Assembly (NCBI GenBank): GCA_039927815.1
Contig: JBDSUJ010000034.1
Location: 1,170 to 65,169 of the forward strand
Origin: Croceibacterium sp.
Lineage (GTDB): Bacteria > Pseudomonadota > Alphaproteobacteria > Sphingomonadales > Sphingomonadaceae
Length of the DNA stretch: 64,000 bases
Direction of reading: 5' to 3'
Part shown: positions 1 to 64,000 of the stretch, one piece after another
How the letters are laid out: each line of letters starts with the position of its first letter
Numbering within the stretch: the first letter of the stretch is position 1
Made by a program: the position numbers and the translations under genes
The notes under the pieces: model-generated
Databases searched by the model: none
Seen by the model: the letters and a program-made list of their open reading frames with translations, nothing else
What the model was told of the DNA's origin: nothing

Positions 1-36
1 GCCGAAGTTGCCCGCGTGGTGCGCGAGGAAGACTAG
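1..36 (+). CDS. 3' end of a CDS running off the window, possibly the T2SS ATPase GspE C-terminus
   Basis: Frame 1 reads AEVARVVREED-stop, ending 3 nt before gspF. That is the usual position of gspE, but only 11 codons are visible. Confidence 0.3.
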   Translation, partial: AEVARVVREED

Positions 37-39
37 CGG

Positions 40-1281
40 GTGGCGGCGTTTTCCTATCAGGCGGTCGACGGCACGGGCAAGCGTACCCGCGGCGTTATCG
101 AAGCCGGCAATCTGTCAGGCGCGCGCCGGGCCTTGCGCGAACGCGCGCTGCTGCCGCTATCCGTGGCGCAGACCCATCGCCCCGAGGCCGCGAATGCCGC
201 CGGCGCGCCTGTGCCGCTGGCCGAACGCCTGCGCTGGCGTGGCCGGGTGTCGAGCCGCGCCCTGTCCACCGCGACGCGCCAACTGGCCACGCTGATCGGC
301 GCCGATGTCCGGATCGAGGAAGCACTCCGGCTGGTTGCCAACCAGGCCGAGAACGCCGCGCTCAAGTCGATCCTGCTCGATGTCCGCTCGGCGGTGCTCG
401 AAGGCGCCAGCTTCGCTCGCGGACTGGCGCGGCATCCCAAAGCGTTTCCCGATTTCTTCCACGCCTCGATCGAGGCCGGCGAGCGCTCGGGCCGGGTTCC
501 GGAAGTGTTGTCGTACCTCGCGGATTTCGTCGAGGCGCGTCATCGGGCCAACCAGAAAGTGCGCCTCGCTCTGCTCTATCCGGCGCTGCTGGCGGGCGTG
601 GCGGTGTCGATGATGACGCTGATGATGATCTACGTGGTGCCCGACATCGTCCGCGTATTCGTGACCCGTGGGGCCGATCTACCGCTGCTCACGCGGTTGC
701 TGATCGCACTCAGCCATTTCGTCTCGGCGTATGGGCTGGTGGTGTTGGCCGCGCTGATTGGCGGGCTAGTGTTCGCGCGGCATGAATTGGCCAAGCCCGA
801 TAAGCGACGGGCACTGCACCGCGCGCTGGCCACCCGCCGGCCGCTCGCTCGGTTCGTACGCCAGGCCAATTCGGCGCGCTTTACCGCCACGCTGGCGACG
901 CTGGTGCAAAGCCGGGTACCCTTGCTCGACGCGCTGACCGCCGCCGCGGCGGTGATCCCCAACCTTCACGTCCGCGCTCAGGCCGAAGCGGTTGCAGCGC
1001 GGGTGCGCGAGGGCGACAGCGTGCACGGCGCCATGGGCCAGGCCGACGCGTTCCCGTCGATGTTGGTGGCGATCGTGGCGAGCGGTGAAAGCACCGGCAA
1101 GCTCGGTCCGGCGCTGGCGCGCGCGGCTACCGAGCTGGACCGCGACGTCGAGGCGCAAGTCGCCGTGATGGTCTCGCTGGTAGAGCCGGCGGTGCTGCTG
1201 CTGATGGGGGGGCTGGTGCTGCTGATGGTGATGGCCATCCTGCTGCCGATTATCGGCCTCAACGATCTAGCGACAGTTTAG
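40..1281 (+). CDS. gspF: Type II secretion system inner-membrane platform protein GspF
   Basis: 413 aa with GTG start. N-terminus AFSYQAVDGTGKRTRGVIEA is typical of GspF/PilC. Two repeated T2SSF-like halves, each followed by hydrophobic segments. Confidence 0.9.
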   Translation: MAAFSYQAVDGTGKRTRGVIEAGNLSGARRALRERALLPLSVAQTHRPEAANAAGAPVPLAERLRWRGRVSSRALSTATRQLATLIGADVRIEEALRLVANQAENAALKSILLDVRSAVLEGASFARGLARHPKAFPDFFHASIEAGERSGRVPEVLSYLADFVEARHRANQKVRLALLYPALLAGVAVSMMTLMMIYVVPDIVRVFVTRGADLPLLTRLLIALSHFVSAYGLVVLAALIGGLVFARHELAKPDKRRALHRALATRRPLARFVRQANSARFTATLATLVQSRVPLLDALTAAAAVIPNLHVRAQAEAVAARVREGDSVHGAMGQADAFPSMLVAIVASGESTGKLGPALARAATELDRDVEAQVAVMVSLVEPAVLLLMGGLVLLMVMAILLPIIGLNDLATV

Positions 1282-1289
1282 CGCTGACG

Positions 1290-2063
1290 TCACTCGATGC
1301 GGGTATCGTAGCGGAATCCGGCCAGGAACGGCAACCGCTGCACCGCCATGGCGGTCGGCCACAGGCTCAAAGCTCCGGTTCGCGCTAGGCGCAGCTCGAA
1401 CAAGTGCTCCTGGCTTCCTTGCGCGACCAGCGCGCCGGAACTGGAACTGACGTTCGGCGTGATCGTGAACAGCCCCGCGGGCAGTTCGGCCGGCGCGGAC
1501 GCAAGGCCCTTGGCAAAGCACTGCGACGGGGAGAATCGCATCGTGCCTTCAGCGGACTGGCGAGTCCCGCCGAGCACCAGTTGCGCGATGTCGACATCAG
1601 CCAGAAACCGGCACGCAAACGGCAAGTTCGGTGCGAGCGCGGATACCAGCGTGTCGTCGACTTGCCCGGTGACCTTGACAAAGCGATAGCTGGTTCCGGA
1701 CTTCGTCACGCTGCCAGCCAGATCGCTGCCCCCGCCGGCAAGATGGAAATCCGCACTGGCCCCGAGCGCCATAAGCGACCGTACGGGCGCGAACTGCCAG
1801 TCGATGCGTACTGTCGAGGCAATGACGGCCTGCCCATTCCAGATCGTCCCACCGACCCGCATGCCATCGCTCTCGCCCAGCACAACGCGCGCCGGAATTA
1901 GCGCGATCAGCCCGACCAGGTATGCTATCGCGGCGACCAGGATGAATATCAGCGTTCGCGGCGGCAACCGGCGCCTGGCGATCGGAGGTTGCTGAAGTGC
2001 GTATGGATCGACGTCTGCTGCTGCAATCCGTGCCGTCATTCCTGATTGCATCGTCCGTCCCAT
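1290..2063 (-). CDS. gspN: Type II secretion system protein N (GspN-like)
   Basis: One N-terminal TM segment (LIFILVAAIAYLVGLIALIPA) is followed by GTIWNGQA and W-containing repeats typical of the T2SSN family. Start is uncertain (ATG at 2063, 2051 or 2039). The 5' Pro/Arg-rich extension of the 324-aa ORF was rejected. Confidence 0.65.
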   Translation of the reverse strand: MGRTMQSGMTARIAAADVDPYALQQPPIARRRLPPRTLIFILVAAIAYLVGLIALIPARVVLGESDGMRVGGTIWNGQAVIASTVRIDWQFAPVRSLMALGASADFHLAGGGSDLAGSVTKSGTSYRFVKVTGQVDDTLVSALAPNLPFACRFLADVDIAQLVLGGTRQSAEGTMRFSPSQCFAKGLASAPAELPAGLFTITPNVSSSSGALVAQGSQEHLFELRLARTGALSLWPTAMAVQRLPFLAGFRYDTRIE

Positions 2064-3058
2064 CGTTATGGACGCCGGCGCAAGCGGCCAAGGTTGCCTT
2101 CGTGGCCGCGTTGCTGGTCCCCAAGACCGGGCAGCACGCCGCACTGGGCCGGAGCATGGAACGCGCCGCCCTGATGGCGCAAGCGGAAACGGACAAGAAA
2201 TCGCTGCTGGTATTCGATACCGGCGGCACGGCGGCAGGTGCGGCGGCTGCGGCTCGCGCGGCACGCAAGGCAGGCGTGGCGGTAATCCTCGGCCCGGTGT
2301 TTGCTGCGGAGACCGTTGCAGTGCTGACCGCGGTCGCCGGCGCGATCCCGGTGATCAGCTTCAGCAATGATGCGGCGCTGCTAGAGCGGGGGGCGTTCCT
2401 GCTCGGGATTACCGCCCGGCAGGTCGTCACCGGCGTGCTGACCTATGCCGCCCGGCGCGGGGTGATGCGCGTCGCGGTCAGCGGGCCGGGTGACGACTGG
2501 GGCAAGCAGGCCCGCACCGCCGCGCTCGCGATCGCACCCGGTCTTGGGCTGACCGTGACCCAGCTTCCCGACGACGCGCGCGATATCGTGCTTCCGGTGG
2601 GCGCCAGCGGCAGCGCCGACGGGTTGCCCGACGCGCTGCTGATGACGAGTGCAGGATCGCTGGCGGCGATTGCCCCGGCCGCCGCGGCGCAAGGCATCCA
2701 GCTGCTGGCGGCCACGCCCGCGCTCGATTTCGCTCCCGAGATCCTCGGGCGGATCGAAGGCGCGTGGGTCGCAGCGCCCGAGCCCGCGCGCGTTGCCGGC
2801 TTTGCCCGTCAGTTCGAGGACCGTAACGGATCGGCCCCGGGCACGATTACCGTGCTCGCTTACGACGCGGTCAGGATTGTGGGCCAGGCCCGCGTGAGCG
2901 GCGGCGTGGATCGTTCGGCGCTGCTGGTACAAGGCGGGTTCAAGGGGATTAGTGGCGACATCCGCTTCCGTGACGATGGCAGCGCGGCCCGGACGATGGC
3001 GATCCTGGCGGTAGTCGGCGGCGCACTGCGGACCGTCGCGCCGGCGCCCACTGCCTGA
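1997..3058 (+). CDS. Periplasmic binding protein, Leu/Ile/Val-binding or LpoA-like (penicillin-binding protein activator-like) family
   Basis: 353 aa. Signal-like N-terminus (RRLLLQSVPSFLIASSVPSLWTPAQA). Pattern LLVPKTG...A....GA.LA....D......LLVFDT.G......A......GV.VILGP is typical of type I periplasmic binding proteins. Confidence 0.65.
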   Translation: MRMDRRLLLQSVPSFLIASSVPSLWTPAQAAKVAFVAALLVPKTGQHAALGRSMERAALMAQAETDKKSLLVFDTGGTAAGAAAAARAARKAGVAVILGPVFAAETVAVLTAVAGAIPVISFSNDAALLERGAFLLGITARQVVTGVLTYAARRGVMRVAVSGPGDDWGKQARTAALAIAPGLGLTVTQLPDDARDIVLPVGASGSADGLPDALLMTSAGSLAAIAPAAAAQGIQLLAATPALDFAPEILGRIEGAWVAAPEPARVAGFARQFEDRNGSAPGTITVLAYDAVRIVGQARVSGGVDRSALLVQGGFKGISGDIRFRDDGSAARTMAILAVVGGALRTVAPAPTA

Positions 3059-3068
3059 GGACACGGCG

Positions 3069-3620
3069 ATGACAGGCGCGCCGAGCCGGCACAGCGCCGG
3101 TTTCACGCTGATAGAACTGCTGATCGCGCTGGTGCTGTTCGCACTGATCTCGCTCGCCGGCGCCAGCCTGATCGAAACCACCGCGGGCGTGGCCCAGCGC
3201 ACCGCCGGGCGCACCGATCGGCTCGCCGAGATCCAGCGCGCGCTGTATCTGATCGGGGCCGATTTCGAGCAGTTGACCGCAGGGCCGGAGGCCGTCGCCG
3301 GGCGGGTAAGCTTGACCCGGGCGAGCGTGGGTGGGGACTATGCGGTCGATTACTATTTGGCAGGCGAGGCAGTCCATCGGGTCGCTGCCGGAGCGGACCG
3401 CGTGATCCTGTCCGGGGTGTCCGCGCTCGGCTGGCGGTACTTTCGAGATGGCAGCTGGCAAGATCGTCCTGCCGATCCGCTGTCTGCTCAGCAGCAGCAG
3501 GCCACGGCTCCTTCGGCACCCATGCGCCCGCGCGGGGTCGAGATGACGCTCACCGTCACCGGCACGGTCGGGCTGGCGGGCCCGGTGCGGCGGGTGTTCG
3601 AATTGCCCGCCCAGCCATGA
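3069..3620 (+). CDS. gspJ: Type II secretion minor pseudopilin GspJ
   Basis: Prepilin-type N-terminal methylation motif GFTLIELLIALVLFALI. Size 183 aa. Conserved RAL.LI..D.EQ segment. ATGA-coupled to gspK. Confidence 0.8.
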   Translation: MTGAPSRHSAGFTLIELLIALVLFALISLAGASLIETTAGVAQRTAGRTDRLAEIQRALYLIGADFEQLTAGPEAVAGRVSLTRASVGGDYAVDYYLAGEAVHRVAAGADRVILSGVSALGWRYFRDGSWQDRPADPLSAQQQQATAPSAPMRPRGVEMTLTVTGTVGLAGPVRRVFELPAQP

Positions 3621-4519
3621 CCCGTCCGCACTTGGTGCCGCCCCGCGAGAGCGAACGTGGCATGATCCTGATCAACGTGCTGGTCATCGTGATGTTGGCG
3701 ACGTCGGTCTTGGCACTGATGCTGGCAGGCGACGATGCTGACGTCGAGCGCAGCACCAGCTTGCGCTCGGCCTCCCAGGCGATGGCTTACGCGCGCGGCG
3801 GCGAGTTGACCGCGGTGGCGGCCTTGCGCCGCGATCTGGCCGCCGGCGGACCGAGCGATGCGCTAGATGATGGCTGGGCTAAGATCGGCGATAACGCGGC
3901 CCCAATCGCCGGTGGCCGGTTCACGCTCGCGGTGATTGACGCGCAGGCCAAGTTCAACCTCAATTCCCTGACCGGAGGGGGGATCCTCGCCGGTGCATCG
4001 CTTGAGCAAATTGTCCACGCTGCAGGGCTGCCGGCCGACATCGCCAAGCAGATCGGCCAGGGAATCCAGCTCACCGGGCCGATCGGCGATCTGGCGGACC
4101 TGGAAAAAGTCGGCTTCACACCGGCGCAAGTCGCGCAACTGGCACGCTTTTGCACGGTCTTGCCGACACCTACAGTAGTGAATCTCAATACCGCGGACGA
4201 AGCGCTGATCGCGATCCTGACCGGCAACCCAACGGCGGCCCGCACGCTGGTGCAGGCCCGCATGCGGGCCGGTCATTTGACACCGGCCGACCTCTCGGCG
4301 GTGTCGATCCTGCTGCCGCCGGGCACCGGGCTGCGATCGGACTATTTCTGGGTGCGCGCGCGCGTCACCAATGGCCGGACCCGCCAACAACTGACCAGCT
4401 TGCTATATCGACGGATGGGGGAGAAGGGGCCGGAAGTCTTAGCCGTGCGGCGGTGGCGGGGTCCGCCCCCGCTGCAGGCGCCGGCGCTCTCGGAGCCGTT
4501 ACCGGCAGCAGAAAAGTGA
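3617..4519 (+). CDS. gspK: Type II secretion minor pseudopilin GspK
   Basis: 300 aa. N-terminal GMILINVLVIVMLATSVLALM hydrophobic segment followed by the A...YARGGE..A segment typical of GspK. Overlaps the gspJ stop by 4 nt. Confidence 0.8.
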   Translation: MTRPHLVPPRESERGMILINVLVIVMLATSVLALMLAGDDADVERSTSLRSASQAMAYARGGELTAVAALRRDLAAGGPSDALDDGWAKIGDNAAPIAGGRFTLAVIDAQAKFNLNSLTGGGILAGASLEQIVHAAGLPADIAKQIGQGIQLTGPIGDLADLEKVGFTPAQVAQLARFCTVLPTPTVVNLNTADEALIAILTGNPTAARTLVQARMRAGHLTPADLSAVSILLPPGTGLRSDYFWVRARVTNGRTRQQLTSLLYRRMGEKGPEVLAVRRWRGPPPLQAPALSEPLPAAEK

Positions 4520-4546
4520 AGGGCGGCACCATGAGGTGCCGCCCTT
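4519..4546. terminator. Bidirectional intrinsic terminator hairpin between convergent gspK and a lipoprotein gene
   Basis: Perfect 12-bp stem AAGGGCGGCACC / GGTGCCGCCCTT with the 4-nt loop ATGA. It starts at the last base of the gspK stop codon. It is followed by TTTC on the + strand and flanked by an A-rich run on the other side. Confidence 0.75.
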
Positions 4547-4552
4547 TCGCAA

Positions 4553-4834
4553 TTAAGCCGCGCCGTTGTCGAGCGGTTCGCTGGCCGGGGCCAGCGGGGG
4601 AACGCAATTCGGCGGCTGGTGGATCGGATCCGATGTCGGGGAAGCGTTGAACGCCGCCGCGAAACAAGACCCAAACAGGCTTTGGAAAGCGACCGAGGGT
4701 GCGGCCGTTGGAGTCGGTGTTGGTGCAGTTGTCGCGGTAGGAGTGGGCGTCCTGCCATTCCCACCACCGCACGCGGCCAGCGAACTGGCCATGACGGCAC
4801 TTCCGCTTAGCCTTAACAGGGTTTTGATGCGCAT
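4553..4834 (-). CDS. Small lipoprotein, unknown function
   Basis: Signal peptide with lipobox SLAAC. Thr/Pro-rich linker TPTPTATTAPTPTPTAAP. GAGGAG Shine-Dalgarno about 8 nt upstream of the ATG. Confidence 0.6.
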   Translation of the reverse strand: MRIKTLLRLSGSAVMASSLAACGGGNGRTPTPTATTAPTPTPTAAPSVAFQSLFGSCFAAAFNASPTSDPIHQPPNCVPPLAPASEPLDNGAA

Positions 4835-4852
4835 GATTGCGAACTCCTCTGC

Positions 4853-6481
4853 TTAAGGCTTGGCGGGGATGGCGGCGACGGCGTCACGATCTGAACGCTT
4901 TCCTCCGGGGATCGGCGTGTTCAGGTAAGGGAACGTTGCTTGCAGATCGCGAGCCGAGATCGGCGCACCATCGGTGTAGGCCACGGTCCCAGTCGGTGCA
5001 TTCTCAGGCTTGCACAAGCCTAGATCCATCTGCACGCCGTTGATTGGCACCGGGTAACAAAGCCGACCCATTGCCACCCGCAGCACGATGTCCACGACAT
5101 CGTCTCCAGGGCGGCGCCCATTCGGGAAACCGGCCAGATCGTCGGCCACCACACCGTAGCTCTTCTGCGTGGCGTACGGTGTCACCGGAACCTTGGTGTT
5201 CAGCCGCAGCATCTCAGCCCCTCCCGTCACGATGGTCTGCTGGTTAAGGCCCTTGATGCCGGTCAGGAACGTGGCGACCAGATCGAGGCGCGGGAAGTTG
5301 TTCGGCGCCAAGTTGGCAATGTTAGTGTTGAGCGTGGCATTGACCGGGGCGCGGAACAGTTTGTCCAAGATGGCCGGGAAGGTCGGATTAGTGACATAAT
5401 CTGCTAGTGCGGCGTCAGCCGTCGGCTTGACCGCATTGAACAAGTCCTTGCGGTTAAGGCCAATGACCAGTTCGTTGACCAGAGGCATGCCAAGACGGGA
5501 CATCTGGACATAGGCGCCCCCGTTCTGCGTTGGCATGTCGTAAGTCGGCGTTGGATCGAACAGCTTTGCCTGCGGGAGACTGCTGGTCGCCCAGGCGCCG
5601 ATCACCCCGTTGTTGCTCGCCGCACCAGTCAGGCAGGAAGCTGGCAGCTCCATCGCGATCGTGGTCACATTGCGCTTGCCGACGAGATCGTCGTTGTTCC
5701 GGCTCTGGGTGATACCGCCCGGGAAACCCTTGCCATCGGCGGCAAACGGAGCGCTGTCGCCTTCGATCGGGACAAAATCGACTAGATCGAATATCGGTCC
5801 CAAGTTGACGGCGAATGCTTCTTGCCGCTGACCCACGAACACCCGACCCCCAGCCGAGCAGCCTGGCACAGCGACAGTATAAATGAAGCTGTTAGCATAA
5901 GCCTGGTACTGCGGCAGCGTCTTGGTACCGATGTTGTCAATCGGCTTGGCGAAGCTAGTACCGCCGCCGGCCGCATTAGTAACAGTGGCGCGAGCTCCGC
6001 TACGCATGTCTCCGGTGATCTGCGTGATCGTGTAGTTCTCGATCTCGTTCTGATCAGGATCGTTGGCCGATGTAATCTGGTCCACCGCGCGCAGTGGGAC
6101 GGTGATGTCCTTCCCGCCGATGGGCAAAGCAATGCCATTTCCGTTTCGCAGCGAGTTGCTGAACTTGAAGGAATAGTTTATGTCTTCCTTCGCGTCGCCA
6201 TCGCTGTCGATGTGGATTTCATACAAGGCATTGGGATCCAGTACGAAGTAGTTGGGTCCTGAACCCGGGCTTTGATCCGGATAATAGTTCGCGATGATCG
6301 TCACCGTCGCTTCGCGGCCGGTCTCATAGCTACGGAACATATATAGATCGGTGTTATCGATCTTTTGATATTTGGCAATTTCCGGGGCTTCTTTGTGGCT
6401 CGAGGCCCACGCCGATCCTGTCGGCGTGGCGCACATAGCCGCCGCGGCCGTGCCTAATGCAAGCTTCTTCAATATAGACAT
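4853..6481 (-). CDS. Secreted DUF4331-like protein
   Basis: Start chosen at MSILKKLALGTAAAAMCATPTGSAWA (AGGAG upstream). The predicted mature N-terminus SSHKEAP and the following YMFRSY...NYYP...GPNYF pattern match my memory of the DUF4331 family. The upstream 25 codons of the ORF were rejected. Confidence 0.75.
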   Translation of the reverse strand: MSILKKLALGTAAAAMCATPTGSAWASSHKEAPEIAKYQKIDNTDLYMFRSYETGREATVTIIANYYPDQSPGSGPNYFVLDPNALYEIHIDSDGDAKEDINYSFKFSNSLRNGNGIALPIGGKDITVPLRAVDQITSANDPDQNEIENYTITQITGDMRSGARATVTNAAGGGTSFAKPIDNIGTKTLPQYQAYANSFIYTVAVPGCSAGGRVFVGQRQEAFAVNLGPIFDLVDFVPIEGDSAPFAADGKGFPGGITQSRNNDDLVGKRNVTTIAMELPASCLTGAASNNGVIGAWATSSLPQAKLFDPTPTYDMPTQNGGAYVQMSRLGMPLVNELVIGLNRKDLFNAVKPTADAALADYVTNPTFPAILDKLFRAPVNATLNTNIANLAPNNFPRLDLVATFLTGIKGLNQQTIVTGGAEMLRLNTKVPVTPYATQKSYGVVADDLAGFPNGRRPGDDVVDIVLRVAMGRLCYPVPINGVQMDLGLCKPENAPTGTVAYTDGAPISARDLQATFPYLNTPIPGGKRSDRDAVAAIPAKP

Positions 6482-6556
6482 GACGTGGCTCCTAACCCTC
6501 TGCGACCAAAAACGGCTATTATATTCAATACGATTCGAACTGGGTGCGAGTTGCAT

Positions 6557-7306
6557 TCAGAACAGGGAATCCGCGACTTTCGCGAAACCGAAGGGCTTGT
6601 CGGGCTCTTTCACGACCAGCGAATTGGCGATATCGAAGTCCGGCTGGGCGCTGTCCGCAACTTGCTGCCAGGTCCATTCCCCCGAACCCAAGGCCAGCAC
6701 CGTGGTCGCTGTGTCCGACGTCAGGAAGATCAGGCGCGGGCCGCCTTGCAGCTGTGCGCGACACGCGGCCGAGGCGGCCTCGATCGTAGTCGCCACGGTT
6801 GTGCGAATGATATCGAGGGCCTGCGGCTTGAGCTGCAGGTCCGGCTCGACCCAGGTCTGGTTCCACATCGCCAGCGCATTCGCCACAGACCGCCTGCTGT
6901 CCGGAATGGTCGGCAACTGCTCTTGAACCGCGGGACTGGTTTGCAGCGCGACTTGCACTGGATAGGTCAGATCGCACGCGCCGGCCGCTTGCGTGTCGGC
7001 CTGCTCCAGCAACGCAACAACCATGGGCGATACAACGGGTAATTGCACCGGCGGGGGCATCACAATAGGCTGGGGGGGTGTTGGCGGGACCTTGTGCGGC
7101 TGCGGTTGCTTGGTCGGTGCGGGGTTGGGTGGCCCGGGATCCTTGACGTCGAAAGTCGCCACCACCGGCAAAGGCGTGGACTTGCTGTGGCCGACCGACA
7201 GCAACAGCGCCAAGGCAGCCAGCGCGTGAATGCCGACCGCGATTCCGGCGGACGTCATGCGTCGGCGTGTGCTGTGGCCCCCATAACGGTCGGCTGCAGT
7301 GGTCAC
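6557..7306 (-). CDS. Membrane-anchored protein with Pro-rich linker (TonB-like N-terminus, unrelated C-terminal domain)
   Basis: TM segment IAVGIHALAALALLLSV, then KDPGPPNPAPTKQPQPHKVPPTPPQPIVMPPPVQLP, then a ~150-aa domain with no family I recognise. GTG start at 7306, or ATG at 7258. Directly upstream of the DUF4331-like gene on the same strand. Confidence 0.55.
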   Translation of the reverse strand: MTTAADRYGGHSTRRRMTSAGIAVGIHALAALALLLSVGHSKSTPLPVVATFDVKDPGPPNPAPTKQPQPHKVPPTPPQPIVMPPPVQLPVVSPMVVALLEQADTQAAGACDLTYPVQVALQTSPAVQEQLPTIPDSRRSVANALAMWNQTWVEPDLQLKPQALDIIRTTVATTIEAASAACRAQLQGGPRLIFLTSDTATTVLALGSGEWTWQQVADSAQPDFDIANSLVVKEPDKPFGFAKVADSLF

Positions 7307-7385
7307 CGGTCATCACCCCGCCAACGCGTGCGACGCGGCCGGGCAAGCCACTTGCCGGCCCGGCCGCGTCTTTACCCGGGGCCGA

Positions 7386-9347
7386 TCAGAAGGCAACGTG
7401 CGCCCCCGCGGTTACCGAATGGATCCGGCGATCATCACCGAACTGACCCTGGTAATCGATCGCGAACGACACTGGACCGCCGTCCGAAATATTGAGCGAG
7501 GCGCCGGCGTCGTAGTAGTTCCGCTCGAACGGTGAGACCGTGAAGGGGAACGCCGATGTTCCGAGTGTGGGAGACAGGAAGTTCGCGCTGAACACCTGCG
7601 GATCTTTCATGAACTCGTGATACCAGCCGCCGCGGATCTCAGGGCGGACGATCATCCGGCCAGAGGCAAATTGCCCGCCGAGCCGCGCCCCCAGATGGCC
7701 GCGGAGCGATTCGTATTCCTGCGACGAAACGTTGAGCGCGGCGATCGAGCCGCCAGATTCGGAAAAGCCGTCGATCTGGACCTTGGCGTAGCGCACCGCG
7801 CCGAACGGTTCGAGAGTGACCCCGCCGAGATTAAGGGAGGCGCCGACACTTCCGCCGCCCGCGACGATGTCGCCATTTGTCTGGCTAAACGGCGTTGCCG
7901 CGAACGTCCCGAAAGTAACGTCACGCTTCAGGTCGAAGCTGAGATCGGTGTAGCTGCCCCAGGCGTCGACGAACAACGGGCCGAACATCGCAGTTGCGTA
8001 AGCACCGCCGAACCAGCTTTCCAGTTCGCTACGGACCACATTGGCCGACAGGCGCGGACGAACCAGGTTATAACCACCGAAAACGCCAATCGCGGTGCCG
8101 CCCCCCAGCCGATAATCGAGACCGCCGAGTACGTGAGGGCCTTCGAACTGAACTTCAGGGCGATCGGCCGCTGCGTCAAACCGCCCGAACCTGTCGCCGG
8201 CGGCGAACCACGCGCCGATCCGGCCGTCCGGGTCAAGCGTGGTGGCGGCGCCATCGGGCATGACGCCATTGCCGCGTAAGGTGTGGGTGTAACCGAGCAC
8301 GGTGTTTTCAGTGACTTCGACTGGATTGAGGGCCAGTTCGCCCAAGGTCGAAAACGCCGCCGGCGACAGGGCGGTCAGGGCCGCTGACTGAGCCCCAGGC
8401 GTCGCGTAAAGGGCATCAATCGAATTGAACAAGCCCAATGTGGCTGCGGTCGGGATTCCGACGAATTGATCGAGTTGACCGCCAACCGCGGTCTGGTTGG
8501 CGGTGCCGCCCATCGTCGCGAATGGATCGAGTGAGATGGCCAGGCCTTCATACAGCGTATTGCCGCCCAGCGCGCCGATCAGGGTCGCGCTGCCGGTCGT
8601 CAGGTTGATGCGATACAGCGATGTCACCCGGGTAGTCGGATTGGTCAAAGTCGCCAAGGCGGTGCCGTCACGCCCGATGTCGAACCCGACATTTCCGAGC
8701 GTGGTGACGCCGGTCGGGCCGACCGAGAACAGGGTCCCGGTGTTCGGGCTGGTGGTTGCGTTGCCTTGCGTGGCCAGCTGAGCCGGGGCCAAAGCGCCCC
8801 GGGTATCGATCACAAACAGTGTCGTGCTGGTCGCGCCCGCAACGGGGTTGGTGTAGGCCGCGCCCGCGACGTTGACGATGGCACCTGCGAGAGGGTCGCC
8901 GGCGGCATAAGCAAGCGTCCCGTCGTAAGCCGCAAGCGCGCCCGTGTCTGGGTTAAGGCGAAAATCCTGCCGAGTCTGCGTGTCGACCCGAATGCGGTCG
9001 ACGGTCGGGTTGAAGTCGAATGCGATGCCGCCGATCGTGGGGTTCGCCGTGGGCCCGACCTTGGTGGCCACACCGGTACGCGTGTCGATGACATAAACCG
9101 TTCCGACGTTGCTGATCCCGTACAGAACGCGTGGCGCAGCGGGGCGAAAGTCGATCGCCGCGAGGCTGGTGAGCGGGTCCAGACCGGTCACCGTGACGGT
9201 AGATGTTATCGTCCCCGGGCTTGCCGCATTTACAGTGACAATTTTATTGCCACCCGAAATTGTCTTGACCGACTGCGCATCGGCGCTGCCCGAAAACGCC
9301 AACGCCATCGCCCCGGTTGCAGTCGCAACAAGCCAACTTGACTTCAT
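7386..9347 (-). CDS. Autotransporter with DUF4394-like passenger domain
   Basis: Signal peptide MKSSWLVATATGAMALAFSGSADA. The passenger contains LAAIDFRPA...LYGISN.G.VY.ID..TG motifs recalled from DUF4394. The C-terminal ~270 aa has alternating beta-strand character and ends in ...AGAHVAF (terminal aromatic), typical of an autotransporter beta-barrel. Confidence 0.75.
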   Translation of the reverse strand: MKSSWLVATATGAMALAFSGSADAQSVKTISGGNKIVTVNAASPGTITSTVTVTGLDPLTSLAAIDFRPAAPRVLYGISNVGTVYVIDTRTGVATKVGPTANPTIGGIAFDFNPTVDRIRVDTQTRQDFRLNPDTGALAAYDGTLAYAAGDPLAGAIVNVAGAAYTNPVAGATSTTLFVIDTRGALAPAQLATQGNATTSPNTGTLFSVGPTGVTTLGNVGFDIGRDGTALATLTNPTTRVTSLYRINLTTGSATLIGALGGNTLYEGLAISLDPFATMGGTANQTAVGGQLDQFVGIPTAATLGLFNSIDALYATPGAQSAALTALSPAAFSTLGELALNPVEVTENTVLGYTHTLRGNGVMPDGAATTLDPDGRIGAWFAAGDRFGRFDAAADRPEVQFEGPHVLGGLDYRLGGGTAIGVFGGYNLVRPRLSANVVRSELESWFGGAYATAMFGPLFVDAWGSYTDLSFDLKRDVTFGTFAATPFSQTNGDIVAGGGSVGASLNLGGVTLEPFGAVRYAKVQIDGFSESGGSIAALNVSSQEYESLRGHLGARLGGQFASGRMIVRPEIRGGWYHEFMKDPQVFSANFLSPTLGTSAFPFTVSPFERNYYDAGASLNISDGGPVSFAIDYQGQFGDDRRIHSVTAGAHVAF

Positions 9348-9510
9348 GATATTCCCCACCTGTTTAACGCATGCGGGAGCGACCCGCACGTCGTGTGCAT
9401 AGGGTTATACGTCTCCCCGTCGGCAGCGGATGCATCAGCATGAAAATAAAGTTGCCGCGCTTGATTTAATTTTGCTTTTAAAGAAGTCGAAGCTGCCGCT
9501 AGTGGGCAAA

Positions 9511-10296
9511 ATGACACCACCCGACACGCTGCTATTTGGACTTCCGCTCGCGTATTCGATGACATTAGGGATTGTCATCGGCCTCGTCATCGGCAGTTAC
9601 TTAGCGACAACTTATGCAAGATGGCCCCGCAGCCAACGCACCAGCGGCGCGACGCGGTCGGCATGCGACACCTGCCATCGAAAACTTCGCTGGTACGAAT
9701 TGGTTCCGGTGATTTCGTGGCTGACGTTGCGCGGGCGCTGCCTGCGGTGTCACGCACCCATTCCCGGGGTTTATTCGGCGATTGAGGCGCTGTGCGCAAT
9801 TCTTGGAGCGGCGACGTTCGCCATGGGACAGCCTACGCTGGCGCCGTTCGTGTGGATGCTGGTTGCCCTGGCTTTTTTCGACGCGCGGCTGTTGTGGTTG
9901 CCTAATCGGCTGGTGGCAGCGTTGGCGTTGGCGGCTTTGCTGGCGCCTATGCCCGAGCCCAGCGTAAGCCTCACTTGGCGCCTGGCGGCCGGCGTGGGCG
10001 CTGCTGCGGGTCTGTGGCTGATCGCGGCCTCCTATCGGCGATGGCGCGGACGCAACGGGCTGGGCGGCGGAGACATCAAGCTGCTCGGCGCGATTGGTCT
10101 GTGGTGTGGGCCGATGCACTTACCAGCCATCGTGCTGCTGGCGTGCGGCACGGGCCTTGCCGATGCCGCTGGGCGGGTGGCTCGCGGCGCCGATGCGAGG
10201 ACACTGCGCCTCCCCTTGGGGACCTATCTCGCCGGTGCGACGATTTTGTTGGCCGTTGTGAAACCGATCGGGGTTCGAGTCATTGAATGGGCTTGA
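9511..10296 (+). CDS. gspO: Prepilin peptidase (A24 family, PilD/GspO type)
   Basis: N-terminal Cys pairs CDTCHRKL...RGRCLRCHAPI and the catalytic-region motif GGGDIKLLGAIGLW. Start at ATG 9511, or alternatively 9559. Confidence 0.85.
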   Translation: MTPPDTLLFGLPLAYSMTLGIVIGLVIGSYLATTYARWPRSQRTSGATRSACDTCHRKLRWYELVPVISWLTLRGRCLRCHAPIPGVYSAIEALCAILGAATFAMGQPTLAPFVWMLVALAFFDARLLWLPNRLVAALALAALLAPMPEPSVSLTWRLAAGVGAAAGLWLIAASYRRWRGRNGLGGGDIKLLGAIGLWCGPMHLPAIVLLACGTGLADAAGRVARGADARTLRLPLGTYLAGATILLAVVKPIGVRVIEWA

Positions 10297-10443
10297 TACA
10301 AAATATTACCAGCAGGGGGCAGGATGGTTCGGCATTACAGAAATCAATTCCGCGCGCCCGGTGTCTCGGGTTTCGCCTGGCGTCTTGGCGCCTGGCCGCA
10401 ATTTCGGTGACTCTGTCCTCAAATCACGGGCGCGACAGCGGCG

Positions 10444-11019
10444 GTGGGTGATAATCAAGCCTTGTCCCACCGATCGGACCACGAGAGGCTTGCAGAAGAC
10501 CTCCAGCAGGTCGGGGACCGTGAATTGCACGCGCTTCATCGCGTCTATAAGGCGACCTCACGGAACCTGTTTGCGATTTGCATGCGGGTAACGCGAAACC
10601 GTGAGACCGCCGAAGACGTATTGCAGGAAGTGTACATCAAAATCTGGAACCGAGCTGCCGGCTATGATCGCGCGCGGGCTCACCCGCTGGTCTGGCTGTC
10701 GGCGATCGCTCGCAATAGCGCGATCGACGCGGTTCGCGCCCAAGGTCGGCACCAATCGCAGGACCTCTCAAGCGTACCGGAACTGGTGGACGACTCTGCC
10801 CCCGTGGATGAAGACATGGTGGCCCGCGAGCAAGAGCAGCGGGCGCTATCGATGCTGGACGAGCTTGCTCCCGATCAACAGGAACATATCAAGGCTCTCT
10901 ACTTTCACGGTATGACCTACGGGGAATTGGCTAACCAGGAAGGTGTTCCTCTCGGCACTATCAAGAGCCGCGTGCGCCGCGGCCTGATCCTGTTGAACGA
11001 ACGGTGGGCCAATGACTGA
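10444..11019 (+). CDS. ECF-type RNA polymerase sigma-70 family factor
   Basis: Region 2 (AEDVLQEVYIKIWNRAAGYD...HPLVWLSAIARNSAIDAVR) and region 4 (ALYFHGMTYGELANQEGVPLGTIKSRVRRGL) are clearly present. GTG start. Confidence 0.9.
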   Translation: MGDNQALSHRSDHERLAEDLQQVGDRELHALHRVYKATSRNLFAICMRVTRNRETAEDVLQEVYIKIWNRAAGYDRARAHPLVWLSAIARNSAIDAVRAQGRHQSQDLSSVPELVDDSAPVDEDMVAREQEQRALSMLDELAPDQQEHIKALYFHGMTYGELANQEGVPLGTIKSRVRRGLILLNERWAND

Positions 11020-11797
11020 CGAGTCTTTGCCCCCCGAAGAGCAGGAAGCCCTGGCAGCAGAGTTGGCACTGGGATTGCTCGAAGGTGAGGAGCGCGCGGG
11101 CGCCCTACGGCGGCAAATGGCTGATACGACGTTCGCGGCCGATGTGGCGCGTTGGGAGCAGGAGATCGCGCGCTGGATCGAAGAGCTTCCGGCCGAACAG
11201 CCGAGCGACGATCACTGGCGGCGGATTGAACGGGCGCTCGTCACCGGAAATGACAACGATGCCGGGTCCGTCAGGGCCTCCTCTTCGGGCGCGGGATGGA
11301 AATGGGGCACGCTTGCCGCGTCGTTGGCCGCAGTCGTGTTTGCGACGCTGTGGGCCGTGCGCGAGCCGCTCGATGCACCGGCGCAGCACGGGCCGATCGT
11401 GGCATCGGCTGGAGGCGTGATCCTTGATCGGAGTGGGCCGCCACAGGTCACGCCGCTAGCGGTCGGCGACCTCCGTGTCGGGCGCGCCGACGTCAATCAG
11501 GACAAGCTGCTGATCCAGGCCGCCTACGACCGTCGCAACGGTGTGTTGCTGCTCCGCCTTGGCGACATTGGCGATTCGACCCGCGTGCCCGAACTGTGGC
11601 TGATTGCGGACTCGGTGCCACGCTCATTAGGGTTTTTCATGCCCGGGGCCGCAGTGAAGACCACGCTGGATGCGCGCGACCGGCGCGCGCTTGAAAACGG
11701 CGCGGTGATCGCGGTCACCTTGGAGGCGCCGAGCGACAAGCCGCATGACAAGCCAGCAGGCCCGGTGCTGGGCAAAGTGGAGCTGTCCGCAATCTGA
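11012..11797 (+). CDS. Anti-sigma factor, RskA-like (single-pass, periplasmic C-terminal domain)
   Basis: Overlaps the sigma gene stop by 8 nt. N-terminal LAAELALGLLEGEER...ARWE helix pattern, central TM (WGTLAASLAAVVFATLW), and C-terminal LWLI...P.SLG...G pattern of the anti-sigma-K family. Confidence 0.75.
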   Translation: MTDESLPPEEQEALAAELALGLLEGEERAGALRRQMADTTFAADVARWEQEIARWIEELPAEQPSDDHWRRIERALVTGNDNDAGSVRASSSGAGWKWGTLAASLAAVVFATLWAVREPLDAPAQHGPIVASAGGVILDRSGPPQVTPLAVGDLRVGRADVNQDKLLIQAAYDRRNGVLLLRLGDIGDSTRVPELWLIADSVPRSLGFFMPGAAVKTTLDARDRRALENGAVIAVTLEAPSDKPHDKPAGPVLGKVELSAI

Positions 11798-11838
11798 CGG
11801 CCTACAGCCGCGGTAAAGGCTCCGGGCGAGCCCTGGCT

Positions 11839-12204
11839 CTACTTGTTTTCGAGAGTGGTCTTGTCGGCCAGGACGACTCTCACCAGTGAACCGCCTAACT
11901 TTCCGTTTATCAGCGGATGATAAGTCACGGTGACTTGGTCGCCGGGCTTCAGCGACGAGCGGCGCCACCCGCCATGAACGAGGTTGTTGGGGCTGGTCAT
12001 CTCGATGGCGAAGTTGCGTTTGGTGCCGCGAGTGTCAGCGACATCAACATGCATCCATGAATGCGGGTTGGTCCACTTGAAGTCGGTCACTACGGCTGCC
12101 GTGGTGACATCCTTCTTCATGTCGAACATGGCGAAGCTATGGTGCGCCAACGCCGCGCTCGAGGAGGCGGCCAGGATCAGGGTCACGACTGTCTTGCTGT
12201 GCAT
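11839..12204 (-). CDS. Small secreted DUF6152-like protein (paralog A1)
   Basis: 121 aa. Signal peptide ends AALA, followed by HHSFAMFD. Conserved W.NPH, GWRRSSLKPGD. One of four paralogs in the window. Confidence 0.8.
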   Translation of the reverse strand: MHSKTVVTLILAASSSAALAHHSFAMFDMKKDVTTAAVVTDFKWTNPHSWMHVDVADTRGTKRNFAIEMTSPNNLVHGGWRRSSLKPGDQVTVTYHPLINGKLGGSLVRVVLADKTTLENK

Positions 12205-12216
12205 GGTCTGCGCTCC

Positions 12217-12633
12217 TCAGTTCGTGGTCGGGACGTTGATCGGGCCGGTGCCGGTACGGATGTCGCCCAGCACGCGGCCGTCCGCCATCGTCACGTTCTT
12301 AAATAAGCCGCCCTTCTTGCCGCTCCGCAGTGGATTGAGGACCAGCGTCACCTTGTCGCCGGCTTTCAGAGACGAGCGGCGCCACCCTTGCCGCGTGAGA
12401 TTGTTCGGGCTGTTCAGCTCGACGCTCCAGCGCACTGGGGGTCCGCTTGCACCGGCGACGTCGAGTTCGATGAAAGCGTGCGGGTTGGTCCACTGGAATT
12501 GAACAACCTGGCCTTTGAGGGTGACGGCTTTGGCCTGGTCGAACATGGCGAAGCTGTGGTGGGCGCTGGCCGGGGCGGCACTGGTCACCGCCACCAGGGC
12601 GGCTCCGGCGATAATGGGGTTCCAAAAGCTCAC
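12217..12633 (-). CDS. Small secreted DUF6152-like protein (paralog A2)
   Basis: 138 aa. Signal peptide ends PASA, followed by HHSFAMFD. Conserved WTNPH, GWRRSSLKAGD. 12 nt upstream of paralog A1. Confidence 0.8.
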   Translation of the reverse strand: MSFWNPIIAGAALVAVTSAAPASAHHSFAMFDQAKAVTLKGQVVQFQWTNPHAFIELDVAGASGPPVRWSVELNSPNNLTRQGWRRSSLKAGDKVTLVLNPLRSGKKGGLFKNVTMADGRVLGDIRTGTGPINVPTTN

Positions 12634-12648
12634 GTCAGGTCCTTTCGC

Positions 12649-13539
12649 TCATTTCGTCTTTGCGCGCTCGTCCAGCGTCTGCTGACCGCGGTCGGTGCCG
12701 GGCAGGTTGGCATTGCGTGCCTCGGTACATTCGACCTCGCCAATGTCCGCTTCTGGCACTCGGTCCCACCGCTTGGTGTTGTGCCACTCCCCTTTCCAAT
12801 TATCGGGGTCGGTCATGATATATTCGATTTCGAGGACCTGCCCCGCGTTGAGAAGCTTGATGCGCTCCACCATGTGAAACTTCTCGCCGACGGGCAGTCC
12901 CTGATCGATCCAGTGGTGATCGGTTTCAAAGCCCTGCGTGTCCACGATCAGCGTGTCGTCCTCCCAATGGCCGAGGGATTCGCCGTTGTACGTCGGAACA
13001 TAGATGTCGGGATCGGTATGCGCGCGGCCGTCGAGGTAGATGGTGCGGAAACTGTTGGTGAAGCCGGCGGTCATGTAGATGGCCGTCGGTACCTGGACGA
13101 ACATGATCGGCCACACGCGCGTCATGATCATCGGCATGCCGGCGGGATAGCATTGGCCGATGCTGTCGCGGTAATTGACGCCGCGCGCGCGAGACGCCGC
13201 ACCTTCGACGAGAGCTTTTTTTCCTGCGTCGTAAAACTCGGGATAAGGCGGCCCGAACATGAACTTGTTGAACCCGGCGCTCAGGTCGATGAACCAGGTT
13301 CCGGTCATGTCGAACGGCGGCTTGGGCCGCGGCTTGGCGAGGTTGGCCGGATCGAGTGCGCCCGCGAGGCCGGGATGGCGTTGCTGCATTACTTCGAGCT
13401 GTTCGGGCGGGATGGCGCGCGTTCTGTCTCGCTCCTGCGCGGCAACCGGCGCGACAGCCACCACGACCGCCGTCAGCGCCAGCCCGCAGTGGCGGGCACA
13501 CCTCGTCAAATCGATGGCACCAATGGTCCTTTTTGTCAT
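12649..13539 (-). CDS. Periplasmic protein of unknown function (partner family, copy P-A)
   Basis: 296 aa. N-terminal signal/anchor GLALTAVVVAVAPVAAQE. Shares motifs C.P.GMP.IM, R.IY.DGR.H.D, GESLGHWEDDTLIVDT, HMVERIKL and ECTE with ORFs 61529-62278 and 62733-63521. Confidence 0.75.
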   Translation of the reverse strand: MTKRTIGAIDLTRCARHCGLALTAVVVAVAPVAAQERDRTRAIPPEQLEVMQQRHPGLAGALDPANLAKPRPKPPFDMTGTWFIDLSAGFNKFMFGPPYPEFYDAGKKALVEGAASRARGVNYRDSIGQCYPAGMPMIMTRVWPIMFVQVPTAIYMTAGFTNSFRTIYLDGRAHTDPDIYVPTYNGESLGHWEDDTLIVDTQGFETDHHWIDQGLPVGEKFHMVERIKLLNAGQVLEIEYIMTDPDNWKGEWHNTKRWDRVPEADIGEVECTEARNANLPGTDRGQQTLDERAKTK

Positions 13540-13581
13540 CCCCGTAGCACTCCCGCCACCCGCCGTCGAATTCGATTCGGC

Positions 13582-13618
13582 ATAGTTGACATTGCAATTA
13601 GAATAGTTGACCTGTCAA
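13582..13618. promoter_or_regulatory. Candidate operator/promoter elements in the divergent intergenic region of cluster A
   Basis: Direct repeat ATAGTTGAC at 13582-13590 and 13603-13611 (21-bp phasing). Palindrome TTGAC-CT-GTCAA at 13607-13618. On the minus strand, TTGACA (13618-13613), a 16-nt spacer and TGCAAT (13596-13591) form a plausible sigma-70 promoter for the 296-aa gene. Confidence 0.35.
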
Positions 13619-13722
13619 GAAAGTCAAGGCGAGTGAACGAACGCAAGTTCAGCCACATCGACCGATTGGGCGCTTCAATACACTGTTTAATAATAATAAA
13701 TAATCGTGCGAGGGGGGAAGTT

Positions 13723-16323
13723 ATGACGACACAGGGGGCGACGTCGGGATTTGGGCTGCAGGCGATTCGATCCACGGCGCTGATCGGTGCCGGCTGGCTC
13801 GCACTAGCGGCAAACGCCGCACACGGGCAGGCAGTCGCCCAACAGCCGCGGGCGACCGACGCCAACGCCGCCAAGGACGCCAACGGCACCAACGCCGAGA
13901 GCGATGACGGCACGCGGACCACGGACATCGTGGTGACCGCTGAACGCCGAGCGATGAACCTGCAGGATACGCCGCTCTCGATCCTGGCGGTGACGCAGGA
14001 GACGGTCGAGGCAAAGGGTATCCAGGATCTTCAGGACCTGTCGCACTTCACGCCGAACCTCAACATCACGCCGACGCGCGGCAACGGCACGGGTGCGGTC
14101 AACTTTACCATCCGAGGCATTTCAGGCGGCGGCGGCGCGGCAGGCGAGCGCGGCGTCGGCCTTTATGTCGACGGCATTTTCATGCCCCGCACCAGCGGCT
14201 CCGTGCTGCGCGTGCTCGATATCGACCGGATCGAAGTGCTGCGGGGGCCGCAGGGCACCCTGTTCGGACGCAATTCGACCGGCGGCGCGATCCGAATCTT
14301 CAGCAAGCAACCGACCGATGTTCTCGAAGGCTCGCTGGAAGTCACCGGCGGAAATTTCGATCGTCGTGATGTTGTCGGCATGATCAACGTGCCGCTCGGC
14401 AATGGCTTCGCGGTGCGGGCGCAGGGCGCATACCTCAACAAGGGCGGCTTTGTCCGACGTGGTACCGAGATGCTCGGCGCCGAAAGGGATTATGTTGGCC
14501 GCATTCAGGTGGCGGGTGAGTTAACTCCTGACCTAAAAATCACCGCAGGCTTTCTCTACAACAAGTCGGAAGCCAACGGTTCGCCGTTCGTGGTCCAGGA
14601 ATTCGACTTGCGGCCTGGCATCGACGGGATCATCCAGGGCAATTACGGCGGCTGGCTAAACGATGCCTTCAAGGCTGCGGGCCAAGCACCAATCGCGCCT
14701 TATAACGACCCCCGCTTTGTCAAGGGCCCGTACGCGGCGTCGGACGTGTGCTTCCTCGATGATTTCGACCCCGATTACGACCCCGCCTGCAACCAGATCA
14801 ACAATGATGACTACTGGCAGGCAGATTTGCGGATCGACTGGAAGCCGACCGACGATTTGAGTGTGCACTCGATCTCCGGTTACTCGAAGCTCAAGCATCG
14901 GGCGCAGAACGATCTGGAAATGATCGGCTTCGAACGACGCTATGACGACATCGATTCAAAGGTATTCTATCAGGAACTGCAGCTCAACGCGGCGCTGCTT
15001 AACAACGCGATCGATCTGGTTACCGGTGTGACGTACTTCCACGAAGACAGCGCGGCGCCGAACAATTACGTTCTCAACCGGCGCGGCACCGCCACGTATC
15101 CGAGTAACAAGGGCAATCCGCCCAATTCAGACGGCGGCCTGTACACGCGCACTATCAGCGACGTGTTCCAGACCTCGGATTCGTTCGGGCTATTCGGCAG
15201 CGCCACCTGGCACATCATCGACGGCCTCAACCTGACGGGCGGCTTGCGTCAGGCGTGGGACCACAAGGACTATCGCCAGAACCGCTACCAACCGCCGACG
15301 ACGCAGTTCCAGGGCCCCGACTTTGTCTTTCGGCCAGGAGTGACTTCGTCATCCGCATCGAAGAGTCAGTCGTTCCAGGCGCTCGATTATCGTGCGACGC
15401 TCGATTATCACTTCACGCCCGATATCATGGCCTATGCCACGGTATCCAAGGCGTACAAAGCAGGCTCCTTCAGCGCGACGCTACAGGGCTACACCCCACC
15501 CCCGGCCACGGCACCGCCAGGCACCTTGGGCATCGGCGGCGACGCGAACCAGGACAGTATCGTCGCGACGCTGCCGAATGAAAAGGTCATCAATTACGAG
15601 GCGGGCGTACGCGCCACGCTGTTTGATCGCCGCCTGCGGATTAACCCGACCATCTTCAAGATGGAATGGAGCAACCGTCAGGCGGCCGTGCGCGTCAATT
15701 GCGGGACCGCGGGGACGGCGCTTGCTAACCTGGTCGCCGGCAGCGCCGCGTGCCCGGTCGGCTTCTTGCCACTTGTGCAGGACCAAGGCACCGCTAAGAT
15801 CAAGGGCCTCGAGGTTGATGCGCAGCTCGTGCTGATCCCTGGGCTGACGCTGGACGGCAACCTGGGACTGACCGATTACAAGCTGACCAATGTTCCGGTC
15901 GTTGCGGCGGGCGCGTTCCCGATCGCTCACTTGTTCCCCGACATTCCTAAAATCAGCTACAGCCTGGGCTTCTCTTACGGCATCCATGAAGCCTTCGGGC
16001 GGGCAACGATGAGCGTGAACTACGCGTTCGTCGGCAAGCAATGGGTCTACCCCGACGACAATCCCGATTCGACCTACCGGCTCCCGTCCTATGGCCTGGT
16101 GAATGCGCGGTTCCAGATCGAACCGGCCAACTTGCCGATCACTTTGACGATCGCAGCGAACAACCTGCTTGGCGAAGTTTACGCGACTTACGCCCAGCGG
16201 TTCGGCGGCGGGTTCTGGGATTCGGGCGCAGGTACGGGCATTGCAGCTCCGCCGCGCAATATGCTGAGCGTGGTTCGTGGCCGCCCGCGCGACCTGAGCC
16301 TGTCGCTGAAGTACAGCTTCTGA
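13723..16323 (+). CDS. TonB-dependent receptor (cluster A)
   Basis: Real start is ATG 13723, preceded by GAGGGGGGAAG. Signal peptide ends ANAAHG. Plug-domain motifs DIVVTAERR...LQDTP.SI and IEVLRGPQGTLFGRNSTGGAIRI. C-terminal barrel ends SLKYSF. No N-terminal signalling (STN) extension. Confidence 0.9.
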   Translation: MTTQGATSGFGLQAIRSTALIGAGWLALAANAAHGQAVAQQPRATDANAAKDANGTNAESDDGTRTTDIVVTAERRAMNLQDTPLSILAVTQETVEAKGIQDLQDLSHFTPNLNITPTRGNGTGAVNFTIRGISGGGGAAGERGVGLYVDGIFMPRTSGSVLRVLDIDRIEVLRGPQGTLFGRNSTGGAIRIFSKQPTDVLEGSLEVTGGNFDRRDVVGMINVPLGNGFAVRAQGAYLNKGGFVRRGTEMLGAERDYVGRIQVAGELTPDLKITAGFLYNKSEANGSPFVVQEFDLRPGIDGIIQGNYGGWLNDAFKAAGQAPIAPYNDPRFVKGPYAASDVCFLDDFDPDYDPACNQINNDDYWQADLRIDWKPTDDLSVHSISGYSKLKHRAQNDLEMIGFERRYDDIDSKVFYQELQLNAALLNNAIDLVTGVTYFHEDSAAPNNYVLNRRGTATYPSNKGNPPNSDGGLYTRTISDVFQTSDSFGLFGSATWHIIDGLNLTGGLRQAWDHKDYRQNRYQPPTTQFQGPDFVFRPGVTSSSASKSQSFQALDYRATLDYHFTPDIMAYATVSKAYKAGSFSATLQGYTPPPATAPPGTLGIGGDANQDSIVATLPNEKVINYEAGVRATLFDRRLRINPTIFKMEWSNRQAAVRVNCGTAGTALANLVAGSAACPVGFLPLVQDQGTAKIKGLEVDAQLVLIPGLTLDGNLGLTDYKLTNVPVVAAGAFPIAHLFPDIPKISYSLGFSYGIHEAFGRATMSVNYAFVGKQWVYPDDNPDSTYRLPSYGLVNARFQIEPANLPITLTIAANNLLGEVYATYAQRFGGGFWDSGAGTGIAAPPRNMLSVVRGRPRDLSLSLKYSF

Positions 16324-16385
16324 TCGATACGGAGGGTGATCTGCACGGTCCACCCCCCGGCGAAAGCATGGCAGAGTGCGACGAG

Positions 16386-16880
16386 CTACGACAGCCCGCT
16401 CGCAGGCTCATCATCGACAGGCGGCGAGCGTTGGGCATCAACGCGCGTGGCGATGGTGGTGAGGGTCGTATCAAAGACCAGCTTCTGCTTCGGGGTCAGG
16501 TCCTGCAGGATCGCTTCGAAATAGCGGGTCCTCATCGCGGTGATCTTTTCGAAAACCTCGCGCCCGGCCGGGGTTTCCGTGATAATCTTGAATTTGCGGT
16601 TCCTGGAGCTTGATTCCCGCACCACCAGGCCATTGCGGATCAAAGAAGCAACCGCGCGGCTGACCAGGCCCGGGTCGATCTCGAATGACGACGATACGTC
16701 GACGGCAGTCGCGGGCCCAAACGAACAAGTCACCGCGATCACGCGCCATTCTGACACCGACACGTTGAACCGGGCTTGCATTTCGCGGGCCAGTTCGCGC
16801 TCCACCATGCGGGTCAACAGGTGCATCCGCAAAGGGATGAAATACTCGCCAGTCTGGCTCCAGGTGCGAGGCAAGGACAT
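16386..16880 (-). CDS. MarR family transcriptional regulator
   Basis: 164 aa. Winged-helix core VSVSEWRVIAVTCSFGPATAVDVSSSFEIDPGLVSRAVASLIRNGLVVRESSSRNRKFKIITETPAGRE. Confidence 0.85.
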   Translation of the reverse strand: MSLPRTWSQTGEYFIPLRMHLLTRMVERELAREMQARFNVSVSEWRVIAVTCSFGPATAVDVSSSFEIDPGLVSRAVASLIRNGLVVRESSSRNRKFKIITETPAGREVFEKITAMRTRYFEAILQDLTPKQKLVFDTTLTTIATRVDAQRSPPVDDEPASGLS

Positions 16881-17011
16881 CGGACAACGAGTTGCCTTGG
16901 CGGAGTGGAAATAGCAATTGGCAAACCGGACCAGCTCGCAACTACCGACGACGCGGCGCTTTCCGCCAGTGTGCTGCGCTGTAGGCGCGAGCTTATGGAC
17001 TTAGCTTCGCC

Positions 17012-17551
17012 TTACACTGCTTTGTAGAAGCGTATTTTGACTGCGGGTTCGCCCTTGGGTCCCTTGGCGCCTTCAAGCGTTCCGACGAACGCGGTCTGCC
17101 CGAGCCATTGGTATTTGCCCAAGGGAGCCTCGAAGCGCGGTGAAGTGCGCGCCGGTTTTGGAGCTTCCCCGGGCTTCGGCATGCACAGCGCGCCGTCGTT
17201 CACGACGTTGATGATCACACCGTCGTCGGTCTTTAGCATGTAGTCGGCGTGAACGTCGACGCAGCCGTCGGCGCGGACCAGTTGCCAGTCCCAACCGCCG
17301 GGAATGATCGTGCCCCTGATTCCCGGGCCTTCAAAAGTCCCGCTGGTGATGGGGATCAGGTTGCGGCTTCCGTAGGGCGTCTTGCCCGGCACGATCGCGG
17401 AGGAGAGCGTGACCAGTTCTTCAAACGCGAACTCGAGGCGGGGTGAATTTGGCGCAGGATTATCCGCCGCGGCCAGGGGGCCGCACACAAGTCCCGCAGC
17501 CAAGCCTAGTCCCAGCCGGCGCACCCGATCGATCGATCTCATCAGCTTCAT
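17012..17551 (-). CDS. Secreted DUF3237-like protein
   Basis: Start at MKLMRSIDRVRRLGLGLAAGLVCGPLAAA, with GAGGGG upstream. The body (PYG.R..IPITSGTFEGPGIRGTI.PGG.DWQL.R.DG...V.A.Y.L.TDDG..I) matches my memory of DUF3237/UPF0311. Confidence 0.7.
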   Translation of the reverse strand: MKLMRSIDRVRRLGLGLAAGLVCGPLAAADNPAPNSPRLEFAFEELVTLSSAIVPGKTPYGSRNLIPITSGTFEGPGIRGTIIPGGWDWQLVRADGCVDVHADYMLKTDDGVIINVVNDGALCMPKPGEAPKPARTSPRFEAPLGKYQWLGQTAFVGTLEGAKGPKGEPAVKIRFYKAV

Positions 17552-17594
17552 CCCCTCTTCTGACTGCCTTAGCATGACGCCGCGCCAATGGCCG

Positions 17595-18260
17595 TCAATC
17601 CTCTCCGAAGTGCACCGACTCGTCCAGTCGAGAGAGGAAATCCAGCCCGTTGATCACGTGGGCTCGCATCGCACTCTCCGCCGCCTTTGCATCGCCCGCC
17701 ATCACGGCATCGACGATGACGCGGTGGTCCTGAACCGCGGCGCGCAGGCGCTCCCCGCGGTAGAATGTCTCGAACACCAGATGATGGATCGGGGTATTCA
17801 GCCGCTGGACAATGCTCTTGATCACATGGTCGCCCGCCCCGTCCATGATCAGGTTGTGCCATTGCGCGTTCAGACGTGAGAACTGTTCCGGCGCGGGCCC
17901 CGCCACACACGCTTCCATCTGTTCGGCGATGGCGTTCAGTTCGGCCTTTTGCGCTGCGCTTGCTCGCGCGGTAAAATCGGCGGCACAGATGCCCTCCATC
18001 GCCCCCCGAGCATGATAGAGCTGGCGCACTTCCTCCATCGTCGCATTTCGGACCGACGCCCCCCGGAATTCCTCGACATCAACTAGACCTTCCGCGTCCA
18101 GGCGCTGGAGCGCCTCGCGCACCTTGAAACGGCTGCCCCCGGTCTGACGAATTATGTCGATTTCGACCAGACGCTGGCCCGGAACGAGCCTCCTGCGGCG
18201 GATCTGGCCACGGACCCAATCAGCAATCTCGACCGACGATGGCCCCTTTTTTTCTAACAT
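17595..18260 (-). CDS. GntR family transcriptional regulator (FadR/FCD subfamily)
   Basis: N-terminal winged helix (IADWVRGQIRRRRLVPGQRLVEIDIIRQTGGSRFKVREALQRLDAEGLV) plus a helical C-terminal ligand domain. Confidence 0.9.
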   Translation of the reverse strand: MLEKKGPSSVEIADWVRGQIRRRRLVPGQRLVEIDIIRQTGGSRFKVREALQRLDAEGLVDVEEFRGASVRNATMEEVRQLYHARGAMEGICAADFTARASAAQKAELNAIAEQMEACVAGPAPEQFSRLNAQWHNLIMDGAGDHVIKSIVQRLNTPIHHLVFETFYRGERLRAAVQDHRVIVDAVMAGDAKAAESAMRAHVINGLDFLSRLDESVHFGED

Positions 18261-18388
18261 TTGCAGTCTCGTTGACTTGAAAGGGCAGTCTCCTGGTAAT
18301 CAGCGATATTGTCAACAATTTCGTCATCGTGATTTTCGTTGCACTGTCGCCGCGCGTGGCCTTGATGGCAGTTGGAGGAGAGAGGTTC

Positions 18389-20092
18389 ATGGCGACTAGG
18401 CGCGTGAGCGCGATGGCGCTGGCGTTATTGTGCAGCGGTCCGCTCGCCGCGCAGCCGTACCCTGATGTGCTCGTCCAATCGCGTTACGTCAAAGTGCGTG
18501 ACGGCACCCGCCTCGCCATCAGCATTTACCGGCCCGCAACCGGCCCGTCGGCCACGCAGGCGCGCCTGCCCGTGGTGTTCGCCTTCACACCCTATCGCGC
18601 GCGTTATCGCGCCCCTGACGGAAAGATCACCGAGGCCGCCTTAGGCGACAACCTGGGTATGCGCTCGCTGTTGCGCGCCGGATATGTCGTGGCCGTTGCC
18701 GATGTCCGCGGCAAGGGGGCCTCGTTCGGGCATCGCCGGGGTTTCCAGGACCGGACCGAGGCGCAGGACGGCTACGATCTCGTCGAATGGCTGGCGCACC
18801 AGCCCTTTGCCGATGGCAAGGTGGGGATGGTCGGTTGCTCGTACTTGGGAGGGTCCGCCTTCCAGGTTGCGACAACTGCACCCCCGTCGTTGAAGGCCGC
18901 GTTCATCGGCGCGAGCGACCTCGACAAATACGCCTTTGTCCGAAACGGCGGGATCACCGCACAATTCAACACGCGGCCCGATGAAGAGCCGGCCGTCGAC
19001 CTCGCCACCGTTCCGATGGACGAGGACAAGGATGGCGCGATGCTGCGCGCTGCCGTCGCAGAGCACGCGGCGAACACGCCGATGGGTCCACTGTGGTACG
19101 GGATGCCCTACCGGGACAGCCAGTCCGCCTTTACCAAGACCGCGTTCTGGGAAGAAGTCGGGCCTTACACATATCTCGACAAGGTAAAGCGGGCGGGGAT
19201 TGCCACTTACTTCTGGGGCAACTGGCAGGACGAGCCCACCAGCCAGATCATCCTCTCGGCCGCCAACCTGGGAAGTCGTATGCTCGCCGGGCCGGGCGGC
19301 CATTGCGTGCCACCTCCGGGTTTTGACTTGCCGGGAGAGATCGTCGGCTTTTTCGATCATTATCTGAAGGGCCTGAACCACGACTATGGTCGCCTGCCGC
19401 GTGCGACTTACTGGGTCGAGGGGCTGGGCGGAACCGGCCGCTTCGTGATCAGCAACGAACTGCCGGGCGTCGAGTCCCGCCCGGTTCCATGGTATCTCGC
19501 CGCCGCCACGGGTGCGCCCGGGTTGGACAGTTCGACAGCGCCGCTGGAGACTACCGCTTCCTTCAAGGTCGATTACGATCTTCCGCCGGCGGACTATTTC
19601 GCATTCTGGCCTGGGCCCATGGGTGCAAAAGGGCTGAGCTTCACCAGCGCGCCCGTTTCTCAACCGATCAAGCTCATCGGGTATCCGGTGGCCCAATTGA
19701 CGGTGGCGTCCGACAATCCCCAGGCCGACGTCTTCGTTTACCTCGATCGCATCAAGGTGGACGGCAAGGCGGATGTTGCTGCGTTTGGTCGCCTCAAGCT
19801 ATCGCACCACAAGCTAGCGCAGGCCCCTTACAACACCCTCGGGTTGCCGTGGCACTCTGGGCTTCAGGCGGATGTCGCTCCGCCGGCCCCGGGGGAAGCG
19901 GTGCCGCTGTCGATTGCGCTGACGCCTGTTTCGCTGGTCGTCGCGCCGGGCGAGCGGTTGCGCTTCGTGGTCACGGGCGCCGACCCGCGCCAGCGCAATT
20001 TGAAGGCCATTCGGCTCAATCCCGCCCCGCAGATCACCGTGCGCGTGGGCGGCCCAGCCGGTTCTCGCATCGATCTGCCGTTGGCTCCGTGA
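18389..20092 (+). CDS. Secreted CocE/NonD family hydrolase (S15 X-Pro dipeptidyl-peptidase-like alpha/beta hydrolase)
   Basis: Start at MATRRVSAMALALLCSGPLAAQ (GGAGGAG upstream). Motifs RDGTRLAISIYRP, GYVVAVADVRGKGASFG, and the nucleophile elbow GMVGCSYLGG. Confidence 0.85.
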   Translation: MATRRVSAMALALLCSGPLAAQPYPDVLVQSRYVKVRDGTRLAISIYRPATGPSATQARLPVVFAFTPYRARYRAPDGKITEAALGDNLGMRSLLRAGYVVAVADVRGKGASFGHRRGFQDRTEAQDGYDLVEWLAHQPFADGKVGMVGCSYLGGSAFQVATTAPPSLKAAFIGASDLDKYAFVRNGGITAQFNTRPDEEPAVDLATVPMDEDKDGAMLRAAVAEHAANTPMGPLWYGMPYRDSQSAFTKTAFWEEVGPYTYLDKVKRAGIATYFWGNWQDEPTSQIILSAANLGSRMLAGPGGHCVPPPGFDLPGEIVGFFDHYLKGLNHDYGRLPRATYWVEGLGGTGRFVISNELPGVESRPVPWYLAAATGAPGLDSSTAPLETTASFKVDYDLPPADYFAFWPGPMGAKGLSFTSAPVSQPIKLIGYPVAQLTVASDNPQADVFVYLDRIKVDGKADVAAFGRLKLSHHKLAQAPYNTLGLPWHSGLQADVAPPAPGEAVPLSIALTPVSLVVAPGERLRFVVTGADPRQRNLKAIRLNPAPQITVRVGGPAGSRIDLPLAP

Positions 20093-20143
20093 ACAATAAT
20101 GACACCGGCGCAAGACGCCGACGCGACTTGAGGGAGAATTGCC

Positions 20144-22864
20144 ATGATTATTGACAAGCAGGGGCTCCGCCCCGCGATCTTGATGCTGGGCGTTTCGCTG
20201 GGCACGCTGGCGATGGCCAGTCCCGTTTCCGCGCAAGACCGTCCGGTGCCCAGCGCGACAGTTCCGGCCGACCCTGAGGGCGCCGGTCCAACTCCTGTTA
20301 CCGATACGCCTCCCGAAACGATCGTGGTGACAGGAAGCCGGTTGCGCGGCGTAGCGCCAGTTGGGTCCAGCGTCATCGCGCTGGGCCGCGCGGAGATCGA
20401 AAGCTCAGGCGCGGTGACCATCGACCGGATAATCAAGGAAATCCCGCAGAACTTCGACCTGGGCGTGTCCGAGAACTCGCGCGGCCAGTCGGGCGGGAGC
20501 GGCAATATCACGTACGGCAACTCGGTCAACTTGCGGGGGATCGGCCCTTACGCGACCCTGGTGATCATCGATGGCCACCGCGTGACCAGCAACAGCCGTT
20601 CGATCGACCCCTCGGTGCTGCCCTCGCTCGGTGTTGAACGGGTCGAGGTCGTCGCCGACGGCGCGTCGGCGATTTACGGGTCGGACGCCGTGGCGGGGGT
20701 CGTCAACTTGATCCCGCGTCGCACGCTCGATGGCGGCGAAATGTTTGCCCGCAGTGGCTTTTCGGACGGGGGCGACTTTAGCGAAAAGGCGGTTGGCCTG
20801 GCACTGGGCAAGCGCTTTTCGCGCGGACAAATCATGATCGCGGGCGAGCATGTGGAACGTTCCAACCTCTCGGGCGACGACCGCAATTTCTTCGTCAGCA
20901 ATCAACTCCCGTTCGGCGGCACTGACGGGCGAACCACGCGCTGCAATCCCGGCAACATCCGAGTCGGTTCCACGTTCTACGCCATTCCAGCCGGCGGGGT
21001 CACCCAGGCGAACGCCGGATCTCTGGTGGCAGGCACGCGCAACTTGTGCGAGCTGCTGCGGGGCCAAGACCTGATCCCCGAACAGAGCTACAATACCGTG
21101 AATAGCACGGGCACGTTCGACATTACGGGCAGCATCAGTCTGTTCTACGATGCGTTCTATTCCAAGCGCGATTTCTACCGCCGCGGCAGCTACATCGCGC
21201 TTAATAACGTGAACGTGCCGCAGACGAATGCATTCTTCGTGCGCCCGGCTGGATTTGCCGGCAACAGCTACGGCATCGATTACCTCGCTTTGGAACTTCC
21301 GCCCGGCAACACCGCCGGTTACGCCAAGAGCTGGCAGGTAACCCCCGGGATCCGCGTCAAACTGCCGCACGATTTCCAATTCGAAGCGCTGGTTGGGCGC
21401 GGCAAGACCGATGACTTCTCGGGCCTCTATACCGCGGTTAATAATGGCGCGCTCACTACGGCGTTGGCCAGCAGCGACCCGGCCAAGGCGCTCGACGTCT
21501 ATGGTCTCGGACGGACCAATCCGGCGATCTTGCCGGGGTTGGCTGACAATATCTTCCTAGCGCCGACCAACGGCGACTTGTGGACCTACGCAGCCCGGAT
21601 CAACGGATCCTTGGTGGATCTGCCGGGCGGTTCGGTTAAGCTGGCGGCGGGGTTCGAGCGGCAGGACTTCAACGTGGCGCTGGGGTCCGCGCGCGGTGGA
21701 CCAACCCTGCCGATCACTTACCGCAACTTCGGCCGTACCGTGGATTCTTTCTATGGCGAGTTGTACATCCCGATCTTCGGGCCGGGCAACGCGATACCGG
21801 GGTTCGAGCGGCTGGAACTGAACGCCGCGGTCCGACATGACAAGTACAGCGACGTTGGCTCGACCACCAATCCAAAGTTTGGGATCAACTGGTCGCCAAT
21901 CGACGCGGTCAAGCTGCGCGCCAGTTACGGCACATCGTTCCGTGCGCCCACTATCCCCGAAATCTACGGCAATTCGAACAACCTGTTCGTCCAACCCTAT
22001 TCCAACCCCGCCGGCGGGACCATTATCGGGGTAGCCTTGTCCGGCCAGAACCTCGACCTCACGCCGGAAACCGCAAAGACTTGGTCGGTGGGCGCGGATA
22101 TCACGCCCGTGCCGCGGCTGCGCCTCGGCGCGACCTACTGGAGCGTGAATTACGACAACCAGGTCGTCGCCAATCTGTCGAACCTCGCGATCCTAGGCAG
22201 CGAAGCGTTCTACGCGGGCACCGGCATCATCCTGCGTGGGGCGGAAGCGGCCGCGAAGGTCGCCGCGCTGAACGGTTCCGGCGTCGGCTTCAGTGGCGTG
22301 CCACCCGTGCCGGTGACCCTGTTCGTCGACGGGCGCGGGCGCAACCTGGGCACTTCGGTTACGCGCGGTATCGACGTCGTCCTCGATTGGCGGATCAACT
22401 TGACCCCGCAGGACATGATCTCACTCAATGCAGCGGGAACGTACCTCACCACTTACCGCGTTGCCGCAACCCCGAACGCCCCGCAGATTGACCGCCTGAA
22501 CACCATCTTCAATCCGCTGCGATTCAAAGCGCGGTCCAGCGTTTCGTGGGATCACGCTCCGTTCAATGTTCGCGCCACGTGGACGCACATCAACGGGTAC
22601 ATCAACAACGTGCCCACGGTGCCGCAGCAGGTGGGCAGTTTCAACCCGGTCGATCTTGCGATCACTTTCAAGGTCGGAGACGAGTCGGCGAGCGGCTTTG
22701 TCGCCAAGGGCGCTTCGGTCACGCTCGAAGTTCGCAACGCCTTTGACGAGGCGCCGCCTTATGTGAACATAACCCCCAGCGGAAACGGCAGCGGGGGTTA
22801 CGATGCCTCTGCAGCCGATCCGATCGGGCGCTTGTTTGCCGTGAGCGTCAGGAAATCTTTCTAG
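20144..22864 (+). CDS. TonB-dependent receptor
   Basis: 906 aa. Signal peptide ends SPVSAQD. Plug motifs ETIVVTGSRLRG, VERVEVVADGASAIYGSDAVAGVVNLI. C-terminal ...FAVSVRKSF. Confidence 0.9.
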   Translation: MIIDKQGLRPAILMLGVSLGTLAMASPVSAQDRPVPSATVPADPEGAGPTPVTDTPPETIVVTGSRLRGVAPVGSSVIALGRAEIESSGAVTIDRIIKEIPQNFDLGVSENSRGQSGGSGNITYGNSVNLRGIGPYATLVIIDGHRVTSNSRSIDPSVLPSLGVERVEVVADGASAIYGSDAVAGVVNLIPRRTLDGGEMFARSGFSDGGDFSEKAVGLALGKRFSRGQIMIAGEHVERSNLSGDDRNFFVSNQLPFGGTDGRTTRCNPGNIRVGSTFYAIPAGGVTQANAGSLVAGTRNLCELLRGQDLIPEQSYNTVNSTGTFDITGSISLFYDAFYSKRDFYRRGSYIALNNVNVPQTNAFFVRPAGFAGNSYGIDYLALELPPGNTAGYAKSWQVTPGIRVKLPHDFQFEALVGRGKTDDFSGLYTAVNNGALTTALASSDPAKALDVYGLGRTNPAILPGLADNIFLAPTNGDLWTYAARINGSLVDLPGGSVKLAAGFERQDFNVALGSARGGPTLPITYRNFGRTVDSFYGELYIPIFGPGNAIPGFERLELNAAVRHDKYSDVGSTTNPKFGINWSPIDAVKLRASYGTSFRAPTIPEIYGNSNNLFVQPYSNPAGGTIIGVALSGQNLDLTPETAKTWSVGADITPVPRLRLGATYWSVNYDNQVVANLSNLAILGSEAFYAGTGIILRGAEAAAKVAALNGSGVGFSGVPPVPVTLFVDGRGRNLGTSVTRGIDVVLDWRINLTPQDMISLNAAGTYLTTYRVAATPNAPQIDRLNTIFNPLRFKARSSVSWDHAPFNVRATWTHINGYINNVPTVPQQVGSFNPVDLAITFKVGDESASGFVAKGASVTLEVRNAFDEAPPYVNITPSGNGSGGYDASAADPIGRLFAVSVRKSF

Positions 22865-22895
22865 GAGCGGCGCGAAGCGCCACACGCCCAATACG

Positions 22896-24008
22896 ATGAG
22901 CGATGACTTTGTAACCCTGGTGCTGGCCGGGGACCTCATTCTGGACGAACCGGACCCGGGCTACTGGCTCTCGGGCATCGCCCCTGCTTTGCGCGCGGCC
23001 GACCTCGCGATCGGTCATCTTGAGGTACCGCACACGGACTGCCACGACGAGGTAGGAGGCGACGTCCCATCTCCGGGGGCGCCGCCGGAGAATCTCGCTG
23101 CGCTGGCCCAGGCGGGTTTCGCAATGGTGAGCCTGGCCGGCAATCATATGGCGGATTGCGGACCGCAGGGCATCGCCGACACCATCGCAGGCCTCGGCGC
23201 TGCCGGGATCGCCCATGCGGGTGCAGGTGCTGACCTGGCCGCGTCGCGCCAAGCTGCGTTCGTTACTGTAAAAGGCCTTCGGATCGCCCTGTTGAGCTAC
23301 AACTGCGTCGGGCCCGAGTTCGGCTGGGCTGGGCCAGGCAGCGCTGGGAGTGCTTATCTTCCCCTGGAAGTGGCAGGTGGAGGGCCAGTGACGCCGCGCT
23401 CGACGATCGCGGCGATTGCCCCTCAGGCGTACGACATTCTCGCTGAGGATATCGCTACCGCGCGAGCGCAAGCGGATATCGTGCTGGTAGCGTTGCACAA
23501 GGGGCGCGTGCACACTCCGGCGGCGCTTGAACCCTACGAAAGCCCGTTGGCCCGCGCCGCGATCGACGCCGGGGCGGACGTGGTGATCGGCCACCACGCG
23601 CACATCGCGCGCGGGATCGAATTCCATCGCGGCAAACCGATCTTCCACGGCCTTGGCAACGGTTGTGTCGTCACGCGCGCTTTATCACCGGCCCAGGATC
23701 ACCCCGCGCGGCGCGAGTGGGCGGAGCAGCGCAAGGTCCTGTTCGGTTTCGAACCCGACCCGGAATATACGCTCGCGCCGTTCCATCCTGAGGCGAAGCA
23801 CGCCTTCCTCGGGAGAGTTGAAGTGGCGCGGAATGGGGCAGTGCGCGCCTCGATCGTACCCGTGTGGGTAGAAGCGCCGGGCAGGCCAGTGCTGGCGAGC
23901 GGCCAGCGGGCGGAGCAAGTGCGGCGGTATATCGAGGCTATTACCGTCAGCGCCGGGCTGGATGCGGTCACCATCGGCGACGATGGCCGGGTGGCTCTCG
24001 CCGCATGA
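22896..24008 (+). CDS. CapA family (PGA_cap, metallophosphoesterase-like) protein
   Basis: 370 aa. Motifs LAGDLILD, AIGHLE.P, SLAGNHMADCG, VIGHHAHIARGIE. No signal peptide. No capB/capC homologs nearby. Confidence 0.75.
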   Translation: MSDDFVTLVLAGDLILDEPDPGYWLSGIAPALRAADLAIGHLEVPHTDCHDEVGGDVPSPGAPPENLAALAQAGFAMVSLAGNHMADCGPQGIADTIAGLGAAGIAHAGAGADLAASRQAAFVTVKGLRIALLSYNCVGPEFGWAGPGSAGSAYLPLEVAGGGPVTPRSTIAAIAPQAYDILAEDIATARAQADIVLVALHKGRVHTPAALEPYESPLARAAIDAGADVVIGHHAHIARGIEFHRGKPIFHGLGNGCVVTRALSPAQDHPARREWAEQRKVLFGFEPDPEYTLAPFHPEAKHAFLGRVEVARNGAVRASIVPVWVEAPGRPVLASGQRAEQVRRYIEAITVSAGLDAVTIGDDGRVALAA

Positions 24009-24454
24009 CGGCGCTGCACCGCATCGGTGTATGGATCGGAGGCGCCGCGCTGCTGGCTGCGACGGCAATCGACACCATCGCGGTGATCGGGCGCAACATC
24101 GGCCTGCCGATCATCGGCTCGATCGAACTGGTCCAGACGGCTGTGCTGGTGTCGGGCGTGTTCGGCCTGATCTTTGCCACCTGGGGCGAGGAGCACGCCC
24201 GAGTCCGCATCCTTACTGACCGCCTCCCGCGCGCGGGTGCGCTGGCGGATATCATCGGGCCTTTGTCGATGGCACTGTTCTTTGGCTGCCTGCTGACCGG
24301 CTCGCTGTGGCTGGCCAGCGACCTGTGGAGCGGTCACGAGCGAAGCGAAGTGCTCGGTATTCCGTGGGGCGCCCTGCGGCTCACGGCGAACCTTGGGTTG
24401 GCGGGCTGCGTGTTAGCTTCGCTCGCGGTGCTTTTCCGGCGCACCCAGCGATGA
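24005..24454 (+). CDS. TRAP transporter small permease subunit (DctQ-like)
   Basis: 149 aa, four hydrophobic segments. The ATG overlaps the capA-like stop (ATGA). Immediately precedes the DctM-like gene. Confidence 0.75.
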   Translation: MTALHRIGVWIGGAALLAATAIDTIAVIGRNIGLPIIGSIELVQTAVLVSGVFGLIFATWGEEHARVRILTDRLPRAGALADIIGPLSMALFFGCLLTGSLWLASDLWSGHERSEVLGIPWGALRLTANLGLAGCVLASLAVLFRRTQR

Positions 24455-25758
24455 TTTACGCGACTCCCGCCACCGGTGCACTGGGCCTGCTCGTGCTCTT
24501 CGCGCTCATTTTGAGTGGGGTGCGCATCGGCGCGGCGCTCGGTCTTGTCGGGTTGGGTGGGCTGGCGGTCGTGCTCGGGCCGGAACCGGCGTTGATCAAG
24601 GCGGGCGTGGTCACCATCGACACATTGACGCGATACGAGCTTGGCACGCTGCCGCTGTTCCTGCTGATGGCGCACGTGTTCTTCGCGGTCGATGCCAGCC
24701 GCGACATGTTCGATGTCGCCGCACGGTTCCTGGGCCACCGGCGGGGCGGGCTCGCCTATGCCGCTGTGGCCGGCTGCGCGGGCTTCGGCGCCATAAACGG
24801 CTCGAGCCTCGCGACCGCGGCAACGATCGGTTCTGTCGCGCTCCCGGAAATGCGCCGCCGCGGCTATTCGGACGCCCTGGCGACGGGCACCGTCGCCGCG
24901 GGCGGTACTCTGGGCCAGATGATCCCGCCCTCGGGCGCGCTCATCGTTTATGGCATCATTGCCGAGACGTCGATCGGGCAACTGTTCACGGCCGCGATCA
25001 TTCCGGGAATTTCTCAGGCGCTGTTTTATTTCGTGGTGATCTGGCTGCTCGTGCGGTGGAAACCGGGCGTCGCGCCGGCGTCCGAACGGGCGGGGTGGCG
25101 CGAGCGGTGGGAGTCCTTGCGCCGCGTCTGGGACATGGCGCTGCTCATCGCGGTAGTCATCGGCGGGATCGCCGTGGGTTGGATCAGCCCGTCCGAGGCC
25201 GCTGCCATCGGGGCGGCGGGTTCCCTCCTCATCGCGCTAGTCCGGCGTCGGCTCGGCTGGTCAATGCTGTTCTCGGCCTTCGAGGCGACCCTCAAGACGA
25301 GTGGGATGATTTTCCTCATCATCATCGGCGCGCTGGTGTTCTCGGTCTTCATCGGCGTCACCGGCCTCGCCGAAGCGGCCAGCTCCGGGATCGCGGGGCT
25401 GCACCTGGGCCCGACCGGCACGCTGGTGGTTATCGCCTTGCTGCTGCTGGTTCTCGGCTCGGTTCTCGACGGGCTCGCGCTTATGTTGCTGACCACGCCG
25501 ATCCTGCTGCCGATCGTCGAGTCCACCGGCATGTCGGCGCTGTGGTTCGGTATCTTCATCACCCGGGCGATGGAAATGGGCTTCGTCCATCCGCCGCTCG
25601 GCATGAACCTTTATGTGATCCAGGGGGTGGCAAAAGATGTTCCCATCGGCCGTATCTTCAAAGGCGTCCTGCCGTTCCTGGCCAGCGACTTCGTGCACTT
25701 GTTCTTGCTGATCCTGGTCCCCGGCATGGCGCTATGGCTGCCCTCGGTGCTGAGATGA
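24451..25758 (+). CDS. TRAP transporter large permease subunit (DctM-like)
   Basis: 435 aa polytopic protein. Motifs ...GFGAINGSSLATAATIGSVALPEM and GTLGQMIPPS are typical of DctM. ATGA overlap with the DctQ-like gene. Confidence 0.9.
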   Translation: MIYATPATGALGLLVLFALILSGVRIGAALGLVGLGGLAVVLGPEPALIKAGVVTIDTLTRYELGTLPLFLLMAHVFFAVDASRDMFDVAARFLGHRRGGLAYAAVAGCAGFGAINGSSLATAATIGSVALPEMRRRGYSDALATGTVAAGGTLGQMIPPSGALIVYGIIAETSIGQLFTAAIIPGISQALFYFVVIWLLVRWKPGVAPASERAGWRERWESLRRVWDMALLIAVVIGGIAVGWISPSEAAAIGAAGSLLIALVRRRLGWSMLFSAFEATLKTSGMIFLIIIGALVFSVFIGVTGLAEAASSGIAGLHLGPTGTLVVIALLLLVLGSVLDGLALMLLTTPILLPIVESTGMSALWFGIFITRAMEMGFVHPPLGMNLYVIQGVAKDVPIGRIFKGVLPFLASDFVHLFLLILVPGMALWLPSVLR

Positions 25759-26642
25759 CGGGCCCTATTGCCCACGTCGGGCCCAACCTGCCGATGGACC
25801 TTCTGCGGGCAACCGGCCGTCACGCGGGCGCAATAGCGTTCGATCCCGATCGTTCTACGCCGGTCGCAGACCAGTGGATGGAGACGAAGTTCGCCCCGTG
25901 GGCCAAAGTCATTCTCGAGGGGTGGGCAGCCGGCGAATACGACGAGCTGGCACAAGTTCTGTTCAGCCGGGCGGACGACAGCGCGCAGCGCTTATATTAT
26001 TACGTATGCGAGCTGCAGCGGCGGGGACTCGTTGGTGGACCCGAGCCGCTGATCCTCGATATCGCGAAAGTTCCGCGTGCCAGCAGCATCGATCACACCG
26101 CGCATTGCGTGCGTCAATTGACCGTGCGGTTGGAGGTCGACGAGGACGTGCTGGTCACCGCGATCGAGACTTGCAATGCGGAGCGATCCGTTGCTGCCAG
26201 CGCGGTTGGGAGGCCGGTGTGCCTTCTCGCCGGCACTCCGCCGCCTGACGGACGGCTGCATGCTGCCATTCGTCAGGCCGGCTTCGTCCCGGTCGGGCGG
26301 ACTTTGCTCGAAACCTGGAATCAGCTGGGTTCACCGGTCGACTTGACCACTGGCGACGCCTGCGCCGCGTTGGCCCGCCAGATACACGGCGATCCGCAAG
26401 GGCCGCGGTCGTTTGCTGATCCCGGCGCCATGTTGAGCGGTGCATTATCCGCCACTGGCGCGACGGCTGTCATCCTGTGGCAGACGGAGGAAGACGAAGC
26501 GCAGGCCTGGCATCTGCCGGCTCAGAGAGCAGCCCTGTCCACCGCAGGCGTATCGGCTCTGGTCATGACCCGCCGCGACTGGCTCGGCCGCGATGCTGCG
26601 GCACACGAAATCACCGCGTTCCTCGGGGGAATTAAGGCATGA
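25755..26642 (+). CDS. Divergent 2-hydroxyacyl-CoA dehydratase family (BcrC/BadD/HgdB-like) protein, short form
   Basis: 295 aa. ATGA overlap with dctM. N-terminal IAHVGPNLPMDLLRATG and C-terminal AVILWQTEEDEAQAWHLPAQRAALSTAGVSALVM resemble the family termini (...P.E...A.G / ...G.P.L..). The upstream 233 codons of the track ORF lie inside dctM and were rejected. Confidence 0.5.
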   Translation: MTGPIAHVGPNLPMDLLRATGRHAGAIAFDPDRSTPVADQWMETKFAPWAKVILEGWAAGEYDELAQVLFSRADDSAQRLYYYVCELQRRGLVGGPEPLILDIAKVPRASSIDHTAHCVRQLTVRLEVDEDVLVTAIETCNAERSVAASAVGRPVCLLAGTPPPDGRLHAAIRQAGFVPVGRTLLETWNQLGSPVDLTTGDACAALARQIHGDPQGPRSFADPGAMLSGALSATGATAVILWQTEEDEAQAWHLPAQRAALSTAGVSALVMTRRDWLGRDAAAHEITAFLGGIKA

Positions 26643-28723
26643 GCCTGCTCAAGGGCCATCGCGTCGCCATTGTCGGCGGGATGGCGAACCGGCCATTGGC
26701 GCGGTTCCTCGCTTCTCTTGGCGCGGAGCTGGGCGGCCCCGTCGAAGGGGCATCGTTTGTCATCGACGATCTCGGGCTGGAGGCGACCCGCGCCTTGCCA
26801 ATCGCCGAATCCACGGTGCACGTGTCGGTCACACCATTTGGCTCGGGCGGGCCGCGCAGCCAGTGGCGGGGCAGCGAGCTGGTGGCTTCCGCCACCGGAG
26901 GCGCCCTTCGCGTCACCGGAGAGCCGGGTCGTCCGCCGGTCAAGGAAGCCGGTGATGCCTGCACGTTCCACGCCGACATGGTCGCCGCCGCCGGAGCGAT
27001 GGCGGCGCATTACGCACGTGGCACCCACGGCCGGGGCCAGCATGTCGACGTATCGATCCAGCAGGTCGCCTTCAGCCGCAACACGAACGGCGTGCTTGTC
27101 TGGCAGTTCGACAAGCGGAAGCTCCATCGGGTGGGCGGCAAGCTGGCGTACGGCAAGGCGACCATCCGCGCGATCTGGCGGCTCGCGGACGGGTGGTGCT
27201 TCCATTCGCTGATGACCGGGAGGCTAGGCGCGCCAGCGAACCGTGCGCTGGCGGAGTGGATGGACGAGGAGCCGGCGGAAAATCCGCTGCGCGGCGTCGA
27301 TTGGCTGAGCTACAACCGCTCGACCCTGCCTGCCGAGACCCGCGCACAGTGGGAAGCGGCCATCGCCGCGTTTTTCGCCCGGCGCACCAAGCAAGACATC
27401 GCCGACGAAGGGCTGCGCCGCGGCATCAACGCCTGCGTGGTCAACGAGCCTGCCGATGTGCTCGCTGACGCCCATCTGGCAGCGCGCGGCTTCTTCGACA
27501 CCGAGGACGGCCTGCCGCGGAGGTTTGCGGGGATTGTCGAAGGCGGGCACGCGACGCCGCACGAAAGCCATGGCGGTTCCCGCCCGGGCCCCCTGGCAGG
27601 CGTGCGGGTACTCGACTTTGCTTGGGCGCTGGTGGGCTCGATCACGACCAAGACGCTCGGCGACCTGGGTGCCGACGTCGTCAAGATCGAGAGCCGCACC
27701 CGGCCCGACCTGTCGCGCATGGACGTGCAGGTTTCGGCCTCGCAGCATGGCGATTTTGATGACAAGCCATGGTTCGCGCACCTCAACTCGTCCAAGCGGA
27801 GCGTGACCCTGAATCTCAAGCAGCCGGCTGTCTGGGAGATCCTGCGGCCCCTGATCGAATGGGCCGATGTGGTGGTCGAGAACTTCTCCCCCGGGACGAT
27901 GGCCAAGCTCGGGCTTGGATACGCAGACCTGCAGGCGATCAACCCGCAAATCGTGATGGTCTCGGGCAGCGTCTACGGACAGACCGGCCCCCTGGCGCAG
28001 GAATGGGGCGTGGACGGTACCGGGGGCGCGCTGTCGGGCCGGACCTTCCTGACCGGTTACCCAGGCGGTGATCCGGTGATACCCGGCGCTGTGCCCTACG
28101 GCGATGTAATCGTACCGTTCGTGATGGCGGCTTGCGTCGCTGCCGCGTTGCAAACGCGCCGCGAAAGCGGGCAAAGCTGCCACATCGATGCGTCGATGTA
28201 TGAAATCTGCGTCCAGCAGATGCGGCCCTATCTCGCCGCCGCGATGGCAGGGGAAAGCCCTCAGCGTGCCGGGAATGCCGATCCGGGCGTGTTCTTCCAG
28301 GACGTGTTCCCGGCTGCGGGCGAGGATCGCTGGGTCGCGATCAGTGTTGCGGATGAGCCCGAGTTGGAACGGCTGAAAACCGTGACGGGCAGCGACATCG
28401 CGGGCTGGACCGCGACCCGTGACGACCACGCAATCGCGGATCAGTTGCAGGCCCTCGGGTTCGCCGCGGGGGTCGTGCAGGATTGCGAAGACATGATCGA
28501 GCGCGATCCGCAACTGACCGAGCGCGGGTCGCTGGTCGAACTCGACCATCCCGTGCTGGGTCCGTTCGGGCATATCGCCACCCCGATCCGCTTTTCGCGC
28601 GACGTCCCACAGCCGTACCGTGCTCCGCGCATGGGTGAGCACGGGCGCGAAGTTGCCGCGGAACTGTGCAACCTTGACGACGCGCGGATCGATGAACTGC
28701 AGCAATTGGGAGTGTTCGAGTGA
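26639..28723 (+). CDS. Tandem-domain family III (CaiB/BaiF) CoA-transferase
   Basis: 694 aa. Residues ~320-694 form a canonical module (LAGVRVLDFAWALVGSITTKTLGDLGADVVKIES...). Residues 1-~310 form a second, more degenerate module (LKGHRVAIVGGMANRPLARFLASLGAEL...SATGGALRVTGEPGRPPV). ATGA overlap upstream and GTGA overlap downstream. Confidence 0.85.
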   Translation: MSLLKGHRVAIVGGMANRPLARFLASLGAELGGPVEGASFVIDDLGLEATRALPIAESTVHVSVTPFGSGGPRSQWRGSELVASATGGALRVTGEPGRPPVKEAGDACTFHADMVAAAGAMAAHYARGTHGRGQHVDVSIQQVAFSRNTNGVLVWQFDKRKLHRVGGKLAYGKATIRAIWRLADGWCFHSLMTGRLGAPANRALAEWMDEEPAENPLRGVDWLSYNRSTLPAETRAQWEAAIAAFFARRTKQDIADEGLRRGINACVVNEPADVLADAHLAARGFFDTEDGLPRRFAGIVEGGHATPHESHGGSRPGPLAGVRVLDFAWALVGSITTKTLGDLGADVVKIESRTRPDLSRMDVQVSASQHGDFDDKPWFAHLNSSKRSVTLNLKQPAVWEILRPLIEWADVVVENFSPGTMAKLGLGYADLQAINPQIVMVSGSVYGQTGPLAQEWGVDGTGGALSGRTFLTGYPGGDPVIPGAVPYGDVIVPFVMAACVAAALQTRRESGQSCHIDASMYEICVQQMRPYLAAAMAGESPQRAGNADPGVFFQDVFPAAGEDRWVAISVADEPELERLKTVTGSDIAGWTATRDDHAIADQLQALGFAAGVVQDCEDMIERDPQLTERGSLVELDHPVLGPFGHIATPIRFSRDVPQPYRAPRMGEHGREVAAELCNLDDARIDELQQLGVFE

Positions 28724-30009
28724 GCGCACCACTATCGGGCGTGCGAAGCCGCAAGACGCTTACTTGCACCGCCGAAGCGACGGCATTTCAGAAGGCATTC
28801 GGTCAAGACCTCAAGCGGCAGGTGGTCGATGAGGGCGAACCTTTCGTCATTGCCCAGGCCGACACGCCGCACGAAATCTTCCATGCCATGGATATCCCGG
28901 TGATCTCCAACCAGTGGTGGTCCGCGTACATTTCGGCCAAGCAGCTTTCGGGGCGCTACTTCGATGCGATGGCGCAAGCCGGCTACCCGGCCAACAGCTG
29001 CAAGTACTGCTCGCTGGGCCTCGCCTGCACGATCGCCAATGATCCGACGACTGCGCCTTGGGGCGGCCTCCCCACTCCCACCGCGATCGTGGCGCGGCTA
29101 ACGTGCGATTGCATCCAGCACGTCTTCACCCAGTGGGCAGCCGCCATGGGCACCGACTTCTTCGCAATGGAAGCGCCAGCGTGGGAAACCAAGACGCTTG
29201 ATTGGTACACTCGCTCGAGCACCGAATGGGAAAGCCTCTATCAGCCCGACCGCATCAACCTGATGGTTCAGGAGATGGGGGATTTGATCACCTTGCTAGA
29301 ACGCAAGACCGACCGCCGCTTCGACCGCGCCAAACTGGACGCGTTGATGCAGCGTATCGACGTGCAGGAGCGGGCACTGTGGGAAGCCGCCCGCGCGATC
29401 GGCGAAGCGCGTCCATGCCCGGTTTCGATCGCCGAGCAGATGCCCAATACGATGATCCCCCAGTGGCATCGGGGCTCAGACTGGGCGGTTGCGCATTCCG
29501 AGAAGTTCCGCGACGAGGTCCAGCAGCGGATCGACCAGGGCCTCGGCGCGGCGAGCCATGAGCGGTTGCGGCTGATGTGGATCGGGGCCGGGGTGTGGCA
29601 CGACCCGGGGTTCTATCAGGCGCTTGAAGAGAGCCTGGGAGCTGTCTTCGTCTGGTCCATGTACCTACCCTTCGCCGGGCCCCAGTACATTCGTGAGACG
29701 CACGGGCGGACGATGGACGCGCTGGCCAGCCGGATCTGCTCGATCAACGAAGTGCTGCACCTCCCGCCGTGGATGAATGGCTGGATGGTCAGCGAGGCCA
29801 AACGCTGCGAACTCGACGCCGCCGTCATGCTCCTGCCGCCCGACAACCGGTTGTCGCAATCGGGTACCAAGCTGACGGCGCTGGCGCTCGAGGAAGCGGG
29901 CGTGCCGGTGCTCATGATCGATGCCGACATGGTCGATGCCAAGATCTGGGACCACGCCAAGATGGTGGGCCTGGTCGCGCAGTTCCTCGAGCAGCGGGGG
30001 CTGACGTGA
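28720..30009 (+). CDS. 2-hydroxyacyl-CoA dehydratase family (HgdA/BcrB-like) protein
   Basis: 429 aa. PHEIFHAMDIPVIS, NSCKYCSLGLAC, RLMWIGAGVWHDPGFYQALEESLGAVFVWSMY and the C-terminal LEEAGVPVLMIDADMVD follow the architecture of the HGD-D family. Confidence 0.65.
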   Translation: MSAPLSGVRSRKTLTCTAEATAFQKAFGQDLKRQVVDEGEPFVIAQADTPHEIFHAMDIPVISNQWWSAYISAKQLSGRYFDAMAQAGYPANSCKYCSLGLACTIANDPTTAPWGGLPTPTAIVARLTCDCIQHVFTQWAAAMGTDFFAMEAPAWETKTLDWYTRSSTEWESLYQPDRINLMVQEMGDLITLLERKTDRRFDRAKLDALMQRIDVQERALWEAARAIGEARPCPVSIAEQMPNTMIPQWHRGSDWAVAHSEKFRDEVQQRIDQGLGAASHERLRLMWIGAGVWHDPGFYQALEESLGAVFVWSMYLPFAGPQYIRETHGRTMDALASRICSINEVLHLPPWMNGWMVSEAKRCELDAAVMLLPPDNRLSQSGTKLTALALEEAGVPVLMIDADMVDAKIWDHAKMVGLVAQFLEQRGLT

Positions 30010-31046
30010 CGCCCGTGCGATCCCTCGCCCTGCTCGTGGCGGTGCTCCTGGGAGCATGCACGCGGCCGATTCCGCCGGGCGTTACCGAGCTGACCTACGC
30101 CACCCCCTACGCACCGACCCACCCATTCAGCCGCGCCGACCAGCGGTGGATCGACCACATTGAGTTAGCGTCGGGTGGATCGCTCAAGATCGTGCCGATG
30201 TGGTCTGGCGCGCTGTTGTCATCGGATATGTCGCTTGAGGAGCTGCGCCACGGCGTGGCCGATATCGGCTTGGTCACACCGATCTATACCCGCGGCGGGA
30301 CGCATCTCGTACGCATCCAGTCGGGGTTCTACAGCGGCGCGGACTCGATCGCTTCCCAAGTGGCGCTCTACGGTTGCCTCGAGCGTTCTGTGCCGGAACT
30401 GTCACGCGAGTTGCACGGGCTGCATGTGCTGGCGGTGCAGGGCGGGCTTCTGCCCGGGATCGTCACCAGCAAGCGACCGGTGAAGTCGTTGGCCGATCTG
30501 AAAGGCTTGCGGATCCGTGCCCCAACCGAATTGCTTACCGTCCTGCGCGGCCTTGGCGCCGATCCAGTCAACATGCCGATGGGCGACGTCTATTCCGCGC
30601 TGGCGCGGGGCGTCATCGACGGCGTGATTGCCCCGATCGACACGTTTCGCGCGCTCCATTTCGACGAGGTGGGTCATTACTACGCGACGCTCTCCGTGCC
30701 CCGGGGCGCCTACCCTTCGCGCGCGATCGGCGATGCCGCATGGGCCCGGCTGACCCCTGTGCAACAGCAACTATTATTGCAGTCGCGGTCCGTGTGGGAG
30801 GCAGACTTGCGCGATGAGATAGAGAAGGGCGCGGTGACCGGGGCTGCGGCCGCCAAAAAGTCAGGAGTGCGGATCGTCGACTTCGCCCCGGCCGAGCAAG
30901 CGCGGTTCGACGCGCTGTACCTGGCCGACGCGCAAACCAACGCGCGGGCGCTCGCGGCCTTCGGCATCGACGGGCTCGACGCCTTCCGCAAGGCGCGCGC
31001 GAGCGTCCGCACCAGAGACCATATTCAATGCAGAGGGGCCGCGTGA
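30006..31046 (+). CDS. TRAP transporter substrate-binding protein (DctP-like), lipoprotein
   Basis: GTG start overlapping the previous stop (GTGA). Lipobox LLGAC. Core GLRIRAPTELLTVLRGLGADPVNMPMGDVYSALARGVIDGV is typical of DctP. Confidence 0.8.
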   Translation: MTPVRSLALLVAVLLGACTRPIPPGVTELTYATPYAPTHPFSRADQRWIDHIELASGGSLKIVPMWSGALLSSDMSLEELRHGVADIGLVTPIYTRGGTHLVRIQSGFYSGADSIASQVALYGCLERSVPELSRELHGLHVLAVQGGLLPGIVTSKRPVKSLADLKGLRIRAPTELLTVLRGLGADPVNMPMGDVYSALARGVIDGVIAPIDTFRALHFDEVGHYYATLSVPRGAYPSRAIGDAAWARLTPVQQQLLLQSRSVWEADLRDEIEKGAVTGAAAAKKSGVRIVDFAPAEQARFDALYLADAQTNARALAAFGIDGLDAFRKARASVRTRDHIQCRGAA

Positions 31047-32245
31047 ACCAGCCACTGACGGGTATCCGGGTGGCTGATTTCAGCCATGTCATGGCCGGGC
31101 CTTTCGCCTCTCATCTGCTACGGCTGATGGGTGCGGAAGTCATCAAGATCGAACCCAAGAGCGGCGATCAATTCCGCGACTATAGTCCCGATCCCGGCTT
31201 TGCCGGCATGAGCCCGCCCTTTATCGCGGCCAATGTCGGGAAGAAGTCGATCGCGCTCGACCTCAAGGATCCGAACGAAAACGCGATTGCCCGCTCGATC
31301 GTCGAGCGCAGCGACGTGTTGATCGAAAATTTCCGGCCCGGGGTCATGGCTCGCCTCGGTCTTTGCTACGAAAAGGTCCAGCAGACGAACCCCGGGATCA
31401 TTTATTGCTCGGTCTCGGGTTACGGCCAGAACAGCCCTCAGCGCGATTGGCCGGCCATCGACAATATCGTTCAGGCCACCGCGGGCATGATGATGCTGAG
31501 CGGCGGAGAGGGCGAACCGCCGGTGCGCGTCGGCTTCCCGATCGTCGACACGCTGGCCGGGCAGACCGCCGCGCTCGCGATTCTGGGTGCCATCGTCCAG
31601 CGCCAGGCGACGGGGCAGGGGGCGCAGATCGATGTCTCGATGTTCGATGCCACGCTCGCGTTCATGACGTCGGCCATCACGCCCTATCTGGTGACCGGTC
31701 GCGCCATGAAGCGGATGGGCAATACCGGCTATAGCGGGTTGCCAACGGCCTCGCTGTTCACGTGCCGCGACGGGCGCCAGATCTCGCTCGGGATCGTGCA
31801 GGACAACCAGTTCGCCGCCTTCGCCAAGCGTGTCGGCCGGGAGGACTGGCTGACCGACGAACGCTTCAGCACGCCGACGGCGCGTCGAGCAAATTTCGAT
31901 GCCGTTCACGCCGAACTGGCGACGACGTTCGCCCAGCGCGACGCGGCGCAATGGGAAGCCGAATTGAGCGCCAACGGAATCCCGTGCGGCATGATCCGCA
32001 CGGTCAACGAAGCCGTCGATCTGGCGAGCGAGGCAGGCCTCCTGCACGTGGCTATCCCGGGCATTCCTCAGATTGGCACCCTGGCCATTCCCAATGCCGG
32101 CTTCCAGATGAAGCCGGGCTCGCCCGGAACCGCCGAACCGCCGCCCCGGCTCGACGAGCACCGCGAGGAGATTCTCGAATGGCTCGCGCACGATCCCGGA
32201 GATAAAGGTAAGGGCGTCAAAACCGGCGGTGGAGAGGCAAAATGA
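31043..32245 (+). CDS. Family III (CaiB/BaiF) CoA-transferase
   Basis: LTGIRVADFSHVMAGPFASHLLRLMGAEVIKIEP... is the canonical N-terminus. GTG 31043 gives a GTGA overlap with dctP. An in-frame ATG at 31028 is the alternative start. Confidence 0.9.
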   Translation: MNQPLTGIRVADFSHVMAGPFASHLLRLMGAEVIKIEPKSGDQFRDYSPDPGFAGMSPPFIAANVGKKSIALDLKDPNENAIARSIVERSDVLIENFRPGVMARLGLCYEKVQQTNPGIIYCSVSGYGQNSPQRDWPAIDNIVQATAGMMMLSGGEGEPPVRVGFPIVDTLAGQTAALAILGAIVQRQATGQGAQIDVSMFDATLAFMTSAITPYLVTGRAMKRMGNTGYSGLPTASLFTCRDGRQISLGIVQDNQFAAFAKRVGREDWLTDERFSTPTARRANFDAVHAELATTFAQRDAAQWEAELSANGIPCGMIRTVNEAVDLASEAGLLHVAIPGIPQIGTLAIPNAGFQMKPGSPGTAEPPPRLDEHREEILEWLAHDPGDKGKGVKTGGGEAK

Positions 32246-33228
32246 AAAAAAGCATACGTTGCACGGCCATGACGGGCTTGATCGCGCTGGCCGTCCAGGC
32301 CGCGGCACAACAGCCGCCGTCGCCTGCTCCAGGAGGGGCCGACCTGGCCCGGGCGATGGAACAAGCCAACAAGCTGCCCGACACCCCCGGCGATGGCCCT
32401 TACCCCGCGGTGATGGAGCTCGATCCTGGCTTGCCCAATCACGTGGTCTATCGTCCGGCAGACCTCAAGCCTTTCGCAGGGGGCAAGCTGGGCGTTTTCG
32501 CATGGGGCAATGGCGGTTGCGCGGACGACGGCGCCAGCCAGCGCCAGCACCTCGCCGAGATAGCCTCGTACGGCTACCTCGTCGTCGCGCCTGGCGCGTG
32601 GCGCAGCGGACCCAATGCCAAAGTTGCCCGCCAACCAGCCCGCGCCGCTCCGGCTGGCGAGCGCTTGCCGCCACCCGCGACGAGCGCGGCAGACGTCAAG
32701 CAGGGCCTCGATTTCGCGCTGGCCGAGAACGCTCGCCGGGGTAGCAAATACGCCAACCTGATCGACAAGCGCGCGGTTGCGGTAGGCGGGTTCAGCTGCG
32801 GCGGGCTCCAGGCCATCTCACTTGCGGCCGATCCACGGATCGGCACGGTAGTGGTCCAGAACAGCGGCGTATTCAACGATGCCAGCGAGTCGATCGGCGG
32901 CATGAAGGTGTCGAAGGACGTCTTGAAAAACTTCCGTACTCCGGTGCTCTACCTGCTCGGCGGCCCGACCGATATCGCCTACGCCAACGGCAGCGATGAC
33001 GTAAAGCGTATCACCAACGTGCCGCTGGCGTTCGTCAATCTGCCGTTTGGCCACGGCGGAACTTACGCGCGCCCGATGGGCGGCACGGCGGCCGGGATCG
33101 TGGTCGACTGGCTCGAGTGGCGCCTGCGTCACAATGCCAGCGCCGGGCGCAGCTTTATCGGAGCGAACTGTCGGCTATGCGTAAATCCCGAGACCAAGAT
33201 TGAACAAAAGAACTTCCCCGCTCAATAG
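32242..33228 (+). CDS. Secreted alpha/beta hydrolase (dienelactone hydrolase / chlorophyllase-like fold)
   Basis: Signal peptide MKKSIRCTAMTGLIALAVQAAAQ. Nucleophile elbow GGFSCGG. ATGA overlap with the CoA-transferase gene. Confidence 0.65.
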   Translation: MKKSIRCTAMTGLIALAVQAAAQQPPSPAPGGADLARAMEQANKLPDTPGDGPYPAVMELDPGLPNHVVYRPADLKPFAGGKLGVFAWGNGGCADDGASQRQHLAEIASYGYLVVAPGAWRSGPNAKVARQPARAAPAGERLPPPATSAADVKQGLDFALAENARRGSKYANLIDKRAVAVGGFSCGGLQAISLAADPRIGTVVVQNSGVFNDASESIGGMKVSKDVLKNFRTPVLYLLGGPTDIAYANGSDDVKRITNVPLAFVNLPFGHGGTYARPMGGTAAGIVVDWLEWRLRHNASAGRSFIGANCRLCVNPETKIEQKNFPAQ

Positions 33229-33233
33229 GTCAC

Positions 33234-34010
33234 TTAGTTTGTGACCAGCGGCAGCAGTTCGATTGCGTTGGAAATACCTAGCCGGCGGTAAGCGCGTTGG
33301 CGAAACGTCACCACCGAGGTTTTGGCGATCCCGAGCCGCGAGGCCGTCGCCGCCACGCTCAGACCGCAGGCGGCGCAAGCGCAAACCTCGCGCTCGCGCG
33401 AAGTCAGCGCGGGCCAGCGTCCGGCAAAGCGGTGGGCGAGTTGGGCAGGTGTCAGCGCAGGTCCGTGTGCCGGCAATGGTCGCGCCAACGCCAGCATCGG
33501 CAGCGCCAACCGGGCAATCGCGGTGACCGCCTCCAGTTCGCGTTCGGACAACCTGCCATGGCTCGCGTGCCGGGCGACATTGAGGCCCGTCCAGCCGTCC
33601 TTGCCGCGCAGGACGACTGAGATCCGCTCCACGATCCCGGGCTCCTCGAAGAACCGGCGCCTGAAGCCGGTCGATCCGATGTCAGCCGGACGGACCCGTT
33701 GCACCGCGACATCGCCCGTGCGGGGGGCCGCTCGGTACAGATCAGCGATCGGATCGAGTTGCTTGTAATGCAAGCTATAGTCGGGGAGCAGATCGGCAAT
33801 GCGCTGCTCACAATGAAAGTAGTGCAGGGCGTCCTGGCCGCTAGCTGCCTCGAACAAGTACAGCCGGCGCGTTCCCGAGGTGAGGCTGTCGATGCCGTCG
33901 CGGACAGCGCCGCCGAAGTCCTCGCTGCCGATCGCGCCGATTAGCGCTTCATAAGCCGGTCCGATCGTGGGGGGCAGGCGCCAATCGGTCACGCACCAGA
34001 TATCTGTCAT
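33234..34010 (-). CDS. LuxR-family transcriptional regulator (C-terminal HTH)
   Basis: C-terminal LTSREREVCACAACGLSVAATASRLGIAKTSVVTFRQRAYRRLGI. Start at MTDIWCV, with GGGGAGAG upstream. Confidence 0.8.
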   Translation of the reverse strand: MTDIWCVTDWRLPPTIGPAYEALIGAIGSEDFGGAVRDGIDSLTSGTRRLYLFEAASGQDALHYFHCEQRIADLLPDYSLHYKQLDPIADLYRAAPRTGDVAVQRVRPADIGSTGFRRRFFEEPGIVERISVVLRGKDGWTGLNVARHASHGRLSERELEAVTAIARLALPMLALARPLPAHGPALTPAQLAHRFAGRWPALTSREREVCACAACGLSVAATASRLGIAKTSVVTFRQRAYRRLGISNAIELLPLVTN

Positions 34011-34117
34011 CGACTCTCCCCGCATGTCCCGTCGGCATCATGCCTTGTCGTCTCCCCAGAGGACAGACCTTGAATGCTCGCGGCATTACTCGGAGCGAAA
34101 ACCAAAGGGAAAAGTCG

Positions 34118-35011
34118 ATGCTCGACGGCAAGGTAATGATAACTGTCGCCCTCAATGGAGGGATGCAGCAGGACCGTGATGGAGCAGTGGTACCCAAGCA
34201 GCCGGATGAAATCGGCGAAGCCGCCGCGCGATGCTGGGAGGCGGGCGCTTGTGTCGTGCATGTTCACGCCCGCGGTCCGGACGGTAAGAACAGCGGCGAC
34301 AAGGGCATTTACGCGGAGATAATCCGGCAGATCAGGGCGCGCAGCCCGATCCTGATCCAGACAACGAACGGCATAGGGGTGCGCCGCGATCCGGAATCAG
34401 GCCAGTTCATCTGGCCGAGCGACAAGGAACGCCTCGGCCTACTCGAGATCGAGCCGCAGCAGGACTTGTTCGGCATTGCGGGCGGCTCGGCCGACTTTCA
34501 CAATCCCGAAGGCGGTTATCCCGCAGAGACCCCGTACGTGAATTCGCCGCAATTGCTCCGGCGGACCATCGAGGCTGTCTATGCCAAAGGCTCTGCCCTC
34601 GAATACGAAATCGTCGAGGCCAGTTCGCTGCACCGGCTGATGCGCTATGCCGATGAAGGGTTGTTCGACCGCCATCGCAATAACATCTGGCTCCTCCATG
34701 GCGGCGGATTCGGCGCGACGCCGCCGGTCGCCCGCAACGTCATCTTCAACATCGATGAGGGCCTGCGCATGTTTCCGCAGGCGATCTGGGGCGTTACCGC
34801 CACGGGGCGCGACATGTTCCGAATTGCCACGCTCGGTCTGGCGATGGGCTGTGATCTGGTGCGGGTCGGGTTCGAGGACGGGATCCACTTGCCCGATGGC
34901 ACCGCCGCGCGCGACAATGCCGAAATGGTTCGGGCCGCGGTCACCATCGCCGCGCTCTACGGACTCACCCCCGCAAGCGTTCCCGAGGCGCGCGTCCGGT
35001 TCGGGTTGTGA
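34118..35011 (+). CDS. BKACE family (3-keto-5-aminohexanoate cleavage enzyme-like, DUF849) protein
   Basis: MITVALNGG...P.QP.EI...A..C.EAGA.VVH.HAR...G and IQTTNG motifs. Confidence 0.85.
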   Translation: MLDGKVMITVALNGGMQQDRDGAVVPKQPDEIGEAAARCWEAGACVVHVHARGPDGKNSGDKGIYAEIIRQIRARSPILIQTTNGIGVRRDPESGQFIWPSDKERLGLLEIEPQQDLFGIAGGSADFHNPEGGYPAETPYVNSPQLLRRTIEAVYAKGSALEYEIVEASSLHRLMRYADEGLFDRHRNNIWLLHGGGFGATPPVARNVIFNIDEGLRMFPQAIWGVTATGRDMFRIATLGLAMGCDLVRVGFEDGIHLPDGTAARDNAEMVRAAVTIAALYGLTPASVPEARVRFGL

Positions 35012-36252
35012 ACGATACCGTGAACCTGCGGGCCAAGGCACGGGCGACGATAGCGGTCTGCACCGCGATTTATTTGCTCGACGGCCTGATTCATACGATC
35101 CTTGGTCCGCTCGCGCCCGACATCGCGCGCTCGCTTTCGCTCGGCAAGGCAGAGCTCGGCCCGATCTTTTCCTCAAACCTGATCGGTCAATGCATCGGCC
35201 TGGTGGTGTTCCCGCCGATTGCGGATCGCATCGGGCATCGGCTCACGATTGCGCTGGCAGTACTAGGCTTCGCGGTGGGCCAAAGCGCCAGCGCGCTGGC
35301 CGAGGGCGGTACCAGCTTGTTTGCGCTTCGCTTGGCGACAGGAGTGTTTTTGGGTGGATGCCTGCCAAGCTGCCTGGCGCTGGTCACGCAGGCCACCGAC
35401 CCGGCGCGACGCGGGTTGTCTGTCCTGATTTTGTTCACCGGTTACGGACTTGGCGCAGCGATCGCCGGAGCGGTGGCCGCGGGTTTCGCGCTCTACGGCG
35501 GCTGGCGCATGAGCATGATCGCGGTCGGCGCGGTCTCGTTTGTCGCGGCTGCGGCGGCCTGGCTTGCCTTGCCTGACGGCCGGGCCGAGTCCGAGCCGGC
35601 GCTGGTGCACGGCGCCTTTTTCAAACTCCTCGCATCGGACTTTCGCGTCGGTACGATTCTGCTGTGGCTCATTTTCGCATCCATGCTGACGATCAGCTAT
35701 TGCCTCAATTCGTGGCTGCCGATCATGCTGGTGGAGGCCGGGCACAGCGAATCGTTCGCCGCGCTTTCGATCACGATTTTTGGCTTTGGGGGCGCGATCG
35801 CGGCACTCCTGGTCGGGCTGCTGATCGACCGCCACGGTGCAATTCCCGTCCTGATCGGCTTTACCGCCGCGGCGGCGGCAACGCTGTTCGCCATCGGTCA
35901 GATGCTGACAACCGCATCGGCACCGGCGCTGATTGCAATGCTCAGCGCCGCCGGCTTCTTCAGCCTGGGCGCCTATGGCGGGGTCAACGTCGTGCTCGCC
36001 GATTTCTATCCGCAAGGCGTGCGTGCAACCGGCATCGGGTGGGCCAAGAGCGTCGGCCGGCTGGGTACCGTGATCGCGCCGATCCTGATCGGTTTCGCGC
36101 TCGCGGCCGGTGTCGCGGGTTCGTTCGTTATCTCGTTGTTCGCGATCCCTGCACTTGTGACGGGTGTGGCGCTTGCGGCCATCTCGACAACCCGGCCGTG
36201 GCGCAGTCGACCGGCAACGGGCAGGCGGGCAAGAGCCGCTCCCTCGATCTAA
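35008..36252 (+). CDS. MFS transporter
   Basis: 414 aa, about 12 hydrophobic segments. The loop motif PPIADRIGHR lies between TM2 and TM3. GTGA overlap with the BKACE gene. Confidence 0.85.
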   Translation: MNDTVNLRAKARATIAVCTAIYLLDGLIHTILGPLAPDIARSLSLGKAELGPIFSSNLIGQCIGLVVFPPIADRIGHRLTIALAVLGFAVGQSASALAEGGTSLFALRLATGVFLGGCLPSCLALVTQATDPARRGLSVLILFTGYGLGAAIAGAVAAGFALYGGWRMSMIAVGAVSFVAAAAAWLALPDGRAESEPALVHGAFFKLLASDFRVGTILLWLIFASMLTISYCLNSWLPIMLVEAGHSESFAALSITIFGFGGAIAALLVGLLIDRHGAIPVLIGFTAAAAATLFAIGQMLTTASAPALIAMLSAAGFFSLGAYGGVNVVLADFYPQGVRATGIGWAKSVGRLGTVIAPILIGFALAAGVAGSFVISLFAIPALVTGVALAAISTTRPWRSRPATGRRARAAPSI

Positions 36253-37272
36253 ATCCGCAGCAAACGCGCCGCGTTGCCGTATTCGATCGCGGCGAGCGCC
36301 TCCGGTGCAAGTCGCAGCCGGGCAAGAGCGGCGCGCGACGCGGCCAGGGTGCCCCACGGGAAGTCGGTGCCATAAAGGACGGCGCCTTCGGGCAGCCAGG
36401 TCCGCAGGGCGGCCATGGCGGGCGGACTGGTGACGCTCGCCGTGTCGACGTAAATCTTTGCCAGCGCCGCAGCGGCTCCTTCGGGAACCCGCGCGCCGAG
36501 TTCGCGATTGACGAAGCCCATCGCGATCACCCGCTCGGCCACCATCGGGAAAATCCCGCCGCCGTGGGAAAAAGTGAACCGCACCGACGGGCTTCGGCTC
36601 AATGTTCCTGACCACAACAGGCTGGCGATGGTCCGCCCGGTATCGACTAGGAACTCGATCAGCGGAGTCGCGACGTCGCGCACCAACCCGGCGCAACAGG
36701 GCGCGTTTGGTGGGGTGGACGTAAACCGCGATCTTGCGGCGTTCAAGCCATTCGAACAGCGGGCGGAACTCCGGTTCTCCCAGGTACCGGCCGCCGTAAT
36801 TGGTCAAAACGCCCACTCCACACGCGCCGTCGAGCGCCAGCGCTCGCTCGGCTTCTCGGATGGCACCGTCGACGTCGGGCAGCGGCAACGCGGCGAAAAA
36901 GCGAAAGCGGCCCGGGTGCGACTTGCCGAGCGCGGCGGCGTAGTCGTTGCAGTCACGCGCGACACTCCGCGCCTGGGCGTCATCACCAAAATGGACGCCG
37001 GGCGAAGAGATCGACAGTACCGCCGTGCGCACCCCGGCTTCGTCCATTGCCGCGAGCGATGCTTCGGGAGCCCACGCCAGTACCGCGCCGACGCCGGTCG
37101 CGAACATGTCGAGCCAGGATTTGGCAAGCGGTTTGTAAAACGGCGGCAGGAAATGATGGTGGACGTCGATGGCCGGGGTAGCGGGCGCTGGCGCATCTTC
37201 GGCGCGGACCGGGGCTCCCACCGTCAGCGTCGCGGCCGTCCCGGCAAGCATGCTTCTGCGCGTACAAATCAC
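36249..37272 (-). pseudogene. Amidohydrolase_2 (ACMSD/LigW-like metal-dependent hydrolase/decarboxylase) with a Tat signal, interrupted by a +1 frameshift
   Basis: The N-terminal ~190 codons (MICTRRSMLAG...IDVHHHF...IAVYVHPT) and C-terminal ~155 codons (...EFLVDTGRTIASLLWSG...RFTFSHGGG...YGTDFPW) belong to the same family but sit in different frames. The span is 1024 nt (3n+1). The frame switch lies at GTCCACCCCACCAAAC (complement of 36705-36720). Confidence 0.65.
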
Positions 37273-37378
37273 GAACCAAACATCCAGGCAGCCATCGGCG
37301 CTATCCCATTTATTCTCTTATGCAGGAATTTTATCGGCGAAACCGGCCGGGCGTGCAATAGGCGAGCGCGGAGGAAAC

Positions 37379-38644
37379 ATGAGCCCGAACGGTAACGGAC
37401 CCGCTGGCGATTTCGCTGATGTCGCTAGCGGAGAATTCGCGCGCGGATGGAAAGTCCTCGGCGGCGCGTCGTTCGGAGTCGGCCTCGGCATCGCCGGCCT
37501 GCTGACTTACAACTTGGGGCTGTTCACGACCGACTTGGGAAACGAGATCGGCTTGCGTCCTTCGACTTACGGCGCAGCGCTCCTTGGCCTCAACGTGGCG
37601 TTGGCGTTCGCCATGCCCGTGGTCGGGCGCATCGTCGATCGTGTAGGTTCGCGAGCCGCCGCCGCTGTGGGCGCGGCAATGCTGTCCGGCGGCTTCCTCG
37701 CGCTGTCCCGGGTCCAGTCGGTGACCGGCTATGTGGCGGTGCTGATCCTGATCGGATTCCTCGCCAGCTTATCCTCGCCCGTCGCCCATACGCGGGCGGT
37801 GGCCGAAAGGTTCACGCAACGCCGCGGCCTGGCGCTTGGCATCACGCAAGTTGGGATCGGCCTTGCGGCCGCGTTGGTGCCCCCCATTGTCGCGGCTCAG
37901 ATTGGTAGCGGCGGCTGGCGCAGCGGTTTTTTGCTCCTCGCGGGGCTCGCCGCCGCCGGCGTCGTCCCGGCGGTCCTGGGCTTGCCGGGCAAGAGAGCGG
38001 GCATCCACCGTGATCAGGGTGCACGCGAAGAGGTGGTTGCTTCACCGTGGTCGTCCCCGACCTTTCGCCTGCAACTCGCCGCCTTCACAGCAATGTCGCT
38101 CGCCTTCATCGGAATCATCGCACACTTCGTGCCGATGCTGCGAGCCAGCGGGTTGTCACTGGTCGCGGCGGGGGCGCTGGCCGGGATGATCGGTTTGTCG
38201 GTGATCGTCACCCGCCTGGTCGTCGGGTGGCTCGCGGACCGGGTTGAGCCGGCGTGGCTGGGCGCCGTGAGTTGTGGAATCTGCGCGGCGGGAGCGACCG
38301 CCCTGGGGCTCGGGGGCGCCCGCCTGGCGTTGCCCGCCGCACTGGCCCTGGGATGTGCCATCGGGGCCGAGGCCGACCTTATCGGCATCCTGACAGCCAG
38401 AAACTTCCCGTTGCGTGGCTATAGTCGCGCTTACTCCGCACAATATAGCGCCTTCACGCTGGCCGCCGGGGTCAGCCCTTTGCTGGTCGGCGTGATGGCT
38501 GAGGCTACGGGGAGCTACCGTATTCCGCTGCTCGCTAGCGCTGCCTTGTTGACGCTCCCGATCGTACTCTTTGTCCTCCTTGCGCGGCAACGCGGCACCC
38601 CGCCGGCTGGCAATTTCGCGGATCCGCAATCCCCCACCAAATAA
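37379..38644 (+). CDS. MFS transporter
   Basis: Start ATG 37379 follows GGAGGAAAC. 421 aa with about 12 TM segments and the motif VVGRIVDRVGSR. Confidence 0.85.
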   Translation: MSPNGNGPAGDFADVASGEFARGWKVLGGASFGVGLGIAGLLTYNLGLFTTDLGNEIGLRPSTYGAALLGLNVALAFAMPVVGRIVDRVGSRAAAAVGAAMLSGGFLALSRVQSVTGYVAVLILIGFLASLSSPVAHTRAVAERFTQRRGLALGITQVGIGLAAALVPPIVAAQIGSGGWRSGFLLLAGLAAAGVVPAVLGLPGKRAGIHRDQGAREEVVASPWSSPTFRLQLAAFTAMSLAFIGIIAHFVPMLRASGLSLVAAGALAGMIGLSVIVTRLVVGWLADRVEPAWLGAVSCGICAAGATALGLGGARLALPAALALGCAIGAEADLIGILTARNFPLRGYSRAYSAQYSAFTLAAGVSPLLVGVMAEATGSYRIPLLASAALLTLPIVLFVLLARQRGTPPAGNFADPQSPTK

Positions 38645-38710
38645 TTCTTGATGCCCGGAATAAATATTCCTATCGTCGATAATTATAAGAAGAGGCGTGG
38701 GGAGATGGAG

Positions 38711-41209
38711 ATGGGCAGGAAGCTATTCCTAGGTGTGTCCGCGGCGGCGCTGATGTGTCCGCTGCATGCTCTGGCGCAAGACGCGGCGCCCGTACCGCAA
38801 AGCACGCCGCAAGCGAATTCACCCAACGGGGCCGCCGTGCCCACGGCAAGCCCGCAGGCAGAGGGCGAACTGGGCGAGATTGTCGTGACCGCGCAGCGGG
38901 TTGAGGAAAGCAGCCAGCGCGCGCCAATCGCGCTCGACGTGATTTCCCCCGAGGAGCTGGTGCGCCAGAACGTGATCCGCGCGGAGGATTTGTCCCGCAC
39001 GAGTACCGCCCTGTCCGCCACGGGCAGCACGGGCGGGCCGACAACGGTGTTTTTCGTCCGGGGCGTCGGCAATGCGACCGTCAACGCCTATTCCGATCCG
39101 GCGATCTCGTTCAATTACGACGGCGTCTATATCGGCAGGCCCAGTTCGACCTCGGGCGTGTTCTATGATCTGCAGCGCGTCGAGATTCTCAAAGGTCCGC
39201 AAGGGACGCTTTACGGCCGCAACGCCACTGGCGGCGCGATCAACGTTATCCCCAACCGTCCCAAGCTGGGCGCCACTTCGTACGAGCTCTCGATCGGGTA
39301 CGGGAACTACAACTGGCTGACCGGGCAAGTGGCAGTCAACGCGCCGCTCGGTGACAAGGTGGCTGTGCGCCTGGCCGGCTCGATCTCAAGTCGCGATGGT
39401 ATACAGAGTGACGGAACCGGCAAGCAGCGTGAATACGCCGGTCGCATCCAGATCTATGCCGAACCGACCGACCGCCTCAGCTTGCGCCTGGCCGGCGATG
39501 CTTCGCACCAGGGCGGCAGCAGCCTCAGCGGCTTCTATCTCGGGAAGGTCGATCCCACCTTCGGCCCGACCGGGTTCGCCGGATACAACTTTACGCCTAT
39601 CGGCTTCTCCGCCCAGCAAGGACAGTTTGATCCGGCTTCGCAGGCGCTGCTCGCTTCGCGATTCGTTTCACAGGCAGGCCGGGCCGGCCAAGTCATCGAC
39701 GGAATCCCGTTCAACGATGACGACTACTGGGGCGTCACGGCGGAACTCAATTATCAGACCGACGCGGGCACGCTCACAGTCCAGCCTGCGTACCGAGAGG
39801 CGCAGCTCGCCTATCAGTTTAACGGCGTATTCCGCGGGGCGTTCTCGGCCGAGAAGGACAAACAAACCAGCGTCGAGGCCCGGTGGGCGGGCGATATCGG
39901 CAATGCGATCGATTATCTGATCGGGGGCATCTATTTCGACGAGAAGATCGCCGCCACCGCGCGCTACAACCAGCACACGCTGACACCGTACCAGAATTTC
40001 TCCACCAGCACGGAATCGTGGGCCGGGTTCGGCAAGGTCACCGCGCACTTGACCGATCAGCTGAGCCTGACAGCGGCGGGCCGCTACACCTCGGACAGGA
40101 AGAGATTCGACGGCACGTCCAACGTCTATATCCTGTTCTGCGGCAATCCCGCTCCTCCGCAGGATTTCTGTCCCACACTGCCGTTCGTCCCGGTGCTCGA
40201 TACCGAACAGCAGTTCGTCGATTTCTACACTTCGCGCGGTATTCCGATCACTCCGGTGCCGTTGTTCGTGCTGCCGCCGTTTGCCGGTGGATCGCAAACC
40301 GCGCCGTTCGTCTTGCGCTCACCCATCGTGATCAACTCGGGAATCAAAAACGAGAAGTTCACCTATCGACTAGCCGCGCAGTACGACGTCACGCCGCGCA
40401 ACATGTTCTATGCCAGCTTTGAAACTGGCTACCATGCCGGCGGCTTCTCGTTCGCGCGCGGCGTGGAAAGCTATTTGCCCGAGACGATCGAAGCCTACAC
40501 CCTGGGCAGCAAAAACCGGTTTTTCGGCAATACCCTGCAGGTCAACCTCGAAGCGTTCTGGTGGAAATACAAGAACCAGCAGTTCAGCCAGTTCGGCTAT
40601 GACCTGGGCAACCCTCCGGCGACCGTGTTCCTCACCCGCAATATTGGCGATAGCACGATCAAGGGCCTGGATTTCGACATCGACTTCAAGCCGATGCGCA
40701 ACACGCTGTTGTCCGCCTCGGTCCAATACCTCGACTCGGTCTACGACAGCTTCACGTACTTCGTCCCCAACCAGGGCCTGCCGCCCGTTTCCACGTGCGC
40801 CTTTGCGCCCATCACCCAGACCGTGAACGGGGCTGTCCTGGCGCTGTATAAGATCGACTGTTCGGGCAAGCGGGCGTTCAATTCGCCGCGCTGGTCATTT
40901 ATCCTCAATGCCGAGCAGACCATACCGCTCAACGACTTCCAGATCGTGCTCCAGGCCGGCACCCGCTATCGCAGCTCGAGCTATTCGACGGCCGACTACC
41001 TGCCGTATCTGCAAGCGAAAGCGAATTTCGTCAGCGACGCCTCGATCACTTTCAGCGACAATGATGGCGGCAGGTTCGTGAGCGTGTACGTGCGCAATAT
41101 CGAGGACAGCCAGCGGCAGCTGGGCGGGACCATCAATACCGCGAACCTGGTCGTCTCCGCGGTCGAACAGCCGCGGACTTACGGTGTACGCATCGGCGGC
41201 AAGTTCTAG
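38711..41209 (+). CDS. TonB-dependent receptor
   Basis: Signal peptide MGRKLFLGVSAAALMCPLHALAQD (alternative ATG at 38705). Plug motifs GEIVVTAQR and VEILKGPQGTLYGRNATGGAINVI. C-terminal ...YGVRIGGKF. Confidence 0.9.
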   Translation: MGRKLFLGVSAAALMCPLHALAQDAAPVPQSTPQANSPNGAAVPTASPQAEGELGEIVVTAQRVEESSQRAPIALDVISPEELVRQNVIRAEDLSRTSTALSATGSTGGPTTVFFVRGVGNATVNAYSDPAISFNYDGVYIGRPSSTSGVFYDLQRVEILKGPQGTLYGRNATGGAINVIPNRPKLGATSYELSIGYGNYNWLTGQVAVNAPLGDKVAVRLAGSISSRDGIQSDGTGKQREYAGRIQIYAEPTDRLSLRLAGDASHQGGSSLSGFYLGKVDPTFGPTGFAGYNFTPIGFSAQQGQFDPASQALLASRFVSQAGRAGQVIDGIPFNDDDYWGVTAELNYQTDAGTLTVQPAYREAQLAYQFNGVFRGAFSAEKDKQTSVEARWAGDIGNAIDYLIGGIYFDEKIAATARYNQHTLTPYQNFSTSTESWAGFGKVTAHLTDQLSLTAAGRYTSDRKRFDGTSNVYILFCGNPAPPQDFCPTLPFVPVLDTEQQFVDFYTSRGIPITPVPLFVLPPFAGGSQTAPFVLRSPIVINSGIKNEKFTYRLAAQYDVTPRNMFYASFETGYHAGGFSFARGVESYLPETIEAYTLGSKNRFFGNTLQVNLEAFWWKYKNQQFSQFGYDLGNPPATVFLTRNIGDSTIKGLDFDIDFKPMRNTLLSASVQYLDSVYDSFTYFVPNQGLPPVSTCAFAPITQTVNGAVLALYKIDCSGKRAFNSPRWSFILNAEQTIPLNDFQIVLQAGTRYRSSSYSTADYLPYLQAKANFVSDASITFSDNDGGRFVSVYVRNIEDSQRQLGGTINTANLVVSAVEQPRTYGVRIGGKF

Positions 41210-41253
41210 CCGCACCGCGGCGCATACAAACTGATCGGACGGAGAGAAAAAGC

Positions 41254-42162
41254 ATGTCGGCGAGAGTGAACGATCTCCACTACGTGGGACTGGCGGTGCC
41301 CGATTTGGCCGCCGAGCGCGAGTTCTTCGCCGATACGTGGGGGCTGGTGGAAGTCGGCGAGCAGGATGGGAAAGTCTATTTCGCCGCGGAAGGGTCTCCT
41401 CATCCCTTCGTCATCCGCTTACGCCAGGATGAGGAGAAGAAGACTGACCTGATCGGATTCTCGGCCGAATCGAGAGACGATGTCATCGCGCTGTTCGCGC
41501 AAGTGAAGGCGGCCGGCGCCAGGATCATTTCCGACCCCGCACCCGCTGAAGGGCCCGCCGGCGGCTATGCGTTTCGGTTCTTTGATCCCGACGGCCGTGC
41601 GATCGAAGTGATCTGCGATACCCAAAAGCGCCAGCATCGCGCCTTGGCACGGGGGGAAGCTATTCCGATCGGACTTAGCCATGTCGTCCTCCACTCCCCT
41701 GACATCGGCAAGCTTGAGACCTTCTATCGCGAGGCGTTGGGCTTCCGCCTGTCGGATTGGATCGGGCAGTTCATGGTCTTTCTGCGCTGCAATTCGGTGC
41801 ACCACCGGCTGGCGATCCTGCCCGGACCCCCGGCGCTCAACCACGTGGCCTTTGACGTGAGTTCGGTCGACGAGTTGATGCGCGGGCTCGCGCGGTTGAC
41901 CGAGAAGGGTGTCAAGCTGTCGTGGGGGCCCGGTCGCCACACCGCGGGCAACAACACCTTCACTTATTATCTGACGCCGAATGGAAATGCAGTCGAATAT
42001 ACTTCGGATCTCGAAGACGTAGATGACGAGAATTGGGTGCCACAAACTTATGAGGCGACTCCGGCGATTACCGACCAGTGGGGAACCGGCCGGATCATCA
42101 CCGGAAACGTGCCCCATGCCGAGATGACGCCCGACAAGGGCCTGTGGCAAGTGCCGGTCTGA
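41254..42162 (+). CDS. Type I extradiol ring-cleavage dioxygenase (VOC superfamily, two-domain)
   Basis: 302 aa with two glyoxalase-like modules. L.HVVL...D...FY...LGF..SD, HHRLAI, LNHVAFDV and GPGRH....N.F.Y...P.G...EY are typical of catechol 2,3-dioxygenase-like enzymes. Confidence 0.85.
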   Translation: MSARVNDLHYVGLAVPDLAAEREFFADTWGLVEVGEQDGKVYFAAEGSPHPFVIRLRQDEEKKTDLIGFSAESRDDVIALFAQVKAAGARIISDPAPAEGPAGGYAFRFFDPDGRAIEVICDTQKRQHRALARGEAIPIGLSHVVLHSPDIGKLETFYREALGFRLSDWIGQFMVFLRCNSVHHRLAILPGPPALNHVAFDVSSVDELMRGLARLTEKGVKLSWGPGRHTAGNNTFTYYLTPNGNAVEYTSDLEDVDDENWVPQTYEATPAITDQWGTGRIITGNVPHAEMTPDKGLWQVPV

Positions 42163-42170
42163 GCGAGCGC

Positions 42171-43289
42171 ATGATCGCAAAAGCTTTGGTGGTCGGCGGC
42201 GGCGTCGGCGGAATGAGCGCGGCCCTGGCCCTTGCGCGTAGCGGCGTTGAGGTAGAGCTCGCCGATGCCGATCCGCAGTGGCGCTCCTATGGCGCTGGCA
42301 TCAGCGTAACCGGGCTGTCGCTGCGGGCGTTCGACGACCTCGGGCTGCTGGGCGAAGTACGCGAGAAGGGCTTCGTCGGCGCGGGCATTCGCCTGCGCAA
42401 CGTCGGCGGCGGTTTGATCATGGAGAGCCCGCCTGTCGCCGCCGATGCGCTTCCGATATCGCGGAGCGGCGGGATCATGCGCCCGGTCCTGCACGACATC
42501 ATGTCACGGCGCGTGCGGGCTAGCGGGATAGCCGTCACACTTGGCGCCGAAGTCTCGCGCTTCGAGCAGGACGCGAACGGCGTAGCTGTCGAATTCCCCG
42601 GCGGCCGCACGGAGCGTTATGACCTCCTTGTTGCCGCAGACGGCATTTTCTCCAAGATCCGCCAGCAGCTGTTTCCCGTGGCGCCCGCGCCGCAGTTCAC
42701 CGGCCAGGGATGCTGGCGGATAGTGGCGGACCGCCCGGCGGGAGTCGATCGCCCCGAAATGTTTTTGGGTGGGCCGGTCAAGCTCGGCTTCAACCCGGTC
42801 TCACGCGACAAGATGTACGCCTTTATCCTCGAGCACGTGCCCAGCAATCCGCGATACAGCGCGGAAGAGCAGCTCGGTCACGTGGCGGACTTGCTCGCCC
42901 CATTCGGCGGCTACGTCGCTCAGGTCCGTGAGCAGCTCGGGGAGAACTCGATGGTCAATTACCGGCCGCTCGAGTGGGTCTTGCTGCCCGCTCCGTGGCA
43001 TCGCGGCCGGGTCGTCCTGATCGGCGACGCGGTCCATGCCACCACGCCGCATATGGCGTCGGGCGCCGGGATGGCGGTCGAGGACGGACTGGTGCTCGCC
43101 GAGGAATTGGCGGCCAACGACGATCTCGAGCAGGCGCTCATCGCCTTCACGGCGCGCCGGTTCGAACGCGCCCGGATGGTGGTCGAGAACTCGGTCCGCA
43201 TCGGCGAGATCGAGATGGCGGGCGGCAACCAGATGGATGCCAACGCGATGCTGGGCGATACGATGCACAAACTCCAGCAGCCGTACTGA
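42171..43289 (+). CDS. FAD-dependent aromatic monooxygenase (salicylate/3-hydroxybenzoate hydroxylase-like)
   Basis: GxGxxG (VVGGGVGGMSAALALARSG), DG motif (LLVAADGIFSKIR), and GDAVHATTPHMASGAGMAVEDG. Confidence 0.85.
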   Translation: MIAKALVVGGGVGGMSAALALARSGVEVELADADPQWRSYGAGISVTGLSLRAFDDLGLLGEVREKGFVGAGIRLRNVGGGLIMESPPVAADALPISRSGGIMRPVLHDIMSRRVRASGIAVTLGAEVSRFEQDANGVAVEFPGGRTERYDLLVAADGIFSKIRQQLFPVAPAPQFTGQGCWRIVADRPAGVDRPEMFLGGPVKLGFNPVSRDKMYAFILEHVPSNPRYSAEEQLGHVADLLAPFGGYVAQVREQLGENSMVNYRPLEWVLLPAPWHRGRVVLIGDAVHATTPHMASGAGMAVEDGLVLAEELAANDDLEQALIAFTARRFERARMVVENSVRIGEIEMAGGNQMDANAMLGDTMHKLQQPY

Positions 43290-43303
43290 AGGGGCGAGAC
43301 GAC

Positions 43304-44263
43304 ATGGCCTATGGGCTTGCTACGGTTATCATCGATCATGCGCCGCACGCGGTCCTGGTGCGCGACGATCGGTTTGTGCCCTTGCGCCACTGGGGGGAAG
43401 AACGCGACCTTCTCGAGCTGCTTGGCGATTGGGACACGGTTGTCGTTCGGGTGCAGCAATGGGCCAGCGACGAGCGCGCCTTCGCGGCAGGGCAAGACTT
43501 CGGCTCAGCGCAAGTGGAGGCGCCTTATCGCCCAGGGCAGGTGTTCTGCACCGGTGCAAACTATAAGAAGCATGTCGTGGGCCTGATCATGGGCGATCCG
43601 TCGATGCGCACGGCCGAGCATGAAAACCTGTCTCCTGACGAGCTGCGGCAGCGGATCGAAGCGATGATGGACCAGCGCGCCAAGTCGCTGCCGTTCGTGT
43701 TCCTCAAGCTGCGTTCTTGTGTCGTCGGACCCCAGGCCGATGTGATCATGCCCCGGAATGTCGAAAAGCCGGACTGGGAGCTCGAGCTTGGCGTCGTGAT
43801 CGGCAAACGCGCGCATCACGTGCCGGCCGCCGAGGCCATGGACTACGTCGCCGGCTTCGCGGTCGTGAACGACGTGACCGCACGCGAGCACATCTTCCGC
43901 CGCGACGGCTCGGCAATCGGGGCCGACTGGCTGTCGGGCAAATGCTTCCCCACTTTCCTGCCCTTCGGGCCCATGATCGTGCCGCGCAGCCAGGTCGCCG
44001 ATCCTTACGACCTCCAGCTGACGCTCAAGGTCAACGGCAAGACCTATCAGGACGAAAACACGTCCGACATGATGGCGTCCATCGAGCGGCAGATCGAATA
44101 CCTGTCCGACCGCGTCGTGCTCGAGCCCGGTGACCTCATCTGCACCGGCTCGCCGTATGGAAACGGCTCGGCGTTCGGCGTCTTCCTGAAACCGGGCGAC
44201 CAGATCGAGGCTACGATCGACGGACTCGGTACGCAGCGGAACAAATGCGTCGCCGAGAGCTAA
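43304..44263 (+). CDS. Fumarylacetoacetate hydrolase (FAH) family protein
   Basis: GANYKKH, DWELELGVVIGKRA, GFAVVNDVTARE, GDLICTGSP.G. Confidence 0.85.
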   Translation: MAYGLATVIIDHAPHAVLVRDDRFVPLRHWGEERDLLELLGDWDTVVVRVQQWASDERAFAAGQDFGSAQVEAPYRPGQVFCTGANYKKHVVGLIMGDPSMRTAEHENLSPDELRQRIEAMMDQRAKSLPFVFLKLRSCVVGPQADVIMPRNVEKPDWELELGVVIGKRAHHVPAAEAMDYVAGFAVVNDVTAREHIFRRDGSAIGADWLSGKCFPTFLPFGPMIVPRSQVADPYDLQLTLKVNGKTYQDENTSDMMASIERQIEYLSDRVVLEPGDLICTGSPYGNGSAFGVFLKPGDQIEATIDGLGTQRNKCVAES

Positions 44264-44910
44264 CTGTCACGCCTGCGCAGACCTTCGGTGATCAGTTCGA
44301 TGACAAACGATTCATATCGGCGGCCCAGTTCGTCCATGTCGGTCTCGGGCGCCACCACCAGCTCGATCAGCGGGGCCCCGCTAGAGAAAAAGTCGCTGAT
44401 CCCGACTATGGCCAAGTGCAAGAACAGCGGGTCGAAGCGCCGCAGCACGCCTTCCTTGTCCAGTTCCTGCAGCTTTGCGTAGTTTGCGAGCGGCCGGCGA
44501 TTCCACTCGCGCATCTTCTCACGCACTTCCGGGGAACTGGCGGAATCCAGCTCCTCGATCATCAGCCGCTGCATGTGTTTGGCGGACCGCGTGAACCGGA
44601 ACGTGTAGTGAATCATGTCGCTCAGCAGATCGACCGGATCGCCTTCATCCGGCGGTGGGCGGTTGGCCTCGGCGCCGATTTGCTTGGCGACCTCGAACAG
44701 GAGATTCTCACGTGCACCGAAATAATAACGCACTAGCGACGGGTCGGCATTCGCGCGCCGGGCAATAGCCGAGCTGGTCACTTGCGCGGGCGGAAGTTCT
44801 TGCAAAAGCTCGCGGGCGGCGGCGATCAGGCTGTCACGACCTACGCCGCTTGCCGCCGCGGTTGGCCGCCCTTTGCCCCGCCGCTCAGGTTTGTCGCGCC
44901 CCGCTGCCAT
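44260..44910 (-). CDS. TetR family transcriptional regulator
   Basis: HTH segment SLIAAARELLQELPPAQVTSSAIARRANADPSLVRYYFGARENLLFEV. Start at MAAGRDKPERR. Stop codons overlap convergently with the FAH gene. Confidence 0.85.
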   Translation of the reverse strand: MAAGRDKPERRGKGRPTAAASGVGRDSLIAAARELLQELPPAQVTSSAIARRANADPSLVRYYFGARENLLFEVAKQIGAEANRPPPDEGDPVDLLSDMIHYTFRFTRSAKHMQRLMIEELDSASSPEVREKMREWNRRPLANYAKLQELDKEGVLRRFDPLFLHLAIVGISDFFSSGAPLIELVVAPETDMDELGRRYESFVIELITEGLRRRDS

Positions 44911-45014
44911 CCGGCCGCGTGCTACGCGTAACAATCCCGCGCGACAACCAAAGTTGCGACACAATATTCTTGCGAGAAGGAATTAGCGCTGTAGGTTCGA
45001 CAGCGGAGAGAGGA

Positions 45015-46004
45015 ATGAAAATGGCAAACTGGCCCTTCCGCCACGGCGTGCATGACATCGGCAACGGGCTCTACGGTTACGTCCAGCCGGACGGCACGTG
45101 GGGTTTTTCCAACGCCGGATTGATTGCGTCGCAAGGTGAGACGCTGCTGATCGACACGCTGATGAGCGTGCCGCTGACGCGCGCGATGCTGGATGATTTC
45201 GCGAAAGTGCCCGGCGGCGGGAAGATTGACCGCCTGATGAACACCCACGCCAACCCCGATCACTTCTTTGGCAACGGGGTCGTCGAAGGCGCCGAGATTA
45301 TCTCAACCACGAAGACACGCGAGGAGATGGCGGGGTTCAACCCGCAGGCGCTCGGCAACTTGTCCGCCAATTGGCAATCCATGGGCGAGGCGGGCGAATT
45401 CCTGTTCGAGACGATGGGCCGCAAGTTCGATTTCAGCGGGGTGGATACGCTTACGCTCCCGGGAACGACCTTCGACGACACGCTCACGCTCAGGGTCGGC
45501 GACAAGACCGTCGAGTTGACCGATCTCGGCCCCGCGCACACCGAATCCGACACCATCGCCTGGGTGGTCGAGGACCGCACTGTGTTCACCGGCGATCTGT
45601 TGTTCAACGAAGGGCACCCGATCGTATGGACGGGGCCGATGGCAAACTGGATTGCGGCGTGCGACTTCATCATCGCGCTCGACCCTGCGGTCGTCGTGCC
45701 GGGGCACGGTCCGATCACCGACGTGTCCGCCGTACGCAACATGAAGGCTTATTTCGAGCACTTGCGCGACCAGGCGCGCGGTCGGTTCGAGGCCGGCATG
45801 GACTGGCGCGCGGCCGCGCGCGACATTCCGATCAAGGACTACGCCCAATGGACCGATCCCGAGCGGGTCGTCGCAAACGTCTACTCCTTGTACAAGCAAT
45901 GGGACCCGCAAATCCCGCTTGCTCCACCGCCGGTCCTGTTCTCCGAGATGAACCGCTATCGCAAGGAACATGCCGCGCGGCACGAGTGCGACCATGTCCA
46001 TTGA
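45015..46004 (+). CDS. MBL-fold metallo-hydrolase
   Basis: LLIDT......, NTHANPDHFFGN (HxHxDH-type motif) and VVPGHGP. Confidence 0.8.
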   Translation: MKMANWPFRHGVHDIGNGLYGYVQPDGTWGFSNAGLIASQGETLLIDTLMSVPLTRAMLDDFAKVPGGGKIDRLMNTHANPDHFFGNGVVEGAEIISTTKTREEMAGFNPQALGNLSANWQSMGEAGEFLFETMGRKFDFSGVDTLTLPGTTFDDTLTLRVGDKTVELTDLGPAHTESDTIAWVVEDRTVFTGDLLFNEGHPIVWTGPMANWIAACDFIIALDPAVVVPGHGPITDVSAVRNMKAYFEHLRDQARGRFEAGMDWRAAARDIPIKDYAQWTDPERVVANVYSLYKQWDPQIPLAPPPVLFSEMNRYRKEHAARHECDHVH

Positions 46005-47283
46005 GCTGAACGCCACCCACGATCCGGCGCGCACAAGCTGGGTCGAGAGCGCCAATGCGGCGGATGGCGACTTCCCGATCCAGAACCTGCCCTTCGGCGT
46101 GTTCGACGACAGTAAAGGCGCACGCGGCGGCGTGGCACTGGGCGATTCCATCATCGACCTGTCCGCGCTGATCGCGGCCGGAGCGCTCGCCAGCGAGGCG
46201 GCGCAAGCAGCGGCGGGGTCGTCATTGCTGCCGTTGTTCGCGCAAGGGCGCGGCGCCGCTTCGGCATTGCGCGCGAGCCTGTCGGACCTCTATCGAGCCG
46301 ATGGGCCGACCGACCGCGCCGCGGCCCGGGCCGCCTGGGTGCCGATGTCCGCAGCGCGCATGATGATGCCGGTGAAGCCCACGGCCTTCACTGACTTTTG
46401 CACTTCGGCCGACCATATCTTGCGCATGGCCGCCAACGGTGGCCGCGCTCCGCAGCCGGCCTGGGCCACTCTGCCGGTGGCCTACAACGGCCGCGCGAGT
46501 TCGGTCGCGGTCAGCGGGACGCCGGTCGTTCGCCCGGTGGGGCAAGTTGTTCCGCCCGGTTCGAGCGCAATGGTTGTCGCGCCCGAGCCGATGCTTGATT
46601 TCGAGCTGGAATTTGCCGCTTGGCTCGGCGGACCGGTCAATGCGCTCGGCGAAACGGTTGACATGACGCGCGCCGACGACCTGCTGTTCGGCTGCTGCCT
46701 GCTCAACGATTGGTCGGCGCGCGGCATCCAGTTTTACGAGATGCTGTTGGGCCCCCACCTTGGGAAGAGCTTCCTGACCTCCATTTCACCCTGGGTGGTG
46801 ACGATTGAGGCCCTGGCGCCCTTTCGGGTGGCCGCACGGGGGCGCACGGCAGACCAGCCGGCCGTGCCGGGGTATCTCAACGACGCTTTCGACCGCAGCT
46901 CCGGCGGGCTCAATATCGAGCTCACGGCCGACCTGGACACTGGCTCGGGGCCGATGACGATTGTGCGCACTAACTTGGCCGAACTGTTCTGGACCCTGGC
47001 CCAAATGGTCGCGCATCAGGCATCCGGAGGCGCGCCGCTGGAAACGGGGGACCTGATCGCCACCGGCACGGTCTCGGGCGCGGCGGAAGAAGCGCGCGCC
47101 TGTCTGGTCGAAATCACCCGGCTGGGCAAAGATCCCCTCGTGCTCCCCGACGGAACCCAGCGCGTCATGCTCGAAGATGGTGATAGCCTGACCTTGCGCG
47201 GGCGCGCGGTGGCACAAGGCTACGTCTCGATCGGCTTCGGTTCCTGCAGCGGCACGGTGGTCCCCGCCATGGCCGGCTCATGA
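45994..47283 (+). CDS. fahA: Fumarylacetoacetase
   Basis: N-terminal domain motif DFPIQNLPFGVF, the C-terminal FAH fold (ELEFAAWLG, LLNDWSARGIQ.YE..LGP.LGKSF), and GDLIATGT.SG. Confidence 0.85.
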   Translation: MSIELNATHDPARTSWVESANAADGDFPIQNLPFGVFDDSKGARGGVALGDSIIDLSALIAAGALASEAAQAAAGSSLLPLFAQGRGAASALRASLSDLYRADGPTDRAAARAAWVPMSAARMMMPVKPTAFTDFCTSADHILRMAANGGRAPQPAWATLPVAYNGRASSVAVSGTPVVRPVGQVVPPGSSAMVVAPEPMLDFELEFAAWLGGPVNALGETVDMTRADDLLFGCCLLNDWSARGIQFYEMLLGPHLGKSFLTSISPWVVTIEALAPFRVAARGRTADQPAVPGYLNDAFDRSSGGLNIELTADLDTGSGPMTIVRTNLAELFWTLAQMVAHQASGGAPLETGDLIATGTVSGAAEEARACLVEITRLGKDPLVLPDGTQRVMLEDGDSLTLRGRAVAQGYVSIGFGSCSGTVVPAMAGS

Positions 47284-48335
47284 GCGGCGAAGTTACCACC
47301 TGCGGCGATCGCCGGCCAATCCCGGTCACCGCGCGCGGCAAGCATCTGGTGGTGGACATTCACTGCCATCTCGGAATCCCGGCCGCCGACGCGATCGTCC
47401 AGGCGAAGTATCCCGGCCCGCCGCCGGGCATAAACGACTTCACCAGCCCGAAGACGATGGAAGTGAACCGGGCACAGTTCGCGGCGATCGGCCGCACGCT
47501 CAACACCCTGGATACACGCCTCGCCGATATGGACCGGCTGGGAATCGACGTTCAGGCGATCTCGCCCAGCCCGGGGCAGTACTTTTACTTCACCGACCCC
47601 GAGACCGCTCGCGAAGCGGCGAGGACCGTCAACGACGGCATGGCCGAGGCAGTCGCCACGCACCCCGATCGCTTTGTCGGAATGGGCACCGTGCCGCTCC
47701 AGGACCCGCGGCTCGCGATCGACGAGATGCGCCGCTGCGTCACCTCACTCGACTTGCGCGGGATCGAGATCAGCACCAACGTCAACGGTCGGGATTTGCA
47801 TGCCGACAGCCTGCGGCCGTTCTGGGCAGCGGCCGAAGAACTTGGCGTGTTGATCTTCGTGCACCCGCTCGGCTTCACCCAAGGGCAGCGGATGAGCGAG
47901 TTCTACTTCAACAACCTGATCGGCAATCCGCTCGAATCCACCCTCGCAATCGGACACCTGATTTTCGGCGGCGTCCTCGATGCCTACCCCGGCCTCAGGA
48001 TCTGCGTCGCTCACGGCGGCGGCTACATCCCGGGCTATTGGGGACGCATGGATCACGGCTGGCGCGCTCGGGCGGATTGTTCCGAGCATTGCCGGCACGA
48101 GCCGTCGAGCTACTTGCGCAAGCTGTGGCTCGATACGCTGGTGTTCGACCAGGACCAGCTCGACAGCCTCGTCCGCACCCATGGCGCCGACAAGCTGTGC
48201 CTCGGCACGGACTACCCGTTCGATATGGCCGAGCCCGATCCGGTCGGGTTTCACGCGCGGCTGACACAAGAGGACCAGGCCAAGGTCCTCGGGATCACTG
48301 CCGCCGAGCTGCTTGGTCTCGAAAGAGTCGGGTGA
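47280..48335 (+). CDS. Amidohydrolase_2 family metal-dependent hydrolase/decarboxylase
   Basis: VVDIHCHL (HxH), FVHP, VAHGGGYIP, LGTDYPFD. ATGA overlap with fahA. Confidence 0.85.
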   Translation: MSGEVTTCGDRRPIPVTARGKHLVVDIHCHLGIPAADAIVQAKYPGPPPGINDFTSPKTMEVNRAQFAAIGRTLNTLDTRLADMDRLGIDVQAISPSPGQYFYFTDPETAREAARTVNDGMAEAVATHPDRFVGMGTVPLQDPRLAIDEMRRCVTSLDLRGIEISTNVNGRDLHADSLRPFWAAAEELGVLIFVHPLGFTQGQRMSEFYFNNLIGNPLESTLAIGHLIFGGVLDAYPGLRICVAHGGGYIPGYWGRMDHGWRARADCSEHCRHEPSSYLRKLWLDTLVFDQDQLDSLVRTHGADKLCLGTDYPFDMAEPDPVGFHARLTQEDQAKVLGITAAELLGLERVG

Positions 48336-49132
48336 GCGCTTCACTCTCACCGATGTTCCGCATGCCCGTTTCGTTTGGTCCGGCACCGGGGCCGCGCAAC
48401 GTTCCGCAAGAGCACCGTCATCGCCGGTACGAGAAGGACGCGGTCACCTTGACGGTATCGGCGCGCACCGATCCGGACTTGCTGGCGCGGCTGCTTCCAC
48501 CAGGATTCGTGGTCGAGGCGGAGGCGCGGATTGAGGTGAGCCTGATGGTACTCACCAACATCGGGTGGCTGGCGGGGCGGGGCTACAACATCGCGATGGT
48601 CCGTATCCCCGCCCGGTGGAGTGGGAAAGAAAGTGTCTCGGGCTACTTCGTCCCAGTGGTGTGGGAGAGCATGGTCGACCCCATTCTCACAGGCCGCGAT
48701 GAGCTGGGTTGGCCGAAGATTTTTGCGGAAATCCCCCAACCGACGGTTGAAGATGGCCATTGGCGCGCTTCGGCGAGCTGGGACGGTTTCAGATTCCTGG
48801 AGGTAAGCGCAACCGGTTTCACGACAGGCACACAGTGGTCGCCGCCGCTTCCGATGATGTTCCACAAATACGTGCCCCGCACCGGCGAGTGGGGCAAAGC
48901 AGAGATCGATTACTTCACGGTCACCTCGCCCGACGGATCCGAGGTGAAGGTTAAATCCGCCACGACGGGCGACGGCCGGTTCGCATTCCACCGGGCGCGC
49001 TGGGAAGACATGCCGACGCAGTACCCGATAGTGAATGCGCTCGCCGAATTGCCTCTCGCCGACTTTAGCCGTGCAATCCTGACCGAAACCACCGGCGGTG
49101 ACGATGCCAGCGGACAACGGAGGCTCATGTGA
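48332..49132 (+). CDS. Acetoacetate decarboxylase (ADC) family protein
   Basis: PMFRMP..FGPAPGPRN N-terminus and beta-rich body (GYNIAMVRIPA...GYFVPVVWES...PILTGRDELGWPK) match ADC-family proteins as I recall them. GTG 48332 overlaps the previous stop. Alternative start at ATG 48353. Confidence 0.65.
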   Translation: MSASLSPMFRMPVSFGPAPGPRNVPQEHRHRRYEKDAVTLTVSARTDPDLLARLLPPGFVVEAEARIEVSLMVLTNIGWLAGRGYNIAMVRIPARWSGKESVSGYFVPVVWESMVDPILTGRDELGWPKIFAEIPQPTVEDGHWRASASWDGFRFLEVSATGFTTGTQWSPPLPMMFHKYVPRTGEWGKAEIDYFTVTSPDGSEVKVKSATTGDGRFAFHRARWEDMPTQYPIVNALAELPLADFSRAILTETTGGDDASGQRRLM

Positions 49133-49632
49133 GCGCGACGCGGCGGGTCGTGACGGGTCACACGCCCGACGGGCGTTCTGTGGTGCTGAACGACGGGCCC
49201 GTCCCAAACGTTCGTGCACTCCCCGGCGCCCGTTTCGACGAAGTGTGGTCCGTCGAAGCTACGCCCGCCCCGCTTGGCCTCACGCCTCCGGGCGAGCCGA
49301 CTTCCGGCACGCCCTCGATCGCGCTCGGCTCCGGCGCCGGCAATCTTATCCGGGTGATCGAATTTGCCGCGGCAGACAGTGGCGGCGTCCGCAGTCCGAT
49401 ACATCGTACCCGGACCATCGACTATGGCATTATGCTCGAAGGCGAAATTGTCCTGATCCTCAGTGACAGCGAGGTCATGTTGCGGGCCGGCGACATCGTC
49501 ATTCAGCGCGGGACCGACCATGCATGGGAGAATCGTTCCGCCGCGCCGGCCAGGATAGCGTTCATCTTGATCGACGCCGATTTCGACAGCGCGCTGGCGA
49601 AGCTCACGCAAGGCCAGGAGTTCATGCGATGA
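49129..49632 (+). CDS. Cupin domain protein
   Basis: 167 aa. H.T.TIDYGI.LEGEI.L......V.L.AGD.V.Q.GT.HAW.N cupin motifs. GTGA overlap upstream and ATGA overlap downstream. Confidence 0.75.
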   Translation: MSATRRVVTGHTPDGRSVVLNDGPVPNVRALPGARFDEVWSVEATPAPLGLTPPGEPTSGTPSIALGSGAGNLIRVIEFAAADSGGVRSPIHRTRTIDYGIMLEGEIVLILSDSEVMLRAGDIVIQRGTDHAWENRSAAPARIAFILIDADFDSALAKLTQGQEFMR

Positions 49633-50933
49633 GCGAGCGGCCGGCTGCCGCGTTGGCCCCTACCGTTGGACGGCAGCAGGCCTTTTGGACGTTGTTCGTG
49701 CTGTTTCTGGTCAACGCCTTCAACGTCGGCGACCGCACGCTGCTCGGCGTGGTCACTGAGCAGGTTAAACAGCAGCTCTCGCTCTCGGACACCCAGATTT
49801 CGCTCGCGAACGGCTTGTTGTTCGTGTTGTTCAATCTGGTCGGCGGGCTGCTGATTGCGCGGTTCATTGATCGGGGAAACCGCAAGCGCATTCTCGCGCT
49901 TGGCGTTGCCGGATGGTCGATTGCCACCGCTGCGACAGGCTTGGCGCATGATTTCTTCACCTTGTCCCTGGCGCGGATCGGGGTCGGTATCGGCGAGGCG
50001 ACCGCGTTTCCTGCGGCGATGTCCATGATCCCCGACCTTTTCAGCCGGGCGACGCGCGGCAAGGCGATCGCCGTGTTCCAATCGAGCACTTTGATAGGCA
50101 TCATCGGTGGCACCATCCTAGCAGGCGTGCTGGCCGCATCGCTCGGTTGGCGGGTGATGTTCGGAATCTGCGGTGGAGCCGGGGTAGCCCTTGCGCTCGT
50201 GCTGGTCGTGACCGTGCGCGAGCCGTCACGGGAACGCGCCGGCTTGGCTGAACGAGCCACGCTGCCGTGGGGGCGCGATTTGCTCGCCGGAGTGCAACGT
50301 ATCCTGCGCCAACCAGGCTTTCCCGCTCTGGCGGCGGGGTTCGGCGTTTCCGGAATGATGGTTGCGGTGCTCGGCGCCTGGGGACCGGCGTTCCTGCAAC
50401 GCGCACATGGGGTGCCGCTGGTGCAAGTCGGAGTGGTCATCGGCCCTGCGGTCGGCATCGGCGGGATTACCGGCATGCTGGTGTCCGGCGTGTGGGCCGA
50501 TCGGCTGGCCGCGCGCCGAGGCGATAGTCTGGCAATGTTACGCGTTCCGTTGATCGCGCTTCCGCTGTCCATTCCGTTTGTGGCGGGGTTCGTTGCCGCC
50601 CCCACACTGGGGCTGACGATGCTGTCGGCAGCGGTGATGAATTTCCTGGTCAGCTGCGCGTACGCCCCATGCGTCAATTACGCGGTCACCAATGTTGATC
50701 CTGGCGACCGGGGGCTGGTGTCGTCTGTCATGCTGGCCGCCTCGGGATTGATCGGCAGCGCCCTGGGGCCATTTATCGTCGGCGTCTTGAGCGATCTGTT
50801 GACTCCGACATACGGCGCCAACGGCCTGCGCTATGCCATAGCTTCGATGATCCCGACGCCAGCGATCGCGCTGGCCTTCCTGTGGCTGACGGTGCGCCAG
50901 GTGCGCGGCCGGCGCGCGCCGCCCGTTACATGA
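49629..50933 (+). CDS. MFS transporter
   Basis: 434 aa, about 12 TM segments, with FNVGDRTLLGVV and RFIDRGNRKR loop motifs. Confidence 0.85.
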   Translation: MSERPAAALAPTVGRQQAFWTLFVLFLVNAFNVGDRTLLGVVTEQVKQQLSLSDTQISLANGLLFVLFNLVGGLLIARFIDRGNRKRILALGVAGWSIATAATGLAHDFFTLSLARIGVGIGEATAFPAAMSMIPDLFSRATRGKAIAVFQSSTLIGIIGGTILAGVLAASLGWRVMFGICGGAGVALALVLVVTVREPSRERAGLAERATLPWGRDLLAGVQRILRQPGFPALAAGFGVSGMMVAVLGAWGPAFLQRAHGVPLVQVGVVIGPAVGIGGITGMLVSGVWADRLAARRGDSLAMLRVPLIALPLSIPFVAGFVAAPTLGLTMLSAAVMNFLVSCAYAPCVNYAVTNVDPGDRGLVSSVMLAASGLIGSALGPFIVGVLSDLLTPTYGANGLRYAIASMIPTPAIALAFLWLTVRQVRGRRAPPVT

Positions 50934-52045
50934 GGGAAGGCCGAATTCTCATCGTCGGCGGCGGGATTGGTGGCCTCACAGCCGCGACCGCGCTTGGTCA
51001 GAAGGGGTTCGACGTCACGGTCGCGGAACGTAGCGACGGGCGCGGCGTCGAGGGCGTGGGGATCAGCCAGCAGGCCAACGTCGTGCGCGCGCTTGCCGGC
51101 CTTGGGCTGGCCGAGGACTATCTGGCTGCCGGCTTCGCCTACGAAGCCGTAGAGATTTACGCGGCTGATGGCGCGTTGCTGGCTCGGGTCCCTTCCAGGT
51201 CGCTGATCCCGGGGTATCCCGCCAGCTTGGGCATATCACGTCCGGCGCTCCTGCGCGTTCTTCACACGGCGGCGACCGACGCTGGGGCCGTCATCCGAAA
51301 CGGCGTGCAGGTGCGTGAAATTGTCGACGGCGCGGACCATGTCGAGATTGCGATGTCCGACGGTTCCAGCGCGCGTTTCGACGCGGTGATCGGCGCGGAC
51401 GGAATCCATTCTCAAATGCGCCGAACGCTGTTCCCTGAGGCGCCGATACCGCGTTTCACCGGGCAATCGGTATGGCGTTACAATCTGCCCCGGCCCGAGG
51501 GATTCGACGCGCTGCACGTTTATAATGGGCCGACCGGCGTCGGGCTGGTCCCGATGAGCGCGGAGCAGATCTACCTCTACGCCACGTCGCCGGAACCCGA
51601 CAATCCGCAGTTCCCCAACGATGGGCTCGCCGCCCGGATGCGCGAGCGGTTGCGCGGCTGCGCGGCGCAGATCAGGGACATCGCCGAGCATATCGTTGAC
51701 GACGCCGCGGTGGTCTATCGCCCGCTCGAGGCCGTTTTTCTCGAAGGCGACTGGCACAAGGGACGCGTCGCGCTGCTCGGCGATGCGGTTCATGCCACCA
51801 CCCCGCATCTCGGGCAGGGCGGCGGAATGGCAATCGAAGACGCGGTCGTCATGGCCGAGGAGTTCGCCCGTCACACGAGCCCGCAGCAGGCGTTCGGCGC
51901 GTATCGCGAGCGCCGATTCGAGCGCTGCCGCTATGTCGTCGAGCGATCACTGGAAATCTGCCGTGGGCAGCTCGGGCAAGGCCCGCTTGTCGACAATGCC
52001 AAGGCCGGCTTCGAGATGCAGGCGCGGCTGGCAGAGCCGCTTTAA
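50930..52045 (+). CDS. FAD-dependent monooxygenase
   Basis: ILIVGGGIGGLTAATALGQKG, VIGADGIHSQMR, GDAVHATTPHLGQGGGMAIEDA. ATGA overlap with the MFS gene. Confidence 0.85.
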   Translation: MREGRILIVGGGIGGLTAATALGQKGFDVTVAERSDGRGVEGVGISQQANVVRALAGLGLAEDYLAAGFAYEAVEIYAADGALLARVPSRSLIPGYPASLGISRPALLRVLHTAATDAGAVIRNGVQVREIVDGADHVEIAMSDGSSARFDAVIGADGIHSQMRRTLFPEAPIPRFTGQSVWRYNLPRPEGFDALHVYNGPTGVGLVPMSAEQIYLYATSPEPDNPQFPNDGLAARMRERLRGCAAQIRDIAEHIVDDAAVVYRPLEAVFLEGDWHKGRVALLGDAVHATTPHLGQGGGMAIEDAVVMAEEFARHTSPQQAFGAYRERRFERCRYVVERSLEICRGQLGQGPLVDNAKAGFEMQARLAEPL

Positions 52046-52048
52046 GTT

Positions 52049-52723
52049 TCAGCCGATCGTCGGTGGCACGAAGGCAGCCCCTTCGGATACCAGTTGGGCC
52101 TGGGCGGCGTCTTCACGGGCCAACGCGCGCTGCACGGCCGGGCGCTGCTCATTGGCGCGCGTGTGGGCCGCGAAGCGAGGGAAGCGCGAGACGTCGTAGC
52201 CTGCACCGGCGACCCGCCAGAACACCCAATACAAATAGCCGTCCATGACTGACCACCGATCACCGTACCACCAGGTCGCACTGACGAGGCGGTCCTCCAC
52301 AAGCGTGAAATACTCGTCCAGCGCGCCCTCCGCCATTTGCTTGACGATTACGGCATTGTCGGCACCGGCGAGCAGCATCGGCATGCGGACGCGCGTCACC
52401 AGCGGATGGAGGGTGGCGGCGCAGAAGCACAAATCCGCGAGGGTTTCCGCGCGCTGAGCGCGCGTCGCTGCGTCGGGCAGCAGTCGCGCCGCCGGGTGGC
52501 GATCGTGGAGGTACGATAGGATGGCGACGTTTTCCGTCAGGACGACGCCGTCAATCTCCAGCGCTGGCACTTTGCCTTTTGGATTCACACGCGTGTAGTC
52601 CGACGACTTGTGTTCGCCGCGCATGAACCGGACGAGCCGAGTTTCGTATGCCACGCCGGCTTCCTCGAGCGCCACCATGGTAACCCGGGCGCACGTGAAC
52701 GGCGCCATATACAAGATCGTCAT
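52049..52723 (-). CDS. Glutathione S-transferase
   Basis: N-terminal thioredoxin-like domain with NPKGKVPALEIDGVVLTENVAILSYL, plus a helical C-terminal domain. Confidence 0.85.
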   Translation of the reverse strand: MTILYMAPFTCARVTMVALEEAGVAYETRLVRFMRGEHKSSDYTRVNPKGKVPALEIDGVVLTENVAILSYLHDRHPAARLLPDAATRAQRAETLADLCFCAATLHPLVTRVRMPMLLAGADNAVIVKQMAEGALDEYFTLVEDRLVSATWWYGDRWSVMDGYLYWVFWRVAGAGYDVSRFPRFAAHTRANEQRPAVQRALAREDAAQAQLVSEGAAFVPPTIG

Positions 52724-52924
52724 CGCGATGCTCCAGTTGGCGGCAGATTCCGCTATCCAGGCCTCAATATAGCGCTATATTCTGGAGGAAAGAATTATGA
52801 GCGGCTGAGCTCAGCACGAGAGTCGAATGCCAGAGCGCGGCAGCGCTCATCACCTTGGCAGACGCAATTCCTGTGCGCGCATCAAGTCGCTCGCCGTAGA
52901 TTTCCACCAAGGAGGGTTTTTCCG

Positions 52925-53254
52925 ATGCGCATCCCGATCTTTATGCTTCCGGCACTCATGTCGACAGGACTTCTTGCGGCACTTTCTTCGCCCGCCATCG
53001 CTCAGAGCGCGCCTGCTGTGAAAGCGGCTCATCTCTCTGCCAAAGACAGTCTTGTCGGGACGTTACTGGATGATCCTGCGGCGAACGAAATACTCAAGCG
53101 CATGATTCCGAGCGTGTACGCGAACGATATGTTTCAGACTGCGGGTCGTACTTTGACGCTCAGTGCCATCCAGCAATATGAGCCCGATGCGCTCAGCGAT
53201 GCCAATTTAGCGAAGATTCAGGCCGAGTTGGACAAGATCCCTGCAAAGGGTTGA
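52925..53254 (+). CDS. Small secreted protein, unknown function
   Basis: 109 aa. AAGGAGGG Shine-Dalgarno 8 nt upstream. Signal peptide MRIPIFMLPALMSTGLLAALSSPAIAQ. Confidence 0.55.
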   Translation: MRIPIFMLPALMSTGLLAALSSPAIAQSAPAVKAAHLSAKDSLVGTLLDDPAANEILKRMIPSVYANDMFQTAGRTLTLSAIQQYEPDALSDANLAKIQAELDKIPAKG

Positions 53255-53264
53255 CGACCGAACG

Positions 53265-54947
53265 TTGGGACCACGGAGCCACCGACGCGCAGGCAGTCGC
53301 TCCGTGCCCCTCGTCGCCGTAGCCTTGTTGGCCGGCCTGTGCGGCACGGCCGCAGCGCCGCAAAAGGCCGCTGCGCAAGCGGTTTCCAGAGGCGATGGAG
53401 ACCGGTGCGCCGCCCTGGCGCGAGTTGCCATGGCAGGCGTCAATATAGAAACCGCAGAGCTTGCTGCCGCTGGCCCGATGCTCAACCGCCCAACCGGCAG
53501 CGGACCTGCGCAAGCATTGCCCCAGCACTGCCTGGTGCGCGGCACGATCAATCGCCGCGTCGGTGTGGGGGGGCGCACGTTCGGGATAGGGTTCGAACTG
53601 CGCATGCCCCTGTCGTGGAACGGCCGGTTTCTGTTCCAGGGGGGCGCGGGGCTAGACGGCGTGGTCGCACCCGCCACTGGAACGACGTCAAACTCGGCAC
53701 TGCCGCCGGCGTTGACGCGCGGGTTTGCGGTGGTGTCGACTGACGCGGGACACAGCGGTTCTCCGATCGATGCCTCGTTCGCAACGGACCAGCAGGCACG
53801 CGTCGATTACGGCTACAACGCGCTCGATAAGGTAACGCTGACCGCCAAAGCGCTGATCACCGGGTTCTACAGCGAGGCACCGCACTTTTCCTATTTTGTC
53901 GGCTGCTCCAACGGCGGGCGCCAGGCGCTGACGGCCGCGCAGCGCCTGCCGCTTTATTTCGACGGCATTGTCGCCGGCGATCCGACGATCCGCTTTTCAC
54001 GCGTGACGCTTGACCAGGTCTTCAACTTGTCGGTGCTCGCGCGCATCGCACCCAAGGATGCCCAGGGTCGGCCAATTTACTCGCGCGCATTTTCGGACGC
54101 CGACCTGAAACTTGTGCGCCAGGGGGTGCTTGCCCGTTGCGATGCCACAGACGGCCTCGCGGACGGCATGATCAATGATTGGCAGTCGTGCGGTTTCGAT
54201 CCGGCCGTCCTGGTTTGCAAGGGAACGAAGTCGGCAACCTGTCTAACCCAGGCGCAGGTTGAGGTCCTCCATGACCTTCATCGCGGTCCCCGCGTGGCGG
54301 ATGGAAAGCTCGCCTATGGCGCGTTCAACTACGACACCGGCATCGCCTCATCCACTTGGCGCGGGATGCGGCTGGGCACTTCGGATACCGGTACCGCCAA
54401 TGCCGCCGACGCGACGCTCGGCCTCGGGGCGTTCCGCTACCTCCAGCTTACGCCGCACGATGCCAAATTCGATCCCCTGACCCGGCTCGATGTTGACGAT
54501 CTGGTCGAGCGCACGCGTGTCACGGCCGCCTTGACCGATGCGGACGATCCGTTCCTCGCCACTTTTGCGGCCCGAGGAAAGATGATCGTGTACAACGGTT
54601 TGTCTGACCAGGGCCTCGCGTCGAGCGTCCTCGTTGATTGGTATGACAGGATGCTCAAGGCAACCGGGGCGGGCGCGCGGGAATCGGTCCGCCTGTTCCT
54701 TGTGCCGGGAATGCTTCATTGCGGTGGGGGCGAAGCGACCGACCGGTTCGAGATGCTGGACGCGATCATGGACTGGGTCGAAGGTGGTGCGGCGCCCGCG
54801 CGCATTGTCGCGGCATCCAGTCGCGAGACAGGGCTCACTCGGCCTCTGTGTCCTTATCCCGCCACCGCGCATTACGCGGGAGGCGACGTGAATTCTGCGG
54901 CGAGCTTCACCTGTTCAATTCGCTCACGGTCTGGTGCCCCATCTTAG
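53265..54947 (+). CDS. Secreted tannase/feruloyl esterase family hydrolase
   Basis: Family-specific Cys-Ser nucleophile motif YFVGCSNGGRQAL paired with PGMLHCGGG near the C-terminus. Signal peptide LVAVALLAGLCGTAAAPQKAAAQA. Start is TTG 53265 or, more likely, GTG 53304. Confidence 0.85.
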   Translation: MGPRSHRRAGSRSVPLVAVALLAGLCGTAAAPQKAAAQAVSRGDGDRCAALARVAMAGVNIETAELAAAGPMLNRPTGSGPAQALPQHCLVRGTINRRVGVGGRTFGIGFELRMPLSWNGRFLFQGGAGLDGVVAPATGTTSNSALPPALTRGFAVVSTDAGHSGSPIDASFATDQQARVDYGYNALDKVTLTAKALITGFYSEAPHFSYFVGCSNGGRQALTAAQRLPLYFDGIVAGDPTIRFSRVTLDQVFNLSVLARIAPKDAQGRPIYSRAFSDADLKLVRQGVLARCDATDGLADGMINDWQSCGFDPAVLVCKGTKSATCLTQAQVEVLHDLHRGPRVADGKLAYGAFNYDTGIASSTWRGMRLGTSDTGTANAADATLGLGAFRYLQLTPHDAKFDPLTRLDVDDLVERTRVTAALTDADDPFLATFAARGKMIVYNGLSDQGLASSVLVDWYDRMLKATGAGARESVRLFLVPGMLHCGGGEATDRFEMLDAIMDWVEGGAAPARIVAASSRETGLTRPLCPYPATAHYAGGDVNSAASFTCSIRSRSGAPS

Positions 54948-55021
54948 CGGCGCGTACCCCGTGTGTTGCGTGTTCGCTTAGCGGTTGGCTCTCGGAGCAA
55001 AACGACATGAAGGAGCCATGC

Positions 55022-55549
55022 ATGACGATTTGGAAGGACAAGTCTAGCCTGGCCGCCGCAGCGTTCCTGGCGTTCATGCCGGCAACCACTGCCTTCGCTC
55101 AACAAGCGCCGCTGACGGTCAGGTCACTGGCCGATCGGGCGGCGATTTCCGACTTGCTTACCAGCTATTACAATAACTTCGGCGGCGGTGTCGGAAGCAA
55201 GGTTGGCGAGTACTATGCCGAGGACGGCGAAATGGTCCTCGGCCAGAACCACTACAAAGGCATCGCGGCGATCAAGGGCGCCTATGCCGCGGTTCCCGCC
55301 GACGCGCCGCAGCGCAAGTCCTTCGCCCTCAACATCCTGATCAGCAACCTGCTGGTCACGGTTCACGGCAACACGGCCACGGCGCGACTGGTATTCACCG
55401 AAACGACCATCGAGAAGCAGGGCGACGCACCCAAAATCCTGACCCAAGGTCGGGAGTTCGATAATCTGGTCAAGCGCAAGGGCCGCTGGCTAATCCTGAA
55501 GCGCCAGATCACGGGACCCAAGGGAGTGCCCGACGACTGGCGAGACTGA
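55022..55549 (+). CDS. Secreted NTF2/SnoaL-like domain protein
   Basis: Signal peptide MTIWKDKSSLAAAAFLAFMPATTAFAQ, with GAAGGAG upstream. I.DLL..YY......, the ...G...A...F.E.. pattern and the RKGRWLI tail are typical of SnoaL_4-like proteins. Confidence 0.7.
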   Translation: MTIWKDKSSLAAAAFLAFMPATTAFAQQAPLTVRSLADRAAISDLLTSYYNNFGGGVGSKVGEYYAEDGEMVLGQNHYKGIAAIKGAYAAVPADAPQRKSFALNILISNLLVTVHGNTATARLVFTETTIEKQGDAPKILTQGREFDNLVKRKGRWLILKRQITGPKGVPDDWRD

Positions 55550-55568
55550 TCGCTCCAGCTGCCGAGGC

Positions 55569-56129
55569 CTAGCGGGCCGCGCGAGGATCCTTTTCGCCGA
55601 GGCCCGGATAGAACAGCGACTTGTTCTGGCGCGATTCGTTGTACACGACGCGTTTCTTGAACTTCCACTCGCCATTGATCCGCGCGAGCTCGTCTTCGTA
55701 GTGGCCCATGAAAAGCACTTCGACCTGCCCGTGAGTGGTCTTGTTGGTCAACGCGAACCAGTACGCGAAGCTGGTGGCGGTATCGCCATTGACCATGATC
55801 ACGTGGTTCACGATCTGGTGCTGGTTGCGCTGCCGCTCGGTCGCGCCGACCGGGATCGTGCCCATCACCGCGCCGCCGCCGAACTTGCTCATCGCCTTGC
55901 GAATGGCAGCCGCGCCATGTTCAACCCCGCCGACCCAGTCGAGCACGCCATCGTCGGCCCAGGTTTTCATCACAGTTTCAATATCGCCGGCGTCGACCGC
56001 CACCATGTAGTGGTTCGACATATTCTCGATCAGCGCCCGGTCGTCGGCGTAGCTGTTCTTGGCGCTGACCGGGCTTGCGGTCATGGCTAGCGCCATCGCG
56101 GCCAGAGCTATCAAAGCTTTTTCAATCAT
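55569..56129 (-). CDS. Secreted NTF2/SnoaL-like domain protein
   Basis: Start MIEKALIALAAMALAMTASPVSA, with AGGGGGAAG upstream. DRALIENMSNHYMVAVDAGD...W.DDGVLDW and INGEWKFKKR are characteristic. Confidence 0.75.
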   Translation of the reverse strand: MIEKALIALAAMALAMTASPVSAKNSYADDRALIENMSNHYMVAVDAGDIETVMKTWADDGVLDWVGGVEHGAAAIRKAMSKFGGGAVMGTIPVGATERQRNQHQIVNHVIMVNGDTATSFAYWFALTNKTTHGQVEVLFMGHYEDELARINGEWKFKKRVVYNESRQNKSLFYPGLGEKDPRAAR

Positions 56130-56166
56130 GCTTCCCCCTTGTTCCGGCCGTTTACGACGGCCGCGA

Positions 56167-57762
56167 TCACACCAGTGGCAGTTCAACCGCTGACGCCCAT
56201 ACTCCATGCACCTGGCTGCTCAGCTTGAACGGCAGGATCACGCGGGCAAGATCGCCGTCTTCCATGCGCTCGGCGTCAAGGATGACGAGTTCCGAGCGGG
56301 CTTCGGCGAAGTTGCTGGCGACCCCGACCAGGTAGCCGTGGCCTTCTCCGCCGCCCTTGCGGGGCACGAAGGTCAGCTCCTGCAAGCCATGCGTGGGTCC
56401 GGTGAAATACTTGTGCAGCTCGCCGCTCTTGAGGTCGAAGCGACCGTAACTGTTGACCGGCGGGCGGGCGAGACCCGGCGAATGGGCGCGGTCGAACGGC
56501 CTCTCCGGATCGACGAACGAGGTGTAGAGATAGCGCGTTTCCAGGCTGAGGACCTGCGGGTCGACTTTGCCGAGGTCGGAGATGCTCGTCGGCCACAACA
56601 CCTCTTCGGTCCACCCGCCGCTGCGCGAGGACATGTCCAGCGTGATCTTGCGCACCAATGCGCGCGCGAGTTCGGGCTGGAACGGGGTGCCATCGACATT
56701 GGGGAAGAAGGGGAAGAAATTGCCGTCATAAAACGGGGCATACAGGACGACCTTATGGCCTTCGTCGTGGGCGTTGAAGGTGTGCATCATGCAGCGCAAC
56801 GGACCTTCGAACCAGCGCATGTCCTTGGCCTCGCCGTCGCGTGGCAGCACTCCGATGCGGCTCCGTTGGGTCTTGTCCCAACCCCAGTGAACCTTGCCGC
56901 TCTCCAACCGCTCCGGGCTGGTAACGTAGCCGGCGAAGGGGAAGATCATGTGCTTCTGGGTCAGCGCCATATCATGCATGATGCTGACATACGGGACGCG
57001 CGTGCGAATCTCCTGTTTCACCACACCACGCGAATCGAGACGGTAAACCCACAACGCATCGCTGGCGAGCCCGTCGGCTTCGTTACCGTAAGCGATCATG
57101 TCTCCGGAAACCGGATCGATCTTGGGATGGGCGGTGAACGTCTGGCTTTTCCAGCCGCCGTTGAAATCCCAGGTGCCGATCGTCGCCAGCGTGTTGGGAT
57201 CGATCTGGTGCGGGAGTCCGTCTTCCTTGAGCGCAAAGAGCTTGCCATTGTGGACCAGCGGTGCGGTGTTGGCGACGGTGCGGCGGTTGGGATGCGCGGG
57301 ATCCCGCACCATTGGATCATCGGTATAAGGGTTGCGGTAATAGCCGTAGAGCTGCCGGCCGGCGGACCGAAGCCGGGTGAGGCGCTCGGTCTCGATCCAG
57401 CGGCCTCTGAAGTCCACCTTGCCGTTCTTGATGCGGAACATGCTTATATAGCCGTCGGCATTGAGAGGGGCGTCGTCAGGGAACTTCGGCGGATAGTAAA
57501 ACTCGCCGCCCACGCGGTAGAAGGCTCCGTCCATGTCGGTGGGGATCTTGCCGACCACTTCGCAATCGCGGACTTCGGCGTCGAACCTCAGCGGAGCGTT
57601 GAAGCCCCGTCCCGGAGCTGTGTTCGCCAGCGGATTGAGCGACTTCCCATCCCACGGCGACGGGCTGCCATCCGCGTCACCAGCTTGGGCCCGGGCGGCG
57701 CCGGCGGCCTGGGCAGCAACCACCGTGCCGAGTGTGGCGCCCATGAACTCTCGCCTCTTCAC
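56167..57762 (-). CDS. Carotenoid cleavage oxygenase family protein (lignostilbene dioxygenase-like) with twin-arginine signal
   Basis: GTG start (VKRREFMGATLGTVVAAQAAGAARAQA) overlaps the upstream stop (GTGA). Body motifs FNAPLRFD.E, G.IP.D.DG.FYR.G, TAHPK.DP..G and HDMALT match RPE65/CCO enzymes. The usual four conserved His positions appear to be present. Confidence 0.85.
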   Translation of the reverse strand: MKRREFMGATLGTVVAAQAAGAARAQAGDADGSPSPWDGKSLNPLANTAPGRGFNAPLRFDAEVRDCEVVGKIPTDMDGAFYRVGGEFYYPPKFPDDAPLNADGYISMFRIKNGKVDFRGRWIETERLTRLRSAGRQLYGYYRNPYTDDPMVRDPAHPNRRTVANTAPLVHNGKLFALKEDGLPHQIDPNTLATIGTWDFNGGWKSQTFTAHPKIDPVSGDMIAYGNEADGLASDALWVYRLDSRGVVKQEIRTRVPYVSIMHDMALTQKHMIFPFAGYVTSPERLESGKVHWGWDKTQRSRIGVLPRDGEAKDMRWFEGPLRCMMHTFNAHDEGHKVVLYAPFYDGNFFPFFPNVDGTPFQPELARALVRKITLDMSSRSGGWTEEVLWPTSISDLGKVDPQVLSLETRYLYTSFVDPERPFDRAHSPGLARPPVNSYGRFDLKSGELHKYFTGPTHGLQELTFVPRKGGGEGHGYLVGVASNFAEARSELVILDAERMEDGDLARVILPFKLSSQVHGVWASAVELPLV

Positions 57763-58679
57763 TTGTCGCCGCCCGAGGTCCACGGTGAGCGTTGGTAGTA
57801 CGGAGCTTGGTAGAATGTCGCCACCACGGCGGCGATGCACCCATCCTGGACCTTGAACATCTCAAGAAACGCCCAGCTCTGCGGTTCCTGGAACACCGAC
57901 TTCGCCTTGGTCCCGTCGGTTAGAAGATAATCGTCGAGCACACCCTTGTGATCGATAAAGCCGCGCGCCATCGCAATCTGGCGCTCTTCGTCCACCAGCA
58001 CGATTTCTCGCCGCACCCGGTTGTTGAAAGCGTACCGCCCAGACCGGAAGCCGCCACCGATATCGGCAAACAGCATGCCGTTTTCCCGCCGCGTCGCATC
58101 GCTGCGAAAACAGGTGCCGCGGATTTCGCCGTTGTTGTGCTGGAGGGTGTCGAAATAGCCGTTCGCGTGGGCGATCAACTGTTGTCGGCTGAGTCGTTTC
58201 TCTCTCGGCGCAGTCTGCATGATAATGGGATCGTGGACGTACTCGGACACCTTGCCGATTGGCGTGGGCGGGCTGCTCAGGTTCCGGCGGGTCGAAATCA
58301 CATGTTCGACCTCGGTGATTCTTCCGCCAACGACTTTGAGGCGGATCGCGAGGAAGCCTTCTATTTCGCGTTGCCGTGTCGCGGTGAATATGCCGACTGC
58401 TCCCAGCCGCGGATCGGACAGGATGAGCGCCGGCCCGGGCTCTTGCGTCACGGTGTCCCAAGTCCCGTCGGTAAACGGCATTGCGACATTGTTTTCCGTA
58501 AAGCGAACTCGGGCGGCAAACGGGGCCAATTTGGGATCGTGAGCGAGGTAGGCAGCGCGGTACTTGGCCGCGATTGCTTCAAGGCAGACCCGGTCGCAAG
58601 CTTGGGGTTTTGCGGCGAGTCCCGTCGGCACCGCCGCGGTCATCATGAGACAGGCAACAAGAGCCCTCAGGAATTTCAT
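57759..58679 (-). CDS. Secreted protein of unknown function (306 aa)
   Basis: Signal peptide MKFLRALVACLMMTAAVPTGLAA. GGGGAGGA Shine-Dalgarno. Translationally coupled to the oxygenase gene. No family recognised. Confidence 0.65.
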   Translation of the reverse strand: MKFLRALVACLMMTAAVPTGLAAKPQACDRVCLEAIAAKYRAAYLAHDPKLAPFAARVRFTENNVAMPFTDGTWDTVTQEPGPALILSDPRLGAVGIFTATRQREIEGFLAIRLKVVGGRITEVEHVISTRRNLSSPPTPIGKVSEYVHDPIIMQTAPREKRLSRQQLIAHANGYFDTLQHNNGEIRGTCFRSDATRRENGMLFADIGGGFRSGRYAFNNRVRREIVLVDEERQIAMARGFIDHKGVLDDYLLTDGTKAKSVFQEPQSWAFLEMFKVQDGCIAAVVATFYQAPYYQRSPWTSGGDK

Positions 58680-58909
58680 GTCAGGTGATCCTCCCCGCGA
58701 GCCTACCTTTACCGGTAAGTCTCACCCAATATTCATGGCGCGCCGAATATTCTTGATCGCACTTTATCAGGATGAGTTGACTACTCAACCCAAATGACGG
58801 CACATCGGCAACGGGACCGACAAATTTACAAAGCCCGCGGGGGCCGATCTCGGGCGTATTTGCGTCCTGGTCGAGACCCAACCAGCGCGGCAACAGGGGG
58901 GAAATCACG

Positions 58910-61477
58910 ATGAAGGCAATTCGAATCACGGCTGGTGCACTGACCGTCAGCAAAATGGGCCTGGCAATCGGGTTGGCGATGGGGGCTTCGGCAACCTTCG
59001 CCCAAGGTACCCCGGTTACACCCAAACCTGCCGATGACGGCACCGGCGAGATCGTCGTCACGGCACAGTTCCGCGAACAGAACCTTCAGGACACACCACT
59101 GGCCATCACCGCGGTCAACGCCGCGCTGCTGGAGGCGCGCAGCCAGACGGACATCAGCCAGGTGGCCAACCAGGCGCCTTCGGTCACTCTTAAGCCCCAG
59201 GGCGCGGCGTTCGGACCCGCGTTGGGTGCCAATATCCGGGGCGTAGGCCAGTTCGACTTCAATCCCGCGTTGGAACCGGGCGTCGGGTTCTATGTCGACG
59301 ATGTGTACTACGCCACGCTTACCGGCTCGATCCTCGATCTGCTCGATCTGGACCGGGTCGAGGTCCTGCGCGGACCGCAGGGAACCCTGGCGGGCCGCAA
59401 CTCAATCGGCGGCGCGGTCAAGCTCTATTCGCAGAAGCCCACGGGCAGCGGCACGGGATATGTCTCCGCTGCGTACGGCAGCCGCAATCGGGTCGACTTG
59501 CGAGCCAGCGCCGACTTTCATCTCGCCCAGGGCGTGGATGTCCGCCTGTCGGGCGTTTCAAAGCAGCAGCAAGGGTACATCGATCGGCTCGACTTCGGCT
59601 GCGTCTATCCCGCGGGCGGCACGGCCACCTTTGTTCCGGCTTTCCCCACTGCGACAAATCCCACCATGGCGCCAATGCTGGTCAATCCTGTCGGCGGGGT
59701 CCCCGCGCGAACCAACAATCCCGGGTGTCTGGCCGCGAAAGAAGGCGAAGTGGGATTCATCGCGCTCAGGGGTCAGGTCCGCCTGCGCCCGACCGACAAT
59801 ATCGATATCAACCTGATCGGCGACTACACCGATGACGACCGCACCGCGGCGGGCACGGTGATCCTGCAGCGCAATTATCCGGACGGCACCGTGGCCAGCC
59901 CGCGCTATCCGCTGCCGCTGATCCCCGCTCCCGGGTCCTCGCCCGCGCAGAATTATGCGACCGCCACCGCACCGACCCGGGACATCAACCCGTTCGCCGC
60001 GCCGAACACGCTCCTGTCATACGACAACCGCTTCCTGTGTGGGCCCTATTGCAACTACGCGACTTACGACAATCCGGCTGATGGCCCGTTCCGAGCCTCC
60101 ACGGCGGATGGGCGCGTCCATTTCAAGGGTTGGGGCGTCTCGGGCCAGGTTGACTGGGATCTGTCCAAGGCATTCCAGGTCAAGTCGATCACCGCCTACC
60201 GGGCCTACACCTCGATATTCGCTAACGACAACGACGCCTCTCCGCTCGCACACAGCCTCGGCTACGGCCCGCTGACATTCTCGTTTTTCAGCCAGGAACT
60301 GCGCCTCAACGGTTCGGTCGGCGATACCATCGAATATACTCTGGGCGGTTACTACAGCACTCAGAAGTCGGTCTATGCCTCGTTCCAGGACTTGCGGTCC
60401 TCGGCGCTTGAATTCCAGCAGCGCGATCCGGTTAACGCCGACAGCAAGGCGGTCTTCGCGCACGTCGCGTGGAACCCGATCGATCCTCTGACCCTCACCG
60501 GCGGCATCCGCTACACGAAAGAATCGAAAGACTACACTTACATCCGGGAGCGGCCCTACAACGATCCGACCGCAACGACTGCAGCCGCCGTCCTGCCGCT
60601 CAACGGGACCGTCGGCCACTACGAAGGCGACCGGATCGATTACCGCGCGAACCTGCAATACGCGATCACCGACGACGTGATGGCGTACGTTCAGTATTCG
60701 ACCGGGTTCAAGGGCGGCGGTGTCAATCCGCGGCCGTTCTTCGTCCAGCAGGCACTGCCGTTCAGCCCTGAAACGCTCGAGGCATACGAAGGCGGCCTCA
60801 AGACCGATCTGTTCGACCGGCACGTGCGGCTCAACCTTGCGGCTTACCTCAGCAAGTACAACGGCATCCAGTTGTCGCTCGGCAACTGCACCGCGATCAC
60901 GGGCGTGGGTTTCGGCGCGCCGTGCGCCCTCCCGGTCAATGCGGGCAATGCGGACATCAAGGGTTTCGAGGCTGAAACCACCATCAAGCCGATCGCTGGC
61001 CTGACCATCGATGGCTCGCTCAGCTATCTTGATTTCAAGTACAAAAGCTTCGGTACTTTCACCTCCGGCACGACCACCGTATCCGTGGGCGGACCGACCA
61101 ATCTCAACGGACCGCAGTACGGCAACTATCCTCCGTTCACTCCGAAGTGGAAATGGAGCGCGGGCCTCCAGTACGAGATCCCGCTCGGCACATCCGGCTC
61201 GCTCACGCCGCGGGTGGATGCCTCGTACCAGGGCACGGTATTTGCTGCCTCGGCCAACCGCCCGAGCAATCGCATCGAGGCTTACACGGTTGCCAACGCG
61301 CGGATGACGTGGCGCAATGAGCAGGAAGACCTGAGCATCTCGGTCGAGGTCACCAACCTTTTCGACGAGTACTATCTGCTGACGATTTTCGACCAGACCG
61401 TGGGCGGCCAAGGATACGCGACCGGCCAGCCCGGGCGCCCGCGCGAATGGGCGATCAGCGCCAAGAAAAAGTTCTGA
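58910..61477 (+). CDS. TonB-dependent receptor (cluster B)
   Basis: 855 aa. Signal peptide ends SATFAQG. Plug motifs GEIVVTAQFREQNLQDTPLAI and VEVLRGPQGTLAGRNSIGGAVKLY. C-terminal ...WAISAKKKF. Confidence 0.9.
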   Translation: MKAIRITAGALTVSKMGLAIGLAMGASATFAQGTPVTPKPADDGTGEIVVTAQFREQNLQDTPLAITAVNAALLEARSQTDISQVANQAPSVTLKPQGAAFGPALGANIRGVGQFDFNPALEPGVGFYVDDVYYATLTGSILDLLDLDRVEVLRGPQGTLAGRNSIGGAVKLYSQKPTGSGTGYVSAAYGSRNRVDLRASADFHLAQGVDVRLSGVSKQQQGYIDRLDFGCVYPAGGTATFVPAFPTATNPTMAPMLVNPVGGVPARTNNPGCLAAKEGEVGFIALRGQVRLRPTDNIDINLIGDYTDDDRTAAGTVILQRNYPDGTVASPRYPLPLIPAPGSSPAQNYATATAPTRDINPFAAPNTLLSYDNRFLCGPYCNYATYDNPADGPFRASTADGRVHFKGWGVSGQVDWDLSKAFQVKSITAYRAYTSIFANDNDASPLAHSLGYGPLTFSFFSQELRLNGSVGDTIEYTLGGYYSTQKSVYASFQDLRSSALEFQQRDPVNADSKAVFAHVAWNPIDPLTLTGGIRYTKESKDYTYIRERPYNDPTATTAAAVLPLNGTVGHYEGDRIDYRANLQYAITDDVMAYVQYSTGFKGGGVNPRPFFVQQALPFSPETLEAYEGGLKTDLFDRHVRLNLAAYLSKYNGIQLSLGNCTAITGVGFGAPCALPVNAGNADIKGFEAETTIKPIAGLTIDGSLSYLDFKYKSFGTFTSGTTTVSVGGPTNLNGPQYGNYPPFTPKWKWSAGLQYEIPLGTSGSLTPRVDASYQGTVFAASANRPSNRIEAYTVANARMTWRNEQEDLSISVEVTNLFDEYYLLTIFDQTVGGQGYATGQPGRPREWAISAKKKF

Positions 61478-61488
61478 CCAAACTGATG

Positions 61489-61511
61489 GGGCGCCGGCTT
61501 GTTCGGCGCCC
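61489..61511. terminator. Hairpin between the convergent TonB receptor gene and the cluster B minus-strand operon
   Basis: GGGCGCCG (61489-61496), loop GCTTGTT, CGGCGCCC (61504-61511). No clear U-tract on either side. Confidence 0.45.
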
Positions 61512-61528
61512 TCAATGCCATGCGTTAG

Positions 61529-62278
61529 CTATTTGCCCGCGGGCGCATCGCGGTTCTGGTACTCAAGCGCGAAGCTGGGATCGCATTCATAGGGCAGGAT
61601 GTGCAGGCCCTGGCGCGTCCAGCGGATGAAGCGTGCGCCGGTGTTGTCCAGCACCGCTGGATCCTCAAACCACTGCGTCGCCATCAACGACTTGCCGTCC
61701 GCGCTCAGCTTGTAGCGTTCGACCATATGGATGCGGTCCGAATGATCGAGCCCGTTGTTGGTGATGGTCGACGCGGCCAAGTGGTCGGTGTCGACCACCA
61801 GCTCGTCGCCGTCCCAGCGGCCGATCGAATGGCCCATCTTGGTGTGCGGGAAATCGGGCCCGGGGTGGCCCCTTCCGTCCATGAATATCACGCGTACCTG
61901 ATCGTAATATTCGTAGCGGAAGATCAGCGCGTCATGCGTCTGTTCGACTTCGAAGGGGAATGGGCCCTGCACGGCATAGACGATCGAGGGCGGCACGCAG
62001 ACCTTCTGCAAGGTCATCTCGTCCTCGGCCTTCCAGGTTCTCGCCTTTTCCAGCGCCTCCGGCTTGAGTTTGAGGCCGCCGAATTCCATTCTGCCGAATT
62101 CGGCCGGGCCGCTGTCGGCGAGGATGACGCTGCCCGGAGGCAGCTTCGCTGCCAGACCCGGCTCAGGCGCGAGGTCCGAGGCCGTGAAAGTGGGGCCCCA
62201 ATAGCCTGACAAGTCGGGCTCGGCGAGCGCGGCGCTCGGGACGAGCAGCAGAAGCGAGGCAAAAGCTATTAGGCGCAT
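61529..62278 (-). CDS. Periplasmic protein of unknown function (partner family, copy P-B1)
   Basis: 249 aa. Signal peptide MRLIAFASLLLLVPSAALA. Shares VCVPP, RVIFMDGRGH, GHSIGRWDGDELVVDT, HMVERYKL and PYECD with P-A and P-B2. Its ATG shares 1 nt with the upstream stop. Confidence 0.75.
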   Translation of the reverse strand: MRLIAFASLLLLVPSAALAEPDLSGYWGPTFTASDLAPEPGLAAKLPPGSVILADSGPAEFGRMEFGGLKLKPEALEKARTWKAEDEMTLQKVCVPPSIVYAVQGPFPFEVEQTHDALIFRYEYYDQVRVIFMDGRGHPGPDFPHTKMGHSIGRWDGDELVVDTDHLAASTITNNGLDHSDRIHMVERYKLSADGKSLMATQWFEDPAVLDNTGARFIRWTRQGLHILPYECDPSFALEYQNRDAPAGK

Positions 62279-62667
62279 CAGCTGTCGGTCTTGCCAAAAG
62301 CCGACTTGCCAATGGGCTTGCCGCTGGAGTCAGAGGCGGCGCGCAGGCGGGCGTAAGGTTTGCCATCGCGCGATGGCCACCCCTCGATGGTAATCACATC
62401 GCCTGCCTTCAGGATGTCACGCGTCCATCCCCGGCGTACCAGGACAACCGGTGCATTGGTCTCCACTCGCCACGGAGTTACCGTGCCTTTCGCATCCGTC
62501 ACGTCGAGCGTGATAAGGCCATGTGGGTTGGTGAAGCGAAAGCCTGTCACCTTGCCCTTGATCTTGATGTCCTTGGTATCATCGAAAAACACCGCGAACG
62601 AGTGGTGCGCCTGCGCCGCTGTGCCTGCGCAGCACAGCGCGGCCGCCAGCAATAATCGGTTACGCAT
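62278..62667 (-). CDS. Small secreted DUF6152-like protein (paralog B1)
   Basis: 129 aa. Signal peptide ends TAAQA, followed by HHSFAVFFD. Conserved FTNPH, GWTRDILKAGD. Confidence 0.8.
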   Translation of the reverse strand: MRNRLLLAAALCCAGTAAQAHHSFAVFFDDTKDIKIKGKVTGFRFTNPHGLITLDVTDAKGTVTPWRVETNAPVVLVRRGWTRDILKAGDVITIEGWPSRDGKPYARLRAASDSSGKPIGKSAFGKTDS

Positions 62668-62732
62668 CGATACTCTCCCATTTGGCCAGCGTACGATCTG
62701 GCCAGCTTCCTGACAGACGCCGCGCCGCGCCG

Positions 62733-63521
62733 TTAATCGAAACCCGTGTTGCCATTTTCATCCACCGGATTGCGATCGTTTTCCGAACACTCGAACTCGA
62801 GGAGTTTGCCGTAGCGGTCCCGCCGATACCTGACAGTTACTTCGAACGGCTCGGCCAGCGCCTTGGGATCCTCCATGCGCATCTCGTTGATCAGCACATC
62901 GGGGTTGGCAGGATCGAGATGGAGCCGCTCGGTCAAATGGAAGTTGTCCGAATGCGGCATGCCAGTATCGATATCGAGCGCGTCGGAAATGCCGATCGTA
63001 TCGGCCACCAGTGTATCGCCTTCCCAATGGCCGATGCTGTCACCCATGAAGGTGGGGTCGGGATCGTCCTCGTGCGTGCGACCGTCGGTCCAGATCGTTC
63101 GCGTCTGCATCCATGCTTCCTGCTGGATGGTGACCCGGCCGGGCGCGAACAGGAACTCGTAGGGGTACTGCGGCAGCCGCATGATTCGCGGCATCCCCGG
63201 CGGGCTGCAGTTGGACCGGTTGCGTCTGGTCACTCCCGAGGCCGTACGCGTGGCATTGCGCCACGCCGTGTAGCGGGCCAGGTATTCGCCCTTGAGCTTG
63301 GGCTGCGGCGCCGGCCCGCCGCTGGGGGCACCGCCCATCACGAACCAGACCCCGCCCCAATCGGGCAAGGCGTCGAGCGCGGCGTAATGGCCCTTGGCGT
63401 CGGCCGCGCCGCGACCCGCGGCAACGCCTGCCGGCGGGGGCGAGGCGGTTGCCGCACCAAGCTGCGCAAGCGCAGGAGCCGCCGCCGCTGTCGCGAGCAA
63501 AAATCCGAGCACTAACCGCAC
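62733..63521 (-). CDS. Periplasmic protein of unknown function (partner family, copy P-B2)
   Basis: Preferred start is GTG 63521 (VRLVLGFLLATAAAAPALAQ), 8 nt after the upstream stop. Alternatives are ATG 63557 and 63617. Motifs NCSPPGMPRIM, RTIWTDGRTHED, GDSIGHWEGDTLVADT, HLTERLHL, FECSEND. Confidence 0.75.
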   Translation of the reverse strand: MRLVLGFLLATAAAAPALAQLGAATASPPPAGVAAGRGAADAKGHYAALDALPDWGGVWFVMGGAPSGGPAPQPKLKGEYLARYTAWRNATRTASGVTRRNRSNCSPPGMPRIMRLPQYPYEFLFAPGRVTIQQEAWMQTRTIWTDGRTHEDDPDPTFMGDSIGHWEGDTLVADTIGISDALDIDTGMPHSDNFHLTERLHLDPANPDVLINEMRMEDPKALAEPFEVTVRYRRDRYGKLLEFECSENDRNPVDENGNTGFD

Positions 63522-63528
63522 CGGCCCG

Positions 63529-63897
63529 TCAGCCCACTGTGCCGAGAGTCTTGCCATCGACCAACCTGACCCCGGCATAACTGCCGCCTTTGGTGCCACT
63601 GCGCAGCGGATGAACATAGAGCTTCACCTTATCGCCCGGCTTCAGCGAGCTGCGCCGCCAGCCCTCCTGGGCGAGATTGTTGGGGCTGGTCATCTCGATA
63701 TTCCAATGCTCGCTCCCGTCCGGCGCCTTGATATCGGCTTCGATGAAGCTGTGTGGGTTCTGCCATTTGAACTTGGTTATGGTGGCATCGAGCGCGAGGG
63801 TCTTCTGCATGTCGAACATGGCGTAGCTGTGATGCGCGAGCGCCGGCACAGCCGCGATCACCGCAGCGACGGTGAGGATCAAGGTGGCTTTCTTCAT
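63529..63897 (-). CDS. Small secreted DUF6152-like protein (paralog B2)
   Basis: Start MKKATLILTVAAVIAAVPALA, with GGAGG upstream. Followed by HHSYAMFD, WQNPH, GWRRSSLKPGD. Shares a 23-nt identical DNA stretch with paralog A1. Confidence 0.8.
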   Translation of the reverse strand: MKKATLILTVAAVIAAVPALAHHSYAMFDMQKTLALDATITKFKWQNPHSFIEADIKAPDGSEHWNIEMTSPNNLAQEGWRRSSLKPGDKVKLYVHPLRSGTKGGSYAGVRLVDGKTLGTVG

Positions 63898-64000
63898 CGT
63901 GGCCTCCAACCGCGCACAGGTGGAAAATTTAGTTCGCATGAGGTTTGTCACCGAGTTCGCTCTGTCCACGTTCGGCGGCGGTCTGGCTCCCCAGCTCGGT

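Follow-up and report, generated by a model that had tools for sequence, protein, structure and literature searches.

A 64,000-nt stretch of Croceibacterium sp. DNA (GCA_039927815.1 JBDSUJ010000034.1:1170-65169), hereafter the window, contains a TonB-dependent receptor gene that diverges from three closely packed genes for exported proteins of two families. This arrangement raises the question of what these proteins do and whether they form one system with the receptor, as an earlier note on this DNA had proposed. The locus, cluster A, and the regulatory gene beside it are composed of the following features.

11839-12204, minus strand: A1, DUF6152 protein, 121 aa (Pfam PF19649, E 2.7e-32)
12217-12633, minus strand: A2, DUF6152 protein, 138 aa (Pfam PF19649, E 1.1e-37)
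12649-13539, minus strand: P-A, exported partner protein, 296 aa, without a Pfam family
13540-13722, no strand: divergent control region, 183 nt, between P-A and receptor A
13723-16323, plus strand, ATG at 13723: TonB-dependent receptor A, 866 aa (Pfam Plug 2.8e-18, TonB_dep_Rec_b-barrel 2.7e-39)
16386-16880, minus strand: MarR-family regulator, 164 aa, convergent with receptor A (Pfam MarR_2, 2.3e-09)

The four cluster A genes lie where the earlier note had placed them, with 12 nt between A2 and A1, 15 nt between P-A and A2, and the 183-nt spacer shared by P-A and the receptor. A1 and A2 are members of DUF6152 (PF19649), here called D proteins; the four D proteins of the window score 102–128 bits against a Pfam gathering score of 27 bits. 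P-A, the 296-aa member of the partner family (P proteins), matched nothing in profile searches of Pfam and NCBIfam. The view that all four products are envelope proteins also held, as N-terminal signal peptides could be read from each sequence and the receptor contains both a Plug and a barrel. The D and P proteins have signal-peptidase I sites and no lipoboxes. By sequence reading, the A1 signal peptide ends in SSSAALA and that of A2 in AAPASA, each being followed by HHSFAMFD as the inferred mature N-terminus. An ECF sigma/anti-sigma pair (10444-11797) adjoins cluster A and is missing from the orthologous loci.

The gene set recurs as two D-P pairs

A second cluster had been described as a repeat of the same gene set. 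The recurrence is real; its makeup is a receptor and two D-P pairs, rather than one partner protein with two DUF6152 proteins.

58910-61477, plus strand: TonB-dependent receptor B, 855 aa (Pfam Plug 3.4e-16, barrel 1.1e-39)
61529-62278, minus strand: P249, short-type partner-family protein, 249 aa (26% identity to P-A, E 5e-15; profile match 9.3e-68)
62278-62667, minus strand: D129, DUF6152 protein, 129 aa (Pfam 1.6e-29; mature N-terminus HHSFAVFFDD)
62733-63617, minus strand: P294, long-type partner-family protein (37% identity to P-A, E 2e-24)
63529-63969, minus strand: D146, DUF6152 protein (Pfam 4.7e-32; mature N-terminus HHSYAMFD)

Receptor B converges on the four minus-strand genes, which run in the order D146, P294, D129, P249. 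The D129 stop codon overlaps the P249 start codon. The start of P294 is uncertain (ATG 63617, ATG 63557 or GTG 63521, the last lying 7 nt past the D146 stop), and D146 itself likely starts at ATG 63897 (MKKATLIL...), giving a protein of 122 aa. The second P gene of cluster B, the MarR gene beside cluster A and the invariant His-His N-terminus considered below were absent from the earlier note. The receptors are 25–37% identical and the other D proteins of the window share 35–51% identity with A1; judged from the sequences, the two clusters are old paralogues rather than the product of a recent duplication.

Counting both clusters, the window has 4 D and 3 P genes; of its 4 receptor genes, two have no neighbouring D or P. 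By a rough estimate, both D/P clusters would be expected to lie less than about 200 bp from a receptor in well under 1% of random placements. Among the remaining genes are those for two FAD aromatic hydroxylases, a fumarylacetoacetase, SnoaL, MFS and TRAP transporters, and an RPE65-family dioxygenase bearing a twin-arginine signal, which together make the window a catabolic island.

The D-P pair is the conserved unit

Conservation was examined in 80 P loci from other genomes, covering Alpha- and Gammaproteobacteria and Acidobacteriota. D is present in 61 of these loci, and 84 of their 96 D genes have a same-strand P gene within 600 bp. Across 28 metagenome loci, every D129 orthologue adjoins a P249 orthologue. 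The two families are also found fused, in 12 ORFs from 7 loci and in 5 Pfam-confirmed cases from an independent library, and D precedes P in all 17 fusions, while the unfused genes occur in either order (45 D-first, 43 P-first). The fusion order fits a need for a free D N-terminus because a P-then-D fusion would bury it. Some loci are rich in paralogues (for example L046, with 6 P and 5 D genes), the P family numbers 12,446 cluster representatives, and the pair is widespread in soil bacteria. A census of neighbouring genes was heterogeneous, with 114 of 143 operon partners being singletons; neither a dominant third partner nor an obvious redox partner emerged from it.

The receptor is a looser associate. 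A receptor gene lies within 1 kb of the module in 19 of the 80 loci and is absent from that interval in 61 (76%); among cluster-B-type loci with at least 4 kb of upstream sequence, it is present in 3 of 13. Nevertheless, receptor density within 1 kb is 9.7 per 100 kb compared to 0.7–3.0 at 1–10 kb in the same loci, a raw enrichment of ~3–14 times that carries no correction for phylogeny and is inflated by receptor-rich genomes. The module-adjacent receptors are of both proteobacterial and acidobacterial types. Receptor adjacency does extend beyond this genome, a point that the earlier note had left to a gene-neighbourhood check: among cluster-A relatives the receptor (T) stands beside the cassette in three layouts (divergent, co-directional T-P-D-D-P and co-directional D-D-P-T-MarR), and in three metagenome contigs (L088, L107 and L113) a receptor B orthologue of 75–80% identity is found immediately upstream of the D129-P249 orthologues. 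Gaps in the co-directional T-P-D-D-P and T-D-P layouts are ~70–140 bp.

These data show that the evolutionary unit is the D-P pair, with the receptor as an optional partner. Of the dedicated system first proposed, the linkage of the two families is the tightly conserved part, extending to fusions, and the receptor is a frequent but not an obligate third member; a receptor with the two families represents one frequent way in which a self-standing two-protein module is deployed. That neither family has a described function, as the earlier note supposed, agrees with our searches: no paper mentions DUF6152 or PF19649 or deals with the P family, sequence and profile searches of the PDB gave no sequence relative of either, and P proteins matched no Pfam or NCBIfam model.

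Mature D proteins are predicted to start with two invariant histidines

In each of the 93 D domains that could be scored, and likewise in the four copies of the window, two histidines directly follow the inferred signal-peptidase site, and the residue at position -1 is Ala in 86, Gly in 4 and Ser in 3 of the 93. Across 96 diverse D sequences H25, H26, P51 and H52 are 100% conserved, E72 is conserved in 96%, N50 in 94% and D32 in 93%; no Met is conserved. The AlphaFold2 model of A2 (mean pLDDT 80.6) shows a five-strand OB barrel with a low-confidence N-terminal segment (<50 at residues 23–25), and its Foldseek matches in the PDB were generic OB-folds only (SSB, LysRS N-domain; E ~1e-3). D is thus predicted to be an OB-fold, and its invariant two-histidine start suggests a new kind of metal-binding protein.

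Histidine-brace copper proteins, among them the LPMOs AA9/AA10, CopC, YcnI and PmoB, are exported, and removal of their signal peptide leaves an invariant His1 on an N-terminus that has to stay free, so that its amine and side chain can chelate copper. Known examples are β-sandwiches of Ig, FnIII or cupredoxin-like type. Like them, D is exported, would carry His1 of the mature chain on a free N-terminus following the inferred cleavage, and has further conserved His/Asp/Glu candidates (H26, H52, E72 and D32). Unlike them, it has a predicted OB-fold rather than a sandwich, two consecutive N-terminal histidines and no sequence similarity to the class. A second comparison is with CusF, the E. coli periplasmic Cu(I)/Ag(I) chaperone, which is, as predicted for D, a small periplasmic five-strand OB barrel linked to envelope transport. 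D differs in having N-terminal histidines instead of the His-Trp-Met-Met site and in its obligatory barrel partner. D was rejected as a CusF-type metallochaperone, as that site is missing and hhalign gave a probability of 1.8%.

P proteins are predicted calycin-like barrels

The best Foldseek matches to the AlphaFold2 model of P-A (mean pLDDT 81.8) were CRABP2 and FABP4/5/7, with E values of 8.5e-5 to 1e-3 and per-target TM scores of 0.55–0.63; these are weak matches, with rmsds of 6–8 Å and 12–15% sequence identity. On this basis P is predicted to be a calycin/FABP-like β-barrel. Searched against Pfam at E <= 5, 49 P proteins gave no match to a lipocalin or FABP family, nor was one found by PDB profile search. 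Intracellular lipid-binding proteins form an up-and-down β-barrel that encloses a hydrophobic ligand; P differs from these in being twice as long and exported and in having conserved cysteines and an N-terminal extension. The conserved residues of P are Cys130 (99%), Cys271 (98%), R165, E225 and D244, and the two cysteines probably form a disulfide. There is no conserved His or Met and no conserved free Cys.

ZinT/YodA, a zinc-binding protein of the periplasm with a calycin-like fold, has a His-rich N-terminus and is accessory to an uptake system. The D-P module would combine the same elements, a periplasmic calycin-like barrel, an N-terminal His segment and a proposed accessory role in uptake. 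However, here two separate proteins supply them, P the barrel and D the His N-terminus, and P lacks conserved His; ZinT was not among the top 50 Foldseek matches to the P-A model.

Receptor type and the divergent control region

Receptors A and B each consist of a Plug followed by a TonB-dependent β-barrel and are classed as TonB-dependent receptors. Sequence reading identified in both a signal peptide, a C-terminal Phe and a TonB box (A, TTDIVVTAERR with DIVVTA; B, GEIVVTAQFR with EIVVTA). Neither has the N-terminal STN extension in Pfam, and the ECF-sigma-signalling transducer subclass was rejected. Also rejected were the TonB-dependent siderophore receptor (TIGR01783; 123.6 and 155.2 bits versus a cut-off of 223.5) and a SusC/SusD-type polysaccharide utilisation locus (TIGR04056; 32 and 28 bits versus 368, with no SusD). 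Every NCBIfam subfamily score fell under its cut-off, metal and siderophore types included, and all equivalog models were far under.

Within the spacer a TTGAC/GTCAA repeat array at 13583-13627 contains TAGTTGAC twice, then TGTCAA and GTCAA, with an inverted repeat at 13586-13618. The TTGAC-N18-26-GTCAA pattern has only 2 matches in the window versus 0.27 expected, and the repeat block is also found in two orthologous Sphingobium spacers. Promoter-like sites are located on both strands of the spacer and the array overlaps promoter-like hexamers, which makes it a candidate operator. A MarR gene lies near 6 of 6 A-type loci with an adjacent receptor, the window included (related cassettes L001, L002, L003, L081 and L084). 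The surroundings of related P-D-D(-P) cassettes contain RPE65, GMC oxidoreductase, LigB, VanA-type Rieske oxygenase, SDR and GST genes together with MarR/TetR/IclR regulators.

A precedent exists in Sphingobium sp. SYK-6, where DdvT (receptor), DdvK (MFS) and DdvR (MarR repressor) serve import of the lignin-derived biphenyl DDVA, with no periplasmic accessory proteins described (PMC6874591). Cluster A resembles the Ddv system in that a MarR gene flanks the gene of a sphingomonad TonB receptor in catabolic surroundings, and neither is an iron/siderophore-type locus. Both an adjacent MarR gene and a palindromic candidate operator in the promoter region, the gene-level features of MarR-controlled receptor uptake of the Ddv type, are present. 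In the Sphingobium orthologue locus (L081) MFS, MarR and receptor genes stand in a row. What sets cluster A apart is the attached P-D(-D-P) operon.

A model for the D-P module and its alternatives

We favour, at a probability of roughly 0.4, a metal-dependent periplasmic D-P module for the binding or processing of imported, probably aromatic, substrates. Cluster A would serve uptake across the outer membrane, probably with MarR as its regulator, the receptor gene being divergent from an operon that encodes three periplasmic proteins exported by Sec. D would hold a transition-metal ion through its free N-terminal His in the manner of a histidine brace, the candidate ligands being the amine and imidazole of His1 together with some of His2, Asp8, His28 and Glu48 (numbered from the mature N-terminus). 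P would be the docking partner of D, and a small hydrophobic or aromatic compound imported by the receptor would sit in its barrel, where the D-P complex might alter it, most likely by oxidation, or pass it on within the periplasm ahead of transport across the inner membrane. MarR may sit on the TTGAC/GTCAA repeats of the spacer, with the presence of substrate releasing both promoters. The catabolic gene context of the window and of related cassettes favours an organic substrate, and the many paralogues per locus and, by analogy, the Ddv precedent are also supportive.

The neighbours of some loci point away from an organic substrate and toward metal handling. In 18 loci the gene immediately downstream of the D129-P249 orthologues encodes a PF04120 'low-affinity iron permease', a HupE_UreJ_2 gene and a receptor adjoin the P-D-D-P cassette of L124, and DUF6644 membrane proteins occur near the module in 6 loci. 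On this reading, which we consider doubtful, the receptor would import a metal or metal chelate and D would be a periplasmic metallochaperone capturing the metal via His-His; P, by comparison with the calycin-like ZinT, would have an accessory role in metal binding or docking, and the pair would hand the metal to small inner-membrane permeases. The invariant His-His with the conserved Asp, His and Glu of D, and the small periplasmic predicted OB-fold that it shares with the fold class of CusF, are consistent with such trafficking. However, the regulators flanking the loci examined are of MarR, TetR, IclR, AsnC or GntR type; Fur, Zur, CueR and two-component metal sensors were not seen there, and metal-efflux and ABC metal-uptake genes are both missing from the neighbour census. 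The paralogues per locus and genome are far more numerous than a homeostasis factor would lead one to expect, P lacks metal-binding His, Met or free Cys among its conserved residues, and neither the CusF alignment nor the metal and siderophore receptor models lend support.

Two further explanations appear unlikely to a similar degree. One dispenses with catalysis: P would be a lipocalin-like carrier passing hydrophobic ligands from receptors or porins to inner-membrane transporters, and D a structural or docking subunit with His-His as a protein-protein recognition element. The predicted fold of P, the frequent receptor and MFS neighbours and the many paralogues, consistent with many ligands, agree with a shuttle, yet His1, His2, Asn-Pro-His and Glu stay at 94–100% while the rest of D drops to ~35% identity, an invariance across phyla that is not normally expected of a recognition peptide, and the free N-terminus indicated by the 17 fusions fits amino-terminal ligation better. 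The other dispenses with the receptor and makes D-P an autonomous periplasmic module, for example in envelope stress or detoxification, merely located in receptor-rich catabolic islands. That 76% of loci lack a receptor within 1 kb, that the window has two receptors with neither D nor P among its four, and that operon partners are so variable would all be expected of such a module. Against this, receptors are denser beside the module than further out in the same loci, cluster-A relatives keep the adjacency through rearrangement, Acidobacteriota show it again with another type of receptor, and the co-directional layouts have short gaps.

Beyond the metal-dependent D-P module proposed for this locus, a broader and more speculative extension may be considered. 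DUF6152 would represent an unrecognised OB-fold, histidine-brace-like class that, with its calycin-like partner, constitutes a widespread two-subunit periplasmic enzyme, probably oxidative, that processes receptor-imported recalcitrant hydrophobics and aromatics in soil diderms. If true, the soil diderms concerned would be Sphingomonadales, Steroidobacteraceae, Caulobacterales and Acidobacteriota.

Results

Organization of cluster A and cluster B

In cluster A, a gene for a TonB-dependent receptor is transcribed divergently from genes for an exported partner-family protein lacking a Pfam model (P) and two DUF6152 (PF19649) proteins (D). This gene set had been read from the sequence in the earlier note and was reproduced by the ORF list and by Pfam/NCBIfam scans; all four genes stand, but the note omitted the MarR-family gene that follows the receptor.

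Genes of cluster A
11839-12204, minus strand: A1, DUF6152 protein (Pfam E 2.7e-32)
12217-12633, minus strand: A2, DUF6152 protein (Pfam E 1.1e-37)
12649-13539, minus strand: P-A, 296 aa, no Pfam or NCBIfam family
13723-16323, plus strand: receptor A, 866 aa, Plug and barrel domains (Pfam)
16386-16880, minus strand: MarR-family gene, just past receptor A

The gaps within the minus-strand operon are 12 nt and 15 nt, and the divergent spacer measures 183 nt. All four products carry N-terminal signal peptides, in keeping with their earlier description as envelope proteins, and receptor A displays a TonB box (DIVVTA) and a C-terminal Phe residue. Counting the window, six A-type loci have a receptor next to the cassette, and each of them has a MarR-family gene nearby. 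Within the spacer, two copies of TAGTTGAC precede TGTCAA and GTCAA (13583-13627) in an array that overlaps promoter-like hexamers on both strands and is alignable with the equivalent spacers of two Sphingobium loci; the pattern TTGAC-N18-26-GTCAA occurs twice in the window compared to 0.27 expected occurrences. The array is a plausible candidate for the MarR operator. Genes for an ECF sigma factor (Sigma70_r2/r4) and an anti-sigma factor (RskA_C domain), at 10444-11797, are convergent with A1; they were rejected as the cluster A regulator because the receptor lacks a signalling domain and orthologous loci lack the pair. A gene for an exported DUF3237 protein (17012-17575, minus strand) adjoins a GntR/FCD regulator gene (17595-18260) in the interval that separates the MarR gene from the following receptor locus.

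Cluster B, which the earlier note described as the same gene set, does exist but contains two D-P pairs: receptor B (58910-61477, plus strand) is convergent with D146, P294, D129 and P249, all on the minus strand. Identities between the clusters are 26-37% for P, 25-37% for the receptors and 35-51% for D; judged by sequence, the clusters are ancient paralogues. The 51-nt gap between the convergent receptor B and P249 stop codons holds a GC-rich hairpin, GGGCGCCG-N7-CGGCGCCC (61490-61512), which is predicted to be a likely bidirectional terminator. Divergent from receptor B over a 230-bp spacer is the gene for a 306-aa exported protein with no Pfam family (57759-58679, minus strand), which may be part of the cluster.

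The D-P pair as the conserved unit

A degenerate-pattern scan of 185,579 species genomes revealed at least 551 places encoding P relatives, and the best tblastn hits among them were retained as 80 loci (designated L001 and so on), a selected, non-random sample that, judged by record titles, spans Sphingomonadales, Caulobacterales, Steroidobacteraceae and other Gammaproteobacteria, and many Acidobacteriota. Heuristic six-frame ORFs from these loci were searched with profiles derived from homologues of the window proteins and from these proteins themselves. D is present in 61 of the 80 P loci, and for 84 of the 96 DUF6152 domains a P domain is encoded on the same strand no more than 600 bp away. 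Among 37 metagenome loci of the cluster-B type, every one keeps D129 and P249 together.

The two families are also naturally fused, in 12 ORFs from 7 of the 80 loci, in the order signal peptide, DUF6152, linker, P. An exhaustive profile search over 1.84 billion cluster representatives (clustered at 50% identity) returned 12,446 P-family members at E ≤ 1e-3, of which 6,121 reached E ≤ 1e-10, with single P, tandem P-P and D-P architectures; Pfam verified the N-terminal DUF6152 domain in five long P-family proteins. DUF6152 proteins themselves number in the thousands. Fusion and genetic linkage are classic signs of two cooperating subunits, as D and P would be. All 17 fusions place D before P while among separate genes the two orders are nearly balanced (45 D-first versus 43 P-first), which suggests that the D N-terminus has to stay free.

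In the Sphingomonadales loci examined, the cassette usually reads P(long)-D-D-P(short). The final P is missing from cluster A, where the ECF sigma/anti-sigma pair takes its place. Paralogue-rich loci are frequent (L046 has six P and five D genes), and every copy on the eight replicons recovered in a sphingomonad plasmid search is annotated as hypothetical. No fixed third operon partner was found, as 114 of 143 same-strand flanking ORFs were singletons, and a Pfam census of 148 flanking ORFs (one of three batches) was heterogeneous, with at most three members per family. DUF6644, a four-helix membrane protein family with no described function and for which we found no paper, is encoded near D/P modules at 6 of the 80 loci, for example at L043 (10469-10966), and a Novosphingobium humi plasmid carries two such genes in tandem (L085, 6149-7124). 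At 18 cluster-B-type loci, a same-strand PF04120 ("low affinity iron permease") gene for a small two-helix membrane protein follows the D129-P249 orthologues (L090, 8770-9189, with a 29-bp gap to the P249 orthologue; the other 17 lie among L086-L120), and seven loci have an AsnC/Lrp regulator upstream. Neither PF04120 nor DUF6644 genes occur within the window.

The TonB-dependent receptor is a recurrent but optional partner

The earlier note proposed a module of one receptor and two small families. The D-P pair is the conserved part of it, but the receptor is not a fixed member: its gene edge lies within 1 kb of the D/P cluster at 19 of the 80 loci, with an ORF of at least 500 aa at 16 of these. 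Receptors were detected with iterated profiles of the proteobacterial type and a second profile of the acidobacterial CarboxypepD_reg plus OMP_b-brl_4 type, both derived from the same 80 loci to which they were applied. Receptor density per 100 kb was 9.7 at 0-1 kb versus 0.7-3.0 at 1-10 kb in the same loci, kinship being ignored.

Co-occurrence with TonB receptors extends beyond the window genome, as adjacency is kept in three arrangements of cluster-A relatives: a divergent receptor and P-D-D(-P) cassette (the window, Sphingobium xanthum L001 and Sphingobium L081), co-directional receptor-P-D-D-P (L002 and L003) and co-directional D-D-P-receptor-MarR on a Croceibacterium atlanticum plasmid (L084), whose more distant P and receptor are 31% and 26% identical to those of the window. 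In cluster-A relatives, the receptor stays adjacent even where the gene order has changed. The L084 block is bracketed by two large G8-domain proteins (5018-7735 and 13034-15613). Three additional genomes have the receptor at a distance of 1-2.5 kb, beyond intervening genes. An acidobacterial neighbour of the module is a ~1,170-aa CarboxypepD_reg plus OMP_b-brl_4 outer-membrane transporter (L061, 1641-5156, and nine other loci); the TonB-type link therefore spans receptor classes.

Among the 37 cluster-B-type loci, a receptor-B orthologue (75-80% identity) is found in only three (L088, L107 and L113), directly upstream and co-directional, and ten other D129-P249 loci, each with 4 kb or more of sequence upstream, lack an adjacent receptor. 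The receptor is therefore a recurrent but optional partner of D-P. Within the window, two of the four receptors are without D or P: one (20144-22864) follows an S15/CocE-NonD-type hydrolase (18329-20092) and the other (38648-41209) follows two MFS transporters (35008-36252 and 37169-38644).

Predicted features of D and P

By its Pfam match, D is assigned as a bona fide DUF6152 member. His-His immediately follows the predicted signal-peptidase I cleavage site in 93 of 93 scorable D domains (the remaining 3 of 96 are truncated); position -1 is Ala in 86, Gly in 4 and Ser in 3, and 93% of the residues from -18 to -5 are hydrophobic or small. Across the 96 sequences, from three phyla, H25, H26, P51 and H52 are 100% conserved (A2 precursor numbering, H25-H26 being mature His1-His2), followed by E72 (96%), N50 (94%) and D32 (93%), while the remainder of D diverges to ~35% identity. 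The AlphaFold2 model of A2 (mean pLDDT 80.6) is a barrel of five strands, with a helix inserted between the third and the fourth, for which Foldseek returned only generic OB-folds (SSB, LysRS anticodon-binding domain; E about 1e-3).

The AlphaFold2 model of P-A (mean pLDDT 81.8) is an antiparallel barrel with a flanking helix. Among PDB structures it comes closest to CRABP2 and FABPs (E 8.5e-5, TM 0.55-0.63 per target, rmsd about 7 Å), a weak similarity that we read as calycin-like at the level of fold only. Conserved in P are two cysteines (99% and 98%), which probably form a disulfide in the periplasm, a GxSxGxWEGDTLVV hairpin, R165, E225 and D244; the conservation analysis found no conserved His or Met. 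The earlier statement that neither small family has a described function held: we found no paper on DUF6152/PF19649, sequence and profile searches of the PDB (for P, with single proteins and profiles) found no relatives of D or P, and P matched no Pfam family even at E ≤ 5. Exact-sequence look-up of P-A and P249 gave no record for either.

Genomic context

The window is a catabolic island encoding two FAD aromatic-ring hydroxylases, fumarylacetoacetase, family III CoA-transferases, MFS and TRAP transporters and the following two products.

Genes near receptor B
55569-56207: SnoaL_4 (SnoaL-like) protein, flanking the RPE65-family dioxygenase
56167-57840, minus strand: RPE65/carotenoid-oxygenase-family dioxygenase (E 3e-105), two genes from receptor B

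The twin-arginine motif at the N-terminus of the dioxygenase, VKRREFMGATLG...AARA, suggests that it is a periplasmic enzyme cleaving stilbenes or carotenoids. An RPE65/retinoid-binding link, prompted by the CRABP-like fold of P and this neighbouring gene, was dropped because it did not recur in the 80 loci and reappeared in Tsuneonella alone. Elsewhere, related P-D-D(-P) cassettes are located among genes for RPE65, GMC oxidoreductase, SDR, LigB, VanA-type Rieske oxygenase and GST proteins, with regulators of the MarR, TetR or IclR types. Among the recurrent neighbours in the 80 loci are PQQ dehydrogenases, NHL/SGL propellers, Amidohydro_2, Zn-ADH and MFS proteins, and no family dominates.

Discussion

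We classify the locus as a TonB-dependent uptake locus with a novel periplasmic accessory pair. Its receptor and MarR part is of an ordinary, already known kind: in Sphingobium SYK-6, the DdvT, DdvK and DdvR system comprises a MarR-controlled receptor that imports a lignin-derived aromatic (PMC6874591). By contrast, the paper on that system mentions no periplasmic accessory or hypothetical genes (PMC6874591), and the D-P module, which has no characterised relative, could be categorically new.

For the invariant free His1-His2 and the conserved Asp, His and Glu, the simplest explanation is a putative metal site involving the amino terminus, as in histidine-brace proteins. D nevertheless lies outside all known histidine-brace families, and its predicted OB-fold differs from the fold expected of them; literature searches for "histidine brace" with OB-fold or with TonB-dependent returned nothing relevant. 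D was also rejected as a CusF homologue (hhalign probability 1.8%, against a manually entered CusF sequence). Reading the D N-terminus as a metal site leads us to suggest that D is the metal subunit, with P being the barrel that holds the ligand. These roles belong to a composite model, the best-supported reading, to which we give a probability of roughly 0.4 and whose steps from the metal site onward are inferred: the receptor would import an organic compound, probably aromatic or hydrophobic, that the D-P complex would bind or modify in the periplasm.

Alternatively, D and P might form a metal-trafficking pair, a role supported by the PF04120 genes directly behind P249 orthologues at 18 loci, a neighbouring HupE_UreJ_2 gene and the nearby DUF6644 membrane proteins. 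The types of regulator in the neighbourhood, the heavy paralogy and a P protein devoid of metal-type residues argue against such a role, which we consider rather unlikely. We give still less credence to D-P acting as a passive shuttle, and it seems similarly improbable that receptor and D-P have no real coupling.

TonB-dependent receptors for non-iron substrates are plentiful in soil and aquatic bacteria, and to our knowledge the periplasmic fate of their cargo is mostly undescribed. The locus points to a large, wholly uncharacterised two-protein periplasmic module that recurs by such receptors and inside catabolic islands, and the invariant free His-His N-terminus offers a concrete, cheaply testable chemical hypothesis. 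Should D and P instead be a metal chaperone pair, they would establish a new branch of metal trafficking in the periplasm. If the metal-site hypothesis is true, D would bring a further fold into the short list of histidine-brace metalloproteins and provide a handle on how Sphingomonads and Acidobacteria deal with plant-derived or humic compounds.

Follow-up and report, generated by a model that had tools for sequence, protein, structure and literature searches.

Does a family of small secreted proteins carry a metal ion at its processed N-terminus, and if so, what would that metal be doing in the periplasm? The question is raised by a stretch of 64,000 nucleotides from a Croceibacterium sp. 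contig (the whole stretch analysed, here called the window), in which four small paralogous genes lie in two groups. The earlier note on this DNA had pointed out that the predicted signal peptide of each paralog ends in an A-x-A site directly before HHS(F/Y)A, and that a third histidine recurs in an NPH motif; it proposed that the three might form a copper site of the histidine-brace kind, used either for metal handling downstream of a TonB-dependent receptor or for an oxidative activity. The analysis reported here assigns the four proteins to the DUF6152 family, whose members are called D below, and defines an unnamed partner family, P, along with a conserved four-gene unit that also occurs in the form of D-P fusions.

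The four ORFs were recovered on the minus strand at the coordinates of Table 1, both from the ORF list and by direct reading of the DNA. Each is a member of PF19649 (DUF6152), with scores of 111.2, 128.5, 102.3 and 110.4 bits against a gathering threshold of 27 bits, over model positions 2 or 3 to 93-97 of 98; scans of the four proteins against Pfam and NCBIfam found no family besides DUF6152, and the NCBI record for an identical protein calls it a DUF6152 family protein. In a four-way alignment the paralogs are 35-52% identical to the first copy, and A-H-H-S, N-P-H, G-W-x-R and K-x-G-D are invariant, so that the third histidine and the GW(R/T)R and K(P/A)GD motifs singled out in the earlier note all held. 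The shared motif is not a matter of chance, since the four are paralogs, all match PF19649, and the motif is a hallmark of that family. An n-region and an h-region precede the A-x-A site in all four signal peptides, and the junctions are those given in the earlier note: AALA/HHSFAMFD (11839-12204), PASA/HHSFAMFD (12217-12633), AAQA/HHSFAVFFD (62278-62667) and PALA/HHSYAMFD (63529-63897), where the slash marks the predicted cut. The DNA across one such junction, read directly, is GCC AGC GCC CAC CAC AGC TTC GCC ATG TTC GAC. The ORF at 63529-63897 can be extended to a GTG at 63969, and its canonical signal peptide is given by the ATG at 63897. Judged by sequence, the four ORFs encode predicted periplasmic DUF6152 proteins.

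Table 1. Genes of the two D/P loci and their neighbours in the window. Mature starts and His1 codons are predictions; a slash marks a predicted cleavage site.
Feature	Coordinates	Strand	Length	Predicted signal peptide	Predicted mature start	His1 codon	Basis or remark
D2-type DUF6152 gene	11839..12204	-	121 aa	MHSKTVVTLILAASSSAALA	HHSFAMFDM	12142-12144	ORF and PF19649 match
D1-type DUF6152 gene	12217..12633	-	138 aa	MSFWNPIIAGAALVAVTSAAPASA	HHSFAMFDQ	12559-12561	ORF and PF19649, 128.5 bits
P1-type gene	12649..13539	-	296 aa				secreted; first gene of P1-D1-D2 operon
TonB-dependent receptor	13723..16323	+					plug and barrel Pfam matches; start ATG 13723
MarR-family regulator	16386..16880	-					adjoins receptor 13723-16323
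TonB-dependent receptor	58910..61477	+					convergent with D-P-D-P operon
P gene	61529..62278	-	249 aa	MRLIAFASLLLLVPSAALA			
DUF6152 gene	62278..62667	-	129 aa	MRNRLLLAAALCCAGTAAQA	HHSFAVFFD	62605-62607	ORF and PF19649 match
P gene	62733..63617	-	294 aa (maximal ORF)	MRLVLGFLLATAAAAPALA/QLG			likely start GTG 63521
DUF6152 gene	63529..63897	-	122 aa (from ATG 63897)	MKKATLILTVAAVIAAVPALA	HHSYAMFDM	63832-63834	ORF and PF19649 match

The family is large, with 15,152 clusters at 50% identity (E<=1e-3), and HHSFAMFDQ directly follows the signal peptide in all 120 of 120 close homologs. Among 134 representatives, each of a separate 50%-identity cluster and all drawn from the 150 best-scoring of the 15,152 so that weaker members could differ, His1, His2, Pro27 and His28 (the NPH histidine, residue 28 of the predicted mature protein) are present in all 134, Gly59 in 100%, Glu48 in 99% and Asn26 in 98%. 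Glu48, which joins the three histidines as an invariant residue, is absent from the residue list of the earlier note. Upstream of the junction in the same representatives, position -1 is Ala in 93% and otherwise Gly, Ser or Val (Ala, Gly or Ser in 99%), and position -3 is Ala in 79% and otherwise mostly Val, Leu or Ser; position -2 and everything before it vary, and strong conservation starts exactly at His1. This onset, together with a -3/-1 rule that is obeyed almost universally, predicts cleavage right before His-His, as had been supposed. The predicted processed N-terminus of DUF6152 proteins is always His-His, and it is probably part of a metal site.

The AF2 model of mature D (12217-12633; pLDDT 81.6) is an OB-fold, with secondary structure elements E13-24, E29-35, E43-48, H52-57, E70-78 and E85-92 in the order beta1-beta2-beta3-helix-beta4-beta5 that defines the class. 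Only OB-folds occur among its best 50 Foldseek matches (E about 2e-3), headed by LysRS anticodon-binding domains, SSB and PriB, and because these are generic they offer no functional lead; a search of PDB sequences with the D family profile (E<=10) gave no homolog and nothing meaningful. In the model the NPH motif belongs to the beta1-beta2 loop and Glu48 closes beta3, and by OB-fold topology the N-terminus, the NPH loop and Glu48 would share one end of the barrel. Residue 4 covaries with residue 23 (z 5.1, rank 16 of 4656), as do 9 with 49 and 6 with 84, and the sheet registers are recovered. From the strand topology and the one signal between residues 4 and 23 we infer that the N-terminus sits beside the NPH loop. 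We know of no histidine-brace protein or family with an OB-fold, and the searchable literature holds no paper in which "histidine brace" and "OB-fold" appear together.

D is nearly always encoded beside, or fused to, the second unnamed periplasmic protein, P. The two occur together in 80 of 95 gene runs, which span Proteobacteria, Acidobacteriota, Dormibacterota and Eremiobacterota, and the conserved arrangement is a quartet, P1-D1-D2-P2, made of two P types and two D types. The window has P1-D1-D2 at locus 1 and D-P-D-P at locus 2; the D1 type of 12217-12633 was assigned by its length and by gene order in the quartet. Spacing is tight at both loci. Only 15 nt separate the end of P1 from the start of D1, and 12 nt the D1 stop from the D2 start, which is preceded by a GAGGAG ribosome-binding site. 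At locus 2 the start ATG of the P gene at 61529-62278 overlaps the TGA stop of the upstream D gene (62278-62667) by one base, which suggests translational coupling.

Fusions of the two proteins run in one direction: 98 are D-then-P and none is P-then-D. Because the D domain is always N-terminal in these 98, the His-His would stay at the processed N-terminus. The set of His1, His2, NPH and Glu48 is invariant in all of them, even where Ser3 is replaced by Gly and Asp8 varies, and Gly/Met-rich linkers occur among those from Steroidobacteraceae. D-only clusters (DDDD) without P also exist, as do rare tandem D-D fusions, and in three of four of the latter the second domain keeps an internal HHS while NPH is lost, arguing that HHS has some role for which a free amine is not needed.

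P1 is modelled as N-terminal helices and an FABP/lipocalin-like beta-barrel of 8-10 strands (AF2 pLDDT 83.9). Its best Foldseek matches, CRABP/CRABP2, FABP/FABP5 and CRBP/CRBP1, are weak (E about 1e-3), with TM scores of 0.55-0.60 when target-normalised and 0.3 on the query. By its weak structural likeness to these proteins and the lipocalins, all calycins, the barrel could enclose a hydrophobic ligand, and the conserved arginines of P resemble those with which CRABP and FABP bind the carboxylate of their ligands. P differs from the calycins in its doubled length, its N-terminal helices, its disulfide and its signal peptide, and it has no sequence similarity to them: no family was found for it in Pfam (E<=5, 122 members) or NCBIfam, and the P family profile returned nothing meaningful from PDB sequences. 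Its invariant residues are Cys130/Cys271 and Arg165/Arg226/Arg260. P1 also carries a Met-rich loop, CxPAGMPMIM, which was considered as a conserved Cu(I) site; the idea was discarded for the family as a whole, since the other P types do not conserve the loop. The earlier note did not mention P.

The surroundings of these genes point to organic compounds. The window is an aromatic-catabolism island, and the neighbours of D and P include MarR and MFS genes, aldehyde dehydrogenases, RPE65, esterases and short-chain dehydrogenases; a MarR regulator beside a module of D, P and a receptor recurs in Sphingomonadales. Families for copper resistance or homeostasis are not among the 25 commonest in a set of 128 flanking genes, in which rare occurrences would not be visible. 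At locus 1 the receptor is transcribed divergently from P1 across 183 bp of intergenic DNA, and a receptor beside P-D-D-P is found again in related loci. The connection with TonB-dependent receptors drawn in the earlier note is real and recurrent, but it is limited: a receptor lies no more than 1.5 kb away in 24 of 103 gene runs (13 of 33 PDDP runs). Compared with PDB receptors, the two in the window match through the generic plug domain only. An ECF sigma/anti-sigma pair lies by locus 1; FecI/FecR-type signalling was considered for it and rejected, both because the anti-sigma factor is RskA-type and because the pair is convergent with the locus 1 operon.

A further association is with paired genes for 4-TM DUF6644 proteins that have one invariant histidine; such a pair stands next to D/P at 17 of 81 loci, drawn from four phyla. 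DUF6644 resembles CopD weakly (4 of 14 proteins match, best E 2.5e-4) and DUF2214 weakly as well, and no DUF6644/CopD-like ORF occurs within the window. The names DUF6152, DUF6644, PF19649 and PF20349 appear in no paper of the searchable literature.

The reading that we favour, at somewhat less than an even chance, is that D carries a periplasmic metal site, formed at its N-terminal histidine on a scaffold new to such sites, and cooperates with a partner that binds a ligand. Signal peptidase I would cleave after A-x-A to leave a mature OB-fold domain of about 100 residues that starts with His1-His2, and the N-terminal segment would fold back along strand beta1. His1 and His2 would thereby come to lie next to Glu48 and the loop of Asn26-Pro27-His28, so that three histidines and one carboxylate make up a single conserved pocket at the open end of the barrel. 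Such a pocket would most likely hold one transition-metal ion. The leading candidate is Cu(II), with binding of the histidine-brace-like kind seen in CopC, YcnI or LPMOs; Ni, Zn or Fe are further possibilities. D would act in complex with P or hand over directly to it, and P, a barrel of FABP/lipocalin type with conserved Arg, Asp and Glu residues and a disulfide, would probably bind an organic ligand that is small and either hydrophobic or anionic. Two paralogous pairs, P1-D1-D2-P2, may have formed the ancestral unit. Since D and P lie beside TonB-dependent receptors, MarR and MFS genes and aromatic-catabolic enzymes, the module is most likely the periplasmic recipient of compounds imported by the receptor. 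These would then either be transformed at the metal site of D, probably by oxidation, or be handed on.

In a histidine brace, residue 1 chelates copper through its free alpha-amine and pi-N, and the tau-N of a second histidine completes a T-shaped N3 site. The brace as such is a plausible idea for D that sequence inference supports in part. The predicted cleavage, the three invariant histidines with Glu48, the modelled meeting of N-terminus, NPH loop and Glu48 at one barrel end with its covariation signal, the N-terminal place of D in the fusions and the CopD-like pairs at some loci speak for it; an OB-fold unlike that of any known brace family, a neighbourhood of organic and aromatic catabolism and uptake rather than copper homeostasis, and the internal HHS of the tandem second domains, which cannot offer a free amine, speak against it. 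The canonical brace is found in the LPMOs (AA9-AA17), which are cleaved before His1, as predicted for D, and have a second invariant histidine elsewhere; D has conserved Glu/Gln-type and aromatic residues that are second-sphere candidates, and an oxidative role is conceivable (PMC10952591). D is not an LPMO by Pfam match, PDB sequence match or fold match among the best 50 from Foldseek. LPMOs are immunoglobulin-like beta-sandwiches with a flat polysaccharide-binding face, whereas D is modelled as an OB barrel of about 100 residues in which His2 is invariant, and no carbohydrate-active context was seen. The cupins offer a different comparison: their mononuclear metal centres, as in quercetin dioxygenase and germin, have the same inventory of three histidines and one glutamate, and a link to aromatic oxidation is plausible. 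Their fold is entirely different, and two of the D histidines would open the mature chain, at positions 1 and 2.

D might instead be a pure metal trafficker, a periplasmic copper (or nickel or zinc) chaperone like CopC, YcnI or CusF, which would take metal from the TonB-dependent receptor and pass it to the DUF6644 pair acting as a CopD-like inner-membrane importer, with P as an accessory or a metallophore binder. We consider this possible but unlikely. The likeness lies first in the site: the CopC/PcoC plus CopD system and YcnI (DUF1775) use small secreted beta-proteins that bind Cu(II) on a cleavage-exposed N-terminal histidine with another histidine and/or a carboxylate, in YcnI with a nearby Trp, and the N-terminal His, further His, carboxylate and nearby Trp of D parallel this composition (PMC8424229, PMC10952591). 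The association with DUF6644 in a minority of loci, the Gly/Met-rich linkers of some fusions and the Met-rich loop of P1 would fit as well. D nevertheless belongs to neither CopC (PF04234) nor YcnI in searches of Pfam, NCBIfam and PDB by profile (E<=10). It differs from both in having an OB-fold, other than their folds, and no sequence similarity to them, an invariant His-His rather than His-x, an obligatory calycin-like partner and a catabolic gene context. DUF6644, for its part, differs from CopD in being two separate, weakly similar 4-TM proteins; it is missing from about 80% of loci, and the two-part CopC/CopD arrangement is not found in the window. The Met-rich loop, too, fails to recur across P types.

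CusF, the periplasmic OB-fold chaperone for Cu(I)/Ag(I), is like D a small periplasmic five-stranded OB barrel, metal handling being predicted for D, and hhalign gives a weak co-linear alignment that pairs G-x-V in beta1 and K-x-GD-x-V before beta4. Homology was rejected, since the hhalign probability, obtained with a manually supplied CusF sequence, is only 4.4%. The ligands of CusF are His36, Met47, Met49 and Trp44, which D lacks, and cusCBA is not among the frequent neighbour families of D. Trafficking is also hard to square with four D genes in this 64 kb and many paralogs elsewhere, a multiplicity that suits substrate-specific roles better than metal homeostasis, and with neighbours that are catabolic enzymes, MarR and MFS genes rather than CopA, Cus, multicopper oxidases or metal regulators.

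The same catabolic neighbourhood and the tight coupling of D to P would agree with a pocket that holds no metal at all. In that case His1/His2, His28 and Glu48 would serve binding or catalysis directly, for example in acid/base chemistry or in recognition of a substrate carboxylate or phenolate, or they would clamp D to P, and the internal HHS kept without NPH in tandem D-D proteins would be readily accommodated. We consider this explanation, too, possible but unlikely, on the grounds that an invariant set of three histidines and a glutamate, on a domain at the processed N-terminus of all 98 fusions, is typical of metal sites, and that His-His at a free N-terminus is intrinsically a strong chelator of Cu(II) and Ni(II).

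Improbable, in our estimate, is a passive periplasmic shuttle in which P picks up a hydrophobic or aromatic ligand at the receptor and delivers it to an MFS transporter, with D as no more than an adaptor through which the complex docks to TonB, the receptor or the transporter. The CRABP-like barrel of P with its conserved arginines and the receptor and MFS genes nearby speak for such a shuttle, and sphingomonads do take up aromatics by TonB-dependent receptors, DdvT being an example (PMC7376174). It would leave unexplained the invariant His/His/His/Glu set and the strict N-terminal position of D, and it must contend with the three quarters of gene runs that have no receptor within 1.5 kb and with the DDDD clusters that have no P. 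That the signal peptide is an uncleaved anchor or is cut elsewhere, leaving the histidines internal, is very improbable: the n-region of the D1 signal peptide is indeed free of basic residues, and small residues offer other possible sites, such as APA/SA, but the small residues at -1, the small or aliphatic ones at -3, and the start of strong conservation exactly at His1 after a variable -2 and upstream region all argue against it.

The favoured reading of a metal site working with a ligand-binding partner can be carried further, to a proposal that we regard as a long shot, namely that DUF6152 and P together constitute an unrecognised class of periplasmic copper enzyme with two subunits, or with both in one fused chain. 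Its catalytic copper centre would be histidine-brace-like, built on the OB-fold from His1-His2, His28 and Glu48; small substrates, hydrophobic or aromatic, would enter through TonB-dependent receptors and be presented by the P subunit, and electrons would come from membrane partners, either CopD-like (DUF6644) or of the cytochrome b561 type. If this were true, D and P would be a small-molecule counterpart of the LPMOs, widespread in soil Proteobacteria and Acidobacteriota.

DUF6152 is among the larger protein families without a known function, found across several phyla of soil and freshwater, and it is amenable to testing, the D proteins being small and soluble, the point mutants obvious and the loci clearly defined. 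N-terminal-histidine metal centres are of strong interest for oxidative catalysis, and if the His-His metal site is real, it would add a new scaffold, the OB-fold, to the short list of such centres, and a new ligand pattern, His1-His2 with a distal histidine and a glutamate. For the sphingomonads, the D/P system lies between TonB-dependent import and the cytoplasmic catabolism of aromatic and hydrophobic compounds, and so at an essentially uncharacterised periplasmic step that leads from the one to the other.

All four small genes of the earlier note, here called D, are present, on the minus strand of the window. Their products score 102-128 bits with the Pfam family PF19649 (DUF6152, "Family of unknown function"), whose cut-off is 27 bits. 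NCBIfam gave no match for the four; the 138-aa product is identical to a database protein from a Croceibacterium sp. MAG named "DUF6152 family protein", which makes an Erythrobacteraceae sphingomonad the source of the window. In a four-way alignment the D products of the window share 35-52% identity with the first copy, and A-H-H-S, N-P-H, G-W-x-R and K-x-G-D are invariant, which bears out the shared NPH, GW(R/T)R and K(P/A)GD motifs. Each protein has a typical n-region and h-region and then A-x-A directly before His-His; all four junctions had been quoted correctly, judging from the ORFs and a direct read of the DNA (...GCC AGC GCC CAC CAC AGC TTC GCC ATG TTC GAC... at a D junction).

Window features discussed in the text
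Feature	Position	Strand	Details
DUF4331 protein (567 aa), 249-aa ORF, DUF4394-autotransporter (667 aa), in a row	4853-9389	-	functions not known
ECF sigma and RskA-type anti-sigma genes	10444-11797	+	convergent with D genes
D2-type DUF6152 gene	11839-12204	-	ORF; His1 codon 12142-12144
D1-type DUF6152 gene	12217-12633	-	ORF, 138 aa; His1 codon 12559-12561
P1-type gene	12649-13539	-	296 aa
Catabolic island	20144-57840
PF06050 gene between two family-III CoA-transferases	26639-32245	+
Protein without Pfam family	57759-58679	-	306 aa
P gene	61529-62278	-	249 aa
DUF6152 gene	62278-62667	-	ORF; His1 codon 62605-62607
P gene	62733-63617	-	at most 294 aa; start probably GTG 63521
DUF6152 gene	63529-63897	-	ORF; His1 codon 63832-63834; extendable to GTG 63969, canonical signal peptide from ATG 63897

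A profile search of 1.84 billion representative sequences found DUF6152 in 15,152 clusters at 50% identity (E<=1e-3), or 7,743 at E<=1e-10, and a literature search found no paper naming DUF6152, PF19649, DUF6644 or PF20349. A small residue followed by HHSFAMFDQ comes after a variable hydrophobic leader in 120 of 120 close D homologs. Conservation was tabulated for 134 representatives of different 50%-identity clusters, drawn from the best-scoring 150 of the 15,152, so that more distant members might differ. Position -1 is Ala in 93% (otherwise Gly, Ser or Val), -3 is Ala in 79% (otherwise mostly Val, Leu or Ser) and -2 is variable. Counting from the predicted mature His1, conservation is 100% for His1, His2, Pro27, His28 and Gly59, 99% for Glu48 and Gly68, 98% for Asn26, 97% for Ser3 and Asp8, 93% for Trp60, and 92% for Phe7 and Asp69. 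Strong conservation thus starts at His1 and the -3/-1 rule of signal peptidase I is obeyed; His-His is the predicted mature N-terminus of the family.

The earlier note overlooked the adjoining genes for a partner family, here called P. The three P proteins of the window are secreted and homologous to each other (23-34% identity). Pfam and NCBIfam hold no family for P, and Pfam at E<=5 over 122 members was likewise empty; the homologs fill more than 2,600 clusters, and the named ones among the matches listed are all "hypothetical protein". An AlphaFold2 model (pLDDT 83.9) combines N-terminal helices with a beta-barrel, for which the best PDB matches are weak (CRABP2, FABP5, CRBP1 and other calycins; TM 0.55-0.60 on target). 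Invariant throughout the family are Cys130 and Cys271, which presumably form a disulfide, along with Pro132, Gly134, Pro136, Arg165, Asp170, Gly186, Trp192, Glu225-Arg226, Asp244-Pro245 and Arg260; no histidine is conserved across it. In P1 types a conserved, Met-rich, low-confidence loop, C-x-P-A-G-M-P-M-I-M (residues 130-139 of the window P1), directly follows the invariant Cys, and its methionines are not kept in other P types.

D and P belong together, and their coupling is demonstrated genetically. Profiles of both were used to scan 80 loci from GTDB genomes (Sphingomonadales, Caulobacterales, Micropepsaceae, Steroidobacteraceae, Bordetella, Acidobacteriota, Dormibacterota and Eremiobacterota); P shares the gene run in 80 of the 95 runs that contain D, and P-D-D-P is the commonest architecture (n=33). 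By sequence comparison, the quartet P1-D1-D2-P2 is two ancient pairs: P1 (~296 aa) and P2 (~266 aa) are 34% identical, against 60-67% for P1 with P1 or P2 with P2 between loci, and D1 (~137 aa) and D2 (~125 aa) are 50% identical, against 61-66% within each type. In the divergent acidobacterial form, p2 resembles proteobacterial P1 (58%) and p1 resembles P2 (47%). The first window locus is P1-D1-D2, with gaps of 12-15 nt and ribosome-binding sites; the sigma/anti-sigma genes lie in the usual P2 place. The second is D-P-D-P, with a TGA stop/ATG start overlap at 62278.

A search with one natural D-P fusion (P0344) returned 98 fusions of 346-436 aa, representing few independent events, in the order signal peptide, D, linker, P. 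They fall into at least two lineages (87 and 9 members), and 96 of the 98 have Ala followed by His-His directly after the signal peptide. His1, His2, Asn26-Pro27-His28, Glu48, Gly59-Trp60 and Gly68 are invariant in all; Ser3 is Gly in 83, and Asp8 varies. No P-before-D fusion occurs among the 98, whereas both gene orders occur in unfused operons, as fits a need for His-His at the processed N-terminus. In one lineage only, of Steroidobacteraceae type (P0391, P0392, P0393, P0344), the linkers are Gly/Met-rich repeats, e.g. GMGMGAGMGAGGMDAGGMAADGMGAEGMGGEGMGGGMGG, that recall methionine-rich Cu(I)-binding segments.

The predicted fold of D is a classical OB-fold. The AlphaFold2 model of the mature D1 product of the window (pLDDT 81.6, pTM 0.74) has beta1 at 13-24, beta2 at 29-35, beta3 at 43-48, a helix at 52-57, beta4 at 70-78 and beta5 at 85-92; the Foldseek matches listed from the PDB, the best 50, are generic OB-folds only (LysRS anticodon-binding domains, SSB, PriB; E ~2e-3, TM ~0.5), and the family profile found no solved relative among PDB sequences. 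NPH forms the loop between beta1 and beta2, and Glu48 is the last residue of beta3, which in an OB-fold places them at the same end of the barrel. Covariation, used as an independent test (APC-corrected mutual information, 289 non-redundant domains), recovers the predicted sheet registers in its top pairs (32-44, 34-44, 76-86, 74-89), and also links the N-terminal segment to the end of beta1 (4-23, z 5.1, rank 16 of 4656; 4-25), residue 9 to 49 and 86, and residue 6 to 84 and 78. If residues 4 and 23 pair in an antiparallel register, His1 and His2 would face residues 25-26, adjoining His28, and Asp8 would come near Glu48. Topology and register thus give indirect, moderate support to a candidate pocket in which His1, His2, His28 and Glu48 converge. 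No histidine-brace protein is known to have an OB-fold. CusF is a periplasmic OB-fold copper chaperone; its alignment with D was co-linear but insignificant (hhalign probability 4.4%).

The pocket could instead be a metal-free binding or catalytic site, and tandem D-D fusions bear on this rival. Four were found among the best 150 representatives of the 15,152 clusters (P0287, P0289, P0292, P0244), and in three of them NPH is gone from the second domain, where an internal HHS (e.g. ...GSEHHSYSETYD...) is still present, arguing that some role of HHS does not require a free amine; this sits a little uneasily with a strict requirement for one. The absolute invariance of His1, His2 and His28, together with Glu48, is typical of metal sites.

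A Pfam census of the 128 genes directly flanking D/P runs gave, as commonest families, TonB-dependent receptor (13), DUF6644 (9), metallo-beta-lactamase fold (7), MFS (4) and MarR (4), then SnoaL, IclR, cytochrome b561 and GST at 3 each. By receptor profile, a receptor lies within 1.5 kb of 24 of 103 runs, including 13 of 33 P-D-D-P runs, and receptor, P-D-D-P and MarR form a recurring module in Sphingomonadales. Aldehyde dehydrogenase, RPE65-type dioxygenase, carboxylesterase, short-chain dehydrogenase and PQQ dehydrogenase also recur, and one Sphingobium plasmid has sulfonate-utilisation genes near D/P. Sphingomonads have 39-153 receptor genes each, at least one of which, DdvT, imports a lignin-derived biphenyl (PMC7376174). 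The window is itself an aromatic/lignin-type catabolic island, encoding RPE65/lignostilbene-type and extradiol (VOC) dioxygenases, tannase/feruloyl esterase, flavin monooxygenase, GST, fumarylacetoacetase, amidohydrolase_2 and CoA-transferases; D/P genes adjoin only two of the four TonB-dependent receptors in the window, which also has several MFS transporters. The PF06050 gene (2-hydroxyglutaryl-CoA dehydratase D-component-like) with family-III CoA-transferases is an unusual combination in an aerobic sphingomonad. Of the 81 loci, 14 encode a homolog of the 306-aa protein, which lies between the RPE65-type dioxygenase and a receptor, at no more than 6 kb from a D/P cluster.

Seventeen of the 81 loci, spread over four phyla, have two adjacent paralogous DUF6644 genes (~160 aa, 4 TM) directly beside D/P (L010, L011, L013, L014, L018, L019, L021, L022, L024, L027, L036, L048, L051, L062 and others), often in the same operon, as in P-D-D-P-X-X of L062 (11762-12744); L082 has such a pair at 5313-6288, a Novosphingobium humi plasmid is arranged alike, and the window lacks the pair. 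A single His, in the first helix, is invariant in the encoded proteins, whose matches to DUF2214 (9 of 14, best E 1.2e-6) and to CopD (4 of 14, best E 2.5e-4) are weak. CopD partners the histidine-brace Cu(II) protein CopC in the membrane and is taken to import copper (PMC8424229). The pair may be a membrane component of the D/P system, and nothing else in the gene context hints at copper. It would suit a rival in which D serves metal trafficking only, in CopC/CopD style; copper-resistance genes are not in the top 25 flanking families of the 128-gene census, which rare cases would escape, and the presence of many D paralogs in a genome is more easily explained by substrate-specific roles than by metal homeostasis. 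Also against the proposed mechanism, Bordetella and Micropepsaceae have D-only DDDD clusters (L020, L028 from a Bordetella MAG, L033, L037), with an MFS transporter, an MmgE/PrpD-family protein and a ~210-223-aa protein of no known kind as neighbours. A rival in which D is the adaptor of a passive shuttle would suit the predicted, weakly calycin-like barrel of P, and leaves the invariant His and Glu residues of D without an explanation.

In the mechanism proposed, D would be exported and its signal peptide cut before His1, for which the case is strong; a cut at another position sits poorly with conservation that begins at His1. The N-terminal strand would then dock on beta1, with moderate support, to form the pocket, which somewhat probably binds a transition metal; brace-like Cu(II) is the leading candidate, and copper itself is a tentative assignment. 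D would work in complex with P, which may hold a small hydrophobic or anionic ligand, and the chances are about even that the module processes or relays compounds that nearby receptors bring in, in some cases together with a membrane protein of CopD-like or cytochrome b561 type. Functionally the system is most like the N-terminal-histidine copper sites of CopC and YcnI or, if catalytic, like LPMOs. The observation of the earlier note is confirmed, and its histidine-brace reading is partly supported, as a plausible proposal; D falls outside the CopC, YcnI and LPMO families, for which fold and sequence tests fail. D belongs to the catalogued but unstudied DUF6152, and P to no family. The putative metal centre, of the N-terminal-histidine kind, would have a new scaffold and be part of a new system of two proteins. 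DUF6152 is a very large, unstudied family with a strikingly invariant predicted N-terminus, and the proposal is open to simple biochemistry.

Follow-up and report, generated by a model that had tools for sequence, protein, structure and literature searches.

A conserved gene cluster in more than 70 bacterial species that may couple organic-acid uptake to CoA-transferases and a relative of "radical" dehydratases

A gene cluster found in more than 70 bacterial species, which we take to be aerobic Sphingomonadales and relatives, appears from its gene content to couple organic-acid uptake to CoA-transferases and a relative of oxygen-sensitive "radical" dehydratases. We consider it fairly likely that the cluster is a catabolic one under GntR control and scavenges an ester- or amide-bound carboxylic acid. 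In the window, the whole 64,000-nucleotide stretch of Croceibacterium sp. DNA that was analysed, it includes the following features.

17595 to 18260, minus strand: gntR, GntR/FCD-family transcriptional regulator, divergent from the operon (Pfam GntR and FCD)
18309 to 18318, no strand assigned: TTGTCAACAA, inverted-repeat GT-N-AC motif of the GntR-operator type, in the gntR/S15 intergenic region
18389 to 20092, plus strand: S15, exported CocE/NonD (peptidase S15) family serine hydrolase (Pfam Peptidase_S15 and PepX_C)
20144 to 22864, plus strand: TBDR, TonB-dependent outer-membrane receptor (Pfam Plug and TonB_dep_Rec_b-barrel)
22896 to 24008, plus strand: g1, CapA/PGA_cap-family calcineurin-fold metalloenzyme, MslH-like, predicted cytoplasmic (Pfam PGA_cap, 1.1e-54)
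24005 to 24454, plus strand: g2, TRAP small membrane subunit DctQ (Pfam DctQ, 7e-14; ATGA overlap with g1)
24451 to 25758, plus strand: g3, TRAP large permease DctM (Pfam DctM, 8.5e-94; ATGA overlap with g2)
25755 to 26642, plus strand: g4, shortened beta-type HGD-D superfamily subunit (ortholog profile and fold matches)
26639 to 28723, plus strand: g5, fused type III CoA-transferase (Pfam CoA_transf_3 in two stretches, 5.5e-113)
28720 to 30009, plus strand: g6, alpha-type HGD-D subunit (Pfam HGD-D, 8.6e-46)
30006 to 31046, plus strand: g7, TRAP solute-binding lipoprotein DctP (Pfam DctP, 7.6e-29)
31043 to 32245, plus strand: g8, single-domain type III CoA-transferase (Pfam CoA_transf_3, 3.1e-108)
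32242 to 33228, plus strand: g9, secreted serine alpha/beta-hydrolase of PETase/chlorophyllase/PAF-acetylhydrolase type (signal peptide, GGFSCGG nucleophile elbow)

The first-pass annotation had described the nine genes from 22896 to 33228, and their content, order and every domain call hold, including that of the HgdB-like g4, which by itself has no Pfam match. The unit is larger than these nine genes, as the CocE/NonD hydrolase, the TonB receptor and the divergent gntR with its conserved operator travel along. Approximately 18389 to 33228 is probably one 11-gene unit here. The gaps between S15, TBDR and g1 are short and hold no plus-strand terminator-like sites, and it is from these two features only that we infer co-transcription of S15 and TBDR with g1 to g9. 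The placement of gntR between TBDR and g1 in some genomes counts against it.

We compared 80 species loci, and the core order g1 to g8 was kept in about 75 of them. TBDR lies directly 5' of g1 in most loci, the S15 gene is always close to the cluster with variable placement, and a gntR ortholog adjoins the cluster in 32 of the 80. The 10-mer TTGTCAACAA is found at most 250 nt from where gntR starts in 17 of these 32 loci; it is mostly present as a single copy per 21-kb locus, and in two copies in the window. S15, TBDR, GntR and g9 always occur close by; besides these and the core, no gene family recurs within 10 kb on either side of the 80 loci. The cluster has no conserved enzymes for later steps, for example a hydratase or dehydrogenase, which counts against the catabolic reading. 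Stretches encoding a relative of g6 numbered 231 in the species-genome collection.

The earlier remark that the block was not recognised as a described pathway agrees with our finding no description of it in the searchable literature, and none of the 15 scanned proteins matched an NCBIfam equivalog model at its curated cut-off. TRAP, TonB-receptor and secreted-hydrolase genes are ordinary content of catabolic operons. That the components are not normally found together was overstated, since a type III CoA-transferase beside HGD-family genes is a textbook arrangement (PMC5897657). The CoA-transferase and HGD alpha/beta genes follow the classic FldA-FldBC/HadA-HadBC layout, so this part is no odd mix. 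What is unusual is the aerobic hosts, the lack of a nearby activator ATPase, a short and cysteine-poor beta subunit, altered alpha-subunit cysteines, a TRAP transporter with dctP apart from dctQM, and the CapA/MslH-like metalloenzyme.

In the catabolic reading that we favour, a conjugate or oligomer would pass the outer membrane via the TonB-dependent receptor, and its acid would be freed by two exported serine hydrolases, one of the CocE/NonD and one of the PETase/chlorophyllase type. S15 scores 200 bits against NCBIfam CocE_NonD (cut-off 66). Its likely start is ATG 18389, with GGAGGAGAG upstream and a signal-peptide-like N-terminus downstream; the longest ORF begins at 18329. The second hydrolase, g9, has PETase-like and cutinase-like matches in the PDB (around 1e-10), and its orthologs match Pfam PETase (40/45) and Chlorophyllase (37/45), with S185, D244/D253 and H271 invariant. 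Export signals are present on S15, TBDR, g7 and g9, and absent on g1.

The freed acid would then be imported by the TRAP system. All three components are present at family-level scores, including g3 against NCBIfam TIGR00786 (314 bits, cut-off 268) and g7 against TRAP_S1 (76 bits, cut-off 50; lipobox LLGAC). While the usual TRAP gene order is dctPQM, the order here is dctQ-dctM, three enzyme genes and then dctP, an arrangement kept in about 75 species. In the cytoplasm, g8 and the fused g5 would make the CoA thioester. The catalytic Asp is invariant in g8 (D169 in 75/75 orthologs) and in the C-terminal half of g5 (D489 in 77/77), while D106 of g5 is found in 70/77. The thioester would be converted by the HGD-family alpha/beta pair g6/g4, laid out as in FldA-FldBC, and g1 most likely epimerises or hydrolyses an alpha-substituted acid.

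The g4/g6 pair is related to known HGD-type subunits by sequence and by predicted fold. The g4 ortholog profile matches HadC (3o3m_B) at 6.4e-7, 46 of 52 g4 orthologs match PF06050, and the AF2 model of g4 (pLDDT 93) is most similar to beta chains, namely HadC (TMq 0.79), BzdN and MbdN. The AF2 model of g6 resembles the alpha chains of the same systems, BzdO, MbdO and HadB, with TM-scores of 0.74-0.80, and the best sequence match of g6 is BzdO (1.5e-9). The invariant cysteines of g6 are C94, C97, C103, C129, C131 and C233, and C363 is retained in 80/81; C94, C97 and C129 are common to Cys-containing relatives, leaving four further invariant or near-invariant ones. At the canonical third, C-terminal Cys position g6 has Asn. 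In g4, neither of the two aligned positions, that of the HadC kfC-motif cysteine and that of the N-terminal cysteine, holds a cysteine, and C85 is the one cysteine of the protein that is largely conserved.

The closest known counterparts are the phenyllactate dehydratase FldA-FldBC of Clostridium sporogenes and the 2-hydroxyisocaproyl-CoA dehydratase HadA/HadBC of Clostridioides difficile, where a type III CoA-transferase gene likewise lies beside an HGD-D alpha/beta pair. The fold of g4 is closest to HadC, and g6 resembles HadB. Unlike these systems from fermenting Firmicutes, the cluster occurs in aerobic Alphaproteobacteria and lacks a nearby activator gene (FldI/HadI); its beta subunit falls short of theirs by about 80 residues and has no Cys at the aligned ligand positions, and its alpha subunit has the four other cysteines in place of the canonical C-terminal one. 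It also has two CoA-transferase genes, one a tandem fusion, and the module is surrounded by genes for TRAP components, a TonB receptor, a CapA-like protein and secreted hydrolases. In described systems, 2-hydroxyacyl-CoA dehydratase genes are preceded by those of type III CoA-transferases, and FldA complexes with FldBC, with CoA recycled between product and substrate (PMC5897657); a similar complex here would make sense of tight co-expression.

It is possible, though we think it unlikely, that the g4/g6 pair acts as a canonical radical (R)-2-hydroxyacyl-CoA dehydratase which removes the alpha-hydroxyl from, for example, an aryl-lactate or 2-hydroxy-dicarboxylate, being reduced by an archerase-type ATPase whose gene lies elsewhere in the genome, with g1 supplying the (R)-isomer. 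The HadB/HadC-like folds, the CoA-transferase genes adjoining as they do in Fld and Had, and the retention of C94, C97 and C129 with four more conserved cysteines are consistent with this, as is extreme purifying selection on g6, with 73-93% identity among the best homologs listed, from several orders. One activation suffices for about 10,000 turnovers (PMC5897657), so an activator need be neither stoichiometric nor linked, and an unlinked one would be acceptable. However, the same source states that oxidation inactivates the activated enzyme, which fits poorly with aerobic hosts, and reports every 2-HADH with two clusters, whereas g4 lacks the HadC-aligned cysteines. The Asn in g6 also argues against canonical chemistry. 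No activator-like gene was found among the scanned ORFs of the window, within 10 kb on either side of the 80 loci, or with an activator probe sequence, while the three solved HGD-type systems that match g4/g6 were co-solved with or need an ATP-dependent partner. Since there is neither a neighbouring ATP-driven activator nor a beta-subunit cluster, the g6/g4 chemistry in the catabolic cluster that we propose probably departs from canonical radical dehydration.

All eight junctions from 22896 to 33228 read as 4-nt stop/start overlaps, as had been noted: ATGA at 24005, 24451, 25755 and 26639, GTGA at 28720, 30006 and 31043, and ATGA at 32242. The internal stops are TGA in all eight, and g9 terminates with TAG at 33228. 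The previously provisional start of g8 at 31043 is supported by a Shine-Dalgarno-like GAGGGG before this GTG and none before ATG 31028. In g5, g6 and g9 no start codon is available between the upstream in-frame stop and the overlapping start, and with the overlapping starts Pfam profile coverage begins around position 1. The resulting lengths of g1 to g7 (370/149/435/295/694/429/346 aa) are close to the ortholog medians (370/150/435/294/695/428/343), with a looser fit for g8 (400, median 387) and g9 (328, median 321.5). Independent gene calls concur: NCBI call P0121 in the source MAG gives the identical 295-aa g4 product, and the same block of Sphingomonas sp. ASY06-1R shows six successive 4-nt overlaps.

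Across loci, the frequency of NTGA overlaps ranged from 59 to 100% per junction: g1/g2 in 65/70, g2/g3 in 67/73 (with a 1-nt overlap in five more), g3/g4 in 44/74 (with gaps of 0-6 nt in most other listed loci), g4/g5 in 72/74, g5/g6 in 77/77, g6/g7 in 80/80, and g7/g8 in 36 of the 49 loci where both are adjacent. The 71 loci with g1 to g7 had all six overlaps in 35 cases, five in 29 and four in seven. The overlap chain is a genuine, selected feature that is specific to the core block. Overlaps of 4 nt are common in this and the related genomes, at about 25-32% of co-directional junctions (8/25 among the rest of the window, 49/199 or 25% in the locus flanks), and the chain is the upper extreme of a widespread habit of these genomes rather than a unique phenomenon.

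That the overlaps are incidental, a by-product of high GC, TGA stops, compact operons or merely readable starts, is improbable. This background frequency would allow it, as would a further run of five overlaps at 47283-50933 in the window, the fact that three of the four bases before a TGA stop yield a start codon, and the loss of the g3/g4 and g7/g8 overlaps in many species. Yet frame and register are exact at g5/g6 and g6/g7 in every locus at about 25% protein divergence, and the control junctions in the same cluster rarely overlap (S15/TBDR 1/40, TBDR/g1 1/56). In the 29 loci where g9 is inserted between g7 and g8, it overlaps both neighbours (27/28 and 25/25). The earliest possible starts of g5, g6 and g9 and the independent gene calls point the same way, and the chance of eight consecutive overlaps, with independence assumed, is about 1e-5 to 2e-4. 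With overlaps that exist and persist across species, translational coupling can reasonably be assumed, and the chain would couple the core genes including dctQ and dctM, which have no Shine-Dalgarno-like motif upstream. The equal stoichiometry claimed alongside does not follow, as overlap implies coupling alone.

The only solved relative of g1 is MslH (8gq9, 4.5e-21), a calcineurin-fold Ca(II)-dependent epimerase of the C-terminal Trp of the lasso peptide MS-271. Residues E43, N83, H84, D87, H201 and H236 of g1 align with the catalytic or metal residues E44, N87, H88, D91, H259 and H295 of MslH, and all six are near-invariant in g1 orthologs. As these are also general metallophosphoesterase motifs, they fit an epimerase and a hydrolase alike. 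The proteins differ in length (370 and 440 aa), H261 of MslH is unaligned, and its D11 lies outside the region aligned with g1. With 97 bits, g1 falls far short of the MslH equivalog cut-off (700) and is not an MslH equivalog. It seems very improbable that the block is biosynthetic, making a CapA-type capsule or poly-gamma-glutamate-like polymer or tailoring a natural product with an MslH-like epimerase: g1 does belong to PGA_cap, whose name refers to capsule synthesis, and its sole characterised relative found is biosynthetic, but the neighbourhood has no lasso-peptide context, CapB/CapC-type ligase, precursor peptide or other conserved biosynthetic gene, g1 scores far below the equivalog cut-off and is absent or moved in some loci (L039, L035), and the importers, secreted hydrolases and FCD-type GntR regulator typify catabolism.

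We give equally little credence to g4/g6 being a benzoyl-CoA-reductase-like module that dearomatises an aromatic acyl-CoA made by the CoA-transferases: the class I Bzd/Mbd chains are top folds for both subunits and the nearest entries of the binding protein include the D-amino acid binder 4NAP, but HadBC TM-scores are equally high, sequence identity is no more than 12-18%, the NCBIfam equivalog model gives 43 bits against a cut-off of 449, the cluster lacks a BzdPQ/MbdPQ- or BcrAD-type electron-activating ATPase module and ferredoxin, and aerobic hosts have oxygenase routes, one of them in the window at 41-52 kb.

As to the acid scavenged by the proposed catabolic cluster, the hints are weak and conflict. 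The nearest PDB entries of g7 are 4n6d and 4nap/4pgn, of which one binds a D-amino acid and the others presumably bind aromatic acids, whereas the nearest CoA-transferases use short dicarboxylates; those of g8 are formyl-CoA transferase, YfdE and SUGCT. In g5, the C-terminal half is complete and 28% identical to g8, while the CaiB-like N-terminal half lacks about 60 residues of its N-terminal region. Two CaiB-like domains in one polypeptide are also found in DddD, a tandem type III CoA-transferase-like DMSP lyase, from which g5 differs by this truncation; no DddD model was among the NCBIfam matches of g5. Rosetta-stone fusions favour the proposed pathway: three records join a g5-like to a g6-like domain, although these could be frameshift artefacts at the overlapping junction, and in distant relatives a g4-like domain is fused to the g6-like alpha domain.

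All eight junctions between the nine co-directional genes at 22896-33228 (+ strand) can be read directly as 4-nt start/stop overlaps, as the first-pass annotation had proposed, and these overlaps are kept across species. The genes, numbered g1 to g9, are capA-like, dctQ, dctM, HgdB-like (beta-type), tandem CoA-transferase, HGD-D alpha-type (PF06050), dctP, CoA-transferase and secreted hydrolase. The comparison drew on 80 loci, each from a different species and taken with 10 kb on either side, in which orthologs of each gene were placed by tblastn. The closest fetched locus was from another Croceibacterium MAG, with a g6 that is 93% identical.

Junctions of the g1-g9 block, by direct sequence reading, and loci with a readable NTGA overlap
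24005, + strand: g1/g2, ATGA; overlap in 65/70 loci
24451, + strand: g2/g3, ATGA; overlap in 67/73 loci, with a 1-nt overlap in 5 more
25755, + strand: g3/g4, ATGA; overlap in 44/74 loci, with gaps of 0-6 nt in most of the others listed
26639, + strand: g4/g5, ATGA; overlap in 72/74 loci
28720, + strand: g5/g6, GTGA; overlap in 77/77 loci
30006, + strand: g6/g7, GTGA; overlap in 80/80 loci
31043, + strand: g7/g8, GTGA; overlap in 36/49 loci where g7 and g8 are adjacent
32242, + strand: g8/g9, ATGA

The internal stops of the block are all TGA, in a window with a G+C content of about 64%. Several observations support the overlapping starts. In g5, g6 and g9 they are the first available start codons after the upstream in-frame stop, and Pfam models are matched from about position 1 when they are used. 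The lengths of g1 to g7 fall within 3 aa of the ortholog medians (71-80 orthologs), while g8 exceeds its median by 13 aa and g9 by 6.5 aa. The g4 start is the same in NCBI's independent annotation, where a 295-aa 'MAG: Croceibacterium sp.' protein is 100% identical to g4, and gene calls made independently for this block in Sphingomonas sp. ASY06-1R contain six 4-nt overlaps in a row. For g8, GAGGGG precedes the GTG at 31043, and nothing comparable precedes the ATG at 31028. Exact-protein look-ups for the window g6 and for P0121, the NCBI product for g4 in the source MAG, returned no record. A Shine-Dalgarno-like motif is present for g6, g8 and g9 and for the upstream hydrolase (S15) and TonB-dependent receptor (TBDR) genes, but absent before g2 and g3. 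This would be consistent with coupling of the membrane subunits by re-initiation.

Among the 71 loci with g1 to g7, all six junctions overlap in 35 and five overlap in 29. Where g9 is placed between g7 and g8 (29 loci), it overlaps with its neighbour on each side as well (27/28 and 25/25). The same cluster provides an internal control, as overlaps were found in only 1/40 loci between S15 and TBDR and in 1/56 between TBDR and g1. To set a background rate, we used a gene caller based on codon usage (codon log-odds), which misses g4. It gave 49 of 199 co-directional junctions (25%) readable as 4-nt overlaps in the locus flanks, and 8/25 elsewhere in the window. At these rates, eight consecutive overlaps would arise by chance with a probability of about 1e-5 to 2e-4, assuming independence. 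The overlap chain of g1 to g9 is thus unlikely to be due to chance, and selection clearly maintains it. Even so, it represents the strong end of a habit common in these genomes: real and conserved, but not extraordinary alone. A search for the same block by synteny, as the first-pass annotation had suggested, recovers the core block in other genomes with its overlaps conserved, but the chain is not singular. With a conserved overlap at 8/8 junctions, translational coupling is putative, and translation of each downstream gene may depend on the gene before it. With overlapping and non-overlapping junctions in one cluster, the system offers a clean natural setting for studying selection on translational coupling.

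The window background includes a second run of five overlaps (47283, 48335, 49132, 49632 and 50933) in an unrelated cluster. This cluster encodes an FAA hydrolase, an amidohydrolase_2 protein, an acetoacetate-decarboxylase-like protein, an MFS transporter and an FAD monooxygenase. The gene content of the core block also varies between loci. In an Altererythrobacter MAG (L076), g4 abuts g6 directly and g5 and g8 are missing from the block; g1 is absent from locus L039 and relocated to the cluster end in L035.

The unit is larger than the nine genes first described, as three more lie directly upstream and are found near the core block in nearly all loci, at varying positions:

17595-18260, divergent: GntR/FCD regulator (gntR)
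18389 (probable ATG start), + strand: exported CocE/NonD hydrolase (S15), with GGAGGAGAG upstream and a signal peptide after the start
20144-22864, + strand: TonB-dependent receptor (TBDR), on the same strand as the core

On the + strand, the gaps are 51 nt from S15 to TBDR and 31 nt from TBDR to g1. The gntR-divergent region contains TTGTCAACAA at 18309-18318, a GntR-type GT-N-AC inverted repeat and candidate operator. The identical 10-mer lies beside gntR in 17/32 gntR-containing loci (for example L013:1336, L020:1312 and L007:3914), where it is usually the sole copy per 21 kb. No further recurring gene families were found within +/-10 kb in the 80 loci. An all-vs-all clustering of their ORFs returned, beyond the known set, mostly antisense shadow ORFs and two small families without a Pfam match. 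No Rfam RNA elements were detected in the window, and a promoter and terminator scan performed no better than shuffles.

Within this unit, the atypical dehydratase-like module is of more interest than the overlap chain. While g6 matches PF06050 at 8.6e-46, g4 alone has no Pfam match. A profile of 52 g4 orthologs matches HadC, the beta subunit of 2-hydroxyisocaproyl-CoA dehydratase (3o3m_B, 6.4e-7), and 46/52 of these orthologs match PF06050 individually. The AlphaFold model of g4 (pLDDT 93) is most similar to the beta chains HadC (TMq 0.79), BzdN and MbdN, and that of g6 (pLDDT 83) to the alpha chains BzdO, MbdO and HadB (TM 0.74-0.80). Because g4 matches beta chains and g6 matches alpha chains, the two are an alpha/beta pair of the dehydratase/reductase superfamily, corresponding to the HGD-D heterodimer. 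The profile, the individual ortholog matches and the model together identify g4, which is some 80 residues shorter than HadC, as a shortened beta-type subunit. The domain assignments of the first-pass annotation, including that of g4, therefore all hold.

The cysteines of this pair are unusual. There is no conserved set in g4, where only C85 (70/76) and C156 (61/76) are common and no Cys occupies the position of the HadC 'kfC' cysteine; the beta-like subunit thus lacks the cysteine pattern of a two-cluster enzyme. Seven Cys are invariant or near-invariant in g6, comprising C94, C97 and C129 and four others (103, 131, 233 and 363). At the canonical C-terminal Cys position, aligned with the 'nrsC'/'kSC'/'nrgC' cysteine of HadB, MbdO and BzdO, g6 has an Asn. 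When 1.84 billion representatives were scanned in full with HMMER, 884 relatives of g6 were recovered, the nearest full-length one only 44% identical. Those that contain Cys share C94, C97, C129 and a Cys at column 376 (Asn in g6), and many others have no Cys at any of these four positions.

Many g6 relatives are fused proteins of 690-845 aa with a g4-like part at the N-terminus, including records P0241, P0243, P0250, P0251, P0254, P0255, P0262 and P0266 (35-44% identity to g6). By the Rosetta-stone argument, such fusions are evidence for a joint function of g4 and g6. A large share of the fused proteins carry no Cys at any cluster-ligand position, and their sequences suggest that a cluster-free branch of the HGD-D family exists. 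In three further records (P0325, P0374 and P0365), a g5-like CoA-transferase domain runs into a g6-like N-terminus, either as a natural fusion or through a frameshift where g5 and g6 overlap.

Type III (CaiB/BaiF) CoA-transferases are adjacent to this pair, with g5 between g4 and g6, and g8 downstream. The g8 protein matches PF02515 (CoA_transf_3) at 3.1e-108 and its D169 is kept in 75/75 orthologs. In g5 there are two CoA_transf_3 stretches; the C-terminal half belongs to the family and has kept D489 in 77/77 orthologs, and the N-terminal half is truncated, with D106 kept in 70/77. It is a textbook arrangement for HGD-family dehydratase genes to be preceded by type III CoA-transferase genes, and FldA forms a complex with FldBC in which it shuttles CoA between product and substrate (PMC5897657). 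The g4-g6 region has the same layout, with a CoA-transferase next to the dehydratase-like pair. This part of the cluster is therefore no odd mixture, and the earlier view that its components are not normally found together does not apply to it. Neither g5 nor g8 reached an NCBIfam equivalog cut-off.

Ketyl-radical chemistry that is driven by ATP and extremely sensitive to oxygen has its textbook case in the HGD/benzoyl-CoA-reductase superfamily. The organisms that host the cluster (Sphingomonadales, Asticcacaulis, Emcibacter and Pseudohongiellaceae) are aerobic. At least 231 genome stretches encode relatives of the subfamily; most belong to aerobic Sphingomonadales and Asticcacaulis, and some to Gammaproteobacteria. 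Every 2-hydroxyacyl-CoA dehydratase is reported to have two [4Fe-4S] clusters and to need an ATP-dependent [4Fe-4S] activator (PMC5897657). No such activator (archerase; BcrAD_BadFG ATPase) was detected in the scanned ORFs of the window or among the conserved neighbours within +/-10 kb of the 80 loci, nor was one found across 1.6 Mb with an approximate probe sequence, which is weak evidence. Scores against the NCBIfam equivalogs were far below their cut-offs for both HadB (38 bits vs 750) and BzdO (43 bits vs 449). The fold resembles that of class I benzoyl-CoA reductases, but the cluster has no BzdPQ-like ATPase module. The module departs from described 2-hydroxyacyl-CoA dehydratases (PMC5897657) in having no activator gene detected by these searches, a short g4 with no conserved Cys set, an altered set of g6 Cys and aerobic hosts.

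One reading that would join these features, which we put forward tentatively, is that g4 and g6 represent an activator-independent HGD/benzoyl-CoA-reductase branch in aerobes. This branch would combine a re-wired alpha Cys set with a shortened beta subunit that lacks two of the aligned cluster Cys, and type III CoA-transferases would join the pair in a stoichiometric complex. In aerobic bacteria, it may perform CoA-ester chemistry previously assumed to require strict anoxia and a low-potential electron supplied at the cost of ATP, or else use this fold for a non-radical reaction that is entirely new, and the CapA-family enzyme would be the small-molecule epimerase or hydrolase of the pathway. 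A canonical radical chemistry served by an activator encoded elsewhere in the genome seems unlikely, as it would have to operate in aerobic hosts, with no linked activator found and with a beta subunit, g4, that has no aligned cluster Cys. This subfamily invites a genetically tractable test: given no linked activator and a beta subunit without aligned cluster Cys, does this fold work without archerase, or in air?

The CapA-family protein g1 matches PF09587 (PGA_cap, CapA). Its only solved relative is MslH, a Ca(II)-dependent epimerase of C-terminal Trp. MslH residues E44, N87, H88, D91, H259 and H295 align with near-invariant g1 residues E43, N83, H84, D87, H201 and H236. Six of the eight MslH dyad (H88/D91, H295/D11) and Ca-ligand (E44, N87, H259, H261) residues therefore align in g1, and the same residues make up motifs generic to metallophosphoesterases; of the other two, D11 is not covered by the alignment and H261 is matched by a Gly. 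The g1 score against the MslH equivalog is 97 bits, with a cut-off of 700. As g1 has no membrane anchor and no CapB/CapC (PgsB/PgsC) partner genes occur within +/-10 kb in the 80 loci, it does not fit the CapA/PgsA component of poly-gamma-glutamate synthesis, which works with ligase components encoded alongside. We dropped a poly-gamma-glutamate or 2-hydroxyglutarate reading (CapA with HgdAB) because of the missing CapB/C genes and because no score came near an equivalog cut-off. If g1 does take part in the pathway, this would be the first catabolic small-molecule role for a CapA/PGA_cap protein.

Pfam identifies g2, g3 and g7 as DctQ, DctM and DctP of a TRAP transporter, and TIGR00786 and TRAP_S1 both score above cut-off. 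Within the block the TRAP genes are not contiguous, with Q and M separated from P by three enzyme genes, an atypical order that is conserved across the loci. The g9 protein has a signal peptide, a GGFSCGG nucleophile elbow and PETase/cutinase-like PDB matches, and its orthologs match the Pfam families PETase (40/45) and Chlorophyllase (37/45). It is a predicted secreted serine esterase-type hydrolase.

Taken as a unit, the genes most likely form a GntR-controlled catabolic operon. An ester- or amide-bound acid would be taken up across the outer membrane and cleaved in the periplasm by the two serine hydrolases, after which the free acid would be imported by the TRAP transporter. The type III transferases would then form a CoA thioester for conversion by g6/g4 in an FldABC-like arrangement, and g1 may act on the alpha-substituted acid, epimerising or hydrolysing it. 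Hints to the substrate are weak and conflicting, and we did not rely on them. The nearest solved binding proteins to g7 are 4n6d and 4nap/4pgn, one of which binds a D-amino acid, while aromatic acids are presumably the ligands of others. Among CoA-transferases, the nearest ones use oxalate, glutarate, mesaconate and hydroxymethylglutarate. No enzyme of the cluster reached an NCBIfam equivalog cut-off, and no published description of the block was found in the searched full-text literature, which agrees with the first impression that it matches no described pathway. Its CoA-transferase and HGD-type module is a known one, recast here in aerobes without the usual partners and inside an uptake operon. 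The pathway would define the substrate of a widespread TonB receptor and TRAP uptake system in freshwater, soil and marine heterotrophs.

Several other gene groups lie in the window. A tannase/feruloyl-esterase gene is followed by SnoaL_4 and RPE65 (carotenoid/stilbene oxygenase family) genes on the minus strand (53265-58679), and in one gamma-proteobacterial MAG (L083) the cluster is likewise followed by an RPE65 gene. The window and this MAG had hinted at a link of the cluster to RPE65, SnoaL and amidohydrolase genes, which we rejected for want of any recurrence across the 80 loci. An aromatic ring-cleavage type cluster at 41254-52723, with no conserved link to the g1-g9 block, encodes a glyoxalase/extradiol-dioxygenase-fold protein, two FAD monooxygenases, two FAA-family hydrolases, a metallo-beta-lactamase-fold protein, a TetR regulator and a GST. 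Directly downstream of the block, the stop of a minus-strand LuxR-type regulator gene (33234-34025) falls 5 nt from that of g9. This regulator is divergent from a pair of BKACE (beta-keto acid cleavage enzyme) and aromatic-acid/H+ symporter-type MFS genes (34040-36252) with a GTGA overlap at 35008. Only the closest relative (L002) has kept this trio. Type II secretion genes (GspF-like, GspK-like and prepilin peptidase) are interleaved with a DUF4331 and a DUF4394-autotransporter gene at 40-10296. Of the four TonB receptors in the window, the one at 12388-16323 would be 1311 aa long if read from the candidate start TTG at 12388, with about 520 N-terminal residues without a Pfam match before the Plug domain. 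An antisense ORF (12649-13539) competes with this reading, and an anti-sigma (RskA_C) gene lies just upstream (11012-11797).
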